Of a DNA stretch of 59,446 nucleotides, positions 1-59,446 are shown piece by piece. The position numbers and the translations under genes are program-made. Source of the DNA: Dehalococcoidia bacterium. Lineage in GTDB: Bacteria; Chloroflexota; Dehalococcoidia; Lucifugimonadales; UBA3495. Location: positions 1-59,446 of the forward strand of contig JAJDWF010000035.1 of NCBI GenBank assembly GCA_022825745.1, given 5' to 3'. The notes beneath the pieces were generated by a model. The model was not told where the DNA came from. It did no database searches and saw only the letters and a list, made by a program, of their open reading frames with translations. Positions within the stretch are counted from its first letter, which is position 1; each line of letters starts with the position of its first letter.

Positions 1-2
1 AC

Positions 3-80
3 TGCATCCGCGCCAACACCAACGCCACCGCCACAATGATCGGCGAAAGGGCCGCCGATTTCATCAGGTCGGCCCGCTAG
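3..80 (+). CDS. GMC oxidoreductase, C-terminal fragment (gene runs off the window start)
   Basis: Manual translation CIRANTNATATMIGERAADFIRSAR*, matching the GMC C-terminal motif NTNAxxxMIGERAAD. Confidence 0.8.
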   Translation, partial: CIRANTNATATMIGERAADFIRSAR

Positions 81-93
81 CAACGGCAATCGG

Positions 94-690
94 CTATTCG
101 TCCCGCGCCGGCCGGCGGCGGTGCTGGAATATATCCGCCAGCGGTATCTCCAGGCCGGGCAGCAACGGCGTGGTGAGCGTGTCGCCGGCGGTGAGCACGG
201 CCCGCTCCACGTACGCCCCGTCGCGCAGTTCCAGTTGAGTCACCGTATCGTTGCGCGGGTCTATCGGCCAGTATTCCAGAACACCGGCCTCGGCGTAGAT
301 CTGCCGCTTGCGGATAAGGTCTCGATTACGGTCCGTGGACAGTATTTCCACCACGATGTCGGGCGGGGCCTCGACGCGGGCGTGGCTCACGATGTCCCGG
401 CGCTCGTTGAGGATGATGACTATGTCCGGTTCGGGAGCGCGTTGTAGTTCGCAGGACAAGATGGTGGTTATCGCGTGATAGAACTGCGCCGGCGGCTCAA
501 CGAAGCCGTCCATATAGTCGTCGAGATGCCGGCAGAACTCTAGCATTAGAAATTGGTGGTCAGGGCTGCCATGCGTCGTGATATACAGCGCTCCATCGTC
601 GAGTTCCCACTTGCCGTCGGTCTCTCCCAGGGCCAGAAACTCGTCGAGGGACATCCGGGTTCCCGTGCGCAGTTTTTCAGTGGTGGTCAT
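94..690 (-). CDS. Uma2 family (DUF820) PD-(D/E)XK-fold protein
   Basis: WELDDG, PEPDIV, PDIVVEILS, KRQIYAEAGVLEYW and LTTPLLPGLEI motifs. Confidence 0.9.
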   Translation of the reverse strand: MTTTEKLRTGTRMSLDEFLALGETDGKWELDDGALYITTHGSPDHQFLMLEFCRHLDDYMDGFVEPPAQFYHAITTILSCELQRAPEPDIVIILNERRDIVSHARVEAPPDIVVEILSTDRNRDLIRKRQIYAEAGVLEYWPIDPRNDTVTQLELRDGAYVERAVLTAGDTLTTPLLPGLEIPLADIFQHRRRPARDE

Positions 691-724
691 GGTCAACCCC
701 TCTTGCCGGCAGCGATCGATCCGC

Positions 725-2053
725 CTAGTCTGCGGCCGCGCTGACCGCCGGCGTCGGCTGGTAACGGACGGAGTAGCGGCGCTCTCGGATGGTGAACGCG
801 CTCACGGCGGCAGGGTACAGCAGCACGGCGGCGATGGTGAACGCCAGGATGTAGTTGCCGGTCATCTCGCGCAGGTAGCCGGCCAGCAGCACGCTGCTGA
901 ATCCGCCCAGTTGGTGGAACAGGAACGCCACGCCGGATATGGTCGCCAGCGATTTCAGGCCGTACACCTCGGCGGTGAGCGAGGTGGTCAGCGGCGCGGT
1001 GGCGATCCACGACAGTCCGGCGACGAAGGCGAATATGATCAGGCCGGCCATCACCGGAATCTCGGGTACCAGCAGGGACGCCACCAGGATCACATACCCG
1101 GTGCCCCGGCAGAAATACACCGCCGCCAGCCAGTTCTTGCGTCCCCCGATGCGGTCGGAAATCCAGCCCGCGCCGGTGGCGCCCAGTGCGTTCAGGCCCG
1201 ACATCAGGCCGAAAATCAGCGCCGCCGTCTGCGGGTTGATGCCCTCCTCCACTGCCATGGGCACGAAGTGCACCGCCAGCATGAACGTGGTGGACCCGCA
1301 GATGAAGTACGAGAAGCTCATCTGCCAGATGGGGAAGGATTTGAACGCCTGCCGCCAGTTCTCGGCGAACAGCGGCTGCGGGGGCGGCGCGGCGACGCCG
1401 GGAGAACCGGCGGGTCCAGGCGCCGGTTCGGGGTCGCCGTCGGGCGTCAGGCCCTTCTTGGCCGGGTCGTCGTGCAGGAACACGAACGCCAGCGGGATGC
1501 CCAGGCACAGGATCATCAGGCCCAGCACGATCCACGACAGGCGCCAGTCGATGAGGCTGATCAGGTAGGCGGCGAATGGCACGAGGATCAGGCCGCCCAG
1601 GGACATACCCGAAGCGTTCAACCCAATGACCAGCCCGCGCCGGCGGCGGAACCACTTGCTCAGCATCGCGCCGGTGTTGGTCAAAGACGTGCCGCTCTGT
1701 CCAACCGCGGACACCACGCCGAACACCGCGATGAGAAACCAGATGCTGCCGGTGGCGGCCATCAGCAACGTGGACGCTCCCACGACGACAATGCCGGCGA
1801 TGACCACGATGCGGACGCCCACCCGGTCGAACAGGTAGCCCATGAAGGGCTGGGTTACGCCGTTGAGCAGCGCGCCCAGCGCGGCCGCCCAGGACACCAC
1901 GGTGCGGTTCCACTCGAACTCCGCCTCCATGGGCACCACGAACGCGCCGAAAGCGTTGCGCGTCCCCATGGTGAGGAACGCGATAAACATGCAGGTGGCA
2001 ACAACGAACCACCCATAGAACATGCCGGAACGCGCTGGATTGCTGGCCGCCAT
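725..2053 (-). CDS. MFS transporter (OFA/MCT-like)
   Basis: About 12 hydrophobic segments, FYGWFVV start, GYLFDRVGVR motif A, WFRRRRG. Confidence 0.9.
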   Translation of the reverse strand: MAASNPARSGMFYGWFVVATCMFIAFLTMGTRNAFGAFVVPMEAEFEWNRTVVSWAAALGALLNGVTQPFMGYLFDRVGVRIVVIAGIVVVGASTLLMAATGSIWFLIAVFGVVSAVGQSGTSLTNTGAMLSKWFRRRRGLVIGLNASGMSLGGLILVPFAAYLISLIDWRLSWIVLGLMILCLGIPLAFVFLHDDPAKKGLTPDGDPEPAPGPAGSPGVAAPPPQPLFAENWRQAFKSFPIWQMSFSYFICGSTTFMLAVHFVPMAVEEGINPQTAALIFGLMSGLNALGATGAGWISDRIGGRKNWLAAVYFCRGTGYVILVASLLVPEIPVMAGLIIFAFVAGLSWIATAPLTTSLTAEVYGLKSLATISGVAFLFHQLGGFSSVLLAGYLREMTGNYILAFTIAAVLLYPAAVSAFTIRERRYSVRYQPTPAVSAAAD

Positions 2054-2177
2054 AGTGTCTATCCCCCGTGCCCGGAACCCCGAATAAGGCCGATTGTATG
2101 CCCGGCAGTGGCAGGCGTGCAAGTTGAAAGCTTCCTTACCCTATGCTACCGTCAACAAAACAGCGGGAGTCATCGCT

Positions 2178-2543
2178 ATGGGAGTCACCTACGCCAGAGG
2201 CAGCATCGCCGGCAAGTCGGAAAACCGCGAGTACGATTTTCTGGTGGATACCGGCGCAACCTGGGTCGGCATCCCACAGGCTGACATTGACGCTTTGGGG
2301 CTGGATACCGTACCCAACGCCGACGCCGCCCTGCTGACCGCCGACGGCAAAGTCGTGCGCACGCCTATCTACGTCGGCATCGGTATGCTGGAAGGCACGG
2401 GCTTCGTCAACGGCGTCGTCCCGGCGGCGGTCCCTCTGGTCGGCTACAAATTGCTGCAGGATCTGGGATTCAAGGTTGACCTGGTGAACGAGCGTATCGA
2501 GCCGCGCCCGGACGGCGAAATCGGGCCGCCGTTCCTGCTGTGA
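2178..2543 (+). CDS. Clan AA (retropepsin-like) single-domain aspartic protease, AF_0612-like
   Basis: FLVDTGAT catalytic motif and PLVGYKLLQDLG; GGGAG RBS before ATG 2178. Confidence 0.85.
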   Translation: MGVTYARGSIAGKSENREYDFLVDTGATWVGIPQADIDALGLDTVPNADAALLTADGKVVRTPIYVGIGMLEGTGFVNGVVPAAVPLVGYKLLQDLGFKVDLVNERIEPRPDGEIGPPFLL

Positions 2544-2564
2544 CGGACTCGGCGGGAGGCCCGA

Positions 2565-3179
2565 CTACGGTATTTTGCCCTCCCGCTTCAATGCTACCAG
2601 TCGGGCGGTAGCGGCATCGTTCCGCGCCTGTTCCTCTGGCGTCTCCAGTGGGCGTTCGATCCGTTCAAGGAAGGGGTGGTTGAGTTCGTGCCAGAATACC
2701 TGCTCGGCTTGCACCATCTCGTCAAGCCGGTCGCTGATCAGCCGCGCCGCTACCACGGGGCGAGCAGGATATCCAGTTAGCCTACCCAGATGTTCGGCAG
2801 TCCGAATGACAGTTCTGGCGTCCCTCTCTTCTGCCACGTAAGCTATGACCACCGCTAGGTACACGGTATTATCTTTGCGGTCGGTAGTTTCCAGAATCAA
2901 AGGGGTAAGCAGGAAGTTATGCCGCTCAGCCAGAGGTATATCACCTTCCCAAGGCGGCGGGAGCAAAGCGACCTTTTCGCTAGAAGTGAGCGTTCTGGTG
3001 AGGCGCAGACCCATATCGTCGGCGATAAGAAAACCGTCGTCCTTCATTCGCTCCTGCATTGTCAATCTGAGAAACATCCGGTCGCCACCAAATTTGCCCC
3101 GACGTTCCATTTCATCATCGTACATACTGACCTCTGTATCTGACTGATTAGCGGTGTATGCCCAATACGAGTTTAGCAT
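2565..3179 (-). CDS. Hypothetical protein (possibly a degenerate PD-(D/E)XK-like family); start uncertain
   Basis: ORF fills the gap downstream of vsr; C-terminal YLAVVIAY...RLTGYPARPVVAA segment. Confidence 0.5.
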   Translation of the reverse strand: MLNSYWAYTANQSDTEVSMYDDEMERRGKFGGDRMFLRLTMQERMKDDGFLIADDMGLRLTRTLTSSEKVALLPPPWEGDIPLAERHNFLLTPLILETTDRKDNTVYLAVVIAYVAEERDARTVIRTAEHLGRLTGYPARPVVAARLISDRLDEMVQAEQVFWHELNHPFLERIERPLETPEEQARNDAATARLVALKREGKIP

Positions 3180-3199
3180 GGCACTCACCGACAACAGTG

Positions 3200-3625
3200 T
3201 CAGGGGCTGATGCCCTCGCCTTCCAGAAAAGCAACCAGTCGCTCAGCGGTAGCCGGCAAGTCCCGCAGCTGGCACTCCCAAACGGTAAGCACGGCCCAGC
3301 CCTGTTCCTCAAGCGAGACAACGTTGCGAGCGTCGCGGGCGTGGTTGCGACCCAGCTTCGCAATCCAGTATTCCCGGTTGGTGGCGGGGATACGCACTCG
3401 CGGGCAACCGTCGTGGCGATGCCAGAAGCAGCCGTTGACGAATACCACCTTGCACCGCGACGGGAAAACCAAATCGGGCCGACCCGGCAGGTCAGCCCGA
3501 TGCAAACGATACCGATAACCGAGGCCGTGCAACAACCGCCTCACCTGCATCTCCGGCTTCATGCCCTTCGACTTGACCCGCGCCATGATCCGGCTGCGGG
3601 CTTCGGGCGATACGGTGTCAGCCAT
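3200..3625 (-). CDS. vsr: Very short patch repair endonuclease Vsr
   Basis: RSRIMARVKSKGMKPE, LPGRPDLVF, FVNGCFWHRHDGC, TVWECQL; lies next to a C5-MTase. Confidence 0.95.
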   Translation of the reverse strand: MADTVSPEARSRIMARVKSKGMKPEMQVRRLLHGLGYRYRLHRADLPGRPDLVFPSRCKVVFVNGCFWHRHDGCPRVRIPATNREYWIAKLGRNHARDARNVVSLEEQGWAVLTVWECQLRDLPATAERLVAFLEGEGISP

Positions 3626-3638
3626 AGCAGAACGCCCG

Positions 3639-4736
3639 TCAGACCGCCAGCACTCTATGGTTTTGATTCTTAATCACCCGTCGATGGGATAGTTCCGCGT
3701 CTCGATTGTTCCCGTCTTGAATTGATCCGTTGTTGAGTTGCACCGAATCTGGATTGATTCCTACGCCCCGATTGTCGCGGTCGCTTCTCACGACTACATA
3801 GTGGAACACCAACTGGCGCGTACCACTACCGGCATTGTAATCAGCATTTCGAGTGTGTCTTCCGATACGGAAATGCAAGTGTGGATTGCCAGTAACGAAA
3901 ACTGTGGAATTGAAAGTGACCTGAGCAGCTATAGTCTCACCCACGCCGTATGTCTGACCTTGAATTGGACGCGAAACTATTTCTATGCTAACAATGCCGG
4001 GTCCCAATAACGTCAACCAATTGCTTTCATACCCAGCAGACCTTAGGATACTGCCTCGCGCCGCCGGAAACGGCTTTCGAATCTGAAAAGAGCGGGCAGA
4101 ACCGCTGACGTCCCGGTATATCCTAAATTGACTACCGTTGGGTTGCCAAGTGAACATATGTGGGCCAGTTTGACTTCCTAAATGCCCCTCAAGATTGTTT
4201 TCTTGATTGCGTGTCCAAGTGTAATCTGCTGGATCGTATGGAGTTGTTGAAACTTCAAAAATCTTGAACCGAAACTTCGCCATATCACGAATCAATACCA
4301 CAGTCCGCAAATTTGGATATTGATTAGTTGCCTCCGCGACTCGGTCATTCCAAATCTGCAAGACCTGATCTCCGGCAGTCTGAATGTCTGCTAAAGGCGC
4401 ATTGTTGCTGAAAGAATATCCTAGGGCATTCCTACCAGAAATGAGCGGTACGCGGGTTTCGGTTATGGGGTTATTGGAACCTATCGTCTTGGCCGACCAA
4501 GCGGTGCTGCCAAGTACGATATCTGCAATACCCAAAGGACTTTTTCTGTGTATGCCGTTGACTGCGGCAGCGAAAATATCGCCCCAATCATCGCCTGACA
4601 AGTCGCTCCTTCCGACCGCGCTCGAATAAACGATGTTGCTTGCGATCGTCTGAATGACGGTGTCGGGAATCTGGCCCAACGGATACGGCGTAGGGTTGCT
4701 CCATCCGCCGCGCAATCTCGGTCCTTGATAGGCCAT
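3639..4736 (-). CDS. Putative type II restriction endonuclease with C-terminal Ig-like domain
   Basis: Lies between the C5-MTase and vsr, lower GC than flanks, GGAGG RBS before ATG 4736, ADIV...WSAKT PD-(D/E)XK-like motif; last ~115 aa form a beta-rich Ig-like repeat. Confidence 0.65.
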   Translation of the reverse strand: MAYQGPRLRGGWSNPTPYPLGQIPDTVIQTIASNIVYSSAVGRSDLSGDDWGDIFAAAVNGIHRKSPLGIADIVLGSTAWSAKTIGSNNPITETRVPLISGRNALGYSFSNNAPLADIQTAGDQVLQIWNDRVAEATNQYPNLRTVVLIRDMAKFRFKIFEVSTTPYDPADYTWTRNQENNLEGHLGSQTGPHMFTWQPNGSQFRIYRDVSGSARSFQIRKPFPAARGSILRSAGYESNWLTLLGPGIVSIEIVSRPIQGQTYGVGETIAAQVTFNSTVFVTGNPHLHFRIGRHTRNADYNAGSGTRQLVFHYVVVRSDRDNRGVGINPDSVQLNNGSIQDGNNRDAELSHRRVIKNQNHRVLAV

Positions 4737-5643
4737 CTTGCACTTCCTCCAAAACTGCCTGCACCATAGGAACGGGAACGGCGTTGCCGGTCTGCTTGCG
4801 GATTTGCTGATAAGTTCCGGGCAGCTCAAACCGCTCCGGGAATCCTTGCAGCCGCAACATTTCTCGGGGCGTCAATCGCCTTTCGCCGTTAACCAGCAGG
4901 TAATTGTACGACGCTCCGGCGCGCAGGGCGCAGGAAAACGGGTGGCTAGACACGTTGCCGCCCTTGTTTTCGTGCCAGATTGATAGGTCGTAGGGGCTTT
5001 CGTGCTTTGCCAACCGCTTCTGGCGTATCGCGTCGCTGGCCATGTAGGTTGCCGGAACTTCTTTTTCCAAAACCTCCGACAGGGGCTGATAGTGACCCAT
5101 CGGGTCGGGCCACTCAAACGGAACAGAATGGTCGAGGAAACCTACGATGATTGTGCGCTCTCGCTTCTGAGGCAGTCCGAAATCAAGGGCGTTGAGAACT
5201 TTCCAGTCGGCGCGGTAGCCCAATTCGTTCAGAGCGGAGATTATCGCTTGCATCGTCCGGCCCCGGTTGTGGGTGGACAGCTGGCGTACGTTCTCTAAAA
5301 CGAACGCCGCCGGTTGTTTGGCGTCGATAATTTCCGCGACGTCGAAAATGAGGTTGCCACGATCATCGTCGAACCCGCGCATATCACCGATGATGCTGAA
5401 CGGTTGGCACGGGAACCCGGCCAGCAAGACGTCGTGGTCGGGTACGGATTCGGGTGCTATTTCGGTGATGTCGCCGCCTGGCTCCATGCCAAAATTCTGC
5501 TGGTAGGCGCGGCGCGCCTCGGCGTCAATGTCGCAGGCGAAGACGCAAGCCATACCTAAATTAGCAGCGGCTATATGAAAGCCACCAATGCCACAGAACA
5601 AATCCGTGAACGTCAGCGACAGCTTGTTGTCCCTATGGGCCAT
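4588..5643 (-). CDS. DNA (cytosine-5)-methyltransferase
   Basis: Motifs I (DLFCGIGG), IV (GFPCQPFS), VI (ENV), VIII (QKRER), IX (RRLTPRE) and X (GNAV). Confidence 0.97.
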   Translation of the reverse strand: MAHRDNKLSLTFTDLFCGIGGFHIAAANLGMACVFACDIDAEARRAYQQNFGMEPGGDITEIAPESVPDHDVLLAGFPCQPFSIIGDMRGFDDDRGNLIFDVAEIIDAKQPAAFVLENVRQLSTHNRGRTMQAIISALNELGYRADWKVLNALDFGLPQKRERTIIVGFLDHSVPFEWPDPMGHYQPLSEVLEKEVPATYMASDAIRQKRLAKHESPYDLSIWHENKGGNVSSHPFSCALRAGASYNYLLVNGERRLTPREMLRLQGFPERFELPGTYQQIRKQTGNAVPVPMVQAVLEEVQDGLSRTEIARRMEQPYAVSVGPDSRHRHSDDRKQHRLFERGRKERLVRR

Positions 5644-5765
5644 AACCCGTACAAAGCATCTCCATTTTCTGCTCCACAAGGTTATCAGGTTTGTCAAGGG
5701 GTTTTGCAGAAATTTTATGTAATTGCGGTCAAATTATCGCAATTTTCGTAAGCCGCGGACCTTTG

Positions 5766-5805
5766 AAAATAAAAACACCGGGGCAGCCCGTGATCTACCC
5801 CGGCG
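5766..5805 (-). terminator. Rho-independent terminator after the tcuA-like gene
   Basis: Stem CCGGGG(T/C)AG...CT(G/A)CCCCGG followed by TGTTTTTATTTT on the minus strand, 25 nt after the stop. Confidence 0.65.
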
Positions 5806-5830
5806 TCGGCACCCTGCCGTTTATTGTTAC

Positions 5831-7336
5831 CTACACGTCCTTCAACGCCAGCGCGTCCTCCCCGGCGCTGTTGCCGGCCAGGCGGCCGAAGACCATGCCC
5901 GCGCTCAGGCCGCTGCCGCCCGGGTAGTTGTGGTAGAACAGCCCGCCCACCATCTCGCCGGCCGCGTACAGGCCGGGGATGGGGTCCTGGGCGTTGGTCA
6001 CCACCTGGCCCCGGTTGTTGACCTTGACGCCGCCGAAGGTGAACGTGATGCCCGTGGTGACCGCCCAGCCGCGATAGGGCGGCGTGTCGATGGTCTCGGC
6101 CCAGTTGGTCTTGTCCACGGCCAGGCCCTCGGTGCGCCGGCCGTCCTTCACGGTGGCGTTGTAGGGGATGTCCTTGCGGACGGCGGCGTTGTACTCCTCG
6201 ACCGTGCGCGCCAGCCCGACGGGGTCGATGTCCAGCATCCGCGCCAGTTCCTCGATGGAGTTGGCCTCGGCGGTGGTGGCTTGCGGAATCCAGTACTCAT
6301 CGCGGAGCAGGTGCTTCACCTTCTCGTCGAAGACCTGGAAGCACAGGCCCTGGGGCTGGTCCATCAGCGCGCGACCGTAGGTCACGTAGGTGTAGTTGCG
6401 GAAGTCCGCGCCCTCGTCCAGGAACCGCTCGCCGTTGATGTTGACCATGATGCCGAAGGGGTACGAGTGCTTCTGGAACAGCTCGGTTACGGTGCGGTCG
6501 CCAAATGTCGGGGCGTTCATGTCCCAGGCCACGGCGTGGCAGGACGACCAGTGGCCGTATGACTGCGCGCCCACGTCCAGCGCCATCTTGATGCCGTCGC
6601 CGGTGTTGTAGGGGATGCCGCGCACCTTGACGGTCTCCCAGCCGGGGCCCAGGTAGCGGCAGCGCATCTCGGCGTTGGCCTCGAACCCGCCGGCCGCCAG
6701 CACCACGGCGCGGGCCGCGATGTCCTCGAACCCGTTGGGTCCCTTGACCCGCAGGCCGGCGACGTGTCCCCTCTGGTCCTGGATCAGGGATACGCCCTCG
6801 GTGGAGTAGCGGACCTCGACGCCCAGCTGCTCGCACACGTCAAACTGCTGGTCGGACAGGCCCTTGCCGGCTCCGACCGCCTCCACAACCAGGCCGCCCC
6901 AGAAGCGGAACTTGTCGCCGTCGCGGAACGCCTGCCGCCCGAAGGACAGCACGAACCGCACGCCGTGTTCCTGCAACCACTTCATCGTCGGGTACGACTG
7001 GCTGACCAGGATCTCGGCCAGCTCGGGGTCGGACAGGCCGTGCGTCACGCGCATCATGTCGTCGTAAAACTGGTTCTCGGTGTACTGGCCCACCTCGATG
7101 GAGTTGGCCTCGGTCTCCGACATATCGGGAATCAGGCCCTTGATATCGTCCAGGCCGTTGTAGGCGAAGCGGATGATGCCGCCGGTGAAGTAGGTGTTGC
7201 CGCCCCGGAAGTACTCAGGGGCCTTCTCCACCACCAGCACCGATTGGGTCTGCTCGCGGGCGGCGATGGCGGCGGACAGGGCGGCGTTGCCGGCCCCAAC
7301 GATGATTACGTCATAAACAGTGTCATTAGCAGGCAC
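5831..7336 (-). CDS. tcuA: FAD-dependent tricarballylate dehydrogenase TcuA-like flavoprotein
   Basis: VGAGNAA FAD motif, RGGNTYFTGG, HWSSCHAVAWD, GITFTFGG, GGLFYHNYPGGSGL. Confidence 0.8.
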   Translation of the reverse strand: MPANDTVYDVIIVGAGNAALSAAIAAREQTQSVLVVEKAPEYFRGGNTYFTGGIIRFAYNGLDDIKGLIPDMSETEANSIEVGQYTENQFYDDMMRVTHGLSDPELAEILVSQSYPTMKWLQEHGVRFVLSFGRQAFRDGDKFRFWGGLVVEAVGAGKGLSDQQFDVCEQLGVEVRYSTEGVSLIQDQRGHVAGLRVKGPNGFEDIAARAVVLAAGGFEANAEMRCRYLGPGWETVKVRGIPYNTGDGIKMALDVGAQSYGHWSSCHAVAWDMNAPTFGDRTVTELFQKHSYPFGIMVNINGERFLDEGADFRNYTYVTYGRALMDQPQGLCFQVFDEKVKHLLRDEYWIPQATTAEANSIEELARMLDIDPVGLARTVEEYNAAVRKDIPYNATVKDGRRTEGLAVDKTNWAETIDTPPYRGWAVTTGITFTFGGVKVNNRGQVVTNAQDPIPGLYAAGEMVGGLFYHNYPGGSGLSAGMVFGRLAGNSAGEDALALKDV

Positions 7337-7408
7337 AGTGGCACCTCGGCGGCCGGCCGGCTGTGCGCCGGCAGGCGATTTTGCAGCGATGATGATACCA
7401 CAGCGCGC

Positions 7409-9427
7409 CTACACCGCAGTCAGCCACCACCGCGCTTCGCCGGCTCCGCCGCCGCTGACGTTGACCTCCATCCCTTCCAGCAGCCACGCGCCGCCGATGC
7501 CCCGGCTCTCCGCGGCAACCTCCAACACGTCCGACAGCCGGCCTTCCACCACCGCCCGGCGGCTGCCGGCCCCGAGCAAAGGCAGCGTCGCTTCGAGCTG
7601 GGGACGCGGTTGGGAACGCTGCGCCAGCCGCGCCGCCGCCGCACCCCGGGCCGCCGCGTAGTTGTCGGTGTACCGGCAGTTGACCAGCCGGCCGCGTCCG
7701 GTGTCCAGGGGTAGGCCGGCGCCGCCGGATTCGGCACGAACGGCGGTGGAGGTCTGCGTCCGCCAGCAGTGGTTCGCATACAGGTCCAGGCTTTGCAGGT
7801 AGGCCGTATTCTGTCCACTGTTGCGGATGCGCAGCACGTGGCCCCGGCCGGCGATGCCCGACTGCGCCTCGGTGAGCAGCTCGACGGTGAGGTCGTCGGT
7901 AACGTCGTTGCCCATGCCGGCGGCGTCATCCGTCGCGGTGTAATCCACGCCGGCCATGGGCGCAGCGATGTCGTCAATCACGTCCCAGGTGTCCGTGGCC
8001 GCCAGCAATCCGCCGGAGCCGGATTCGCCGCCGCCCGGTATTTCCAGCGCCTCGTTGAGACTCCACACCTGCTGCCGGCCGGCATCCGACGAACGGCGGT
8101 AACGGAAAGTTACCGCGTCCTCCACAACATCCGCCCCGTCGTTCCGCTGGATGGCCGTCGCGTAAGGCCCGTCGCCGTCGGCGGTGTCGGCAATCGTGAA
8201 CCTGGCCAACGACACCGGATTGAGATGGCGGTGAACGTCGGCCCGCCGCGATGCCGCTTCCAGCCGGACGCGACCCAGACCGTCGGCGTAGATCAAGCCG
8301 TGCTCTTCCCGCTGCAACCTACGCAACGCCCGGCCCGCCGACACGTCCCACACCGAGCGCGGCCCTCCCGTCAGCAGCGTCCGCCCATCGTCCAACGCAT
8401 AGTCGCCGGGAACCAGGCCGGCCCAGCCCAGGATCGCCGCCGCCACGTTGCCGGAGCGCATCAGGCCGCCGGCCAGCGCCCGGTGCAAGGGTACGGTGTC
8501 CAGCCGCTGCATCGGGTCGGCGGCGGTGACGCGACACACGCCGGCCTCGTAATCCGGGTTGACGTCGGTGATGCGTCCGCTGAACAGGCTGCGCCCCACG
8601 CCGAATTCGCCCCAACGGTCCTGCGCGTTGCGAAAACCGTGCCACAGGCCGTGCCGGCTCGAGTCCGGCGCATCGGCGATGGCAGTAGCCGACAGGATTT
8701 CCCGCCGCCTCGCGCCCGGTTGGGCCAGTGCGACGGTGTAAACGCGCACGCTGTCCGCGGTCTGCTCAATCTCCAGGTCATACCACGCCCCCGTCTCCAG
8801 CGCGCCGCCGTCGGACAGTCGCGTAACCGTTCGCCCCGACACCCGCTCCAGGATGGTGGCGTCGCTGGCGAACCGCAGGCGCAGGCAGTCGTCCCGGGCG
8901 ACGCACCGCAGCACAAACCCGCCCAGCCCGTTGCTGCCGCGACGGTAGCGCGCCGTCAGCGTCGCCAGCAGGTCGCCCGTATCCAGCAGGGCTACCGCAT
9001 CCGACGGCGGCCAGCCCCTGCCTTGTCCCATCGCCGTTCCGTCCGCCACCACAAAACCGTTGCCGGCGACGCCTGCCACATCCCACTGCTCGCCGCCGTA
9101 CGCCGTTCGGCCATCAAGGTCAACGGACGCCGCACCGCCGGCAGCAAAGTCGTCGTGGATCCGGTTGGCGCGCAGCCACACCGGACGACCCGGCCGCACG
9201 TTGGCGCCCAATGGGCCGCTGCTATTCCCCGGCGTGTACCGATGGTCGTGGTTCCGCAGCGTGATCTCCAGTTCCGCCGGCGGCGCAAACTCCGGCACCG
9301 GCAGCCCGCGCCGGCCCCACCGCCAGCGCAAACCCAGCACGTCGGCGGACACGTCCGAGCCGTCCGCATCCCACGTGCCTGCGTTCGCCCAATCGACCAG
9401 GATTTGCCAGCGAATTCCCGCGATCAT
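7409..9427 (-). CDS. Phage tail/tail-tip-like protein (672 aa)
   Basis: Last gene of the capsid operon, TAATG-coupled to the upstream gene; beta-rich with LEITLRNHDHRYTPGN and LFSGRITDV segments reminiscent of minor tail proteins. Confidence 0.5.
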   Translation of the reverse strand: MIAGIRWQILVDWANAGTWDADGSDVSADVLGLRWRWGRRGLPVPEFAPPAELEITLRNHDHRYTPGNSSGPLGANVRPGRPVWLRANRIHDDFAAGGAASVDLDGRTAYGGEQWDVAGVAGNGFVVADGTAMGQGRGWPPSDAVALLDTGDLLATLTARYRRGSNGLGGFVLRCVARDDCLRLRFASDATILERVSGRTVTRLSDGGALETGAWYDLEIEQTADSVRVYTVALAQPGARRREILSATAIADAPDSSRHGLWHGFRNAQDRWGEFGVGRSLFSGRITDVNPDYEAGVCRVTAADPMQRLDTVPLHRALAGGLMRSGNVAAAILGWAGLVPGDYALDDGRTLLTGGPRSVWDVSAGRALRRLQREEHGLIYADGLGRVRLEAASRRADVHRHLNPVSLARFTIADTADGDGPYATAIQRNDGADVVEDAVTFRYRRSSDAGRQQVWSLNEALEIPGGGESGSGGLLAATDTWDVIDDIAAPMAGVDYTATDDAAGMGNDVTDDLTVELLTEAQSGIAGRGHVLRIRNSGQNTAYLQSLDLYANHCWRTQTSTAVRAESGGAGLPLDTGRGRLVNCRYTDNYAAARGAAAARLAQRSQPRPQLEATLPLLGAGSRRAVVEGRLSDVLEVAAESRGIGGAWLLEGMEVNVSGGGAGEARWWLTAV

Positions 9428-9852
9428 TACCAAACTCCCAGATCAACCGGCCCGTCCTGCCGGAACGCCGCCTCAAACCGCACCGGCTCGCCGGCCTTGC
9501 TGCTGATGCGGTAGGACAGGCACACGAACCTCCCCGACACCCGGCGCTGGCCCGGCGCGTTGCCCACCGGCCCGTATTCCACCCGCACGGCGCGACCGAC
9601 CACGCCCGACAGCACGGCGTCCGGCCCCATGTCCGGCGTGTCGTCCCAACGCCCGGACAACGTGAACGCCTGCGCAGCCTCCGACCCGGCCACGGTTCGT
9701 ACCGCCGTGTCGTTCACACCGGTAACGTCGTGAGCCGCCAACTCGCGCCCCAGCGGCCCGACGCGCTCCACCCAAGGCGACAGGTCACGCAGCGCGCCGC
9801 CGGCGTCCTCCACCGCCACGTAGCTGTACCCGGCGCTGGCGTATCCGGTCAT
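9427..9852 (-). CDS. Phage tail-tube-like protein (141 aa)
   Basis: Size, position after the head-tail adaptor, and the HDVTG...FTLSGRWD...EYGPVG...SYRISS...VRFEA pattern. Confidence 0.55.
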   Translation of the reverse strand: MTGYASAGYSYVAVEDAGGALRDLSPWVERVGPLGRELAAHDVTGVNDTAVRTVAGSEAAQAFTLSGRWDDTPDMGPDAVLSGVVGRAVRVEYGPVGNAPGQRRVSGRFVCLSYRISSKAGEPVRFEAAFRQDGPVDLGVW

Positions 9853-9854
9853 GC

Positions 9855-10697
9855 TCACACCCCCAGCACGGCGTTGCGGCGGCGGTACGGGGCCAGCAGC
9901 GTGCGGACCGTGGGGGAGACGCCGCCAACGTCTCCCCCATCGCCCTCCGGCAGCGCGAAAGGTCCCGCCAACCTCTCGCGCCACCAGACGGCGGCCTGCA
10001 GCAGGCACGCTTCTGATACCCCCTTCGGGTACCGGTGAACCAGTATTGCCGACCCTGCGGCGTGCGCTGACCGCTCAGTTCCGTTGACCCCGCGCTGCGC
10101 CGTCAGCGTCAACTCACCCTGCCCATCGTCAGCTACGCCAGCGACGTACATCTGCTCGTCGTCGATGCGGACGGTGTGGCCGGCCGACAGCGTGGCGCCG
10201 GCGCCTGGAGCGGACACGGCAACCGTTTCATCGTCAGCCGCCGTGTTTCCATCCGTCCGCAAAGCGGTATCCTCCCGCACGTCGCCGTAGCCCCAAACCC
10301 CGCTCACCACCACGCCGGCCCGGCTCAGCGGGAACCGGCGACGCGCCCCCGACGCCAGCATGATGCGGGTGTAGGGTCGGCCGCCCGGCTCCGTGGGCGC
10401 GGCGTTCAGCGGATACAGCAGCCAGTCCGCCGCCGGCCAGCCGACCCACTCGCCCGAAGCTTCCCGCACGCGCACCTCGCTGGCCACAACCAGGTCCGGC
10501 ACCGTCAGCGACGCTTTGCCCGTACCGTCGAAACGACGCTCCCCGCGCATCGCGCCGAACTGCCGGCCGCAGTAGCCGTCAATCCAGCGGGACGCCGCCT
10601 CCAGCAGCGTCAGCAGCCGCCCGTCGTGAGCGTCATCGGGCGCGTTCAAAACCGATGCCGATTTCAACGTCGCCAGGTCCGCGTAAGCATTTGTCAT
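9855..10697 (-). CDS. Phage head-tail connector/adaptor (gp6/gp15-like) with inserted beta domain
   Basis: YADLATLK, LLEAASRWIDGYCGRQF, PKGVSEACL, LLAPYRR; immediately downstream of the capsid gene. Confidence 0.75.
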   Translation of the reverse strand: MTNAYADLATLKSASVLNAPDDAHDGRLLTLLEAASRWIDGYCGRQFGAMRGERRFDGTGKASLTVPDLVVASEVRVREASGEWVGWPAADWLLYPLNAAPTEPGGRPYTRIMLASGARRRFPLSRAGVVVSGVWGYGDVREDTALRTDGNTAADDETVAVSAPGAGATLSAGHTVRIDDEQMYVAGVADDGQGELTLTAQRGVNGTERSAHAAGSAILVHRYPKGVSEACLLQAAVWWRERLAGPFALPEGDGGDVGGVSPTVRTLLAPYRRRNAVLGV

Positions 10698-10716
10698 GCC
10701 ATCTTTCTCCGTAGGC

Positions 10717-10750
10717 TGTCATTGCGAGGAGCGACGCGGCAATCTCGTCG
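10717..10750. repeat. REP/RPE-like palindromic element (TGTCATTGCGAG...GGCAATCTCGTCG)
   Basis: Same 12- and 13-nt ends as the copy at 12133-12174. Confidence 0.7.
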
Positions 10751-10769
10751 AGGCCGCGCCGCGCCGTCG

Positions 10770-12101
10770 CTACACCGTGATGTTGTACTGCAACGCCGTG
10801 TGCGTCGCCGACGCCCGCGCGCCCGTCCGTTCCATGAACGCCAGCCTCATGCTCACCACCATGATGTTTTGACGCTTCTGGATGTCCCGCGTCGTCTCGA
10901 TCATCAGCTCCCGGCGGAACCCCAGACGCCACTGGGTCCGGTTCACCGCCAGCAGCCGGCCCTTGGTGTTGCCGTTGCCGCCGTCGGTCACCTTGCCGTC
11001 GGCGTCCGATTTCGCCATCTGCTCCGACACGATGACCGGGATGCCGTCCACCTGCGCCAGCTGACCGTTGAGCAGCGTGGCCTGCGGCCCCAGCTTGTCC
11101 AGCGTGCGGAACTCGTCGATGGCCAGCGACTTGATGTACGTGCCCACGTCGGCGACGTAGGCCAGCTCGGAGGGACGCACACCGTACTTGCCCAGCAGAC
11201 CCCGCGCTTCGTTGAACATATCGGCGCTGGGCGCGGCGGCGTGGTTGTTGGCCTGCCCGTCGTTGTCCACCAGCGGCAGGTGCAGCAGCCCGTCGAACCC
11301 CAGCAGCCAGTGCGCCTTGCCGCCCATGGACGCGCTGATGGTCGCGCCGTCGGCGTTGATGTTGTTCTGCGTCGTGCGGTCGGCGTTCAGCAGCACGTCG
11401 TCGATCACCTCAACGGCGTTGCGCACCAGCGTGCTCCGCACCTCGGCGGCCATGGCGATTACGGCGTCCTCGTCCAGCGTCAGCGACCATGGCACCTCGG
11501 CCACCAGCTCGTAGGCGGTCAGCGTCTGCCGCGCCGTGGTCAGCGCCGTTTCCGTGGTCGCGGTGTTCTCCACCCCCGGATACCACGCCACGTTGCCCAG
11601 TTGCAGCGGGATCTCAAAGGGGTTGGTGGGCATGTCCACCCGCGTGAACAGCGACGCGACGTGCGTGTCCACGTTGACGTCGGCCCACAGCGCCGCCGCC
11701 TCGCCGGTGGGGACCAGTTCGTCGCCGGCGCCGGCAGTGGTGCTGTCCATGGCGGCCTTCAGGTTCGCCTGCCAGTCGGACAGCAGGCGAGGGTTGCCGT
11801 CGCCGGGCTCCCGCTGCTGCGACGCCAGCACGCTGCGCACGCAGGCCAGGTCCAGCGCGTCCATGCCCTGGTACTTGCCGAATGGCACCCGGGGCCGCTC
11901 GCCGGGATTGCCATAACGCGCCAGCATCGCCTGCCGTTCACCGGCGCGCTGCTTTTCGGTAAGCTCGCCCACGGCGCGGCTGAGGCGGCCCAGCTCCTCC
12001 TGCAACGGCGGAATGTCCGCGTCCAGCCGCTGCCGGTAGAAATCCCGCGCCTCCGCCACTTCGTTCTTGATGGTTTCCAGTTCCCACGTTGAAAGCGTCA
12101 T
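10770..12101 (-). CDS. HK97-fold major capsid protein with N-terminal coiled-coil (delta) domain
   Basis: N-terminal heptad region, GDELVPT, PWSLTLDEDAVI, LLNGQLAQVDGIPVIVSEQM; directly downstream of an HK97 protease. Confidence 0.85.
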   Translation of the reverse strand: MTLSTWELETIKNEVAEARDFYRQRLDADIPPLQEELGRLSRAVGELTEKQRAGERQAMLARYGNPGERPRVPFGKYQGMDALDLACVRSVLASQQREPGDGNPRLLSDWQANLKAAMDSTTAGAGDELVPTGEAAALWADVNVDTHVASLFTRVDMPTNPFEIPLQLGNVAWYPGVENTATTETALTTARQTLTAYELVAEVPWSLTLDEDAVIAMAAEVRSTLVRNAVEVIDDVLLNADRTTQNNINADGATISASMGGKAHWLLGFDGLLHLPLVDNDGQANNHAAAPSADMFNEARGLLGKYGVRPSELAYVADVGTYIKSLAIDEFRTLDKLGPQATLLNGQLAQVDGIPVIVSEQMAKSDADGKVTDGGNGNTKGRLLAVNRTQWRLGFRRELMIETTRDIQKRQNIMVVSMRLAFMERTGARASATHTALQYNITV

Positions 12102-12132
12102 AAATTCTCAAACTCCTGCTCGTTAAGCGAAA

Positions 12133-12174
12133 TGTCATTGCGAGTCCGCCGGGGCGGACGTGGCAATCTCGTCG
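12133..12174. repeat. REP/RPE-like palindromic element, second copy
   Basis: TGTCATTGCGAG-TCCGCCGGGGCGGACG-TGGCAATCTCGTCG with an internal hairpin. Confidence 0.7.
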
Positions 12175-12179
12175 GAAAA

Positions 12180-12914
12180 TCAACTCCTCAGCCCCCGCAG
12201 CAACCCAACCACCTCCGCCGCTACGCCACCCCGGTGCGCAAGCAACGCGCCCCGGTTGGCCGGCACCGGCACCGCGCTGATCTCCAGCAACTCCTGCTCC
12301 AGGAACCGGATGCCCAGGAACGCGCCGGTGCGGGCATCCCGCCGTTCCTCGAACCGCAGCGGGCGGAACCCTACGGACACCCCCTGCTGGTAGCCCCGGC
12401 GGTACAGCCCCTCAACCTCCCGGGCGAACTCGGTGTCCGCAAACTCCAGGCGAGCCAATAGCGCGCCGCCGTCGCGCCACACCGATTGCGCCCGCCCGAT
12501 GGCCGGCCGGCGATAGTCATGGGCCCACAGCACCACCGGGTTCTCCCGGTAGGCGTCCAGCCGCCAGCCTTCCGGCGCAACGGTATCGCCGTGCCTGTCC
12601 ACCGCCCCCGTGGACGCTACGAACGTCAGCGTCTCCCCGTCCGCCTGCCGGTGGCGAGCCTGCCCTTCGACAGGCTCAGGGCGAGCGGCCATCCGTCCCT
12701 GGTGAGCGGCCTCGCGCTCACCGTGAGGAGTCTCCCGCTCATGGTGAGGAGTCTCCCGCTCATGGTGAGCCTGTCGAACCGCCGCCGGTTCCGCCAGCGT
12801 CCCCCACTTGCACACCATGGGCGCGTCGCCCATCCCGCAGGCGTAGACGGACAGCGCCCGCAACAACACCGCCCGGTCGTCCGCCAGGTCGGGCCACCGG
12901 CTCCCGTTCATCAT
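12180..12914 (-). CDS. HK97 family phage prohead protease
   Basis: FVASTGAVDRHGD, NPVVLWAHD, GVSVGF, LLEISAVPVPAN; AAGGAGG RBS before ATG 12914. Confidence 0.9.
   Translation of the reverse strand: MMNGSRWPDLADDRAVLLRALSVYACGMGDAPMVCKWGTLAEPAAVRQAHHERETPHHERETPHGEREAAHQGRMAARPEPVEGQARHRQADGETLTFVASTGAVDRHGDTVAPEGWRLDAYRENPVVLWAHDYRRPAIGRAQSVWRDGGALLARLEFADTEFAREVEGLYRRGYQQGVSVGFRPLRFEERRDARTGAFLGIRFLEQELLEISAVPVPANRGALLAHRGGVAAEVVGLLRGLRS
12663..12780. repeat. In-frame palindromic insertion in the protease gene (13-bp inverted repeat plus 2x21-bp tandem repeat)
   Basis: TTCGACAGGCTCA at 12666-12678 and TGAGCCTGTCGAA at 12766-12778; GTGAGGAGTCTCCCGCTCATG at 12723 and 12744. Confidence 0.8.
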
Positions 12915-13054
12915 CGCAACCTCCTTGCCTTGATCACATCGGATCTCGCGCCGGCGCGACGACGAATCGGCTGGGTAACAGCCGGCAAAAAGCCGGCGGA
13001 ACCGACCCGGCATCAGGTCAGTCCCACCGGCAGCTATGCTGATTGATTCAGTTC

Positions 13055-13084
13055 AGGCTAACGCGTGAGTTGCAGCAGTGTCAA
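13055..13084 (-). promoter_or_regulatory. Sigma70-like promoter for the capsid operon
   Basis: TTGACA-18 nt-TAGCCT on the minus strand, about 140 nt upstream of the protease ATG. Confidence 0.5.
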
Positions 13085-13110
13085 CGCCCGGATGTCACCG
13101 TGCAGCAAAA

Positions 13111-13140
13111 CATAGGGGCGAATAACAATCCGCCCCTATG
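13111..13140. repeat. GTAG-type REP-like hairpin (could also act as terminator of the VOC gene)
   Basis: CATAGGGGCG-AATAACAATC-CGCCCCTATG perfect 10-bp stem; related to 30271 and 55078. Confidence 0.7.
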
Positions 13141-13167
13141 ATGATCAACGGGTGTGGCGGACGGAGC

Positions 13168-13662
13168 TTAGTCGTCGTCGCCGACGGCCGCCGGTTCCGG
13201 CTCCTCGATGGGGTCGAGCTGCCAGGGGAAGTTCCCCTCGAACAGGAACCCGTCCTTGTTGCCCCATTCCGACTCCGGCGATTCGTAGTAGATCTCAATC
13301 TCGTTGTCGTCGGGGTCGTAGATGTACACGCCCATGGATATGCCGTGGTCGCCCAGCCTCTTGAACTTGACGCCGTGCTCCTTGCAGCGCTGGTACAGTT
13401 CCTTGAGGTCGCGGAACGAGTTCATCTGCCAGGCCATGTGCGCCATGCCCACCCGCCGGTCCTCGGGACCCGGCGCGTCCATGCCCAGCGGAATCAGCGC
13501 CAGCTCGTGGGACATGGTGGTGTCGGCGGACAGGAACGTCATCCCGCCCGGCCGGCCCGTCATCACGGTGAGGCCCAGCACGTTGGTGTAGAAATCAACG
13601 CTGCGCTCGATGTCGCGCACCTTGATGACCAGATGGCCCAACTGCTTCGGTGTGTAAGCCAT
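13168..13662 (-). CDS. VOC family (glyoxalase/extradiol dioxygenase-like) protein
   Basis: LGHLVIKVRDIERS, HELAL, HMAW, DHGISMGVYIYDPDDNEIE; GGAGG RBS. Confidence 0.9.
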   Translation of the reverse strand: MAYTPKQLGHLVIKVRDIERSVDFYTNVLGLTVMTGRPGGMTFLSADTTMSHELALIPLGMDAPGPEDRRVGMAHMAWQMNSFRDLKELYQRCKEHGVKFKRLGDHGISMGVYIYDPDDNEIEIYYESPESEWGNKDGFLFEGNFPWQLDPIEEPEPAAVGDDD

Positions 13663-13881
13663 GACAGTACCTCCCTGAATTCTATTGCGTGTGGCTGTCT
13701 TGCCGGCATTATATCGCAACCCGGCGCCTGCGCGCATTGCGACTTGCGTGAATTACGACTATTGAGGCAAACGCGCACCCATGTTATGTATTGCCGGATT
13801 TGCGCGGTTAGTATAATGTGCGGGCGCCGGCAGTTGGAGTTTCCGGGCCAATCTCAGCCACCGATTTCTGGCGAGTCGCTG

Positions 13882-15627
13882 ATGACGGAAATTACGCGAC
13901 ATACATCAACCCCCGGCCCTCCGCCACTCAACACGGCGATTCGCGACCCGTCGCCGCTGGTTGGGAGGCCTGGAGGCGAAGCCGAAGCCAACGGCTCCGG
14001 CCTCGTGTTCAAGCAGGCCACCGAGCCCTGGGAATTTGAAGAGATTTCCCAGTTGAACTACGCTTCTTTCGTCGAGGAAGTGCCCCAGCATCCCGTCAAT
14101 GACGACCGGACTCTGGTTGACCAGTTCCACGACGAAAACACGTACTTCATCTGCCGGCGTGGGCCGGAACTGCTGGGCATGATCTGCGTGCGCGACCGTC
14201 GCCCCTTCTCGCTGGACCAGAAACTCGGCCGCCTGGAGGACCACCTGCCCCAGGCCGAAGGCGCGAAACTCTGCGAGGTGCGTCTGCTGGCCGTGCGGCC
14301 CGAACTGCGCCGTACCCGGGTGCTCCCCGGCCTCCTCACCATGATGGCCCGCTACTGCCAGGAGGGCAGCTACGATTACGTGGTGATGTCGGGCCGGGTA
14401 TCCCAGCAGCCCCTGTACCGGCATATCGGGTTCATCCCGTTCGGTCCGGTGGTGGGCGATGAATCCGCTCCCTACCAGCCCATGTACCGGCCCGTCGGCA
14501 ACGTGGGAGTGGAGTTCGCCGGCAAGTTCCACCAGCGGGTTTCCGCGCCGCCCGGCGACCCGGTTATCCTCACCCCCGGCCCGGTGGCGATGCCCGATGC
14601 CGTGGTCCAGGCGTTCCAGCAGCCGCCGCTGTCCCACCGTTCTCCCGAGTTTCGTGATCTGATGCTTGGCGTCCGGCGCCGCCTGTGCGAACTGACGCGC
14701 GCGAACCACTGCGCGGTGATGGTCGGCTCGGGCACCATGGCCAACGACGTGGTGGCGGCGCAGTTGTCCCGTCTCAACACGCCCGGCACTATCGTCACCG
14801 CCGGCGAGTTCGGCGAACGGCTGCTCGACCACGCCGACCGCATGGGCCTGGAATACGTCGCGGTGCAGCACGAGTGGGGCGAGTCGCTGGACTACGACTG
14901 CATCAAGCGCGCGCTGGTGTCGAACCCGGGCGGCTGGCTCTGGGCGGTGCACTGCGAAACGTCCACGGGAGCGTTGGCCGACCTGTCCCGCCTGAAAGCA
15001 TTGTGCCGGAAGCACGACGTCAAGCTCGCTCTGGACTGCATCAGCAGCATCGCGGCGACCTCCGTTGACCTGCGCGACGTCTGGCTCGCCAGCGGGGCCA
15101 GCGGCAAGGGGTTGGCCGCCTACCCCGGCCTCGGGCTGGTTTTCTGCGAGCGGCCTCCCGCGCTCGATCCCGCCCTGCCCCGCTACCTGGACCTGGCCCT
15201 CCATTGCTCCGGGGCAAACGATGGCGCGGTGCCTTTCACCCTGTCGTCCAACCTGCTGGCGGCCCTGGCAGCCGGTTTGCAGCGCCAGACGCCGGAGTTG
15301 CTGGAGCAGATTGACCGGGATGGGCGCTGGCTGCGCGCGCAACTCCGCGACCTGGGCTTCAGCCTGGTGGCATCGGAAGGTGAAAGCATCGGCGCGGTAA
15401 CCACCATAGCGCTGCCCACCGGCCCTTCAACCAATCACACAATCGACTCGGAACGGATGGGTAACGCGCTGGCCGAACTGGGCTTTTACACCTCGTACGC
15501 CAGCAGCTACCTGCGCGAACGCAACTGGCTGCAAGTCTGCCTGATGGGAGAAGTAAGCCGCCCCCAGCTGGAGCGGCTCATCCCGGTGCTGGCGGCCCAA
15601 CTGGACGCGCTCACAAGGAGACAATAG
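13882..15627 (+). CDS. GNAT/N-acyl amino acid synthase-like domain fused to a class V PLP aminotransferase
   Basis: N-terminal FSLDQKL...CEVRLLAVRP...LYRHIGF; C-terminal LTPGPV, GSGT, VHCETSTG, LDCISS, SGKGL (PLP lysine). Confidence 0.8.
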   Translation: MTEITRHTSTPGPPPLNTAIRDPSPLVGRPGGEAEANGSGLVFKQATEPWEFEEISQLNYASFVEEVPQHPVNDDRTLVDQFHDENTYFICRRGPELLGMICVRDRRPFSLDQKLGRLEDHLPQAEGAKLCEVRLLAVRPELRRTRVLPGLLTMMARYCQEGSYDYVVMSGRVSQQPLYRHIGFIPFGPVVGDESAPYQPMYRPVGNVGVEFAGKFHQRVSAPPGDPVILTPGPVAMPDAVVQAFQQPPLSHRSPEFRDLMLGVRRRLCELTRANHCAVMVGSGTMANDVVAAQLSRLNTPGTIVTAGEFGERLLDHADRMGLEYVAVQHEWGESLDYDCIKRALVSNPGGWLWAVHCETSTGALADLSRLKALCRKHDVKLALDCISSIAATSVDLRDVWLASGASGKGLAAYPGLGLVFCERPPALDPALPRYLDLALHCSGANDGAVPFTLSSNLLAALAAGLQRQTPELLEQIDRDGRWLRAQLRDLGFSLVASEGESIGAVTTIALPTGPSTNHTIDSERMGNALAELGFYTSYASSYLRERNWLQVCLMGEVSRPQLERLIPVLAAQLDALTRRQ

Positions 15628-15629
15628 AT

Positions 15630-15857
15630 ATGAAACTGGCAATACTGCTACTACTGGCGTCCGTCGGATGTCTGCTTCTGGCAAACACCGTGCTGTTCCT
15701 CGGCCTGCAAGTGCTGGAAATGAACCAGTGGCAGGGCGCGGCGCTGGGCATCGCCATGTGGACGCTGGTAATAGCGACGCCCACGCTGGCCGTCCTCGGA
15801 ATCTGGCGCGGCGTCAAAGCCTTCAAAAACCGTCGCCGCGCCGCCCAACCGCGCTGA
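15630..15857 (+). CDS. Small two-TM membrane protein
   Basis: AAGGAG RBS, 2 nt after the fusion gene stop, two hydrophobic helices and a basic tail. Confidence 0.6.
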   Translation: MKLAILLLLASVGCLLLANTVLFLGLQVLEMNQWQGAALGIAMWTLVIATPTLAVLGIWRGVKAFKNRRRAAQPR

Positions 15858-15886
15858 GCAGCGCGCTAATTCAGCAGCGCACGGAT

Positions 15887-15912
15887 TAGGGGCGGGTTTG
15901 AAACCCGCCCCC
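15887..15912. repeat. REP-like hairpin between convergent genes
   Basis: GGGGCGGGTTT-G-AAACCCGCCCC palindrome. Confidence 0.65.
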
Positions 15913-15943
15913 GTTCGTCAAAGCGCCGGTGAACGACGGCTCG

Positions 15944-18220
15944 TTACGCCCCTTCCAGGTTCTTCATGTAGTTCATCGCGCTGCCGGCTTTGAACCACTC
16001 GATCTGGGTCTGGTTGAGGGTGTGGCGCAGGTTGAGGGTTTCCTCGCTGCCGTCGGCATGCTTCAGGATCGCCTGTACCGGCACGTCCGGCGCCAGGTTG
16101 TTCAGCCCCACCAGGCTCATGCGGTCGTCCTCCAGCACCCGGTCCCAGTCCGCCGGGTCCTCGAAAGTCAGGGGCAACAGGCCCTGCTTCTTCAGGTTGG
16201 ACTCGTGGATGCGGGCGAAGCTGCGGGTGATGATGGCCGCCGCGCCCAGCATCCGGGGCGACAGTGCGGCGTGCTCCCGGCTGGAACCCTCGCCGTAGTT
16301 CTCGTCGCCGATGGCGACCCAGCGGATGTTCTCCGCCTTGTAGGCGCGGGCGATCTCCGGGATGGGCATGATCTCCTCGCCGGAGAGCTGGTTCTTGCCG
16401 GTGCCGGTGTCGTCCGTGTAGGCGTTGTTCGCGCCCAGGAACATATTGTCGCTGAGGTTGTTCAGGTGCCCGCGGAAGCGCAGCCAGGGGCCGGCCGGCG
16501 AAATCGAGTCCGTCGTCGTCTTACCCTCGGTCTTGACCAGCACCGGAATGTCCTCAAAGTCGTTGCCGTCCCAGGCTTCCCACGGCTCCAGCACCTGCAA
16601 GCGGTTGCTGGCCGGGTCAACCCGCACTTCAACGTCGCTGCCGTCTTCCGGCGGATCCACGTACATGTCGGCGCCGGGGTCGAATCCGGTGGGCGGAACC
16701 TCGGGAGCTTCCGAGGGCGGCTGCAGCATGAACTCGTTGCCGTCGGCGTCCACCAGCGGGTCCGTCAGCGGGTTGAAGGACAGCCGTCCGCCCAGGCCCA
16801 TGGCAATGGCCAGCTCGGGGCTGGCGATGAAGTTCATGGTGCCGGCGTTGCCGTCGTTGCGGCTGGGGAAGTTCCGGTTGTACGACGTTACGATGCTGTT
16901 GTCCGTGCCGCGCGCCTCGGGCCGGTTCCACTGGCCGATGCACGGGCCGCAGGCGTTGGCCAGCACCGTCGCGCCGATGGCTTCCAGGGCCTCCTGCTGC
17001 CCATCGCGCTCGATGGTGGCGCGCACCTGCTCGGAGCCGGGGGTAACCAGCAGGCCGGACGCCGCCGTGACGCCGCGAGCCGCCGCCTGGCGGGCCACGT
17101 CGGCACAGCGTTCCATGTCTTCGTAGGACGAGTTGGTGCAACTGCCCACCAGCGCCACCGACACGGTTTCCGGGAAGCCTTCCTGCTCGGCTTCGGCCTT
17201 CAACGCGGAAATCGGCCGCGCCCGGTCGGGCGAGTGGGGGCCGGTAACGTGAGGCTCCAGCGTGGACAGGTCAATCTCTACGATCACGTCGTAGAACTGC
17301 TCCGGCTGCTCCTCAACCTCGGGGTCGGAGCGCAGCAGGTGGACGTACTCCTCGGCAAGGTCAACCAGTTCGCCGCGGCCGGTGGCCCGCAGGTAGGTGG
17401 CCATCCGCTCGTCGTAGGGGAACACGTCGCCGGTGGCGCCAAGCTCCGCGCCCATGTTGCAGATGGTTCCCTTGCCGGTGGCGGAAATCGACGCCGCGCC
17501 GGGGCCGAAGTACTCGATGATGGCGTTGGTGCCGCCGGCCACGGTGAGCTCGTAGGCCAGCTTGATGATGACGTCCTTGGGCGCGGTCCACCCGCTCATG
17601 GAGCCGGTCAGCTTGACGCCGATGATACGGGGGTAGCGCACCTCCCAGGGCAAGCCGGCCATCACGTCGGCCGCGTCCGCGCCGCCCACGCCGATGGCCA
17701 GGGAGCACAGCCCGCCGCCGTTCACGGTGTGGGAGTCGGTGCCGATGATCAGCGCGCCGGGGTAAGCGTACTTCTCCAGCACCACCTGGTGGATGATGCC
17801 CGAACCGGGCTTCCAGAATCCCATGCCGTAGCGCCGGCTGGCGGATTCCAGGAACTGGTAAACCTCGTTGCTCTCGTTCAGGGCGTCCTGCAGGTCGGAT
17901 GACGCGCCGACGCGGGCCTGGATCAGGTGGTCGCAGTGTACCGTGGTGGGCACGGCCACCCGGTCGCGTCCCGACTGCATGAACTGCAAAATCGCCATCT
18001 GGCCGGTCACGTCCTGGTGGGCCACCCGGTCGGGCCGCAGGTTGATGTAGCTGTCGCCGGGGCGCAGGTCGGCCTCTGCCACGTCGTCCAGGTGAGAGAG
18101 CAGCAGCTTTTCCGCCAGGGTCAGCGGGCGGTTGAGACGGGCTCGAACTTGCGCCAGCTTTTCGTCCATTTTGCGGTAGGTTTCCCGCACGAATTCCGGA
18201 GTGGAATCAATGTTGCTCAT
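15944..18220 (-). CDS. acn: Aconitate hydratase (mitochondrial-type clade)
   Basis: VHCDHLI, GTDSHT, GSCTNSSYED, NACGPCIGQW, SYNRNF, NYGEGSSREHAAL; 758 aa. Confidence 0.95.
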   Translation of the reverse strand: MSNIDSTPEFVRETYRKMDEKLAQVRARLNRPLTLAEKLLLSHLDDVAEADLRPGDSYINLRPDRVAHQDVTGQMAILQFMQSGRDRVAVPTTVHCDHLIQARVGASSDLQDALNESNEVYQFLESASRRYGMGFWKPGSGIIHQVVLEKYAYPGALIIGTDSHTVNGGGLCSLAIGVGGADAADVMAGLPWEVRYPRIIGVKLTGSMSGWTAPKDVIIKLAYELTVAGGTNAIIEYFGPGAASISATGKGTICNMGAELGATGDVFPYDERMATYLRATGRGELVDLAEEYVHLLRSDPEVEEQPEQFYDVIVEIDLSTLEPHVTGPHSPDRARPISALKAEAEQEGFPETVSVALVGSCTNSSYEDMERCADVARQAAARGVTAASGLLVTPGSEQVRATIERDGQQEALEAIGATVLANACGPCIGQWNRPEARGTDNSIVTSYNRNFPSRNDGNAGTMNFIASPELAIAMGLGGRLSFNPLTDPLVDADGNEFMLQPPSEAPEVPPTGFDPGADMYVDPPEDGSDVEVRVDPASNRLQVLEPWEAWDGNDFEDIPVLVKTEGKTTTDSISPAGPWLRFRGHLNNLSDNMFLGANNAYTDDTGTGKNQLSGEEIMPIPEIARAYKAENIRWVAIGDENYGEGSSREHAALSPRMLGAAAIITRSFARIHESNLKKQGLLPLTFEDPADWDRVLEDDRMSLVGLNNLAPDVPVQAILKHADGSEETLNLRHTLNQTQIEWFKAGSAMNYMKNLEGA

Positions 18221-18235
18221 CTTGGTCTCTCCTCC

Positions 18236-19063
18236 TCAGAAGGTAACTGTGCTTCCGTACTTGTCCATCAGCGCCAGGAACAGCCGGTGGCGTACCGGAT
18301 TGGCCGCCGCGTTTTCGGAACGGCGCAGGTAGATGCGATAGACCGTTTCCAGCTGATCGTCTCCCATCCAGATGGCGTAGCTGGGCATTCCGTTGCCCAG
18401 CGTGCGATGGATGAATTCCAAACGGCGGATGCGGCTGAGTTGCAGGGCGATTCGTCCATCGCCATCGGTGGTGAGCACGGCGATGCCGCCGTCAGGGTCG
18501 GGGTTCCCGCTGCCGTCCACGAATTCCAGGCAGTCCAGCGTGGCGGGAATCGACACCGTGGCGGCCGCGTTGTGCACCATCACCACGGCCTCGCCGAGCC
18601 CGATGCCGATATCGCCCATGCCGGCGCAGCAGGCCCGGAGCACGCTCCGCAGCAGGTCAATGTCGGCCGGTTGAGCGGTGGCGTGCCGGCGCGCCGGAAG
18701 CGATGCGCTCTCCGGCAGGTGGTCCCCGATAACCTGGGCCAGATCATCCGGTATGGGCGCAAAGTTCACCCGCCCGCGACGGGTCACAGTGGCCTCGCCG
18801 CAGATGGAACCGTAAAGCGTCTTTTCCCCGGACCACCGCCGCGCCACGTCGAACCTGGGGCCATACGTGCAGCCCAGGATGCAGCCCGCCGTGGTGATCT
18901 GCACCCTGGCGGCGTCATCAACTCCAACGGCGTCGTTGAATTCACGGAGAATCGCGTCGGCGTTCCGGCCCCGGTGATACCAGCGCGCGCAGCCATACTC
19001 GTCGGTGCAGACGACGATGTTGACGTCGGGGCGCGTGGCGGAATCGGCGGATGTTGCGCTCAT
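18236..19063 (-). CDS. Thioredoxin-like [2Fe-2S] ferredoxin fused to a ChuX/HutX-like domain
   Basis: N-terminal VVCTDEYGC...GCILGCTYGP; C-terminal SYAIWMGDD...VYRIYLRR...FLALMDKYG. Confidence 0.55.
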   Translation of the reverse strand: MSATSADSATRPDVNIVVCTDEYGCARWYHRGRNADAILREFNDAVGVDDAARVQITTAGCILGCTYGPRFDVARRWSGEKTLYGSICGEATVTRRGRVNFAPIPDDLAQVIGDHLPESASLPARRHATAQPADIDLLRSVLRACCAGMGDIGIGLGEAVVMVHNAAATVSIPATLDCLEFVDGSGNPDPDGGIAVLTTDGDGRIALQLSRIRRLEFIHRTLGNGMPSYAIWMGDDQLETVYRIYLRRSENAAANPVRHRLFLALMDKYGSTVTF

Positions 19064-19219
19064 GTCGTTGCGATGTTGGGCGTGCTGCCCGGATGCAGTA
19101 AACGGGATGCGATAAAACGTCCGCCCGGCTGCTGAGCGCCGGGCGGGAAAATGCTGGGATTTTTGCTGCGATGGCGTCCGCCCGTTTTGGCCGGGCGGCT
19201 GGTCGCGGCCGGCGCGGGA

Positions 19220-19462
19220 CTACTTGTCGAAGTAGTCGTAGTTGATCTTGATGTATTCCTCGTACATTGCCGGCACCGCTTCTTCGGCGAAGATGGCCGT
19301 CACGGGACACACCGGCTCGCAGGCCGCGCAGTCGATGCACTCATCGGGGCTGATGAAGTACATGTCGTCATCGTCGGTGGTGTAGATGCAATCTACCGGG
19401 CAGACATCGACGCAGGCGGCGTCTTTCACGCCGACACACGGCTCGGTAATGATGTAGGTCAT
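19220..19462 (-). CDS. fdxA: Dicluster (7Fe/8Fe) ferredoxin, FdxA-like
   Basis: MTYIITEPC...KDAACVDVCPVDCI...CIDCAACEPVCP. Confidence 0.9.
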   Translation of the reverse strand: MTYIITEPCVGVKDAACVDVCPVDCIYTTDDDDMYFISPDECIDCAACEPVCPVTAIFAEEAVPAMYEEYIKINYDYFDK

Positions 19463-19610
19463 AGCGGCTTTCCCCTCGGTTAATGTGGTGTGCGTGCGGG
19501 CAATGCCCTGATCAATGCGGCTGTCGTAGTATGGGCTACTGCCACTGATGCGAAATTATAGCACGGCGGGAAGCCTATGCAACCGCGAGCGGCTCCCAAT
19601 AACCCGGCGA

Positions 19611-20045
19611 CTACACTCGCGTGAACCGCTTCTTGGTGGAAAGGGTCACAAAGGTCTGCGTCTTCTGCACGCCGTCGATCACGCCGATCTGGGTGCGCAG
19701 AAAGTCGCCCAGGCTCTCGGCGGACTCCAGGGCCGTCCAGACGAAAACGTCGTAGGGCCCGGTGGCCACCACGACGTAGTGGGCCTCATCCAGGTCGGCG
19801 ATGCGCTCGGCAACGGCGTCGGACTTGCCCGGCCCGGTCTCCAGCCCGATGAGGGCGGTGGTGCCGTAGCCCATCTTCTCCAGGTTGGGCACCGCCACCA
19901 CGTGGACGATGTCGTCTTTGATCAGGCGGCGCAGCCGGCGGCGCACGGTACCCTCGCTCACGCCGACGGCCCGCGCTATTTTGGCATTGGACGCGCGCCC
20001 GTCGGACTGGAGAATACCGATAATCTTGAGGTCAAGTTCATCCAT
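19611..20045 (-). CDS. Lrp/AsnC family transcriptional regulator
   Basis: MDELDLKIIGILQSDGRAS HTH, TGPYD. Confidence 0.92.
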   Translation of the reverse strand: MDELDLKIIGILQSDGRASNAKIARAVGVSEGTVRRRLRRLIKDDIVHVVAVPNLEKMGYGTTALIGLETGPGKSDAVAERIADLDEAHYVVVATGPYDVFVWTALESAESLGDFLRTQIGVIDGVQKTQTFVTLSTKKRFTRV

Positions 20046-20247
20046 TGGTTGGTTGACTCCATACGAAATTCGCCGGGCACGCTATGTTTTCCGTATCTCC
20101 GGCGAAATAATTGCCGAACGATAATAGTCTTTCTATTGCCGATTGTCAACCATCAATGGCAATCAATTGTCATTATTCGTCTTAACCACGACGATTTTCC
20201 GGTTTATTTGAGCATTCACACGCATCATATGCGTAAATTACATACGG

Positions 20248-21216
20248 CTAACCCAGACTCAGCGCGCCGACACCCACCACGATCATGACGATTGACGCGC
20301 CTTTTACCGCCAGCGCCTGCGGAGACAGCGACTCGTCCAGCAACTGCCAGCGCACCCGCGACAGGACGGTCGAAGCGGCGAACACGAACAGCGGGCGGGT
20401 CGCCAGCACCGCCGCCACCAGCGACGCCGGCCCCAGGCTATAGGCGTACACCGATAGCAGAATGGAAATCGCTGGCATCAACGCTTCCCCGGTAATCAGC
20501 ATCCCCAGCGCCGTGGGCTGCCGCACGCCGGCGAACAGGCGTCGCCACGCGGACGCGCCGCCGCTCAGTCCCACCATGAAGAAAACCGCCCCCACCGTAG
20601 CCTGCTGTATTCCGAAAACCGTCAACACGGGCAGGTGGGCGTTCAGCGATGCCTTGGTGACCACGAAACTGCCGGCGGCGCACAGCGCGCTCAGCAGCAG
20701 AATCGCCGGGCCATATACCGCAGATCGGTCGCCCAGGGTGAAAACCGCCGTGGTGGGCAGGCTCATCCCCGGCCCGATGCGCCCGTAGGGCCGCTCCTGG
20801 AACAGCCGCACGGAAATCAGCACCGCTCCCACCACCACCAGGCTTATGCCGGCCCACTGGCCGATGGAGATGTGTTCGTCGAGGAACAGCAGCGCCAGGA
20901 TGGCAACGTAGATGGGATTGGTTTGAGCGATGGCCACGGCGCGGGAAGCTTCCATCAACCGCATCCCGCGAAACAGCAGGACCACCGAGCATCCCATCAG
21001 CAGGCCCGCGGCCACCGGCGACACCGCCACCTGCCAGGGTGTGCCCTCGGGAATCCCTACCAGCAGCGTAACAATGCTGCCGTACACCATCCCGCAGATG
21101 CCGCACCACAGGCACAGCGGCGGCACCCCCTGGAAGTGGAAGGACAGCAGCCGCTTGTCGCAAACGCTGACAAAGCAGAAGGCCAGCGAACTGCCCAGAG
21201 CAAGGATAGCCCACAT
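20248..21216 (-). CDS. EamA/DMT family transporter
   Basis: About 10 TM segments in two repeats; P.YVAILA.LFLDEHIS motif. Confidence 0.85.
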   Translation of the reverse strand: MWAILALGSSLAFCFVSVCDKRLLSFHFQGVPPLCLWCGICGMVYGSIVTLLVGIPEGTPWQVAVSPVAAGLLMGCSVVLLFRGMRLMEASRAVAIAQTNPIYVAILALLFLDEHISIGQWAGISLVVVGAVLISVRLFQERPYGRIGPGMSLPTTAVFTLGDRSAVYGPAILLLSALCAAGSFVVTKASLNAHLPVLTVFGIQQATVGAVFFMVGLSGGASAWRRLFAGVRQPTALGMLITGEALMPAISILLSVYAYSLGPASLVAAVLATRPLFVFAASTVLSRVRWQLLDESLSPQALAVKGASIVMIVVGVGALSLG

Positions 21217-21267
21217 TGCGCCAGGTTTCGCCTCAGTGGTTGACCATCATTCGTGGATGCTTCAAGC

Positions 21268-21654
21268 CTAAACCCCGCAATGTTCGTCGCAGTCCTCGGC
21301 CCGGCCCAGCGCCCGGCTGATACCCATGCGGTTGCGTGCGAACCAGCGGTAGAATCCGTCGGATAGCGGGCGCGCCGGCCACCATCCCGTCCACCCAATC
21401 AGCCAGCCCCGGCCGGCCAACCGGTACGCTTCACGCAGGCTGGCCATTCCAACCGTCATCGTGCCGTCAGGCTTGATGCCGTAGAGCGCCGCCCGCACCT
21501 GCTCGGCGGTGAGGCCGTAGGCGGCGGAATCAAAGTCCTCCGCCATGATGTCCACCGCCTCGATGGCGTCCGGATTGCGCCGGTGCAGCATCAGCACTTC
21601 CCGGCTGCACAGCGGACAATCGCCGTCGTACAACAACTGGTAGCGGTCGCTCAT
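21268..21654 (-). CDS. DCC1-like thiol-disulfide oxidoreductase (DUF393)
   Basis: LLYDGDCPLC and YRWFARNR. Confidence 0.9.
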   Translation of the reverse strand: MSDRYQLLYDGDCPLCSREVLMLHRRNPDAIEAVDIMAEDFDSAAYGLTAEQVRAALYGIKPDGTMTVGMASLREAYRLAGRGWLIGWTGWWPARPLSDGFYRWFARNRMGISRALGRAEDCDEHCGV

Positions 21655-21688
21655 CGCATCATCTCATGCAAGGCAAAGGTTCGCGTGT

Positions 21689-22612
21689 TCAGTCGTCAGC
21701 CGGAACCGGCGCGGCGTCGGCGGCCATCTGCTCGGCCTGGGCCGCGGCCAGAGCGGCCACGTCGGTGCCCACGTCCTGCACGCCGTACTTCTTCTCCAGC
21801 TCGTAGATGGCGTCCAGGCCCAGCACCGAGGCCACGTCCCAACGGGTGCCGTAGCGGTCGGGATCGACCATGCCGTCGCTCATCAGCTCCTCGTAGGCCG
21901 CGCGCACCTGTTTGTAGATCAGCCAGATGGTGCTGCCGCAGATCATGATCTTGTAGCCCAGTTCGTCCATGGTCTGCGTCGTCGCCAGGTCGCCGTTGTA
22001 CATGCGCGGCACGTCGGCCAGGTCCCGGGCGTAGCGCTGGATGTCGTCCTGCGACTTGATGCCGTCCACAAACACCAGGTCGGCCCCGGCGTCCATGTAG
22101 GCGCGGCACCGGGCCACGGTGTCCTCCCAGCCGTTCACCGCGTAGGCGTCGCAGCGGGCGATGATGACGAAATCGGGATCCCTACGAGCGTCCAGGGCGG
22201 CGTGGATCTTCTGCACGTGCTCTTCCACCGGAACCACCTGCTTGCCGGCGAAGAAGCCGCACTTCTTGGGGAACACCTGGTCCTCCAGGTGAATGGCGGC
22301 GACGCCGGCCGACTCGTATTCCTTCACCGTGCGGCCCACGTTGAGCGGGTTGCCGTAGCCGGTGTCGGCGTCGCAGATCACCGGGATGTTCACGGCGTCG
22401 GCGATGTACTTGGCGTTGGCGACCATTTCGGTCATGGTGAGCAGGCCCACGTCGGGAAACCCCTTTTCGGCGGCGGTGCCCGCGCCGGTCATGTACACGG
22501 CCTGGTGTCCCACGTCCTCGGCGATGCGGGCGTGCAGCGCGTTCAGCACGAACGGCGCGACGACCATCTTGTCCGACGCCAGCATCCGGCGCAACTTGGC
22601 AGTAGCTTTCAT
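21689..22612 (-). CDS. Isocitrate lyase/PEP mutase family enzyme (methylisocitrate lyase/oxaloacetate hydrolase-like)
   Basis: PDVGLLT, DADTGYG, HLEDQVFPKKCG, IIARCDA. Confidence 0.9.
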   Translation of the reverse strand: MKATAKLRRMLASDKMVVAPFVLNALHARIAEDVGHQAVYMTGAGTAAEKGFPDVGLLTMTEMVANAKYIADAVNIPVICDADTGYGNPLNVGRTVKEYESAGVAAIHLEDQVFPKKCGFFAGKQVVPVEEHVQKIHAALDARRDPDFVIIARCDAYAVNGWEDTVARCRAYMDAGADLVFVDGIKSQDDIQRYARDLADVPRMYNGDLATTQTMDELGYKIMICGSTIWLIYKQVRAAYEELMSDGMVDPDRYGTRWDVASVLGLDAIYELEKKYGVQDVGTDVAALAAAQAEQMAADAAPVPADD

Positions 22613-22628
22613 AACGGCAATACCTCTC

Positions 22629-23336
22629 CTAAAAGATGCGGTCGGTTTCAGCCACGAGGGGCGGCAGGATGGCCTCCACCCAGGGCACCATGTCCCGCAG
22701 CACTTCCACCGGAATCTCGTGGCCCATGTTGTACTCGTGATACGACAGGTTATAGTTCTCCGCGTCCAGGAATTCGCGGGTGCGCCGCGCGCTGTCCATG
22801 GATACCATCTGGTCATGGAGGCCGTGGGCGACGAACACCGGCTGCTCACGGTGGTCGGGCAGGCGCGGGCGCAGCACCTCAGGGTCGGGCAGCGACGCGC
22901 TCAGCGCCACCAGCGCCGCGAACCGGTCGGGACTCCCCAGGCCCATGCGATAGGTCATGCCGCCGCCCTGGGAAAACCCCAGCAGCACGGCCCGGCCGTC
23001 GCCGGCGCGGAACTCCGCCAGCGCTTCGGTGAAGAAAGCGTCCAGCAACGTCTCGGCCTGCTCGAAATGTTCTTCGGTGGCCTGCCCCCGGGGCGGATGC
23101 CATCCGTAGCCGATCATCCCCGGCGCCAGCTCAAAGGGTATGGGCGCGTTGGGGCACACGTACACGTACCCCTTGCGGTTGATGGACGGCGCAAGGCCGG
23201 CCAGGTCCTGCATGTTGGCGCCGAACCCGTGGAGCATCACCACCAAGGGGTAGTCGGCCTCGGCGTCGTAATCGTCGGGGAATATCGCCAGGTAGTGGAG
23301 GCCGTCGTCGGCTACCCTGCGTTGTTGGGCGTGCAT
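22629..23336 (-). CDS. Phospholipase/carboxylesterase (alpha/beta hydrolase)
   Basis: LHGFGAN, GFSQGG, HGLHD, MGHEI. Confidence 0.9.
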   Translation of the reverse strand: MHAQQRRVADDGLHYLAIFPDDYDAEADYPLVVMLHGFGANMQDLAGLAPSINRKGYVYVCPNAPIPFELAPGMIGYGWHPPRGQATEEHFEQAETLLDAFFTEALAEFRAGDGRAVLLGFSQGGGMTYRMGLGSPDRFAALVALSASLPDPEVLRPRLPDHREQPVFVAHGLHDQMVSMDSARRTREFLDAENYNLSYHEYNMGHEIPVEVLRDMVPWVEAILPPLVAETDRIF

Positions 23337-23705
23337 CTACGCTGCTCCTTGGAATCAGTTGCCCCTTGGGATCAATTGGCGGCGCTGACCGCCATTGCCG
23401 CTCTATTGTATCGCAGCGCCGCCCGGCGCGCTCATCGCAACTACGAAAGACCGGGACAGCTGTCCGGAAGGGCCATGATTTCCCCGAAGTGTGCAATTTT
23501 GCACATGTGAAAATCGTCGATAATTATGGTAGTGTACGAGTTGTGCAATCTTGTCCAAGCATCTGCTACGGAATACCGTTAGCAAAGAGAATTCTTGAAG
23601 GTAGTCAGCCAACCGCTCTGACCATTAGGCTGGCCTTGATTTTGAGGCGGGGGCAGATTTCGCCCCCCTCGAACGATACTATGCCAAACCGGAGGTTAGG
23701 GAGAT

Positions 23706-25916
23706 ATGCCCGAAACATTGGCCCGGATCAGTTCACGCCGTCCGCTGGTGATCATCGCTATTTGGGTGCTTGTGGTGGTCGTCGCCCTCGGCATCAACGC
23801 ACAGCTGTTGGCCGGCGCAACCACGACCGAACTGCGCTTGGGCGGAGGCGTTGACTCGCAGCGCGCCGCCGAATTGCTGGAAACCCGGCTGCGCGGCGGG
23901 CCCGAGCCCATAACCGAAATCGTAATCGTCCAATCGGATGCGCTGACCGTTGACGACGCCGCGTTCCAGGAAACCGTGGAGGCGGTGTTCGCCGGCATTG
24001 CGGCCCTCGGACCCGAAGTCGTAACCGTCGCCCAGCACTACTACCAGGCGGGAGATGAATCCCTGGTATCGCAGGACCGGCAGACCACCATCATCCCGGT
24101 GATAATGACCGGGACGCTGGAAGAAGCCACCGACAACGTGGAGCAACTGCTCCATGTAGTCGAGGATGCGAACCAGGCCCAGGGCTATCGCGTCCTGATG
24201 AGCGGCGCCGCCAGCATCGCCCACGAGTCCAACGAACTGGCAACCGAAGACCTGGAGCAGGGCGAACGCATCGGCGTCCCCGTGGCGTTGATCATCCTGC
24301 TGGCCCTATTCGGCGCAGTGGTAGCCTCCCTGATCCCGCTGGGATTGGGCATCGTTTCAATCATAGTCGCCCTGGGCATCGCGGCCCTGATCGGCCAGGT
24401 GTTCGACCTGGTTTTCTTCGTAACGCTGATGATCACCATGATCGGCCTGGCCGTGGGTATCGACTATTCGCTGTTCATCGTGTCCCGTTTCCGTGAAGAG
24501 CTGGAACGGGGCCTGGAGAAGCGAGAAGCGGTCGTCCGGGCCGGAGCCACCGCGGGCAGCGCGGTTCTGTTCAGCGGTCTCACCGTCGTGATCGCCCTTT
24601 GTGGAATGCTCATTATCCCCGCCACGTTCTTCCAGTCGTTGGGCATCGGAGCCATCGTCGTCGTGCTGGTGACGCTGGCCGCCACGTTGACCCTGCTGCC
24701 CGCCGTGCTCTCTCTGCTCGGCGACAAGGTCAACTTCCTCTCCATTCCTTTCTTCAGACGGCGCCGGTCCAGCGACGATACTACGGAGCAGCACGGTTTC
24801 TGGGAAGCCACCACTCGCATCGTTACCAAGGTGCCCATCGTCAGTTTCCTCATCGTGGCCGTGCCCATGATCGTCGCCATCGTCTTCTACTTCGACATCA
24901 ACACCGGGATCAACGGCGTTGACACATTCCCCGAGGGCGCGGAGACCAGGGAAGCGTTCTTCGTCCTGGAAGAGGAGTTCTCGTTCGGCCTGGTGAACCC
25001 CGTTGAAATCGTCATCGACGGCGACCTCAGCGATCCCCGGGTGCAGGCAGCCATCGGCGATCTCGAAACCACGCTGATTGAGGATCCGGGTTTCCCCATC
25101 CCTCCCGCCGTGATTCCCGCCCCGTCGGGCGACCTGGCCCTGATGACCGTCGCCATCCACGGGGAACCCAGCGGCCCCAACGCCGTCGGCGCCGTTGCCC
25201 AACTCCGGGAACAGCACGTCCCGGCAGCCTTTGACGGGACCCCGGCCACGGTGTTCGTTGGCGGCGTTTCTGCGGTCAGCGCCGACCTGTTCGACATCGT
25301 AGATCGCTACACCCCCATCGTCTTTGCCTTCGTCCTCGGCCTCAGCTTCCTCATCCTGCTGCTGGTCTTCCGGTCAATCGTCATACCGGTCAAAGCGGTG
25401 GTGATGAACCTGCTTTCCGTGGGCACGGCCTACGGTCTGCTGGTGCTGGTGTTCCAGAAGGGCCTCGCCACCGACCTGCTGGGTTTCCAGCACGCCGAGG
25501 TGATTGACGCCTGGATACCGCTGTTCCTGTTCACCATCCTCTTCGGCCTGTCCATGGACTACCACGTATTCCTGCTCAGCCGGATCCGGGAACGCTACGA
25601 CCAGACCGGCAACAACGCCGAGGCGGTGGCCTACGGCCTGCGTTCCACGGCCAGCATCATCACCGGCGCCGCGCTCATCATGGTGGCGGTTTTCGGCGCA
25701 TTCGCGGCCGGTGAGACCATCATCAACCAGCAGGTGGGCTTTGGCCTGGCGGTTGCCATCTTCCTGGACGCCACCCTGGTGCGGTCGGTGCTGGTGCCGG
25801 CCAGCATGGAAATGCTGGGGCGCGGCAACTGGTACCTGCCATCCTGGCTGGCCTGGCTGCCCGACGTCCGCGTGGAGCCGGCCCCGGAGCCAGCCCCGGA
25901 GCCGTCCGGGGAATAA
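23706..25916 (+). CDS. MMPL family (RND) transporter
   Basis: GLAVGIDYSLFIVSRFREE and FGLSMDYHVFLLSRIRE motifs; two-repeat TM topology. Confidence 0.93.
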   Translation: MPETLARISSRRPLVIIAIWVLVVVVALGINAQLLAGATTTELRLGGGVDSQRAAELLETRLRGGPEPITEIVIVQSDALTVDDAAFQETVEAVFAGIAALGPEVVTVAQHYYQAGDESLVSQDRQTTIIPVIMTGTLEEATDNVEQLLHVVEDANQAQGYRVLMSGAASIAHESNELATEDLEQGERIGVPVALIILLALFGAVVASLIPLGLGIVSIIVALGIAALIGQVFDLVFFVTLMITMIGLAVGIDYSLFIVSRFREELERGLEKREAVVRAGATAGSAVLFSGLTVVIALCGMLIIPATFFQSLGIGAIVVVLVTLAATLTLLPAVLSLLGDKVNFLSIPFFRRRRSSDDTTEQHGFWEATTRIVTKVPIVSFLIVAVPMIVAIVFYFDINTGINGVDTFPEGAETREAFFVLEEEFSFGLVNPVEIVIDGDLSDPRVQAAIGDLETTLIEDPGFPIPPAVIPAPSGDLALMTVAIHGEPSGPNAVGAVAQLREQHVPAAFDGTPATVFVGGVSAVSADLFDIVDRYTPIVFAFVLGLSFLILLLVFRSIVIPVKAVVMNLLSVGTAYGLLVLVFQKGLATDLLGFQHAEVIDAWIPLFLFTILFGLSMDYHVFLLSRIRERYDQTGNNAEAVAYGLRSTASIITGAALIMVAVFGAFAAGETIINQQVGFGLAVAIFLDATLVRSVLVPASMEMLGRGNWYLPSWLAWLPDVRVEPAPEPAPEPSGE

Positions 25917-25946
25917 CTGAAGCGCGTCTTTCGCGCGGGGCATCCA

Positions 25947-27134
25947 GTGACGGCCTTAGAAATCAACATACCCGGCGACTACCTTCCGGGCTACGCAAAG
26001 GCGCGCGCCATCGATCCGGAGCTCGCGGACCGGTATGTCGCCCACACCATGATGGGAGACCCGTACGCCGATGCGGCCATAGCGGAACTACTACAACTCA
26101 GACCGCCGCAAATAGCTCGCTACATCCACGCCGGCATTGAACGGGATCTGGACGCCCTCGGAGACGCGCCCGCTCCGGTGCTCGAATTTTTTGAGTCGCT
26201 GGAACCGCCACCCGCCTGGGTTGACCAGGACGCCTTCGTTCCGGGCGTCCAGATGTTTCACCGCAACTCGTCCGAGATACTGGGCGCTTTCGTCGGCGGC
26301 ACTTTGGTGGAAGGATTTTCCACCAACATCGCCAAGTCGTTTTTCATCACCGGCAGACTGCGCGAAGCCGGCGTGCGCCGGCTGATGCAGAACAACCGCC
26401 ACATGTTGGAGCTGTTCATGCCCCACGGCATGGAAAGAAACGGCGACGGGTGGAGACTCTCGGTGCGGGTGCGTCTGGTTCACGCCCAAATCAGGCACCT
26501 GCTGGCCAATTCGGACGATTGGGATATTGCCGCCTGGGGCACGCCCCTGAGCGCGGCGCACCTGGGCTTTGCCGTCGCCGCTTTTTCGGCCCGGCTGGTG
26601 CGCCACATGCGACGCCTGGGCTGCCGGTTCAGCAACGAGGAAAAGGATAGCTTCATCGCCGTCTGGCGCTACTCCGGCTATCTGATGGGCATCCCCGAGA
26701 CTATCCTGTACCGCGGCGAAAAGGACGCCCTGGAACTCTTTGAGATCGGCCGGCTCATTGAGCCCGAACCGGATGTGGAGTCCGTGGTTATGGCAAACGC
26801 CCTCATCCAGTCTGCCCCCCTGGTTATCGGCATCACCGATTCCGGAGATCGCCGCAACCTGGTCGGGTATGTGTACAAGGTCTCGCGTGCCTTAATTGGC
26901 AATGATCTGGCCGATCAGTTAGGGTATCCCAACACCTCCACCCTGGGCGTGCTGCCCTGGTTCCGGCTACAGAAACAGTATCAGGAAACGCTGGGCCATC
27001 TGTTCAAAGTGCGGCGCCAAAGCCATCGGTTCGGCCAGTTCGCGGCGCTGCTGGAAGCCTCTACATACGACGATGCCGGCATCAGCTACCGGCTGCCCGA
27101 CCACCTCTACGCGGAAGAGTCCCGACCCTACTGA
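25947..27134 (+). CDS. Oxygenase MpaB/Lcp-like family protein (DUF2236)
   Basis: GDPYAD, PPAWVD, VRVRLVHAQIR (heme His), WGTPLS, WRYSGYLMGIP. Confidence 0.8.
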   Translation: MTALEINIPGDYLPGYAKARAIDPELADRYVAHTMMGDPYADAAIAELLQLRPPQIARYIHAGIERDLDALGDAPAPVLEFFESLEPPPAWVDQDAFVPGVQMFHRNSSEILGAFVGGTLVEGFSTNIAKSFFITGRLREAGVRRLMQNNRHMLELFMPHGMERNGDGWRLSVRVRLVHAQIRHLLANSDDWDIAAWGTPLSAAHLGFAVAAFSARLVRHMRRLGCRFSNEEKDSFIAVWRYSGYLMGIPETILYRGEKDALELFEIGRLIEPEPDVESVVMANALIQSAPLVIGITDSGDRRNLVGYVYKVSRALIGNDLADQLGYPNTSTLGVLPWFRLQKQYQETLGHLFKVRRQSHRFGQFAALLEASTYDDAGISYRLPDHLYAEESRPY

Positions 27135-27177
27135 AGTCGGCGGGTAACGGCCGGCCACGCCGGCGCCGCTAACGCCG

Positions 27178-27408
27178 TCAACACCCCGGCTGCCCCGGGT
27201 TGCCGCAGCACCCGCGCAGCGAGGTTATCTTCCGCCGCATGTTGGACGCGGCGATGGCCAGCACCTCGCGCCAGGGCCGGCCCGTCCCCCGGAGGTTGGC
27301 GAACACCGAGCCCAGGCTGTCGGGCCGGTTATGGTCGCGCCCGTTATGACCGTGCCCGTTATGCTCATGCCCATAACCGTGGGGTTCCTGCGGGTCGCGC
27401 TCGGCCAT
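27178..27408 (-). CDS. Small His-rich protein with C-terminal CCGNPGQPGC motif (76 aa)
   Basis: MAERDPQEPHGYGHEHNGHGHNGRDH...RGCCGNPGQPGC*, 20 nt downstream of the VUT gene, preceded by AGGGG. Confidence 0.6.
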   Translation of the reverse strand: MAERDPQEPHGYGHEHNGHGHNGRDHNRPDSLGSVFANLRGTGRPWREVLAIAASNMRRKITSLRGCCGNPGQPGC

Positions 27409-27428
27409 GCGCTGCCGGTTCCCCTGCT

Positions 27429-28184
27429 TCAGGCCCGGTTGACCGACGCCCCCGCCGGCGCCGCGCCGAACACGCCGAAGGGGTTGAGGGACCGGGGCGC
27501 GTCGTAAACGTCCATCCGCTCGGTGCGCTTCAGCCAGCCCACCACCAGGTAGGTCAGCGGGGTGGCGATGATTTCGTACAGCGACTTGGCGATCCAGGCG
27601 CACACCGCCGCGTTGAATACGGGCGCCCACGAACCGTCGGGGCCGACCCACAGCCCCGAAACGCCGAAAGCGATGGTGAAGAACAGTATCGAGTCTATCC
27701 CTTGCCCAACGACCGTTGAGGATATGGTGCGCAGCCACAGCAGCCGGCCCTGGGTGCGGTTCTTCAGCAGCACCATCACCACGGCGTTGGTGAACTCGCC
27801 AACGATGTAGGCCACGAACGAGCCCAGCATGATCCAGCCCGTCGCGCCCAGGATGGTTTCATACGACGCTTCGTCTTCCCAGAACACCGCGCCGGGAATC
27901 ATGTCTCCCACCCAGAACAGGAACACCATCAGCAGGTTGCACAGGAACCCCAGCCAGATGACCCCGCGCGCTACCCGGAACCCGTACACCTCGGTCAGGA
28001 TGTCGCTGATGATGTAGCCCACCGGGAAGCACACGATGGCCGCCGACACCACGAACAGGTTGCTGCCGATGAAGGTGAAGGGCAGCGTAAACAGCGTCAC
28101 CGGCTTGATGGCGATGATGTTGCTGACCAGCAAAACCGTAACCGCCAGCGCGGCGATGATGACCAGCTTCCCGGAGAATTGCAT
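27429..28184 (-). CDS. yhhQ: Queuosine precursor transporter (YhhQ/VUT family)
   Basis: SNIIAIK, DILTEVYG, LWLRTISSTVVGQGIDS, ATPLTY. Confidence 0.88.
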   Translation of the reverse strand: MQFSGKLVIIAALAVTVLLVSNIIAIKPVTLFTLPFTFIGSNLFVVSAAIVCFPVGYIISDILTEVYGFRVARGVIWLGFLCNLLMVFLFWVGDMIPGAVFWEDEASYETILGATGWIMLGSFVAYIVGEFTNAVVMVLLKNRTQGRLLWLRTISSTVVGQGIDSILFFTIAFGVSGLWVGPDGSWAPVFNAAVCAWIAKSLYEIIATPLTYLVVGWLKRTERMDVYDAPRSLNPFGVFGAAPAGASVNRA

Positions 28185-28196
28185 TTCGTTTTACCT

Positions 28197-29537
28197 TTAC
28201 AGCAACGGCAGGTAGCGGGCAATTTCGTAATCGGTCACGGCGGAACTGTAGTCTTCCCATTCCTTCTTCTTGTTGCGAATCAGCGTTTCATGTACGAAGT
28301 CGCCCAGGGTTTCACGCAAAAGGGCGCTTTCCTCCGAAAGGGCAATGGCCTCGCCCAGGTTCGTGGGCAGGCGGGAAATGCCCCGAGCCGTCCGCTCCTC
28401 CGCCGGCATCCGCGACACGTCGGACGTCACCGGCGACGGCAGCGGATATTCTTCCTCGATTCCCTTCAACCCGGCCGCCAGCAGCACGCTGAACGCCAGG
28501 TAGGGGTTGCACGCCGGGTCCGGCGCCCGGTACTCCACCCGCAGCGACGTTTCGTAGCCGGTCTTGTAGGACGGCACGCGGATCAGGTCCAGCCGATTCG
28601 ACATGGTCCACGAGACGTGCACGGGCGCCTCGTAGCCCGGCACCAGCCGCTTGTAGGAATTTACCCACTGGTTGGTCACCAGCGTTATTTCCGGCGAGTG
28701 CCGCAGCAGGCCGGCGATGAAACGCTTGCCCGTTACCGACAGGTGCAGGTCGTCGTCCGTGTCGTAAAAGGCGTTGGCGTTGCCCCGAAACAGCGACTGG
28801 TGGGTGTGCATTCCGCTGCCGTTCTTGGTGCGGAAGGGTTTGGGCATGAACGAGGCATACACGCCCTGCTGCTGGGCCAGTTCCTTGATGACCATGCGGG
28901 CCGTCATCACGTTGTCGGCCATGGTCAGCGCGTCGGTGTATTGAAGGTCGATTTCGTGCTGGCTGTGCGCGCCCTCGTGGTGCGAATACTTGACGGGAAT
29001 CCCCATCTCTGCCAGGTTCAGCACCGTATCCCGGCGCAGGTCGGAGGCGGGGTTGCTGGAAAGCTGGTCGTAGTAGCCGTAGGTATCCAGCGGTTCCAGC
29101 GATTCGGCGTCTTTCAGGTAGAAGTATTCCAGTTCCGGCCCCACGTAGTAGATGTAGCCCAGACTGGCCAACCGCTCCAGGTTGCGCTTGAGCACCTGGC
29201 GCGGGTCGCCGATGAACGGCTCGCCCCGGGGCGTCCGAATATCGCAAAAGATGCGGGCCACGGCGTTCTGACGCGGTCGCCAGGGCAGCAGCGAGAAGGT
29301 GGTGGGGTCCGGGAAAGCGCGCAGGTCGCTCTCCTCGTCGGTGGTGAAACCGTCGATGGCGGCCCCGTCAAAACCGACGCCCAGCTCCAGCGCGTCCTCC
29401 AGGTCGTCCACGGTGATGGCAAACCCTTTAAGGTTCCCCAGGATGTCGGTGAACCAGAGGCGCACGAATTTCACGTCAAAGTCGCGGGCGCTGCGCAGCA
29501 CATACTCGCGCTCGGCGGCATGGTGGTCGGTTAACAT
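28197..29537 (-). CDS. glnA: Glutamine synthetase type I
   Basis: FTDILG.LKG, GPELEY, HHEGAHSQHEI, FMPKP, NGSGMHTHQS, NSYKRLVPGYEAP, EYRAPD. Confidence 0.95.
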   Translation of the reverse strand: MLTDHHAAEREYVLRSARDFDVKFVRLWFTDILGNLKGFAITVDDLEDALELGVGFDGAAIDGFTTDEESDLRAFPDPTTFSLLPWRPRQNAVARIFCDIRTPRGEPFIGDPRQVLKRNLERLASLGYIYYVGPELEYFYLKDAESLEPLDTYGYYDQLSSNPASDLRRDTVLNLAEMGIPVKYSHHEGAHSQHEIDLQYTDALTMADNVMTARMVIKELAQQQGVYASFMPKPFRTKNGSGMHTHQSLFRGNANAFYDTDDDLHLSVTGKRFIAGLLRHSPEITLVTNQWVNSYKRLVPGYEAPVHVSWTMSNRLDLIRVPSYKTGYETSLRVEYRAPDPACNPYLAFSVLLAAGLKGIEEEYPLPSPVTSDVSRMPAEERTARGISRLPTNLGEAIALSEESALLRETLGDFVHETLIRNKKKEWEDYSSAVTDYEIARYLPLL

Positions 29538-29604
29538 CAAAAAATCTCCTGCTTCTACTGAACCCGTCGGTAACTATTCAAAGATACTTAAACAAACTAC
29601 CAAC

Positions 29605-29865
29605 CTACCTGAACCGTTCCGGAACATCGCCGCCCAGAGCCATCAGGAACTCTTCGTCACTGACCCCGGACCTGCGCACCATCCGCGTTACCGTACCTTG
29701 GGGCATCGGCCCTCTGTGTCGGTGGATATTTACGAACAAGCCCAATCTCTCGTGCCGCAATTTGTTATGAGAGCCTCTTCCACTGCCTTCTGGCCGGAAG
29801 CCAAGTCGCAGGAAAGCGGACAACACTTCCGCCGTGCTCAAGTTGCGAAAATACGGCGGCATCAA
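29605..29865 (-). CDS. hicA: HicA family mRNA interferase toxin
   Basis: LGF...GSH...GTVTRMVRRSGVS; overlaps the hicB stop. Confidence 0.8.
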   Translation of the reverse strand: MMPPYFRNLSTAEVLSAFLRLGFRPEGSGRGSHNKLRHERLGLFVNIHRHRGPMPQGTVTRMVRRSGVSDEEFLMALGGDVPERFR

Positions 29866-30218
29866 ACAATTGGGGACTCAACAGGCTCAAGATGACGATC
29901 GTACCTGAGCATTTCCTCCTCGGTCATAAACCGTGGCTCAACCCAATGCACTCCGGTAATTCCGCCTTCTTCATGGCACTCGGCGAGGGTTGTTTCTTTC
30001 TCTGCCCGCGCCTGCTCGCCTTCCAAAACCGCAACTTCCCACCCAGGTTCGTCTTCCAGATACGATGCCATGGCGTCGGCAATCATCAGCAGCGCCTCTT
30101 CTATGGTCTGGCCGTCGGAGACGCAGCCTTGCATAGCCGGGCAAACCGCCGTCCACCACAGGTTGTCGGGGGGATCAAGATCGGGATATTTGACCAACAC
30201 CACTTCGTACTGTGCCAT
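29862..30218 (-). CDS. hicB: HicB family antitoxin
   Basis: AVCPAMQGCVSDGQTIEEALLMIADA; GGAGG RBS. Confidence 0.85.
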   Translation of the reverse strand: MAQYEVVLVKYPDLDPPDNLWWTAVCPAMQGCVSDGQTIEEALLMIADAMASYLEDEPGWEVAVLEGEQARAEKETTLAECHEEGGITGVHWVEPRFMTEEEMLRYDRHLEPVESPIV

Positions 30219-30270
30219 GGTAGTTGACCTCCGGGGTGGTCGTGCCAGCGGTCCAAGGGCCTATGTCGCG

Positions 30271-30300
30271 CGTAAGGGCGAATGATTATTCGCCCTTACG
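30271..30300. repeat. GTAG-type REP-like hairpin after the amt gene
   Basis: CGTAAGGGCGAAT-GATT-ATTCGCCCTTACG perfect 13-bp stem. Confidence 0.75.
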
Positions 30301-30345
30301 CACTCATTCGTTACCGGCAATTGTACCACCGGGCCATCGGTTCCA

Positions 30346-31566
30346 TTACTGGCCCATACCCTCGCCGTGCTGGGCGAGGTCGATGCCCACTTCCTCCTCG
30401 GTGTCGTTGACGCGCAGCCCGATGGTGAATTTCAGCGCCAGCAGGATGATGCTGGACACCACGAAGGACCAGCCGAACGCCGCGCCGATGCCGATCAACT
30501 GGTACAGCACCTGCTCGATCCGGGAAACGTCGGCGTCCAGCGCGCCGAAGCCGATGCCCACGAACAGGCCCGTCGCCAGCGCGCCCCACATCCCGCCGAT
30601 GCCGTGGATGCCGAACACGTCCAGCGAGTCGTCGATGCGGAGCTTGTGAATCAGCTCAACGGCGAAGAAGCAGGCCGCGCCCGCGCCGGCTCCGATGATG
30701 ATGGCCGGCATCACACCCACGAATCCCGCCGCCGGGGTGATCGCCACCAACCCCGCAACGGCTCCGGCCGCCGCGCCGCTGGCCGACGGGCGATGCGAGA
30801 AGAACCACGACACGAACGACCAGGACGACATGGCAGTGGCCGCCGCCACGTTGGTGACCACGAAGGCGTTGGCGGCGTCATAGGTGGACAGGTTGAAACT
30901 GCTGCCGGCGTTGAATCCGAACCAGCCGAACCACAGCAGCCCGGCGCCCAGCAGCACCAGCGGCACGTTGTGCGGCGCGATCGGGATCGTACCGAACCCG
31001 GCGCGACGCCCCACGATGAACGCCGCCGCCAATGCCGCCGTGCCCGACGCGATGTGGACCACCGTGCCGCCGGCGAAGTCCAGCGCAAAACCGGCCTCGC
31101 TCATGCCCAGCACGCTGCCCAGGTTACCCAGCCAGCCGCCGCCCCACACCCAGTGGCACAGCGGGGCGTACACGATGGTTACCCACAGGGCCGCGAAGAT
31201 GATGTAGGACGAGAACTTGAACCGTTCGGCGAACCCGCCGGCAATCAGCGCCACGGTGATGATGGCAAACATGCCCTGGAACACCATGAACGCTTGCTCA
31301 TCGGGCAACACGTCGATCATGCCGAACTTGGTCAGGTCGCCGACAAAGCCCAACCCTCCCACGCTGTTGCCGAAAGCCAGGCTGTAGCCCCACAGCACCC
31401 AAACGATGCTCACCACACCGATGGCCGCGACCGAGTGCATCATCGTTCCGATGACGTTCTTGTGCCGTACCAGGCCTCCGTAGAAGAGCGCCAGCCCCGG
31501 TACCATGATGAACACCAGCGCCGACGATATCAGGAAGGTCAGTACTTCCAGCTCCGTGAACTCCAT
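30346..31566 (-). CDS. amtB: Ammonium transporter (AmtB-type)
   Basis: PGLALFYGG, FQGMFAIIT, DFAGGTVVH, WFGWFGFNAGS, DDSLDVFGIHG. Confidence 0.95.
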   Translation of the reverse strand: MEFTELEVLTFLISSALVFIMVPGLALFYGGLVRHKNVIGTMMHSVAAIGVVSIVWVLWGYSLAFGNSVGGLGFVGDLTKFGMIDVLPDEQAFMVFQGMFAIITVALIAGGFAERFKFSSYIIFAALWVTIVYAPLCHWVWGGGWLGNLGSVLGMSEAGFALDFAGGTVVHIASGTAALAAAFIVGRRAGFGTIPIAPHNVPLVLLGAGLLWFGWFGFNAGSSFNLSTYDAANAFVVTNVAAATAMSSWSFVSWFFSHRPSASGAAAGAVAGLVAITPAAGFVGVMPAIIIGAGAGAACFFAVELIHKLRIDDSLDVFGIHGIGGMWGALATGLFVGIGFGALDADVSRIEQVLYQLIGIGAAFGWSFVVSSIILLALKFTIGLRVNDTEEEVGIDLAQHGEGMGQ

Positions 31567-31714
31567 CTGCTAGCTCCTCACTCTGGTTGATTGCCAATGC
31601 GCCTTTCCTGCCTCACCGCCGCGGATCCGCCTGGAGGCGAATGGCCGTGCCGTCGGCGACGTTTTTGACCTTCACAGGGCAGGCGCAAGGTATCAAAGGA
31701 TGGTAGATTTCCGG

Positions 31715-31753
31715 TGTTACGTACGAATGACGGAAATGTTACAAAGTTGTTAC
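31715..31753 (-). promoter_or_regulatory. GlnR-like (OmpR-type) phased operator
   Basis: TGTTAC/AATGAC/TGTTAC/TGTTAC at 31715, 31726, 31737 and 31748 (exact 11-bp period) upstream of amt. Confidence 0.55.
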
Positions 31754-31764
31754 GCGGCTGTCCG

Positions 31765-31807
31765 AAAGAAACGGGAGCCGAGGGTGGCCACTACCCTCGA
31801 CCCCCGT
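31765..31807 (-). terminator. Rho-independent terminator after the second amt
   Basis: ACGGGGGTCGAGGGT..ACCCTCGGCTCCCGT-TTCTTT on the minus strand. Confidence 0.65.
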
Positions 31808-31838
31808 AGTGAGGAGAGGAAAAATTCCGTCTGCGGGT

Positions 31839-33119
31839 TTAGCTGGTGGCAGCCGATTCGGGGTACGTCTGGATGCCGTGCTCGGATACGTCCAGACCTT
31901 CGATCTCTTCGGCCTCGCTGACCCGGACGCCCATGGTGAACTTCAGCAGGAAGAACAGGGCGAAGCCGGTTACCAGGGACCAGACCACCACCGCCACGAT
32001 GCTGACGATCTGCGGAACGATGAGCGACGCGCTGCCGCCCACCAGGCCGCCGTCATTGGCGAAGATGGCAATGGCCAGCAGGCCCCACAGTCCGGTTACG
32101 CCGTGCACGCTGATCGCGCCCACCGGGTCGTCGATCTTCAGCACCCGCTCCATGAACATCACGGAGCCGTACATGATGGGCGCGGCGATGGCGCCGATGA
32201 CCACGGCGGCCCACGGGTCCACGAAGTTCACCGGCGCGGTGATGCCCACCAGACCGGCCAGCGCGCCGTTGCACGCCATCAGGATGTCGGCCTTGCCCTT
32301 GACGATGAGGGTGATGTACAGGGCTACCACCGCTCCGGTCGCGCCGGACAGCAGCGTGTTGACCGCGTTCAGGCCGATGTCGTCGCCCCAGCCGATGTTG
32401 AAGCCAAACCAGCCGAAGAACAGGATGAACGTGCCCGCCACCACGAAAGGCGTGCTGTGGGCCGGCAGTTCCTGCGCCACGCCGTTGACGAACTTGCCCA
32501 TGCGGGGGCCGACCACCGCGGCGCCGGCCAGGGCCACGAATCCGCCAACCGCGTGCACCACGCCGGAACCGGCATAGTCCAGCGCGCCCAATTCGGCCAG
32601 CCAGCCGCCGCCCCAGACCCAGTGTCCGTAGATGGGGTAAATGAGGGCGGAGACGATGAAGCTGTAGGCCAGGTAGGTCTGCAACTTGGTGCGCTCGGCC
32701 ATGGCGCCGGCCACGATGGTGGCGGCGGTGGCGGCGAAGACCATCTGGAAGATCCAGCCCACGTAGTCGCCGCTGGTCAGGAACCACCCGGTCAGGCCGA
32801 TGAACCCGCCGGCGGTGTCGCCCAGCATGAACGCGAACCCGAAGGCCCAGAAGCCCAGGGACGCGATGGCAAAGTCCATGAAGGACTTGGTCAGGTAGTT
32901 GGTGGTGTTCTTGGAACGAATCAGGCCCGCGCCGAGGAACGCGAAACCGGCCTGCATGAAGAAGACCAACGCCGCCGCAACCACGGTGACGATGTTGTCC
33001 GAGTAGCCGTTGAGCCACTCGGTGGTGGGGCCGTCATCCTGGGCGAAAGCGATGTTGAAGGACGCCAGCAGTCCGATTGCCAGCAGCCCTACGGCCAACG
33101 CCAGCAGCGTCCGCCGCAA
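31839..33119 (-). CDS. amt: Ammonium transporter (second Amt subfamily), probable TTG start with signal peptide
   Basis: FMQAGFA, FQMVFAATAATI, DYAGSGVVH, FGWFGFN, DDPVGAISVHG; AAGGAG upstream of TTG 33119. Confidence 0.92.
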   Translation of the reverse strand: MRRTLLALAVGLLAIGLLASFNIAFAQDDGPTTEWLNGYSDNIVTVVAAALVFFMQAGFAFLGAGLIRSKNTTNYLTKSFMDFAIASLGFWAFGFAFMLGDTAGGFIGLTGWFLTSGDYVGWIFQMVFAATAATIVAGAMAERTKLQTYLAYSFIVSALIYPIYGHWVWGGGWLAELGALDYAGSGVVHAVGGFVALAGAAVVGPRMGKFVNGVAQELPAHSTPFVVAGTFILFFGWFGFNIGWGDDIGLNAVNTLLSGATGAVVALYITLIVKGKADILMACNGALAGLVGITAPVNFVDPWAAVVIGAIAAPIMYGSVMFMERVLKIDDPVGAISVHGVTGLWGLLAIAIFANDGGLVGGSASLIVPQIVSIVAVVVWSLVTGFALFFLLKFTMGVRVSEAEEIEGLDVSEHGIQTYPESAATS

Positions 33120-33332
33120 CGAGAACGGGTACTCCTTTACCGCGGCGACGCCGTGGTTGAGCACCTCATGACTGAATAGCGATTTGGTCGCCGAAAGCAT
33201 TTGTGATCTGTGCCTCCTGATGGATTTTGAGGCGTCGTCGCGTCCGCCGATGGCGGACTGTGGGCGGCGTCCCGATTTGAATGTGACCACCAAAATCGTA
33301 GATTCAGTGTGTTAACCGACGATTGCGCCGTG

Positions 33333-33370
33333 ATTAACAAACTGTTGCTTATGCGTTACTTTTTTGTTTC
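33333..33370 (-). promoter_or_regulatory. GlnR-like phased operator upstream of the second amt
   Basis: Minus strand reads GAAAC-n6-GTAAC-n6-GCAAC-n6-TTAAT. Confidence 0.5.
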
Positions 33371-33437
33371 GTTGGGCCGACGTGTATAATGCGCCGCATC
33401 TGTCTGCTTGAATAATCCCCCCTGATGAGGTGCAATC

Positions 33438-34286
33438 ATGGCCGAATACGCGCATCCCGAATCCCTGGTATCCACGCAGTGGGTCGCCGACCACGGCGGC
33501 GACGCCAACGTCCGGCTGGTCGAAGTTGACGTCGATACGTCCGCCTACGAGCAGGGGCACATCGCCGGCGCCGTCAGCTTCAACTGGCAGTCGCAGTTGC
33601 AGGACAACGTGGTCCGGGACATCGTGTCCCGCAGCGAGATGGAGGCCCTGCTGAGCGGCGCCGGCATCTCGCCCGACACCACCGTCATCCTGTACGGCGA
33701 CAACAACAACTGGTTCGCGGCCTGGGCCTTCTGGCAGCTGCGCTACTATGGCCACGCCGACGTGCGCCTGATGAACGGCGGCCGCGCCCTGTGGCTGGCG
33801 GAGGACCGGCCCGTCACCACCGACGTGCCCGGCCATGCCGCCACCGCCTACAGCATCACCGCCGAGAACGCCGACCTGCGCGCCCTGCGCGACTACGTGC
33901 TGCAGGCGGTGAACAGCGGCAGCCACGCCCTGGTGGACGTGCGCTCGCCCGACGAGTTCTCCGGGGCGCTGAACGCGCCGCCCAACGTGCCGCAGGAGGG
34001 TTCCCAGCGCAACGGGCACATCCCCGGCGCGGCCAACATCCCGTGGGGGCAGGCGGTCAACGAGGACGGCACCTTCAAGTCGGCCGACGAGCTGAGCGCG
34101 CTGTACGGAGGCAAGGGGGTGGACGGCTCCCGGGAGACCATCGCCTACTGCCGCATCGGGGAGCGCTCATCGCATACGTGGTTCGTGCTGAGCCAACTGC
34201 TGGGGTACGACAACGTGCGCAACTACGACGGCTCGTGGACCGAGTGGGGCAGCATCGTGGGCGCGCCGATTGAGCGGGACGTGTAG
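33438..34286 (+). CDS. Two-domain sulfurtransferase (rhodanese; thiosulfate/3-mercaptopyruvate)
   Basis: GHIAGA, GHIPGA, active-site [18 protein letters not shown]. Confidence 0.93.
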
Positions 34287-34292
34287 CTTATT

Positions 34293-35699
34293 TCACCCAC
34301 GGCGGGTGAGGAACATGGGCATGCCGCCTTTGGGGCGGAGCGACACCAGCGGCTCCAGCTCGATGCTGTGCGCCGGGTCGTGGCGCATGGCCCAGCGTTG
34401 TCCCAGGGCGGCCAGCACCAGCATGGCTTCCATCCACGCGAAACCTTCGCCGATGCAGAGGCGGGGGCCGCCGCCGAAGGGATAATAGGCGAACCGGGGT
34501 AGCTCCTGGCGGAACTCGGGCGTCCAGCGGTCAGGGCGGAAGTCCAGCGGGTCGTCAAACCAGCGGGGGTCGCGCTGGATGTTGAGTTGCGGGGCGGTGA
34601 GGGCCGCCCCGGCGGGAATGTCGTAGCCGCCCAGCGTGATGGGTTCAAAGGTCATGCGCCCGGTGGACCAGATGGGCGGGTACAGCCGCATGGACTCGGT
34701 GAGGATGCGTTCGGTGAAGGCCAATTTGGGCAGGTCGTCGGGCGTGGGCGTGCGACCGCCCAGGGTTTCGTCCAGCTCGGCATGGAACCGGGACTGTATT
34801 TCCGGGTGAGTGGCCAGCAGATACCAGGTCCAGACCAGGGCCACGGCGGTGGTCTCGTGTCCGGCGGCGAACAGGGTGATGGCCTCGTCGCGCACCTGGA
34901 TGTCGGTCATCACGGCGTCGTCCGGGTTCTCGGCCTCTTCATCCCGCACGTTGAGCAGTAGGGACAGCAGGTCGTCGGTCTCCAGGCCGGTGCGCCGGCG
35001 CTCTTCGATGAGGCCATAGACCGTTTGGTCCAGGTAGGACAGCCCGTGCCGGAACCGGAGGGTGAAAGGCAGGGGCATGCGGTGGAACAGCCGGCGGAGG
35101 GCGGGAGGCTGGTTGTCGCGAGCCTTGATGTAGTTATTGCTGAGCTCGAAGGCGGCCCCGATGCGGCGCACCGTGTCCGGCAGTTCCAGGTCGAACAGGG
35201 TCTTGACCACGATGCGCAGGGTGAGGTCGCTCATCTCCCGGGCCAGGTCGATTCGCATCCCGTCCTGCCAATTCTGCTCGTGCTGGCGGGTGAAGTCGGT
35301 CATCGTCTGGGCGTAGCCGGCGATGCGCCGGTGGTGGAACTGGGGCTGCATGAGGCGACGCTGGCGCAGGTGCAGCGGGCCGTCGGCGGTGACCAGCCCG
35401 AAACCCATCAGGTATTGCAGGGTCGCGGTGATCCGGCCCCGTCCCACTTTCTGATGGTTGGTGACGAAGAGTTCCTGAACGAGGTCGGGGTGGTTGACCA
35501 GGTACACCAGGGCCGGCTTGACCGACAGCGTGACGAGGTCCCCGTAAGCGGCGGCGCCCTGGATGAAGTCCAGCAGGTTGAACACGTACTTGAACGACTG
35601 CCCCACCAGCGGCCACTCGGGAGGGCCGGGAGGCAGTCCAGCGCGGTCAACGACGGGCTTGGGCGGGTAGTCCACTACGCGGGTAGTCGTGGTAGTCAT
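34293..35699 (-). CDS. Cytochrome P450
   Basis: AGHETT (I helix), ESMR (ExxR), PDRW, FGGGPRLCIG heme motif. Confidence 0.95.
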   Translation of the reverse strand: MTTTTTRVVDYPPKPVVDRAGLPPGPPEWPLVGQSFKYVFNLLDFIQGAAAYGDLVTLSVKPALVYLVNHPDLVQELFVTNHQKVGRGRITATLQYLMGFGLVTADGPLHLRQRRLMQPQFHHRRIAGYAQTMTDFTRQHEQNWQDGMRIDLAREMSDLTLRIVVKTLFDLELPDTVRRIGAAFELSNNYIKARDNQPPALRRLFHRMPLPFTLRFRHGLSYLDQTVYGLIEERRRTGLETDDLLSLLLNVRDEEAENPDDAVMTDIQVRDEAITLFAAGHETTAVALVWTWYLLATHPEIQSRFHAELDETLGGRTPTPDDLPKLAFTERILTESMRLYPPIWSTGRMTFEPITLGGYDIPAGAALTAPQLNIQRDPRWFDDPLDFRPDRWTPEFRQELPRFAYYPFGGGPRLCIGEGFAWMEAMLVLAALGQRWAMRHDPAHSIELEPLVSLRPKGGMPMFLTRRG

Positions 35700-35949
35700 G
35701 CCGGTATCCCTCAATCAATGCGACGAATATATTTTCAGAGTAACGGCACGGGCAACCACGCGCAAGTTCCGGCGGGTGTTTCGATTGGCCTGCCCCTTTG
35801 GGGTTGGTGGTTGGATGATTGATTCGGGTCGGGGAGGTTCAGGATCGTCGGCGCTCGCGCGCGGGCACTCTGGCGCAAGCGGGGTTATTGGCGTTATTAT
35901 TTGGGTTGTTGGCAGGCGCTTTTAGATTGCCGGCATTCTGCTTGAAGTT

Positions 35950-37668
35950 ATGACCACGTCAGCGCAAGTTTATTACCGCAAGTGGCGGCCCGGCACGTTC
36001 AGCGACCTGGCCGGGCAGGAGCACGTGGGCAATACGCTGCGCCAGGCGGTGACGCAGGGGCGCGTCAGCCACAGCTACCTGTTCTGCGGCACCCGGGGCA
36101 GCGGCAAGACCACCACCGCCCGCGTGCTGGCCAAGGCCGTCAACTGCCTCAACCCGCAGCAGGGCGACCCCTGCGACCAGTGCGCCATCTGCGTGTCGAT
36201 CAACGAGGGGCGCAACCTGGACATCATCGAGCTGGACGCCGCCAGCAACCGGGGCGTGGAGGAAATCCGCGAGATCCGCGACAAGGTCCACTTCCAGCCG
36301 GCTCAGAACCGCCGCAAGGTCTATATCATCGACGAAGCCCACATGCTGACCCGCGAGGCTTCCAACGCCTTCCTGAAAACCCTGGAGGAACCGCCCGAGC
36401 ACGTCATATTCATACTGTGCACCACCGAGGCCGACCGGCTGCTGCCGACGATACTCTCACGTTGCCAGCGTTACGACTTCCGCCGGCTGCCCGGCCAGAC
36501 CATCTACGACCGGCTGGCCTACATCACCGACCAGGAAGCCATCGCCATCCATCCCGACGCGCTGCGCATGATCGCCCGCAATGCCGGCGGCTCCATGCGG
36601 GACGCCCTCAACATCCTGGAGCAACTGGCGGTGTCATCCGACGGCGACATCACCCTGCGGCACGTCGAAGAGTCCCTGGGCCTGGTGCGCAGCGACGCCT
36701 ACTTGGCCCTGGCGCAGAAGCTGCTGGCCGGCGACACCACCGGCGCGCTGGAAACCATCAACGAGGTGGTCTGGGAGGGCGGCGAGCCGCGGCAGTTGCA
36801 TCGCCAGACTCTGGACCTGCTGCGCTCCATGCTGTTGCTCTCGTGGGACGCCGGGCAGACGCTGGACCTTCCCGACGACACGCTGGCCGGCCTGCGCGCC
36901 GTCATTGAAAAGACGGACTCGCAGCACATCCTGCGGGCGGTGCGCATCTGGGGCGAGGCCAGCGCGGGCCTGCGCTACGACGCGCCGTCGGCGCTGGCGC
37001 TGGAAATCGCCGCCGCCGAAATATGCCGGCCCGCGCCGTTGACCAATAACGCGCCCGCAGAACCACCCATGGCGGCGCCGGCTCCGCCACCGCAGCAAGC
37101 CGCTGCCGGCCGTCAACCCCAGCGCCCGCCGCCGTCGCCGCAACAATCCGGTCGCGGCCAACCGCGCCAGGGCAACGCCGGCCCTGCGCAGCCGCCACCA
37201 CCCCGCCAGGCTCCGCCTCCGCCACCGCCGGACAGCCGGCCCGCGCCGTCGCGGGCGCCCGCCGCCGCGCCCGACAGCCTCCAGGGACGCTGGGAGCAGG
37301 CCGTGCGCCAGTTGGGACGGGTCAAGGGCAGCAAGTACAACCTGGGGGCGCTGCTGCGCGACTGTCGCTCCGGCAGCGTCCACCTGGCGGACGACGGCGC
37401 CACGCTGGTGCTGCCTTTCAGCAACGCCGCCAACCTGGACCGGATGCAGGAGGAACTGAACGACCCCCGGGTTCGTGATACTATTGAGCAGGCCATCGAA
37501 CAGTTTTTTGGCTCACGACACACCTTCCAGGTGACCCTGGCCGGCGCCAACGGAGAGGGCGCCCAACCAGCCCGCAACTCCATCCAGGACAGCCCACTGG
37601 TCCGCACGGCGATGGGCCTGGGCGCGCGCATCCTGGACGAACAACAGGAGGCCCCGAAACCATTATGA
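35950..37668 (+). CDS. dnaX: DNA polymerase III subunit gamma/tau
   Basis: YRKWRP, GTRGSGKTT, Cys zinc motif, ELDAASNRG, IIDEAHML, SRCQ; Pro-rich linker. Confidence 0.97.
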   Translation: MTTSAQVYYRKWRPGTFSDLAGQEHVGNTLRQAVTQGRVSHSYLFCGTRGSGKTTTARVLAKAVNCLNPQQGDPCDQCAICVSINEGRNLDIIELDAASNRGVEEIREIRDKVHFQPAQNRRKVYIIDEAHMLTREASNAFLKTLEEPPEHVIFILCTTEADRLLPTILSRCQRYDFRRLPGQTIYDRLAYITDQEAIAIHPDALRMIARNAGGSMRDALNILEQLAVSSDGDITLRHVEESLGLVRSDAYLALAQKLLAGDTTGALETINEVVWEGGEPRQLHRQTLDLLRSMLLLSWDAGQTLDLPDDTLAGLRAVIEKTDSQHILRAVRIWGEASAGLRYDAPSALALEIAAAEICRPAPLTNNAPAEPPMAAPAPPPQQAAAGRQPQRPPPSPQQSGRGQPRQGNAGPAQPPPPRQAPPPPPPDSRPAPSRAPAAAPDSLQGRWEQAVRQLGRVKGSKYNLGALLRDCRSGSVHLADDGATLVLPFSNAANLDRMQEELNDPRVRDTIEQAIEQFFGSRHTFQVTLAGANGEGAQPARNSIQDSPLVRTAMGLGARILDEQQEAPKPL

Positions 37669-37967
37669 TGAACAAGCGCATGATGCGCCAGGCCCAGCAA
37701 CTGCAAAACCGCCTGGCCAAGGCCCAGGAGGAACTGGAAGCCATGAGCGTCGAGGGTTCCGCCGGCGGCGGCGTGGTGCGCGTCACCATGACCGGCAAGC
37801 AGGAAGTGACCGCCGTGGTGATCGAACCGGAGGCGGCCGAGGACATCGACCTGCTGCAGGACCTGGTGGCCGCCGCCGTCAACGACGCCTTCACCCGCAC
37901 CCAGGAGCTGGCCGCCGAGAAGATGGGTGCGGTAACGGGCGGAATGAACATACCCGGCCTTTTTTAG
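37665..37967 (+). CDS. ybaB: YbaB/EbfC nucleoid-associated protein
   Basis: MRQAQQLQ, GSAGGGVV, LQDLVAAAVNDA; lies between dnaX and recR. Confidence 0.93.
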   Translation: MMNKRMMRQAQQLQNRLAKAQEELEAMSVEGSAGGGVVRVTMTGKQEVTAVVIEPEAAEDIDLLQDLVAAAVNDAFTRTQELAAEKMGAVTGGMNIPGLF

Positions 37968-37972
37968 CGGAT

Positions 37973-38596
37973 ATGACCCCTGATCCCACTCCGGGCACGA
38001 CGCGCTCGCTGGGGCAGCTGATCGACCGGCTGCACCAACTGCCCGGGATCGGCCCCAAGAGCGCCCAGCGCATCGCCTACTACATCGCCCACGTTCCCGA
38101 CGATGAGGCGCGCGCGCTGGCCGACGCCATCGTCGCCGTCAAGGATATGATCCTGTTCTGCGACGAGTGCCGGAACCTCACCGACGCCTCGCCGTGCGCC
38201 ATCTGCGCCAACCCGCAGCGCAACCGCGACCAGATCTGCGTGGTAGAGGAGTCCCGCGACCTGGTGGCCCTGGAGCGCACCCGCGTCTATCGCGGCATGT
38301 ACCACGTGCTGCACGGCACACTGTCGCCCCTGAACGGCGTCGGCCCCGAGGACATCCACCTGCCTCAACTGTTCGCGCGCCTACAGGATCAGGACAGCCC
38401 CTTGCAGGAACTGATTGTCGCCACGAACCCCACGCTGGAGGGCGACGCCACCGCCGATTTCATTTACCGGCGCCTGGCCGGCAGCGGCATACGTATCACC
38501 CGCCTGGCGCTGGGCTTGCCCGTCGGCGGCTCCCTGGAATTTGCCGACGAGACCACCCTGAGCCGCGCCCTGGCCGGCCGCAACCAGCTCGAATGA
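37973..38596 (+). CDS. recR: Recombination mediator RecR
   Basis: LPGIGPKSAQR, C4 zinc finger, YHVLHG, ATNPTLEG. Confidence 0.97.
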   Translation: MTPDPTPGTTRSLGQLIDRLHQLPGIGPKSAQRIAYYIAHVPDDEARALADAIVAVKDMILFCDECRNLTDASPCAICANPQRNRDQICVVEESRDLVALERTRVYRGMYHVLHGTLSPLNGVGPEDIHLPQLFARLQDQDSPLQELIVATNPTLEGDATADFIYRRLAGSGIRITRLALGLPVGGSLEFADETTLSRALAGRNQLE

Positions 38597-39378
38597 CCCA
38601 GCCACGAACCTATCGCGCCGTCGGCCTCACCCTGCGCAAGTCGCCGGCCGGCGAGGCGGATCTCATTGCGTCGCTGTACAGCAGAGAGCACGGCAAGCTG
38701 GACGTGCTGGCCCGTGGGGCGCGCCGGCTGACCAGCAAGCTCATGGGGCACTTTGAGCCGCTGACGCTGGTCCGCCTGTCCATTGCCCGGGGGCGTACCC
38801 TGGACATCGTGGCGGAGGCCGAGGTGGTCAACGCCTTCCCCGACGTCAAAGCGGATTACGCCAGCGTCGCACGGGGCCTGCACGTGGCCGAACTCATTGA
38901 CGGTTTCAGCGCGTCCTCTGCGTCCAATCCCCAGGTGCTCGACCTTGCGCTGCAAACGCTGGACGCCATCGGCAAGCAGTCCCCTGCCGCCACCGACGAC
39001 CATTCTCCCGACCTGCCGCTGCGGTACTTCGACCTGCAACTGCTGCAACTCTCCGGCTTCCTGCCCGAGCTTTACCAGTGCGTGGAGTGCGGCGACGGGC
39101 TGGAGCCGGAGCGGCACCGCTTCGCCGCCGGCGCCGGCGGGGCGCTCTGCGCCGACTGCATAACGCCGCCGGAGATTGTCGTGCGCCCGTTGTCCCTGCC
39201 GGCGCTGAAAGTGCTGCGCCTGCTGCACCGCACCGAATCGGTTGACCGGCTGCCTCAACTGAACATGCCGGCGACCGTGCAACGAGAAGTCCACGGCATC
39301 CTGAGCGAGACGCTGCAATACTGGCTTGACCGCCAATTGCGCGCCCAGTCTTTTCTCGATGCCGCCAAATTGGCCTGA
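38593..39378 (+). CDS. recO: DNA repair protein RecO
   Basis: GEAD...HGK...ARGARR OB fold, CVECG...CADC zinc finger; ATGA overlap with recR. Confidence 0.92.
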   Translation: MTQPRTYRAVGLTLRKSPAGEADLIASLYSREHGKLDVLARGARRLTSKLMGHFEPLTLVRLSIARGRTLDIVAEAEVVNAFPDVKADYASVARGLHVAELIDGFSASSASNPQVLDLALQTLDAIGKQSPAATDDHSPDLPLRYFDLQLLQLSGFLPELYQCVECGDGLEPERHRFAAGAGGALCADCITPPEIVVRPLSLPALKVLRLLHRTESVDRLPQLNMPATVQREVHGILSETLQYWLDRQLRAQSFLDAAKLA

Positions 39379-39449
39379 ATCCGCACACCTTGCTGTTGAA
39401 CCGCCGGCCCGTAAAGGCGTAAAACCCTTTCCATAACTCAGCCGCAAAG

Positions 39450-39476
39450 GTTGTTCCCGCGTAGGCGGGTATCCAG
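39450..39476. repeat. RPE/REP-like element of the TTCCCGC-GTAG-GCGGG(A/T)ATCCA type
   Basis: GTTGTTCCCGCGTAGGCGGGTATCCAG; reads WIPAYAG on the minus strand, as is typical of this palindromic repeat family. Confidence 0.55.
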
Positions 39477-39504
39477 GCCACCGGATTCATTGAGAAGGGT
39501 CCTC

Positions 39505-41082
39505 ATGTTCAACAAAGTGCTAATAGCCAACCGGGGCGAAATTGCCGCCCGCATCATCCGCACCTGCCAGCGCCTCGGCGTGGCTACGGTAGCGGTATAT
39601 TCCGAGGCCGACGCCGGGGCCTTGCACACTCAGCTGGCTGACCAGTCGGTGTGCATCGGCCCCGCGCCGGCCGTCGATTCCTACCTCAACATCGACGCCG
39701 TGATGAACGCCTGCCACGCCACTGGCGCCCAGGCCATCCATCCCGGCTACGGGTTCCTTTCCGAGAACGGCCGGCTGGTCAGCCGCTGCAAGTCCGAGGG
39801 CGTGGTGTTCATCGGCCCCGTCGAGGAAGTGCTGAACCAGATGGGCGACAAGCTCTCCGCCCGCCGGGTCGCGCGGAAATCCGGCTTGCCGGTCATGCCG
39901 GGCACGGAGGAGCCGGTTTCGGATGAGGAAGCCATCAACAAGGCCTGGGAGCTGGGCTTTCCCATGATGGTCAAGGCGGCAGCCGGCGGCGGCGGCATCG
40001 GCATCCACGTGGTGCACAACATGGCGGAGCTGGAACCCGTTATCGAGCGCACCCGCAAAGTCGCCCAGGCCGCATTCGCCGATTCCAGCCTGTTCTACGA
40101 GCGTTACCTGGAAGGCGCGTCCCACATCGAGGTGCAGCTCATCGCCGACCAGTACGGCAACGTGCTGCATCTTTACGAGCGCGACTGTTCCATCCAGCGC
40201 CGGAACCAGAAGCTCATCGAGGAAACGCCGGCCTCCGTCAAGCTGCCCGGCGAAGTGCGCGAGCAGATCGGCCGGCTGTCCCGCCAGCTGGGCCGCGAGG
40301 TGGGCTACACCAACGCCGGCACCGTGGAATTTCTGGTCACGCCCGACGGCCATTTCTACTTCATGGAGATGAACCCACGCCTCCAGGTCGAGCACGGCGT
40401 CACCGAACTGCTCACCGGGCAGGACATCGTGGAGTTGCAACTGCAATCCGCCGCCGGTTTCCCGTTCTCCATCCGCCAGCCCGACCTCCAGCCCAACGGC
40501 CACGCCATCGAAGCCCGCGTCTATCCCGAAGACCCGGACACCTGTCTCCCCAACGTCGGCGTCGTGAGCGAACTGCGGCTGCCCCAGGGCGAGCACGTGC
40601 GGGTCGATACCGCGCTTTGCGTCGGCTACGAGGTTTCGCTACACTACGAACCGTTGCTCGCCAAGGTGATGGCTTGGGGCGTTGACCGCGATGCCGCCAT
40701 CGCCACGCTGGACGCGGCCCTGGCCGACTTCCACGTGGCCGGCGTAACGACCAACATACCCCTGCTGCGCGACGTGCTGGCCAGTCCCGAATTCACGTCG
40801 GGGCAATATCACACGGGCAGCCTGAGCGCCATCCTGGAGCGACGATTACAAGCCACGGGCAAAACGACGACCATGCACCCAAGCGGAACCTCAGGCAACG
40901 GACACCGGCCGGACGCCGAACTCGATCCGCGCGCCCTGGCCGCCGCCATCGGCGCGGCCGCCGTGGCCGTTGCTCGGAACGAGCAGCAGAACGGCTCCGC
41001 CATCCCGCAGGGCGGCTCGCGCTGGCGGACCATGGGGCGTCGTGAACTTTTCCGCTCGCGGCTGGGGAGCGTGTCCTGGTAA
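39505..41082 (+). CDS. accC: Biotin carboxylase subunit of an acyl-CoA/pyruvate carboxylase
   Basis: KVLIANRGEIA, HPGYGFLSEN, GGGGIG, ERDCSIQRRNQK, EMNPRLQVEH. Confidence 0.9.
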   Translation: MFNKVLIANRGEIAARIIRTCQRLGVATVAVYSEADAGALHTQLADQSVCIGPAPAVDSYLNIDAVMNACHATGAQAIHPGYGFLSENGRLVSRCKSEGVVFIGPVEEVLNQMGDKLSARRVARKSGLPVMPGTEEPVSDEEAINKAWELGFPMMVKAAAGGGGIGIHVVHNMAELEPVIERTRKVAQAAFADSSLFYERYLEGASHIEVQLIADQYGNVLHLYERDCSIQRRNQKLIEETPASVKLPGEVREQIGRLSRQLGREVGYTNAGTVEFLVTPDGHFYFMEMNPRLQVEHGVTELLTGQDIVELQLQSAAGFPFSIRQPDLQPNGHAIEARVYPEDPDTCLPNVGVVSELRLPQGEHVRVDTALCVGYEVSLHYEPLLAKVMAWGVDRDAAIATLDAALADFHVAGVTTNIPLLRDVLASPEFTSGQYHTGSLSAILERRLQATGKTTTMHPSGTSGNGHRPDAELDPRALAAAIGAAAVAVARNEQQNGSAIPQGGSRWRTMGRRELFRSRLGSVSW

Positions 41083-41083
41083 C

Positions 41084-41533
41084 TTGACCACGATTAGGGT
41101 TCGCGTCGGCGAGCATTGGTACACCGTTGAAGTTGGCGACCTCGGCCAATCGCCCGTCCGGGTTACGGTTGACGGCGAGATTTTCGAGGTTGATGTAGAG
41201 GCGGAGATAGCGCCAACGCCGCCGCGCCGGGGGCGGCCCCCCGGCGGTTTCACCGTGCCGGATGCGCCGTCGTCCGCGCCGTCGGGTTCCACGGCGCCGC
41301 CGTCCGGCGTACCAGTCAATGATGACATCCTGCGCTCGCCCATGCCGGGCCGGGTCATGTCCATCCTGGTGCGCCCCGGGGATGCCGTGTCCGCCGGCGA
41401 CGAGGTCTGCGTGGTGGAGGCCATGAAAATGGAGCAGAGCATCCTGGCCCACCGCGACGGCGTGGTCAAGACCGTGTTCGTGCAGCCCCTGGATTCTGTC
41501 AACGCCAACGACCCGCTGGTAGAATTGGAGTAG
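41084..41533 (+). CDS. Biotin carboxyl carrier protein
   Basis: SPMPG and EAMKM biotinylation motif; TTG 1 nt after the accC stop. Confidence 0.9.
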
Positions 41534-41583
41534 CCAACCAATCCGAACCGATAACCGCCAACCCAACGCAAGAAGGCACTCTA

Positions 41584-44619
<3,036 letters not shown>

Positions 44620-44635
44620 GCGACCCGCCCGCCAG

Positions 44636-45745
44636 GTGAACACCATGCCCGACGCAGCGCCATCGCCCGACCCGACCCTGCACCTGCCCAGCCTGGTCAT
44701 CAAAAACTTCCGCGGCATCGACGAACTGACGATACCGCGGCTGGGTCGCGTGACGCTGCTGGCGGGGAAGAACGGCGTCGGCAAAACCACAGTGCTGGAT
44801 GCGGTGCGGGTTTATGCAGGCCGAGGCCAACTCCACATTCTTGACGATGTATTGGTCAAACGGGGGGACGCTTTCGTCGCGGCCAACCAGAAAGATGGAC
44901 AATACGTTGTTGCGGACTGGTACGCGCTTTTCACGGATCGTCGCAACTCATCCGAGATTGCAATCTCAATTGGATCCGGCGCAAGCTCCGATGTACTTCA
45001 GATCGGTTGGCAATCCGGTGTTAGATTGCAGTCAGATCAACCTACGATGCTGGGGCCTAACGAATTTTTGAGTGGAGCGCGGCCATCGTTGGTCATGCGG
45101 CTGGGTGATTCCAAAATCTACCCTCCATACGATGGCGACGTTGTTTCATTGCCTTCTACCATTCCATGCAACACCCTAGGCCCTAATGGGGCAACTGATG
45201 AAACGGTCGAACAATATTGGAGCGAGGTGGCTCTCACGCCCGACGAAGACCGGGCGCTCGAAGCACTCAACCTAATTACCGCCGCAGAAGTTGAGCGAGT
45301 CGCCGCCTTGGGTCCACCTATAAGCACAAATAGCAAAGCAACCCAGCCACGGCGGATGATGGTCAAAGTAAAGGGTGTTGATTACCAAGTACCCCTGCGC
45401 TCCCTCGGCGACGGTGCGATGCGTACCTATGCCGTCGCTCTCGCCCTTGCCAAAAGCAGCGGCGGCTTCCTACTCATCGACGAAGCCGAAAACGGCATCC
45501 ACCACTCAGTGCAGGCCAAGTTCTGGAAGATGGTGTTGCAGACTGCTCAGCGCAACAACGTGCAGGTGCTGGCTACCACGCACAGCTGGGACTGCGTAAC
45601 CGGGTTCGCTCAGGCCGCCAACGAGTTGGAGGATGTGGAGGGTTTGTTGGTCCGCTTGGAGCGTCCGCCTGCGGGACTTCGCGTTTTCTCCTACGATGAA
45701 TCCCGCTTGAATGCGGCTGTGAAATACGACATTGAGGTGCGCTAA
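44636..45745 (+). CDS. ABC-type (AAA_15/AAA_21-like) ATPase
   Basis: IKNFRGI, GKNGVGKT, SLGDG, LLIDEAENGIH, ATTHS. Confidence 0.88.
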   Translation: MNTMPDAAPSPDPTLHLPSLVIKNFRGIDELTIPRLGRVTLLAGKNGVGKTTVLDAVRVYAGRGQLHILDDVLVKRGDAFVAANQKDGQYVVADWYALFTDRRNSSEIAISIGSGASSDVLQIGWQSGVRLQSDQPTMLGPNEFLSGARPSLVMRLGDSKIYPPYDGDVVSLPSTIPCNTLGPNGATDETVEQYWSEVALTPDEDRALEALNLITAAEVERVAALGPPISTNSKATQPRRMMVKVKGVDYQVPLRSLGDGAMRTYAVALALAKSSGGFLLIDEAENGIHHSVQAKFWKMVLQTAQRNNVQVLATTHSWDCVTGFAQAANELEDVEGLLVRLERPPAGLRVFSYDESRLNAAVKYDIEVR

Positions 45746-45747
45746 CA

Positions 45748-46389
45748 GTGATAATCCCCCGTCCGGGCGCATCCGACCCACTGCTAGTGGTGGAGGGGCA
45801 AGACGACTTGCACGTAATCAGGCACTTGGCCGAACATAGCGATCCATCGCTGACGTTCGGAATCCGGGACTACGAGGGTATTGAGAACGTACTCGCCAGC
45901 ATGAACGGCCACATTGACACCTCCGGTCGGCCCGCGGTTGGTTTTGTAGTGGACTCAGACCGCGATGTCAGCCGAACGTGGCGCCGTATTCGCGGCGAGT
46001 TCTTGAATACGATACGCGCCATTCCTTTGCCTGATAACCCGGAACCGAACGGTACTATCATCGCCGGAGATCCGCTTACTGGCGACCCCCGCATCGGCGT
46101 ATGGTTGATGCCGGACAATTCGAACGACGGTGAACTGGAAAACTTCGTCGCCGACATGATTCCCGCCGGCGACTCGGTTTGGCCACTGGCGCAGCAATAC
46201 ATTGACGGGATACCGCCGATGGACAGAAAGTTTGCGGACAGCAAAACGCTGCGCGCCCAGATTCACGCCTGGCTGGCCGCCCGCGAGGACCCGAGGCAGA
46301 TGGGCCTGGCTATCCGAACTCGCGACCTTGACGTTGCCAATCCGCTATCCCGGCGGTTTCTCGACTGGCTTTCCCGCCTTTTTCGCTAG
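45748..46389 (+). CDS. DUF3226-like TOPRIM-fold protein
   Basis: LLVVEGQDD, VVDSD (DxD), WLMPDNSNDGELENF; 2 nt after the ATPase. Confidence 0.75.
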   Translation: MIIPRPGASDPLLVVEGQDDLHVIRHLAEHSDPSLTFGIRDYEGIENVLASMNGHIDTSGRPAVGFVVDSDRDVSRTWRRIRGEFLNTIRAIPLPDNPEPNGTIIAGDPLTGDPRIGVWLMPDNSNDGELENFVADMIPAGDSVWPLAQQYIDGIPPMDRKFADSKTLRAQIHAWLAAREDPRQMGLAIRTRDLDVANPLSRRFLDWLSRLFR

Positions 46390-47696
46390 CCGCCGCCCTC
46401 AATACCCTCTCCGCCCCCGGCCGCCTCCCGGCCCGGCCGCGTCGCCGTCAGCATCAGGACCGACACTACTGCCAGGTTGATGCCAAACGCCAGGAACGCT
46501 CCCTGGTAGGTACCGAACCGGTCCACCGCGAGGCCGGCCGCCGTGGGCCCCAGCGCTTGCCCGCCCACCTGCGCCGCCAGACTCCACGCCCGTATCGCGC
46601 CCAGGTGCATCCGCCCGAAGTAGTCCGCTCCCGCCAGCCGCGCCATGATGTGCAGGCCGCCGACGCCGAACCCCAGGAAGAACGCCCCCAGGACGCCCAC
46701 GGCGATCTCGCTGGCAAAGGCCGTGGTGATGGCGCCGGCGGCAACCACCAGGCCCGACGCCGTCATCACGAACCGCGCCTGCGTCTTCTGCGCCATCGCC
46801 GAGAAGAACACGCTCGCCGGCACCTGCGAAATCGCGAACGTGCTCGGCGTCCACACCGCCACCGACGCCGGCACTCCCTGGTCCACGAAGTGCGGCACCT
46901 GGTGCAGCGACACCCCCGCCTGCACGATGAAACCGGCGAAGGCGAAGACCATCATCAGCCAGAACGCCCGCGTCCGCATCGCCTGCCGCAGCGTGAAGTT
47001 GATCTCGTCGGCCGCGGACTGCGGACGCCGGCCCGACGCCGATTCCCGCCGCTCAACTTTCTCGCCGCCGTCGGGTTCCAGTCCCAGGTCCTCCGGACGC
47101 CGCGCCATCAGCAGGATCGCCGGAATCACGCCCACCGCCACCGTCCAGATGCCCAGGGAATACCAGGCCACGTCCCAGCCCCACGCGCCGATCATCGCCT
47201 GCCCCACCAGCGGCATCACCGCCAGGCCCGAACCCTGGGAAACGTGGTTCAGGGCCAGCGCGAAGGGACGCCGGCGCACGAACCAGTTGCTCACCGCCAC
47301 CGACGTGCCCAGCTCCAGCGGACTGGCGAACATGGTGCGGCCCGGCACGTACACCAGGTAGAACATCCAGATCTGGCTCACCGCGCCCATGGCCACCGCG
47401 CACAGTCCGGCGATGCCCGACGACATGCCCACCACCATGCCGGCGCCATAGCGGTCCAGCACCGGCCCCACCAGCGGCGAAATCACCGCCGCGAACACTC
47501 CGCCCAGGCTGACCGCGCCCGCGAACTCCGCCCGCGTCCAGCCGAACTGCTCCGACATCGGCACCACGAACACCGTCAGCACCGCCACCGACATGAGCGG
47601 CCGCGCCGAGTACGATGCTACTCCCGACAGGCCCAGGATGACCCAGCCGTAATAGAAAGGCGTCGCCCGGGCCGTTCGGGTTTGCAGCGCGCGCAT
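46386..47696 (-). CDS. MFS transporter (paralog of 725-2053)
   Basis: YYGWVI, GPVLDRYG, WFVRRR, about 12 TM segments. Confidence 0.9.
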   Translation of the reverse strand: MRALQTRTARATPFYYGWVILGLSGVASYSARPLMSVAVLTVFVVPMSEQFGWTRAEFAGAVSLGGVFAAVISPLVGPVLDRYGAGMVVGMSSGIAGLCAVAMGAVSQIWMFYLVYVPGRTMFASPLELGTSVAVSNWFVRRRPFALALNHVSQGSGLAVMPLVGQAMIGAWGWDVAWYSLGIWTVAVGVIPAILLMARRPEDLGLEPDGGEKVERRESASGRRPQSAADEINFTLRQAMRTRAFWLMMVFAFAGFIVQAGVSLHQVPHFVDQGVPASVAVWTPSTFAISQVPASVFFSAMAQKTQARFVMTASGLVVAAGAITTAFASEIAVGVLGAFFLGFGVGGLHIMARLAGADYFGRMHLGAIRAWSLAAQVGGQALGPTAAGLAVDRFGTYQGAFLAFGINLAVVSVLMLTATRPGREAAGGGEGIEGGG

Positions 47697-47713
47697 GGCG
47701 GCTGATTATAGCA
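47697..47713 (-). promoter_or_regulatory. Extended -10 promoter giving a (near-)leaderless mRNA
   Basis: TGcTATAAT 8 nt before the ATG; no SD sequence. Confidence 0.5.
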
Positions 47714-48125
47714 CTCGCTGCCGCCCATTCCTGGTCGCCATAACCTTCTGCCATGGCTTTTCGATTCTCGGAATTGGGTAAGGTGGCTATTTTGGCGAAA
47801 TCCCGCTTATTTCCTCTCATTTTCGCTCATTTGAGTAGGACGTAGAGCGGATGCCAGGGGCGGGATGGGGGCGATTTGGATGGACTTGGCGGGCCAGTGG
47901 GCGGATTTGGGGGAGCGGCGCTTGGGGTGGCTCGTGACTGTCTGAATCAAGATTTTTGGGATTAGAGAATTTTCAGGATTGAGGGGTTACGGTCATTTGG
48001 ATTGGGGCGATTGGATGGTTAGGTTAAATGGTACGGATGAATGGTGAGTAGGGGCAAGGGGGAAGTGTCACTGGCGGTGGGAAAGGGCACGGCGAGGGGA
48101 TTTCCTGTGCTATATTGGCGACCCT

Positions 48126-50129
48126 ATGCGCCGCAGACTACCGTTTTTGAAGTTCGTTGGCTTGTCGATAGTCAGCGTGTTGCTACTGGTCGGAGCACTA
48201 GCCTGCACGGGTGGTGATAGCGAGCCAGAACCGACTCCTGATCTGGACGCTACCATCGTCGCCGTCGTCGCGTCCGCCTTGCCCACCGCGACGCCGACTC
48301 CTGACCTGGACGCTACCATCGTCGCCGTCGTCACGTCCGCCTTGCCCACCGCGACGCCGACACCCGAGCCCACGCCGTCCCCAACGCCAGAACCGACAGC
48401 AACGCCAGACATTGCTGCAACTATAGCCGCGTCGGTTTCCGCCACCATCGCCGCCGTACCGCCTACTCCAATGCCCCTGCCAACCTCAACGCCAGTCCCA
48501 ATCCTGCGACCGACGCCCATGCCCATCGCGGATGTCCCGGTTGCCAGCGGCAACCCTCGGCTGGCAGCCGGCGGCAAGCACACCTGCAGGATAGGGGTTG
48601 ACGGGGCCGTCCTCTGTTGGGGCGATGACGGTAAGGGGCAGTCCACGCCGCCGGAGGGAGTAATGTTCACCGCCGTCACTGCCGGCTATGAACACACCTG
48701 CGGTATCACCGACACTAGCATAGCGGTATGCTGGGGCGATGACAGCAGCGGCCAATCCACCGCGCCGGCAGGAACGTTCACTGCCATTGACGCCGGACGG
48801 GCGCATACCTGTGCGGTGGGTCAAGACGGAACAGCCCAATGCTGGGGCAGCGACGAATATGGGAAAACGGATGCGCCAGCGGGTCGCTTTGTCGTTGTGT
48901 CCTCCGGCGAAGAGCACAGTTGCGGCCTGCGCGAGGGCGGCGTCCTGGAATGTTGGGGAGACAACCACTATGGACAGTCCACGCCGCAAGGCGACCGTTT
49001 CCACGCCGTCAGTGCTGGATCAGCGCATACTTGCGGCATAAAGGCGGATGGAAGCATCGCCTGCTGGGGTGCCAACCCTGACGGACAAGCGCCGGCGATG
49101 GTAGAGGGTTCTTATCACGCAGTCAGCGCGGGGCGCAAGAGCACGTGTGCCGCAACGACCGGCGGCGAATCCATCTGCTGGGGCGACAGCGATGCCGAAA
49201 TATACGGCGGCTCTTACCTATTGATCAGCGTCGGCGACGAGCACGCTTGCGGCCTAAAAGCGGACGACAGCGTAGAATGCGCCGGCAGCAACCGTTACGG
49301 GCAAAGCGTGCTGCCATCTGACGGCACGGGCGATTTCACTTCAGTTTCTGCCGGACGCACGTACACTTGCTGGGTTAAGGGAGACGGAACCCTTACTTGC
49401 ATGGGTGAACTCCATGGTGGTGTCGCCTCACCGGAAGGTTCTTTCAGGTCGGTAAGCGTCGGTGAGGGGCACGCTTGTGGTGTGCGTACGGATGGCAACG
49501 TAACCTGTTGGGGCGACAACTCCTTTGGACAGGCGTTCCCACCCCGTGGCGTTTTCCTATCGGTCAACGCAGGGAACGGGTTCACTTGCGGCGTGAGGGT
49601 GGATGGTACTGTCGCCTGCTGGGGCGAGGATTGGATGATTGAAGGCACTCCAAGCGAAGGTTCTTTCCAATCCGTCAGCGCCGGTTACGAGCATATATGT
49701 GGAGTACGCACGGATGGAACTGTAGTGTGTTGGGGCAATGATAGTGGCGGGAAAACTTCAGCACCTCAAGGCAAGTTCGCTGCGGTTAGTGCAGGCATCA
49801 ATGACACTTGTGGCCTACGACTGGACCATGGAGTGGAATGCTGGGGACACTTTTACGGTGGTGGTTCCGGCAACATCTCACCCCCGGCGGGACGTTTCCA
49901 ATCCATCAGTTCTGGGATGTCCGATTACGCTTGTGGAGTGAAAACGGACGACACAGTGGTTTGCTGGGGCTATGTGCTAGCTGATAGCGACCATGCCGGG
50001 CAAGCCACGCCACCAAAGGGTTCCTTCCAGTCCGTTAGCGCAGGAACCTTCCACACATGTGGAGTGAGGACGGATGGGCGTGTAGTTTGCTGGGGCGACA
50101 ATAAGTACGGGCAGGCCGCGCCGCCGTAG
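48126..50129 (+). CDS. Lipoprotein with Pro/Thr stalk and RCC1/BLIP-II-like repeats
   Basis: Signal peptide with ALA-C lipobox, PT-rich region, about 14 repeats of VSAG..HTCG...G.V.CWG.N..GQ. Confidence 0.85.
   Translation: MRRRLPFLKFVGLSIVSVLLLVGALACTGGDSEPEPTPDLDATIVAVVASALPTATPTPDLDATIVAVVTSALPTATPTPEPTPSPTPEPTATPDIAATIAASVSATIAAVPPTPMPLPTSTPVPILRPTPMPIADVPVASGNPRLAAGGKHTCRIGVDGAVLCWGDDGKGQSTPPEGVMFTAVTAGYEHTCGITDTSIAVCWGDDSSGQSTAPAGTFTAIDAGRAHTCAVGQDGTAQCWGSDEYGKTDAPAGRFVVVSSGEEHSCGLREGGVLECWGDNHYGQSTPQGDRFHAVSAGSAHTCGIKADGSIACWGANPDGQAPAMVEGSYHAVSAGRKSTCAATTGGESICWGDSDAEIYGGSYLLISVGDEHACGLKADDSVECAGSNRYGQSVLPSDGTGDFTSVSAGRTYTCWVKGDGTLTCMGELHGGVASPEGSFRSVSVGEGHACGVRTDGNVTCWGDNSFGQAFPPRGVFLSVNAGNGFTCGVRVDGTVACWGEDWMIEGTPSEGSFQSVSAGYEHICGVRTDGTVVCWGNDSGGKTSAPQGKFAAVSAGINDTCGLRLDHGVECWGHFYGGGSGNISPPAGRFQSISSGMSDYACGVKTDDTVVCWGYVLADSDHAGQATPPKGSFQSVSAGTFHTCGVRTDGRVVCWGDNKYGQAAPP
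48231..48356 (+). repeat. 63-bp tandem duplication (2 copies, 2 mismatches) encoding PTPDLDATIVAVV(A/T)SALPTAT
   Basis: Direct comparison of 48231-48293 with 48294-48356. Confidence 0.9.
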
Positions 50130-50312
50130 CGATGCGCTTCCGATTTGCAGCGCTGTATCGCTATATAGAGCGAGAAGAGCCTCAATCATCCTAGACCATT
50201 GGCGAAGGACAGGTTACTGTTGTAGGATGAGAGTGGAACGACTGCCCTAGATTGGACTGCTATTTGAGAATAGCAAGAATTTATAAATTTGACAGCCTTA
50301 AGGAGGATCGAA

Positions 50313-51131
50313 ATGGCGACGAGATTTGACCAGATTTCGAACCGAGCGAAGGAGTTGCTGACCGACGCTTTAGCGGTTGACGGACCCGTTAAAGGCATGC
50401 TTTCGCTTTCTCCTGCCATGGGCGGAGGCGAACGCCTCGTCATCGGCAATCACTACCAAATGCTTTATGGTGATGACATCGCCGCCACTCAAATGGCATT
50501 CTACGAGTTGGCGGATCTCCGGCTAATTGACCAAATTGCTACAGGCGGTTACATGGTAACCCCATTGGGTTGTCATTTGGAGATTGTATTCAATGGCTCT
50601 AAGCCCTACCCGAGAGCTATTGAAGAAACCAGTCCAAAGGTTGAGCATACTATCGAGGACATTCCGAATCAGCAGGCTAGTAAGGAAGTTTTCGTTGTTC
50701 ATGGCAGGGACGTCGGAGTAAGGGATAGTGTCGTTCGATTCCTAAGTGATCTGCAACTCAAACCTATTGTCTTGCAAGAGCGGCCGAGCAAAGGCCGTAC
50801 GATTGCGGAAAAATTTGAGGAGCACGCAAGAGAAGCAGGATTCGCCGTCGTTCTCTTTACGCCGGACGATGAAGGGGCTTTAGTCGGAGAGTACAGCAAT
50901 CCCCAACTACGGGCACGTCAAAACGTGATATTCGAGCTCGGCTTCTTCATAGGGAGGTTAGGCCGCGACAAGGTAAGCGTCTTGTACAAAGGCGACGTGG
51001 AGATACCGTCGGACTACGCAGGTGTAGAGTACATCCCTTTTGATTATGAAGGCGGCTGGAAGTTGAAACTCATAACTGAGCTTCAGACTGCCGGGTTTGA
51101 CGTTGATGCGAACCAAGCTACACGACGATGA
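50313..51131 (+). CDS. TIR-like domain protein (CAP12/Pycsar-type TIR) with an unrecognised N-terminal domain
   Basis: VFVVHGRD, FAVVLFTPDD, RARQNVIFELGFFIGRLGR, PSDYAGVEY; AAGGAGG RBS; lower GC. Confidence 0.85.
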   Translation: MATRFDQISNRAKELLTDALAVDGPVKGMLSLSPAMGGGERLVIGNHYQMLYGDDIAATQMAFYELADLRLIDQIATGGYMVTPLGCHLEIVFNGSKPYPRAIEETSPKVEHTIEDIPNQQASKEVFVVHGRDVGVRDSVVRFLSDLQLKPIVLQERPSKGRTIAEKFEEHAREAGFAVVLFTPDDEGALVGEYSNPQLRARQNVIFELGFFIGRLGRDKVSVLYKGDVEIPSDYAGVEYIPFDYEGGWKLKLITELQTAGFDVDANQATRR

Positions 51132-51209
51132 CGTGTAGGCCGACCCAAGCCCAACTGCCTGATTGACAAGATCATAGTTCCGACTACGAGCGGCTTCCCG
51201 GTACCTCAT
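51132..51209 (-). pseudogene. hicA: hicA toxin remnant with internal deletion
   Basis: ATGA-coupled to hicB; reads MRYREAAR and then, in another frame, VGTMILSIRQLGL (HicA N- and C-terminal signatures), with the GSH core missing. Confidence 0.5.
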
Positions 51210-51451
51210 GGGACGGAGACGACAGCCTCAATGGACACCGGGCCATTGGCGTCGTCAACGTAAATGCCGTCGGACATCGGACGCCCCTCGTCCTCGTAAA
51301 TTTCGTGGACTATCGCAAACGCATCCTCCACGTTAACCAGGCACTCCGCGATAGTGTCGCCCTCGGTTATCAGCTCCGGCAGCATCGGTGAGGTAACGGT
51401 ATATCCGCCTTCTGGCTGAGGGTCCAGTATCAAGGGTATCCTTGCAATCAT
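51206..51451 (-). CDS. hicB: HicB family antitoxin
   Basis: PQPEGGYTVTSPMLPELITEGDTIAECLVNVEDA. Confidence 0.85.
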   Translation of the reverse strand: MIARIPLILDPQPEGGYTVTSPMLPELITEGDTIAECLVNVEDAFAIVHEIYEDEGRPMSDGIYVDDANGPVSIEAVVSVP

Positions 51452-51473
51452 GATCAGATGCCAGTGCTTCCGT

Positions 51474-51980
51474 TCAGCGGGCCGGCGGATTGAAGGGCGG
51501 CATCGGTGGAGGCAGGTCGATGCTTTCGTCGGCAAGGGCCTCTGCTTCCGAGAGGAGCAGGCGGTCGATGATCCTCTGCTGCGCGGGGGTAGGCGTAAAG
51601 TTCCGGTTCGGTCCCCGTTCCCGGGCTTCCCACAGCAAGGGTATCAGCGAATTAACGTCGGCAAGCAAACCCGTTACCAGCGCTTCGGCCAACCAGTCCT
51701 CGTAGTAGTTGTCGTGCAGCTGGTCGGCGATGGCTTGCAGATGCCGCATCTGCGGCTGTTGGAACTCTTCGGACAGCAAAGCAACGATGTCCCGGCGCAA
51801 GTTGTGTGAGCGGTGTCGCCAATTGCGGTCTTCGGCGATGGCTTTCACGGCCTGGGCCACGGCGCCGGAGGCCTTGTCCGAAGCCTGCACCCGGTCGCCC
51901 ATGGTATGCAGCTCATAATTGGCCTGCTCCACCAGGCGGCGGCTGAGGTCGGTGTGGCGGTTGGCATTTGCAATGGACAT
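51474..51980 (-). CDS. PaREP1-family (HEPN-like fold) protein
   Basis: GDRVQASDKASGAVAQAVKAIA...WRHRSH...LHDNYY; paralog of 56129-56503. Confidence 0.75.
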   Translation of the reverse strand: MSIANANRHTDLSRRLVEQANYELHTMGDRVQASDKASGAVAQAVKAIAEDRNWRHRSHNLRRDIVALLSEEFQQPQMRHLQAIADQLHDNYYEDWLAEALVTGLLADVNSLIPLLWEARERGPNRNFTPTPAQQRIIDRLLLSEAEALADESIDLPPPMPPFNPPAR

Positions 51981-52032
51981 GGCCGATAGGTCTCCGTGAG
52001 GCATGGTAACATAGCCGCCTTGCCGCCTGCGC

Positions 52033-52044
52033 TATAATGCTGCA
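52033..52044 (+). promoter_or_regulatory. -10 box giving a leaderless nadE transcript
   Basis: TATAAT at 52033-52038, ATG at 52045, no SD. Confidence 0.5.
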
Positions 52045-53793
52045 ATGCAGCGCGCGCTCCGGCTGGCTTTGGGCCAGTTCAACCCTACCGTCGGCGACAT
52101 CGCCGGCAACACTGCCCGAATCATCGAGCTGATTGACGAGGCGCGGGCGTCCCACGCCGACCTGGTGGCCTTTCCCGAGCTGGCCGTGACCGGCTATCCG
52201 CCCGAGGACCTGCTCTTCAAGCCGTCCTTCCTGGCCGACAACGCCGCCGCCGTCCAGCGCATCTCCGCCGCGTCCCGGGGCATCGCCGTAATCGTGGGCT
52301 GTGTCGAGGTGGGCGACGACATCGCCAACGCCGCCGCCGTCATCAACGATGGCCGCGTGCTGGACTGGTACCGCAAGATGTACCTGCCCAACTACGGCGT
52401 GTTCGACGAGGACCGCTACTTCCGGCGCGGCGACTCCTGCCCCGTGTACGTCATCAACGGCTGTCCCGTCGGCGTGAACATCTGCGAGGACATCTGGTAT
52501 CCCGTCGGCCCCATTGCCGTGCAGCGCGACGCCGGCGCCGAGGTCATCGTCAACATCAACGCCTCGCCCTTCCACGCCGGCAAGGCGGCCCAGCGCGAGC
52601 GCATGATTGCCACCCGCGCCGCCGACAACGGCGTATTCGTGGCCTATCTCAACACAGTGGGCGGCCAGGACGAGTTGGTATTCGACGGGGCCAGCGTGGT
52701 GTGCGCGCCCGACGGCTCGGTGATCGCCCGCGGCCCGTCGTTCGAGGACCGCCTCATCGTCGCCGACCTGGACGTGGATTCAGTGTTCCGCCAGCGGCTC
52801 CGCGATCCCCGGCAGCGCAAGGAAAACCCCAACATCCTGCGCGAGGTCGGCCAGGCCGCCGTCGTTCGCATATCCGACTACCACCGCGCCGGTCGCAGCA
52901 ATTCCGCCGAGGCGGCTATGTGTCGGCCCCTGGACGAGGTGGAGGAGGTGTACCAGGCCCTGGTCGTCGGCACCCGCGATTACGTGCGCAAGTCCGGCTT
53001 CCGAAAGACCTTGGTCGGACTGTCCGGCGGCATCGACTCCGCCCTCACCGCCACCGTCGCCGTGGACGCCCTGGGCGCGGACAACGTGGTCGGCGTCACC
53101 ATGCCCTCGCGCTATTCGTCGGAGGGCAGCGTCGGCGATTCCCAGGAGCTGGCCGACAACCTGGGCATCCAGCTGTGGCGCATCCCTATCGAGCCGGCGC
53201 ACCTGGCGTTCACCGATATGCTGGCCGAGCGTTTCGCCGGCACCGAGGCCAACACCGCCGAGGAGAACGTGCAGGCCCGCATCCGGGGCAACGTGTTGAT
53301 GACCATTTCCAACAAGTTCGGCTGGCTGGTGCTGACCACCGGCAACAAGAGCGAGATGGCCATGGGCTACGCCACGCTGTATGGCGACATGGTGGGCGGG
53401 TTCGCGGTGCTGAAAGACGTGCCCAAAACGCTGGTGTACCGGCTGTGTCGCTGGCGCAACGCCGGCTCCCACAACGGCCGGCCAATCATCCCCCAGGCGG
53501 TGCTGGACAAGCCGCCCAGCGCCGAGCTGCGGCCCGACCAGACCGACCAGGACACCCTGCCGCCCTACGACGACCTTGACCCCATCATCAAGGCTTACGT
53601 TGAGGACGACTACGGCTACGCCGACATAGTGGCCATGGGGCACCGGCCCGAGTGGGTCAGCCAGGTTATTTCCTACGTGGACCGGAACGAGTACAAGCGC
53701 CGCCAGGCGCCGCCGGGCGTCAAGATCACGCCGCGCGCCTTCGGCAAGGACCGCCGCCTGCCCATCGTCAACCGCTACCGCCCGGCGTCCTAG
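52045..53793 (+). CDS. nadE: Glutamine-dependent NAD+ synthetase
   Basis: Nitrilase domain (FPEL, K..LPNY.VFDE, ICED) plus GLSGGIDS, TGNKSE, KPPSAELRP. Confidence 0.97.
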   Translation: MQRALRLALGQFNPTVGDIAGNTARIIELIDEARASHADLVAFPELAVTGYPPEDLLFKPSFLADNAAAVQRISAASRGIAVIVGCVEVGDDIANAAAVINDGRVLDWYRKMYLPNYGVFDEDRYFRRGDSCPVYVINGCPVGVNICEDIWYPVGPIAVQRDAGAEVIVNINASPFHAGKAAQRERMIATRAADNGVFVAYLNTVGGQDELVFDGASVVCAPDGSVIARGPSFEDRLIVADLDVDSVFRQRLRDPRQRKENPNILREVGQAAVVRISDYHRAGRSNSAEAAMCRPLDEVEEVYQALVVGTRDYVRKSGFRKTLVGLSGGIDSALTATVAVDALGADNVVGVTMPSRYSSEGSVGDSQELADNLGIQLWRIPIEPAHLAFTDMLAERFAGTEANTAEENVQARIRGNVLMTISNKFGWLVLTTGNKSEMAMGYATLYGDMVGGFAVLKDVPKTLVYRLCRWRNAGSHNGRPIIPQAVLDKPPSAELRPDQTDQDTLPPYDDLDPIIKAYVEDDYGYADIVAMGHRPEWVSQVISYVDRNEYKRRQAPPGVKITPRAFGKDRRLPIVNRYRPAS

Positions 53794-54347
53794 CTCCCCA
53801 GGATCTCCCGCACCGGGCAGCTGAACCCCGGCAGAACCTCACCCCCGTCCAGCGTATCGTCCATGGTAAGTACGGCCGTGGGCAGGTTCGGCTGGCGCAC
53901 CCGTATCGTTCCGGTTTCCGGGTTTATCACCAGCGCCATCCGCACGCCGAAATCCAGCCACATGGTGGCCTTGTCATCGATTTCCCGCTCGGAGTCGCTG
54001 GGCGACTTGATCTCCACAACGAGGTCGGGCGGAACGGGGCAGTAACCATCAATGTCGGCATCCAGGGACAGGCGCTCCGCGGAAACGTAGGCTATATCCG
54101 GCTCCCGCACCGTGTCCGGGTCGGTTTCCAGCAACACGCCGGCATCGGAGCCGAAAACATGGCCCAGTCCCGCCGGCGCAACGTGGGCATCAAACCGCCC
54201 CCCGAGCCGCATTGCTATCTTGCCGTGTCTCACTCCTGATGCCATCGTTTCGTGCAGCACCCCGCGTATCAACTCGCCCTTTACGCCCTTGCTGTACAGG
54301 CGCAACAGGTCGTCAGCAGTCAACAGCTTGGGTTTCACCGTAGTCAT
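53790..54347 (-). CDS. Uma2 family (DUF820) protein
   Basis: ELIRG, VREPDIAY, PDLVVEIKSPSD, GEVLPGF. Confidence 0.9.
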   Translation of the reverse strand: MTTVKPKLLTADDLLRLYSKGVKGELIRGVLHETMASGVRHGKIAMRLGGRFDAHVAPAGLGHVFGSDAGVLLETDPDTVREPDIAYVSAERLSLDADIDGYCPVPPDLVVEIKSPSDSEREIDDKATMWLDFGVRMALVINPETGTIRVRQPNLPTAVLTMDDTLDGGEVLPGFSCPVREILGS

Positions 54348-54377
54348 CGCAGCGCCTCCAATACACCGGGCAGTGTA

Positions 54378-55034
54378 TCACGTTCCCGCAGGCTCGCCGC
54401 CGTCCGCCTGCTTGTAGGCGTACACGGCAAACAGGGGGTCGCCGGGCGGCGCCATGTCGGGGTTGGCCAGGCCGCCACGCACGCCGTTGAACCCGCCGGA
54501 GTGGAGCATGTACTGCCCCACCAGCTCGATGTGGTCCTCGTCATTGGTGGAGCGCCAGACCCGCACCGCCTTGGTGGGGAAACAGCGGTTGGAGAAGGTG
54601 ACGATGAACACGCCCCCGGGTCGCAGGATCCGCGACACCTCCGCGAACACGTCCACCGGCCGGGTCAGGTACTGCACCGACACCGTGATCACCACCGCGT
54701 CAAAGGACTCGTCGTCAAAGGGCAGCCCGGGGTCGGCGTTGATGTCCTGCAGCAGGTACTCGTTGAGCTGCGGGTTGTCGGCCATCTCGGTGGCGTTCAT
54801 GCCCAGGCCGACGATCCGCTGCCGGGGATGGGCCTCCGGCCAGTGCGTCCGCCAGCTGCTCATCAGGTCCAGCACCTCGGCGTGTTCGGGAATCAACTGC
54901 TGGAACAGTCGGCCCACGGCCAGGATGGCCCCGTCGTCGATGTGCACGACGAGGCGGGGCATGGTGTAAAACTCGGCGTCGTTGCTGTCGTCCTCGCGCT
55001 GGAAGAACTCCGGCGGAAAACGGCTCGGATCCAT
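54378..55034 (-). CDS. SAM-dependent methyltransferase type 11
   Basis: FY..PRLVVHIDD, VLDLMSSW, LPFDDESFDAV, FSNRCFPTKAV. Confidence 0.88.
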   Translation of the reverse strand: MDPSRFPPEFFQREDDSNDAEFYTMPRLVVHIDDGAILAVGRLFQQLIPEHAEVLDLMSSWRTHWPEAHPRQRIVGLGMNATEMADNPQLNEYLLQDINADPGLPFDDESFDAVVITVSVQYLTRPVDVFAEVSRILRPGGVFIVTFSNRCFPTKAVRVWRSTNDEDHIELVGQYMLHSGGFNGVRGGLANPDMAPPGDPLFAVYAYKQADGGEPAGT

Positions 55035-55077
55035 CGCCAAACCCAACCTCCTGATCAGGCCAATCCGGCCTTCTAAT

Positions 55078-55100
55078 GGACGAATGGTTATTCGCCCCTA
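55078..55100. repeat. Degenerate GTAG-type REP hairpin
   Basis: GGACGAATGGTTATTCGCCCCTA resembles 13111 and 30271 and supplies the stop codon of the amidohydrolase. Confidence 0.5.
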
Positions 55101-56117
55101 GCCCACCCGGTAGGCCCGCGTCGCGCAGCCGTAGAACAGGTCGGCCCGCTCGTCGGCCGAGAAGTCCGCCGACATGCGCTTGAAGGCGTTCCACATGACG
55201 CAGTACGAGAACGATTCCTTGTCCACCGGGAAGTTGCTCTCGAACATGCAGCGGCTCGGCCCGAACTGCTCGATGCAGTGGCGCATCACGGGGTCAATCG
55301 CAGACGCCAGCTCCTCGGAACCCACCGGCGTCTCCCTCTGGTGGAAGTCGTAGCCCAGCCGGGGCATCCCGACGCCGCCGAGCTTGATGACCACGTTGGG
55401 ACACTGGGCCGCCGCCGCGATGCCGCTTCGCCAGTTGGCCATCACCTCGTCGGGGTTGTCGGCGTAGGGGCCGGTGCGCATCAGGCCGCCCACGTGGTTC
55501 AGCACGATGGTCAGGTCGGGCACAGCGTTGGCAAAATCGACCAGTTGCGGCAGTTGCGGATGCAGCAGCGACACGTCCAGCGACAGGCCCATGTCGGCCA
55601 GCACCCGTGCGCCGGCCCGGTAGTCGTCGCTGAGCAACTGGTCGGGCATGGGGTACGCGCCGACGATGGGAATCTCCGGGTGCGGGTCCCAGCTGACGCC
55701 GTGGCGGATGCCCTTGAACCGGTTGGGGCTGGCTGCCTGCAACGCCTCCAGCACGCGGCGCACCTCGGTTCCCAGGTGCAGGTTGGCGTGGCCGACGATG
55801 CCGTGGGCGGCCTTGGTGCGGCTGTACATGCCGCTGGCGGACTGCGCCGCGATGCCCTGGACGAATTCCACCTCGCCCACGGGCCGCAGCTCCATGGGCG
55901 GGTCGGCCCGGTACATCGCCCGCGCCTCGATGAACACGGTGGAAACGATGTTGTGGCCGCTGCCGGTGTCGGCCTCCAGCTCATCCAGGAAATAGCGCGG
56001 CTCCACCCGGTCGGCGCGGCCATCCCACAAGTGGTGGTGAGGGTCGCAGATGGGCAAATCGGGTTCCAGGGCCGGCTCCACGGTGCGGGCCAGCCAGTCG
56101 TTAATGGGGGCTGCCAT
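55098..56117 (-). CDS. Amidohydrolase_2 family (lactonase-like) protein
   Basis: DPHHHLW, GIRH, LNHVGG, MFESNFPVDK. Confidence 0.9.
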   Translation of the reverse strand: MAAPINDWLARTVEPALEPDLPICDPHHHLWDGRADRVEPRYFLDELEADTGSGHNIVSTVFIEARAMYRADPPMELRPVGEVEFVQGIAAQSASGMYSRTKAAHGIVGHANLHLGTEVRRVLEALQAASPNRFKGIRHGVSWDPHPEIPIVGAYPMPDQLLSDDYRAGARVLADMGLSLDVSLLHPQLPQLVDFANAVPDLTIVLNHVGGLMRTGPYADNPDEVMANWRSGIAAAAQCPNVVIKLGGVGMPRLGYDFHQRETPVGSEELASAIDPVMRHCIEQFGPSRCMFESNFPVDKESFSYCVMWNAFKRMSADFSADERADLFYGCATRAYRVG

Positions 56118-56128
56118 GTTTATCACCC

Positions 56129-56503
56129 TTACTCGTTGTCCAGAAGCGCCAGCATTTGACCAACGAAGTAATGCACTCCTGGTCGGTTTGCTTCAACTTC
56201 GTAGTCTTCCATGTTGTCGTGAAAGAAGTTCTCGTGGAATTTGCTGGCGGCCAAATAGCCGTTCAGAAGAGTCGGGTCATGGTATTGCCGGGACAAGGCT
56301 TCAACCGCCTGCTGCATGGCCCGGTGGCTCTTGTAACGCCAACCCCGCTGCTGGCAGATGGCGATAATCGCCTGCGTCGCCGCTCCATAGAGTTTCTCCG
56401 AGCCTTGCAGGTGGTCGCCGGCGGCAAACTCCCGGTCAGAGGCCAGGAGGAAGTCGCGAGCGGTTTGCGCGTGTTCGGCGGCGGTCATTTCCCTGGTGGT
56501 CAT
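56129..56503 (-). CDS. PaREP1-family protein
   Basis: GDHLQGSEKLYGAA...RGWRYKSH...FHENFF. Confidence 0.8.
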   Translation of the reverse strand: MTTREMTAAEHAQTARDFLLASDREFAAGDHLQGSEKLYGAATQAIIAICQQRGWRYKSHRAMQQAVEALSRQYHDPTLLNGYLAASKFHENFFHDNMEDYEVEANRPGVHYFVGQMLALLDNE

Positions 56504-56621
56504 GCTTACTCTCCGGAGCGGATCAGAGTTGAATTGTACCACCCACCGCCGGCGCATGACCGAAAAGGGCCGCTGCATTGTCGCGCAGCGGCCCTGTACA
56601 GACGGTTTTGGTCAGCAACAG

Positions 56622-59045
56622 TTAAGGATCGCAATCAAGCTGGGGGATGACAAGGCCCGGCAGCCGGTCGTCGCGCCCGTCCACAAACAACCAACGCGGG
56701 CTCTGGGGCCAGGAGAAGTCGGCGCCAACGTTCAGCTTGTTGTTGTACAGGTTGTTGCTGGCCAGCACGGTAAAGGCATGTTTGGCGCCCGGAGAAAGTC
56801 GCCGGATGGTCCACTCGGCGCGGCCGTTCCTGACCGGCACGTTTGGCGCTTTCACGTCAACATAGATGAACGCCTGTAGCCAATCATCAGCCTCATTGGT
56901 GCAACTGGCTTCCTCGGCCAGGTAGAGGTCAACCTCCATGTTGATGTAGCCGATGCGGTAATGGGTGGCTTCCGGCACGGGATCCCAGAATATGATGGCC
57001 TGATCATCCGGGATATCGATATCGTCGGGACACTTGGGGTCATCGCTGGGACACACATAGAAGTCGGGCGTTGGCAGCGACCCGCGCAGCGTGGGTTCCG
57101 GCGCCGGCGGCAGGATCGCCAAGCCATGCCCCCAAGTGCTGTCGGCCCCCAGAGAGTCCCTTTCATCCGCGTACTTCCTCAGATAGTTGGCCACCTCAAC
57201 CGGGGTGTAGTCGGGGAACCGCTGCTTTACCAACGCCGCCAGGCCCGCCACGTGGGGAGCGGCCTGGCTGGTACCAGAGAACCAGCACTCCGTGCCATCA
57301 CTGGTTCCGGGCGGATAAACCGTCGAACGTCCGCAGGCGATCCCGGTGATGTCCGGCTTGACGCGGCCGTCAACGGCAGGGCCGCGGCTGCTGTAGGAGG
57401 CGATGACATCAGGACTGCCCCAGTGAGTTGCGGCCACCGCCAGCATACCCGGGTTCCGGCTCTCGGCAGGATTCCCGATGTGGTGTCCCGAGGAATAATA
57501 TTGCAGATTGTCACCAGGATTCCGTATCCGAGCGGTCAACTGTATCCAATCCGGCTCATCGGCGCAAGTACCCTTTCTTATAACTAGATAGAATGGTAAT
57601 CTTGCGTCTTCTTCTTCGGGTGAACGAGGAGGACGAAGTTCTATGGAGAAGGAGGCGCGGGGAGTATCGTTAGCACCGCCAGATTGTACCCTTTCATCTG
57701 AGAAGATTTTATCGCCGCTATGATACAAAAGTAAATTCAAATCGCAATCAGCACGAGGCCAGCTGTCGTCCCATCTCATAAATGCCGACAATCTACCTCC
57801 ATAAGATAAATGAAAGGTATTTCCTATGTCTCCTATTCTCCAATCGTGGGTATTATTACCATCAGGATCGTTAAACGTACCGTACCAAACCTCTTCAGCC
57901 GCATTTCCGGCACTATTGACAAATACGATGCCGCCGGCTACCGCCGCGTCAATGCTCGTGATTACGCCGTCACTGTCGTAGGACGTGCCATCGCCAGGTC
58001 CTTCATATGAGTTGCTTAGCGAACGGTTGATGACGTCCACCTCGTTTTCCACCATCCAGTCAACGGCCTTCCTAAGGTCTCCTCGCGATTGCGGATGTGC
58101 TATGTATAGTTGGACTTCGGGCGCAATGTCAATCACCGTTTCGGCAACCGCTGTGCCGTGGACAGAATCCACCTCGCAGTCTGCTATGGATGAGCTCACC
58201 GGCAGCTGGGAGTCCCGAGGAGGGTAACAGCGAGCCATTACATTGCCTGGAAGCCTTCCACTGAGCTGCAATTCTCTGAAGCCCTCGAAACCGCCGTCAA
58301 TGACGCCAACCTTGATGCCCTGTCCTCGGTAGCCCATCCGGTGCCAGACATCGGCATGGTGCAAGGCCACGCCTTGGCTGACCGCCCCCCGGCTCGAGCT
58401 TTGGTCGGGCTCGGGCGGGATGATGGAATCCACGCGCCGGACACCGGGCTGTTCGGAAGCCGTAGGAAGCAAGACGGGCGGAATCAGGGCTTCGATATAG
58501 TCTTCGCCTACGTTGCGAATGAAAACGTCATTGTCTTGCAGGAACTGCTGCACGGCGGAAAGCTGTTCCGGCTCGACGTAAAAAGTCACCAGCACTGGTT
58601 CCGCTGGCGACACCGGGGCGAGGATGCTGTCGTCGGAGGTGTCGGGCTGCTGCCCACCGCCCAGAGACTGCTCCCCTGGGCGATCCAGGGTGTTGGGCTG
58701 CTGCTCGGCGGCCTGGGCCTGTTCCGCCAAGCGGTTCAGGTTGGAGTCAAGGTTGGGATACGCCGGCGGCTCCTTGACAATCGGGGGCAGGTCAGTCTCC
58801 ACCTCCTGATCATCCGGCTGGACCAAGACTCGCTCGGGGGGCGCGGCGGCCACCGGGAGATCGGCGGCAGGGCCGGGGTCAGCAGCGTCGGCGACCAATT
58901 GTTGCTCGACCGGCGTCGGAAGTTCGGGCTGTGGCCGCGCGTTGGCGGCGACCAGGGTGCCGGCCGTCAGCACGATAGCGACGAGAACCGCAATGGCAGA
59001 CAAAGCAAGCCAGTGTTTTCGCAAGTTATAAATGGCGCTTGACAT
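56622..59045 (-). CDS. Secreted S8 (subtilisin-like) serine peptidase with C-terminal FN3-like domain
   Basis: Signal peptide; triad VGVIDGG, HGTAVA, GTSQAAPHVAG; SAGN oxyanion motif. Confidence 0.92.
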   Translation of the reverse strand: MSSAIYNLRKHWLALSAIAVLVAIVLTAGTLVAANARPQPELPTPVEQQLVADAADPGPAADLPVAAAPPERVLVQPDDQEVETDLPPIVKEPPAYPNLDSNLNRLAEQAQAAEQQPNTLDRPGEQSLGGGQQPDTSDDSILAPVSPAEPVLVTFYVEPEQLSAVQQFLQDNDVFIRNVGEDYIEALIPPVLLPTASEQPGVRRVDSIIPPEPDQSSSRGAVSQGVALHHADVWHRMGYRGQGIKVGVIDGGFEGFRELQLSGRLPGNVMARCYPPRDSQLPVSSSIADCEVDSVHGTAVAETVIDIAPEVQLYIAHPQSRGDLRKAVDWMVENEVDVINRSLSNSYEGPGDGTSYDSDGVITSIDAAVAGGIVFVNSAGNAAEEVWYGTFNDPDGNNTHDWRIGDIGNTFHLSYGGRLSAFMRWDDSWPRADCDLNLLLYHSGDKIFSDERVQSGGANDTPRASFSIELRPPRSPEEEDARLPFYLVIRKGTCADEPDWIQLTARIRNPGDNLQYYSSGHHIGNPAESRNPGMLAVAATHWGSPDVIASYSSRGPAVDGRVKPDITGIACGRSTVYPPGTSDGTECWFSGTSQAAPHVAGLAALVKQRFPDYTPVEVANYLRKYADERDSLGADSTWGHGLAILPPAPEPTLRGSLPTPDFYVCPSDDPKCPDDIDIPDDQAIIFWDPVPEATHYRIGYINMEVDLYLAEEASCTNEADDWLQAFIYVDVKAPNVPVRNGRAEWTIRRLSPGAKHAFTVLASNNLYNNKLNVGADFSWPQSPRWLFVDGRDDRLPGLVIPQLDCDP

Positions 59046-59293
59046 GATTTGCTATCCTCCGCGCTACAGCCGGTTGTGTCGTCCTGCACATCAGGGTTTC
59101 GATGGTTGCTAATACCTTTTTAGGGTAAGGCATTTGTCAATAGACAATGTGCCAAGTGTCCGCAACCTATGACCTGGGTGCATCAATTTTAATACGCAAG
59201 GGCAGTCATAGAGGTTCACTCAATTCGCCGGTTTGTACGAGTTTTGCACTATGCTGCCCCACTTTTGCCGCCAGCAGGCGATTTTCGCGGCGG

Positions 59294-59446
59294 CTAGCTC
59301 TCGTCCACCGAGTACACCCGCACCGCCGTGTCGTGGAACATGGCCGCCCGCTCGCTGGCCGAATAACCTGCCGACAGACGCTTGAACGCGTTGTACATCA
59401 CGTTGTACGAGTAGGACACCTTGTCCACCGGGAAGTTGCTCTCGAA
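59294..59446 (-). CDS. Amidohydrolase_2 family protein, C-terminal part (paralog of 55098-56117; runs off the window end)
   Basis: Manual translation FESNFPVDKVSYSYNVMYNAFKRLS...ERAAMFHDTAVRVY. Confidence 0.85.
   Translation of the reverse strand, partial: FESNFPVDKVSYSYNVMYNAFKRLSAGYSASERAAMFHDTAVRVYSVDES

Follow-up and report, generated by a model that had tools for sequence, protein, structure and literature searches.

Five genes occupy positions 7409 to 13013 on the minus strand of the window, the whole 59,446-nucleotide stretch of Dehalococcoidia DNA that was analysed. They encode an S78 prohead protease, an HK97-type capsid protein, a gp6-like adaptor, a 141-aa tail tube protein and a 672-aa tail protein (Table 1). 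The genome, G000, is a 3.0-Mb MAG that is 92% complete and consists of 149 contigs. An earlier note on this DNA had described five intact minus-strand open reading frames here, and this was borne out by reading the frames and by searches with Pfam and PHROG profiles. The junctions that it reported are also correct, with a TAATG overlap between the tube gene and the 672-aa gene and a 2-nt gap between the adaptor and tube genes, and the strong Shine-Dalgarno sequence is the AAGGAGG preceding the ATG at 12914, which is likely the start of the protease gene. The high GC that had been claimed is real as well, at 68-71.5% over 7-13 kb compared with 63.7% for the whole genome, and both the GC and the GC3 of the locus are at the level of the host or higher.

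Table 1. Features of the head-tail locus, with positions in the window.
Feature	Position	Strand	Remarks
672-aa distal-tail protein	7409..9427	-	start codon shares TAATG with the tube stop codon; 674 aa if counted from a TTG further upstream
Tail tube (major tail) protein, 141 aa	9427..9852	-	phrog_10528
Head-tail adaptor, 280 aa	9855..10697	-	gp6-like N-terminal half and an extra C-terminal domain
Short dispersed repeat GAGATTGCC...CTCGCAATGAC	10718..10746	-	capsid-adaptor spacer; second copy at 12134-12170, in the protease-capsid spacer
HK97-family major capsid protein, 443 aa, with N-terminal delta-like region	10770..12101	-	PF05065, phrog_10
Prohead serine protease (S78)	12180..12914	-	244 aa from the ATG behind AAGGAGG; open frame to 13013
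Leader hairpin and T run, terminator-like	12985..13031	-	between promoter and protease start
Promoter-like element TGACA-N8-GTTGAC-N18-TAGCCT	13055..13097	-	upstream of the protease gene

The protease matched PF04586 (Peptidase_S78, E 1.2e-10) and phrog_80 (E 8.7e-19), and its N-terminal part is variable and carries an HHERETP tandem repeat. The capsid protein is the sole capsid of the HK97 family in this genome (PF05065, E 7.8e-8; phrog_10, E 4.9e-11), and the roughly 120 N-terminal residues that lie outside the Pfam match fit a predicted delta domain. For the adaptor, residues 3-140 matched the head-tail adaptor profile phrog_442 (E 1.6e-15), PF05135 fell below the cut-off, and residues 150-239 gave a weak match to the tip-attachment J-domain chain 8rk3 (E 1e-5). 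The tube protein matched the major tail protein profile phrog_10528 over almost its full length (E 8.4e-15). Pfam searches of 43 further ORFs of the window returned no integrase, portal, terminase, tape measure or lysin family and nothing else of phage type, in agreement with the absence of these genes claimed earlier.

The 672-aa protein itself had no match in Pfam, PHROG or PDB sequences. Its family numbers 3517 relatives at E<=0.001, and most of the 20 remote relatives that we scanned carry phrog_5313 (unknown function), with weak matches to tail fibre or minor tail PHROGs in a few. Homologous adaptor, tube and 672-aa-type proteins are found in the same order in uncultured siphophages from IMG/VR (L149, L150, L151 and L153), although these contigs have a GC of 38-49% and share only 21-35% identity with the proteins described here. 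On L151 the tube gene is followed by an ORF in the chaperone position, a 701-aa tape measure protein (phrog_991, E 2.9e-62) and the 672-aa homologue; the other three contigs have an unannotated gap of 2.3-2.4 kb between the tube gene and the homologue. L151 also has replication genes, unlike our locus. The morphogenesis module of HK97-like siphophages comprises an S78 protease, an HK97-fold capsid with delta region, an HK97-family portal, a gp6-like adaptor, a tube and a tape measure. All of these parts were found by Pfam or PHROG except the tape measure, for which there was no match in this genome or in five genomes of the genus, four of them single-contig and one in two contigs. A tube without a detected tape measure gene may fail to assemble into a working tail.

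The earlier note had raised the possibility that the window holds one locus of a split particle resembling a gene transfer agent (GTA). A genome-wide search for orphan portal and terminase genes located both on a separate contig, C43, where positions 38140-40869 hold a 66-aa zinc-ribbon ORF, a large terminase and a portal. The portal is the only one in the genome (PF04860, E 7.7e-72), and the ORF upstream of it is the large terminase, with a match to phrog_2 (E 4.2e-43). The terminase sequence shows Walker A and B motifs, and two stretches, both of them sub-threshold, align its nuclease aspartate motifs with chain 8dkr, a terminase. The 66-aa ORF, with a CxxC...CxxC pattern, stands immediately upstream of the terminase gene in 22 of 24 loci of the genus and in all four loci from other families. 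The analysis identified no gene for lysis, head closure or tail completion, and none of a small-terminase family. Only two tyrosine recombinases are encoded in the genome, on C125 and C115, and neither is on C43 or in the window. From this recombinase search and the Pfam searches of the window ORFs, no integrase or replication gene was found near the head-tail locus or the packaging locus.

The host lineage is an order of Dehalococcoidia (SAR202-type Chloroflexota), many genomes of which are derived from sponges. Within the genus the capsid gene is present in 36 of 36 genomes, with 81-97% identity, and the portal and the 672-aa protein in 35 of 36 each. The address of the capsid gene is constant, between VOC and tcuA-like genes, and the recurrent order is VOC, protease, capsid, adaptor, tube, 672-aa gene, tcuA; in some species unrelated genes (Fic, PaREP1/HEPN, VWA, IrrE) have been inserted into the cluster. 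Single-contig genomes of the genus show an identical split layout, and in closed genomes the head-tail and packaging loci are 17 kb to 2 Mb apart. In a sister-family genome (G037) the genes form one same-strand cluster of 17 kb, and two other genomes (G047 and G056) are split in other ways. Among the 24 other families of the order that were sampled, 8 have the capsid and 9 the portal, and all 8 capsid-positive families are also portal-positive. In the rest of the class, a capsid relative was found in 1 of 120 other genomes. A search of 185,579 species genomes gave 128 capsid-encoding stretches, and the 80 of these that were listed are all titled Dehalococcoidia, Chloroflexi/Chloroflexota or SAR202.

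Selection was examined in 19-24 genomes over seven genes (22 for the capsid, 19 for the protease). The median pairwise dN/dS was 0.12 for the capsid, 0.13 for the portal, 0.25 for the tube, 0.28 for the 672-aa protein, 0.30 for the adaptor and 0.33 for both the protease and the terminase, against 0.05 and 0.06 for the flanking tcuA and VOC genes. All seven genes are under purifying selection, and the values of 0.25-0.33 are relaxed relative to the flanking genes. The dS of the particle genes is 0.8-1.5 times that of aconitase, and the genes have diverged together with this host marker (Mantel r 0.64-0.89, p 0.0005, 21 genomes), which lies near the capsid locus in some genomes and is therefore not a fully independent marker. 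In the genomes examined in detail, the five head-tail genes were intact in 22 of 22, the terminase in 23 of 24 and the portal in 24 of 24. The parts of the system are intact, single-copy and vertically inherited at fixed chromosomal addresses. The split arrangement suggested by the earlier note is thus supported by the terminase and portal locus elsewhere, by the near-universal presence and synteny of both loci in the genus, by dN/dS well below 1 in all genes and by co-divergence with the host marker; and, as to distribution, locus and dN/dS, none of the outcomes was seen that the note had named as refuting its claim of a retained module that is not the product of random decay.

A TTGACA-18-TAGCCT promoter had been claimed directly upstream. 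This sequence is present at 13084-13055 and is kept in 20 of 22 related genomes, but a generic sigma-70 scan gave no sites, because the -10 element matches at only 3 of 6 positions. The wider architecture is conserved at 20 of 22 head-tail loci and 18 of 19 packaging loci of the genus. Searching with a strict form of the pattern returned 4 sites in the 3.0-Mb genome versus none in 5 Markov-simulated genomes; two of the four are upstream of the head-tail and terminase loci, and the other two stand before unrelated genes. Downstream of the head-tail promoter, the leader hairpin is kept in 20 of 22 loci of the genus. Its 16 predicted pairs are retained by identity or by one-sided changes, with no double compensatory change, and the hairpin belongs to no Rfam family and has no other copy in the genome. 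At the packaging promoter, a LexA-type GAAC-N4-GTTC box occurs without mismatch in 8 of 19 species and with a single one in 7 of the 19, this genome included; boxes of this kind are common at one-mismatch stringency, with 52 in this genome. The head-tail promoter has no GAAC-N4-GTTC box, and no regulator gene was identified for either locus. A search for RNA runs containing this stretch of DNA found none.

Taking these results together, the five genes of the window probably represent the head-maturation and tail half of a host-domesticated, split, GTA-like particle system of phage origin. A protease-matured HK97-type head would assemble, the terminase would fill it with DNA through the portal, and the adaptor, a short tube and the 672-aa tip protein would then join the head. 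Loss of the tape measure gene that the phage ancestor carried would, as we propose, have left the tail stubby. From the scattering of the genes and the lack of replication and integration functions, we infer that the particle would be unable to accommodate a genome of its own and, like a GTA, would be filled with host DNA. Expression would probably be gated, with the packaging promoter bearing a LexA-type palindrome in most species, and the conserved terminator-like leader at the start of the head-tail operon suggests control by antitermination, as in phage late genes.

GTAs are known from a handful of lineages, among them RcGTA, CcGTA, BaGTA, VSH-1, Dd1 and VTA, with detailed work mostly in Alphaproteobacteria. 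Their genes are phage-derived, host-encoded, vertically inherited, under purifying selection and under host control, and the particles are released by lysis. A GTA cannot transfer its own full gene set, as it has no integration or replication genes and its genes are dispersed or exceed the capacity of the head; it packages essentially random host DNA and delivers it to recipients. In the present case, vertical inheritance of host-encoded phage genes and purifying selection on them were both found. Work on gene transfer agents (viriforms) as a functional class includes PMC10883770 and PMC9953437. The system described here, a candidate GTA, resembles that class in having phage-derived head, packaging and tail genes in the host chromosome that are vertically inherited under purifying selection, in being split over several loci with integration and replication genes absent nearby, and in having sequence signals suggestive of host-type control. 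It differs in that no more than seven or eight genes are recognisable, and neither a tape measure gene nor lysis genes were identified.

The HK97-family portal, S78 protease, HK97 capsid, gp6-like adaptor and small tube protein all have counterparts in RcGTA of Rhodobacter capsulatus, and the best solved match to our portal profile is the RcGTA portal Rcc01684 (PDB 6tba/6te8, E 3.4e-33), with the next structure, 8cez, scoring almost equally. Judged from these profiles, the two are alike as members of the HK97 superfamily. The RcGTA tail includes a tape measure and the distal proteins g12-g15, and the RcGTA-type agents (Rhodogtaviriformidae) share a homologous g1-g15 head-tail cluster, with tape measure and g13-g15 distal tail genes, in Alphaproteobacteria. 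Membership of this type was rejected: here there is no tape measure match, the Pfam matches of capsid and protease are weak, the tip protein comes from an unrelated, uncharacterised family, and the host is a dehalococcoid of another phylum. Our literature searches turned up no described GTA in Chloroflexota. More tentatively, as something possible rather than probable, we propose that this order has independently domesticated a GTA of a new family, which would be the first from Chloroflexota. It would combine an HK97-type head, a zinc-ribbon terminase partner replacing the classical small terminase, a stub tail lacking a tape measure, scattered genes under a dedicated promoter type, SOS-type repression of packaging and antitermination of the head-tail genes.

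Perhaps a particle is produced for some selected function other than gene transfer; it could release DNA, kill neighbours in sponge tissue, defend against phages, or provide heads that are completed with the tails of infecting phages, as capsid-forming satellites do. The missing tape measure gene is consistent with this, as the tail may be incomplete alone, and so are the defence-type insertions (Fic, HEPN/PaREP1, IrrE) for which the locus is a hot spot in relatives, the further defence-like genes in the window, and the LexA-like operator, which would suit a stress response. However, 35 of 36 genomes of the genus keep the tube and tip genes under selection, which points to the particle having tail parts of its own, and the conservation of terminase and portal points to DNA packaging; overall, we consider a function other than transfer rather unlikely. 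The satellite variant is further opposed by the distance between the loci and the lack of an integrase or replication module, which leave the element unable to move as a satellite would. Satellites of the PICI and cf-PICI type are mobile, patchily distributed and dependent on helper phages, with an integrase and a replication and regulatory module and without tail genes. Our loci share with cf-PICI the chromosomal head, protease, portal, terminase and connector genes in the absence of a complete phage, but have tube and tip genes, a fixed address and a layout split between distant loci; with no integrase, replication or regulatory module beside either locus, this class was set aside.

It is very unlikely that the genes are a decaying cryptic prophage, functionless and retained by chance. 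Only part of a phage genome is present, unrelated genes have been inserted within the cluster, and broken copies do occur in a minority of the genomes of the genus: G032 has kept protease, capsid and adaptor with no match to the tube, the 672-aa gene or the portal, G010 and G007 have a broken portal, G030 has a frameshift in the terminase, and 6 of 36 genomes have a capsid that is truncated or interrupted, in some of them perhaps by a contig break. G028 and G036 are likewise among the genomes with broken copies. Neutral decay at a dS of about 0.6-1.0 would nevertheless leave stops and frameshifts, and is contradicted by the intact frames and by dN/dS of 0.12-0.33; the genus-wide constant address and the conserved non-coding promoter and leader also argue against it. 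Prophages are marked by an integrase and attachment sites, a lysogeny module, patchy strain-level distribution and a composition or dS discordant with the host. Assignment to the prophage class, intact or cryptic, was rejected on the lack of an integrase in the window or on C43, the genus-wide capsid, a dS close to that of the host marker and GC at or above host level.

Two further explanations are extremely unlikely. The first is that a temperate phage or satellite is still active and the rest of its genes escaped detection, as an incomplete MAG in many contigs might allow; against it stand the split layout of single-contig genomes, the absence of a tape measure match in four single-contig genomes and one in two contigs, distances that track the host marker with dS close to that of host genes, and host-like or higher GC and GC3. 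The second, raised in the earlier note from a shell and protease without packaging genes inside the window, is a protease-matured HK97-fold compartment holding cargo instead of DNA; it found no support, since DNA-packaging terminase and portal genes are conserved with the shell genes (8/8 capsid-positive other families, 35/36 genus genomes) and have the promoter type of the capsid locus, the adaptor, tube and tip genes would be without a role in a closed shell, and the delta-type N-terminal region of the capsid is typical of phage proheads. Encapsulin nanocompartments have an HK97-fold shell without portal or terminase and take up cargo proteins with targeting peptides; that class was rejected on the portal and terminase that co-occur with the capsid under selection and the neck and tail genes that follow the capsid gene.

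If the proposal of an independently domesticated GTA is true, an unrelated domestication took place in an abundant, uncultured lineage of marine bacteria and sponge symbionts, and the passage from phage to a host-run, DNA-packaging particle would be a recurrent outcome. A set of seven or eight genes, among which no tape measure gene was found, is unusually small and could reveal the minimum needed for such a particle. The system would also give SAR202-type symbionts a means of gene flow and allow genes to be exchanged within sponge microbiomes. Concrete handles on how a host controls scattered virus-derived genes are provided by the promoter, the operator and the leader hairpin, all of them conserved. 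The short repeat GAGATTGCC...CTCGCAATGAC in two spacers of the head-tail locus has seven copies on six contigs genome-wide, and is therefore not specific to this locus.

The window is the whole of contig C124 of a 2.99-Mb, 149-contig MAG (G000; 92% complete, 63.7% GC), and an ORF call on it showed five intact ORFs on the minus strand between 7409 and 13013. They encode an S78 prohead protease (PF04586, E 1.2e-10), a 443-aa HK97-family capsid protein (PF05065, E 7.8e-8; phrog_10), a 280-aa head-tail adaptor with a putative extra domain (phrog_442, E 1.6e-15), a 141-aa tube or major tail protein (phrog_10528, E 8.4e-15), and a large protein of 672/674 aa (the 672-aa protein below), for which Pfam and PHROG scans returned no match. 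The genome has only one capsid of this family, and GC over the block is 68-71.5% against 63.7% genome-wide. Several details in an earlier, sequence-only note agree with our re-reading of the sequence: the 2-nt gap between adaptor and tube, the TAATG overlap of the tube stop with the start of the large gene, the AAGGAGG ahead of the protease ATG at 12914, and the promoter TTGACA-18-TAGCCT, now located. None of the 43 further ORFs scanned matches a phage family. By Pfam these are housekeeping or defence-type genes, among them aconitase, glutamine synthetase, ammonium transporters, DnaX, RecO, UvrA, NAD synthase, a C5 methylase with Vsr and a TIR protein.

Two kinds of repeat were observed within the operon. 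In the N-terminal region of the protease a tandem repeat encodes HHERETP HHERETP HGEREAA, and conservation between species is poor in this region (protease tblastn coverage 0.47 to 1.0). A dispersed short repeat, GAGATTGCC...CTCGCAATGAC, occupies both intergenic spacers; it has seven copies over six contigs of the genome, and tandem copies of the CTCGCAATGAC half are also found upstream of the terminase locus in two relatives (G020 and G013).

Features of the head-tail and packaging loci and of their surroundings in G000
Feature	Contig	Coordinates	Strand
Head-tail operon, five ORFs	C124 (window)	7409-13013	minus
Protease tandem repeat	C124 (window)	12700-12790	minus
Dispersed short repeat, two spacers	C124 (window)	10718-10746; 12134-12170	
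Head-tail promoter	C124 (window)	13084-13055	
Leader hairpin and T run	C124 (window)	13031-12985	
66-aa zinc-ribbon ORF	C43	38140-38340 (L003:8141-8341)	as terminase
Two surface-type proteins	C43	31824-37804 (L003:1824-7804)	opposite to terminase
~107-aa ORF family, one copy	C60	40296-40655	
Low-GC island	C124 (window)	2565-5697	
C5 cytosine methylase	C124 (window)	4588-5697	
Vsr mismatch endonuclease	C124 (window)	3200-3625	
Two other ORFs of low-GC island	C124 (window)	2565-3194; 3639-4829	
RCC1-repeat protein and TIR effector	C124 (window)	48126-51131	
ATPase and DUF3226 protein	C124 (window)	44636-46389	
Two Uma2-family endonuclease and two PaREP1/HEPN-family genes	C124 (window)	94-696; 53790-54347; 51474-52004; 56129-56578	

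The earlier note had taken the operon for a domesticated virion module, perhaps one locus of a split gene transfer agent (GTA), and a search of the genome for orphan portal and terminase genes found both, on contig C43. The portal (PF04860, E 7.7e-72) is the sole one in G000, and directly upstream of it lies a large terminase gene (phrog_2, E 4.2e-43), with no second one found in the genome. The terminase carries a Walker A motif, GNGLGKG, and a Walker B motif, VVVDEAE, as well as GNPT; comparison of its C-terminal domain with a solved terminase nuclease domain gave two sub-threshold stretches, spanning the aspartate motifs. Between ATPase and nuclease, the linker has an extra in-frame stretch of ~55 aa in G035 (locus L145), read through without a stop, and of ~42 aa in G025 (L128), as seen in one tblastn alignment; G000 has none. 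Directly upstream of the terminase, on the same strand, is an ORF of 66 aa with two CxxC pairs and an FSPP motif, present at 22 of 24 loci of the genus and at all four loci from other families. Its zinc-ribbon matches in Pfam are all sub-threshold, and it matches phrog_7550, a phage family of unknown function (E 7.3e-6). It occupies the usual position of a small-terminase gene and may serve as the small terminase.

Beside this locus are two very large surface-type proteins, one of 875 aa with a TIG domain and one of 1082 aa with fn3, He_PIG and Ig domains. In G017 and G002, pieces of the latter recur about 5 kb from the terminase, and the two proteins could be either chance neighbours or fibre-like parts.

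Non-coding control elements of one kind are conserved at both loci. The head-tail promoter proved to be part of a longer pattern, TGAC(A/G)-N7-9-GTTGAC-N16-19-TANNNT, which precedes the protease at 20 of 22 loci of the genus and the zinc-ribbon ORF at 18 of the 19 loci where the sequence reaches far enough. Across the 3.0 Mb of the genome there are four such sites, against none in five Markov-simulated genomes, and two of the four are those of the head-tail and packaging loci. The other two, on contigs C60 and C67, were considered as markers of missing particle parts and rejected, as neither downstream gene tracks the particle genes: one site precedes a member of a ~107-aa ORF family, the other a 1003-aa ORF that weakly matches a methyltransferase. 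The ~107-aa family is itself multi-copy (ten copies in G000, up to 38 in relatives) and was found in 10 of the 36 genus genomes as well as in one other family; a single copy stands behind a promoter-pattern site.

At the packaging locus the promoter is accompanied by the palindrome GAAC-N4-GTTC, which is of the Gram-positive LexA type and is placed either 9-10 nt downstream of GTTGAC, between the hexamers, or 30 nt downstream, after the -10. Of 19 species, eight have a perfect copy, seven, G000 among them, a copy with one mismatch (GTAC), and four none. One-mismatch boxes also lie near the promoters of lexA and recA in G000, but at this stringency they are common in the genome. The head-tail locus has no LexA-type box, and the window has no exact copy.

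Between the protease promoter and the protease start lies a predicted 16-pair hairpin followed by a T run, almost invariant in 20 of 22 species, unique in G000 and matching no family in Rfam. Its pairs are kept by identity or by one-sided changes, with no double compensatory change, so that conservation and energy speak for the structure and covariation does not. In phage late operons a promoter is followed by a terminator that is read through by antitermination, and by analogy the head-tail promoter and its conserved terminator would have this layout.

Synteny across the genus, a check proposed in the earlier note, placed the head-tail genes at a single address, with the order VOC gene, protease, capsid, adaptor, tube, 672-aa gene and tcuA-like gene. 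Unrelated insertions vary by species: besides a Fic gene, IrrE/HTH and the gene of an FAD protein, there are PaREP1/HEPN and VWA genes on the opposite strand, which separate tube and 672-aa gene in roughly 10 of 22 species. The G000 version of the locus is the most compact. ORFs of 573 and 463 aa between these two genes in relatives were considered as tape measure candidates and discarded as wrong-frame readings overlying the opposite-strand PaREP1/HEPN and VWA genes.

Within the genus, terminase and portal are always side by side and away from the capsid locus. The distance is 17 kb in G011 and G013, 106-398 kb in a further nine closed genomes, and 1.0-2.0 Mb in G020, G036 and G012; the split layout is thus also that of single-contig genomes, G000 itself being a MAG. 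In G037, from another family, all the genes form one same-strand 17-kb cluster, broken by a transposase and lineage-specific ORFs, and in G056 and G047 they are split in ways that differ from the genus layout. Additional ORFs in the G037 cluster, one of them for a LamG protein, were set aside, as G000 has no homologue of them. The simplest history is one ancient integration, then independent scattering with every part retained.

We examined the distribution of these genes in a draw of 60 relatives, 36 from the same genus and 24 from other families of the order. The capsid is present in 36/36 genus genomes (81-97% identity) and 8/24 others, the portal in 35/36 and 9/24, and the 672-aa protein in 35/36 and 3/24; all eight capsid-positive other families have the portal, and families with neither have mostly small genomes (1.3-2.4 Mb). 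An even draw of 120 other genomes across the class contained one with a capsid relative (E<=1e-20). A search of 185,579 species genomes found capsid relatives encoded on 128 stretches, and all 80 of these that were listed are labelled as Dehalococcoidia, Chloroflexi/Chloroflexota or SAR202 MAGs, several being sponge bins.

In the genomes examined in detail, the five head-tail genes are uninterrupted in 22/22, the portal in 24/24 and the terminase in 23/24, the exception being a frameshift in G030. The dN/dS comparison that had been proposed (median pairwise Nei-Gojobori) gave 0.12-0.33 for all seven particle genes: 0.12 for the capsid, 0.13 for the portal, 0.25 for the tube, 0.28 for the 672-aa protein, 0.30 for the adaptor, and 0.33 for both protease and terminase. 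The values were 0.05 and 0.06 for the flanking tcuA and VOC genes and 0.06 for aconitase, used as a host marker. Particle-gene dS is 0.8-1.5 times that of aconitase in the same genome pairs, and protein distances of each particle gene follow those of aconitase (Mantel r 0.64-0.89, 2000 permutations, p 0.0005) in 21 genomes that are related and so not independent samples, aconitase being near the capsid locus in some genomes. The unlinked portal locus shows the same co-divergence as the capsid locus. The gene set is inherited vertically across the genus, and probably across the order.

Losses were also observed. G032 (L028, C1:1950000-1966999) retains protease, capsid and adaptor in their usual flanks, with Fic, VWA and other ORFs in place of the tube and 672-aa genes and no portal match anywhere, and looks like a natural partial loss. 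In 6 of 36 genus genomes the capsid match is truncated or interrupted, perhaps at contig ends in some of them, and the portal is broken in G010 and G007.

The tail was approached through the 672-aa protein. Neither this protein nor the tube matched any of 50,697 deposited phage records by tblastn, and the 672-aa profile had no match among PDB sequences at E<=1. The family profile has 3517 relatives at E<=0.001; most of the 20 remote ones scanned carry phrog_5313 (unknown function), and a few have weak matches to tail fibre or minor tail PHROGs. For a 75%-identical homologue, a protein atlas returned only viral hypothetical clusters and LamG-type leads. Seven viral contigs in IMG/VR encode relatives, 21-23% identical; three of them (L149, L150 and L153) have adaptor, tube and 672-aa homologue in the same order as the window, and a fourth (L151) has both tube and homologue. 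In L151 the tube is followed by a 122-aa ORF in the chaperone position, then by a tape measure of 701 aa (phrog_991, E 2.9e-62) and a 738-aa homologue, an order that places the 672-aa protein in the distal-tail position of a siphophage. In contrast to L151, the SAR202-type element lacks both the chaperone and the tape measure gene, and the stop codon of its tube gene overlaps the start of the following one. Tape measure families had no match in G000, nor in the five genus genomes searched, of which four are single-contig. Because of this absence and of the overlap, the tail is likely to be a stub.

These phage-derived head, packaging and tail genes lie at two loci in G000, are fixed in place and are under purifying selection, and we consider it very probable that they are domesticated particle genes maintained by the host. 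Judging from the genes, their products would form an HK97-type particle, filled with DNA and bearing a short tail. Such a particle would package host DNA, because it could not carry its own scattered genes, and packaging host DNA without its own genes would make it a GTA by definition. As a reading of sequence, GTA-like DNA transfer has roughly an even chance of being the function. The main rival is that the particle is kept for something else, for example DNA release under stress, antagonism, defence or tail-borrowing heads. A ComEC homologue is encoded in G000, its presence being common in bacteria and proving nothing as GTA evidence, and no lysis gene was identified. Compared with the GTA of Rhodobacter capsulatus, the system would share a GTA-like logic, with an unrelated lineage and fewer parts. 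Among sequencing runs, no RNA run was listed as containing this stretch. Full-text searches of open-access papers and bioRxiv yielded no account of a GTA from Chloroflexi, Chloroflexota or SAR202, and a sponge metaproteome study (PMC6081418) does not mention phage or capsid in its main text.

Elsewhere in the window, the low-GC island (52-57%) beside the tcuA-like gene is probably a restriction-modification unit; two further ORFs in it have no Pfam match. A patch of 51-58% GC, in which a 667-aa RCC1-repeat protein is followed by a 280-aa CAP12/Pycsar-type TIR effector, is a candidate defence island, and a 369-aa AAA_15/AAA_21 ATPase with a 213-aa DUF3226 protein, directly after uvrA, is a candidate two-gene defence pair. 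The PaREP1 family in the window is the same one that is inserted within the particle cluster of relatives.
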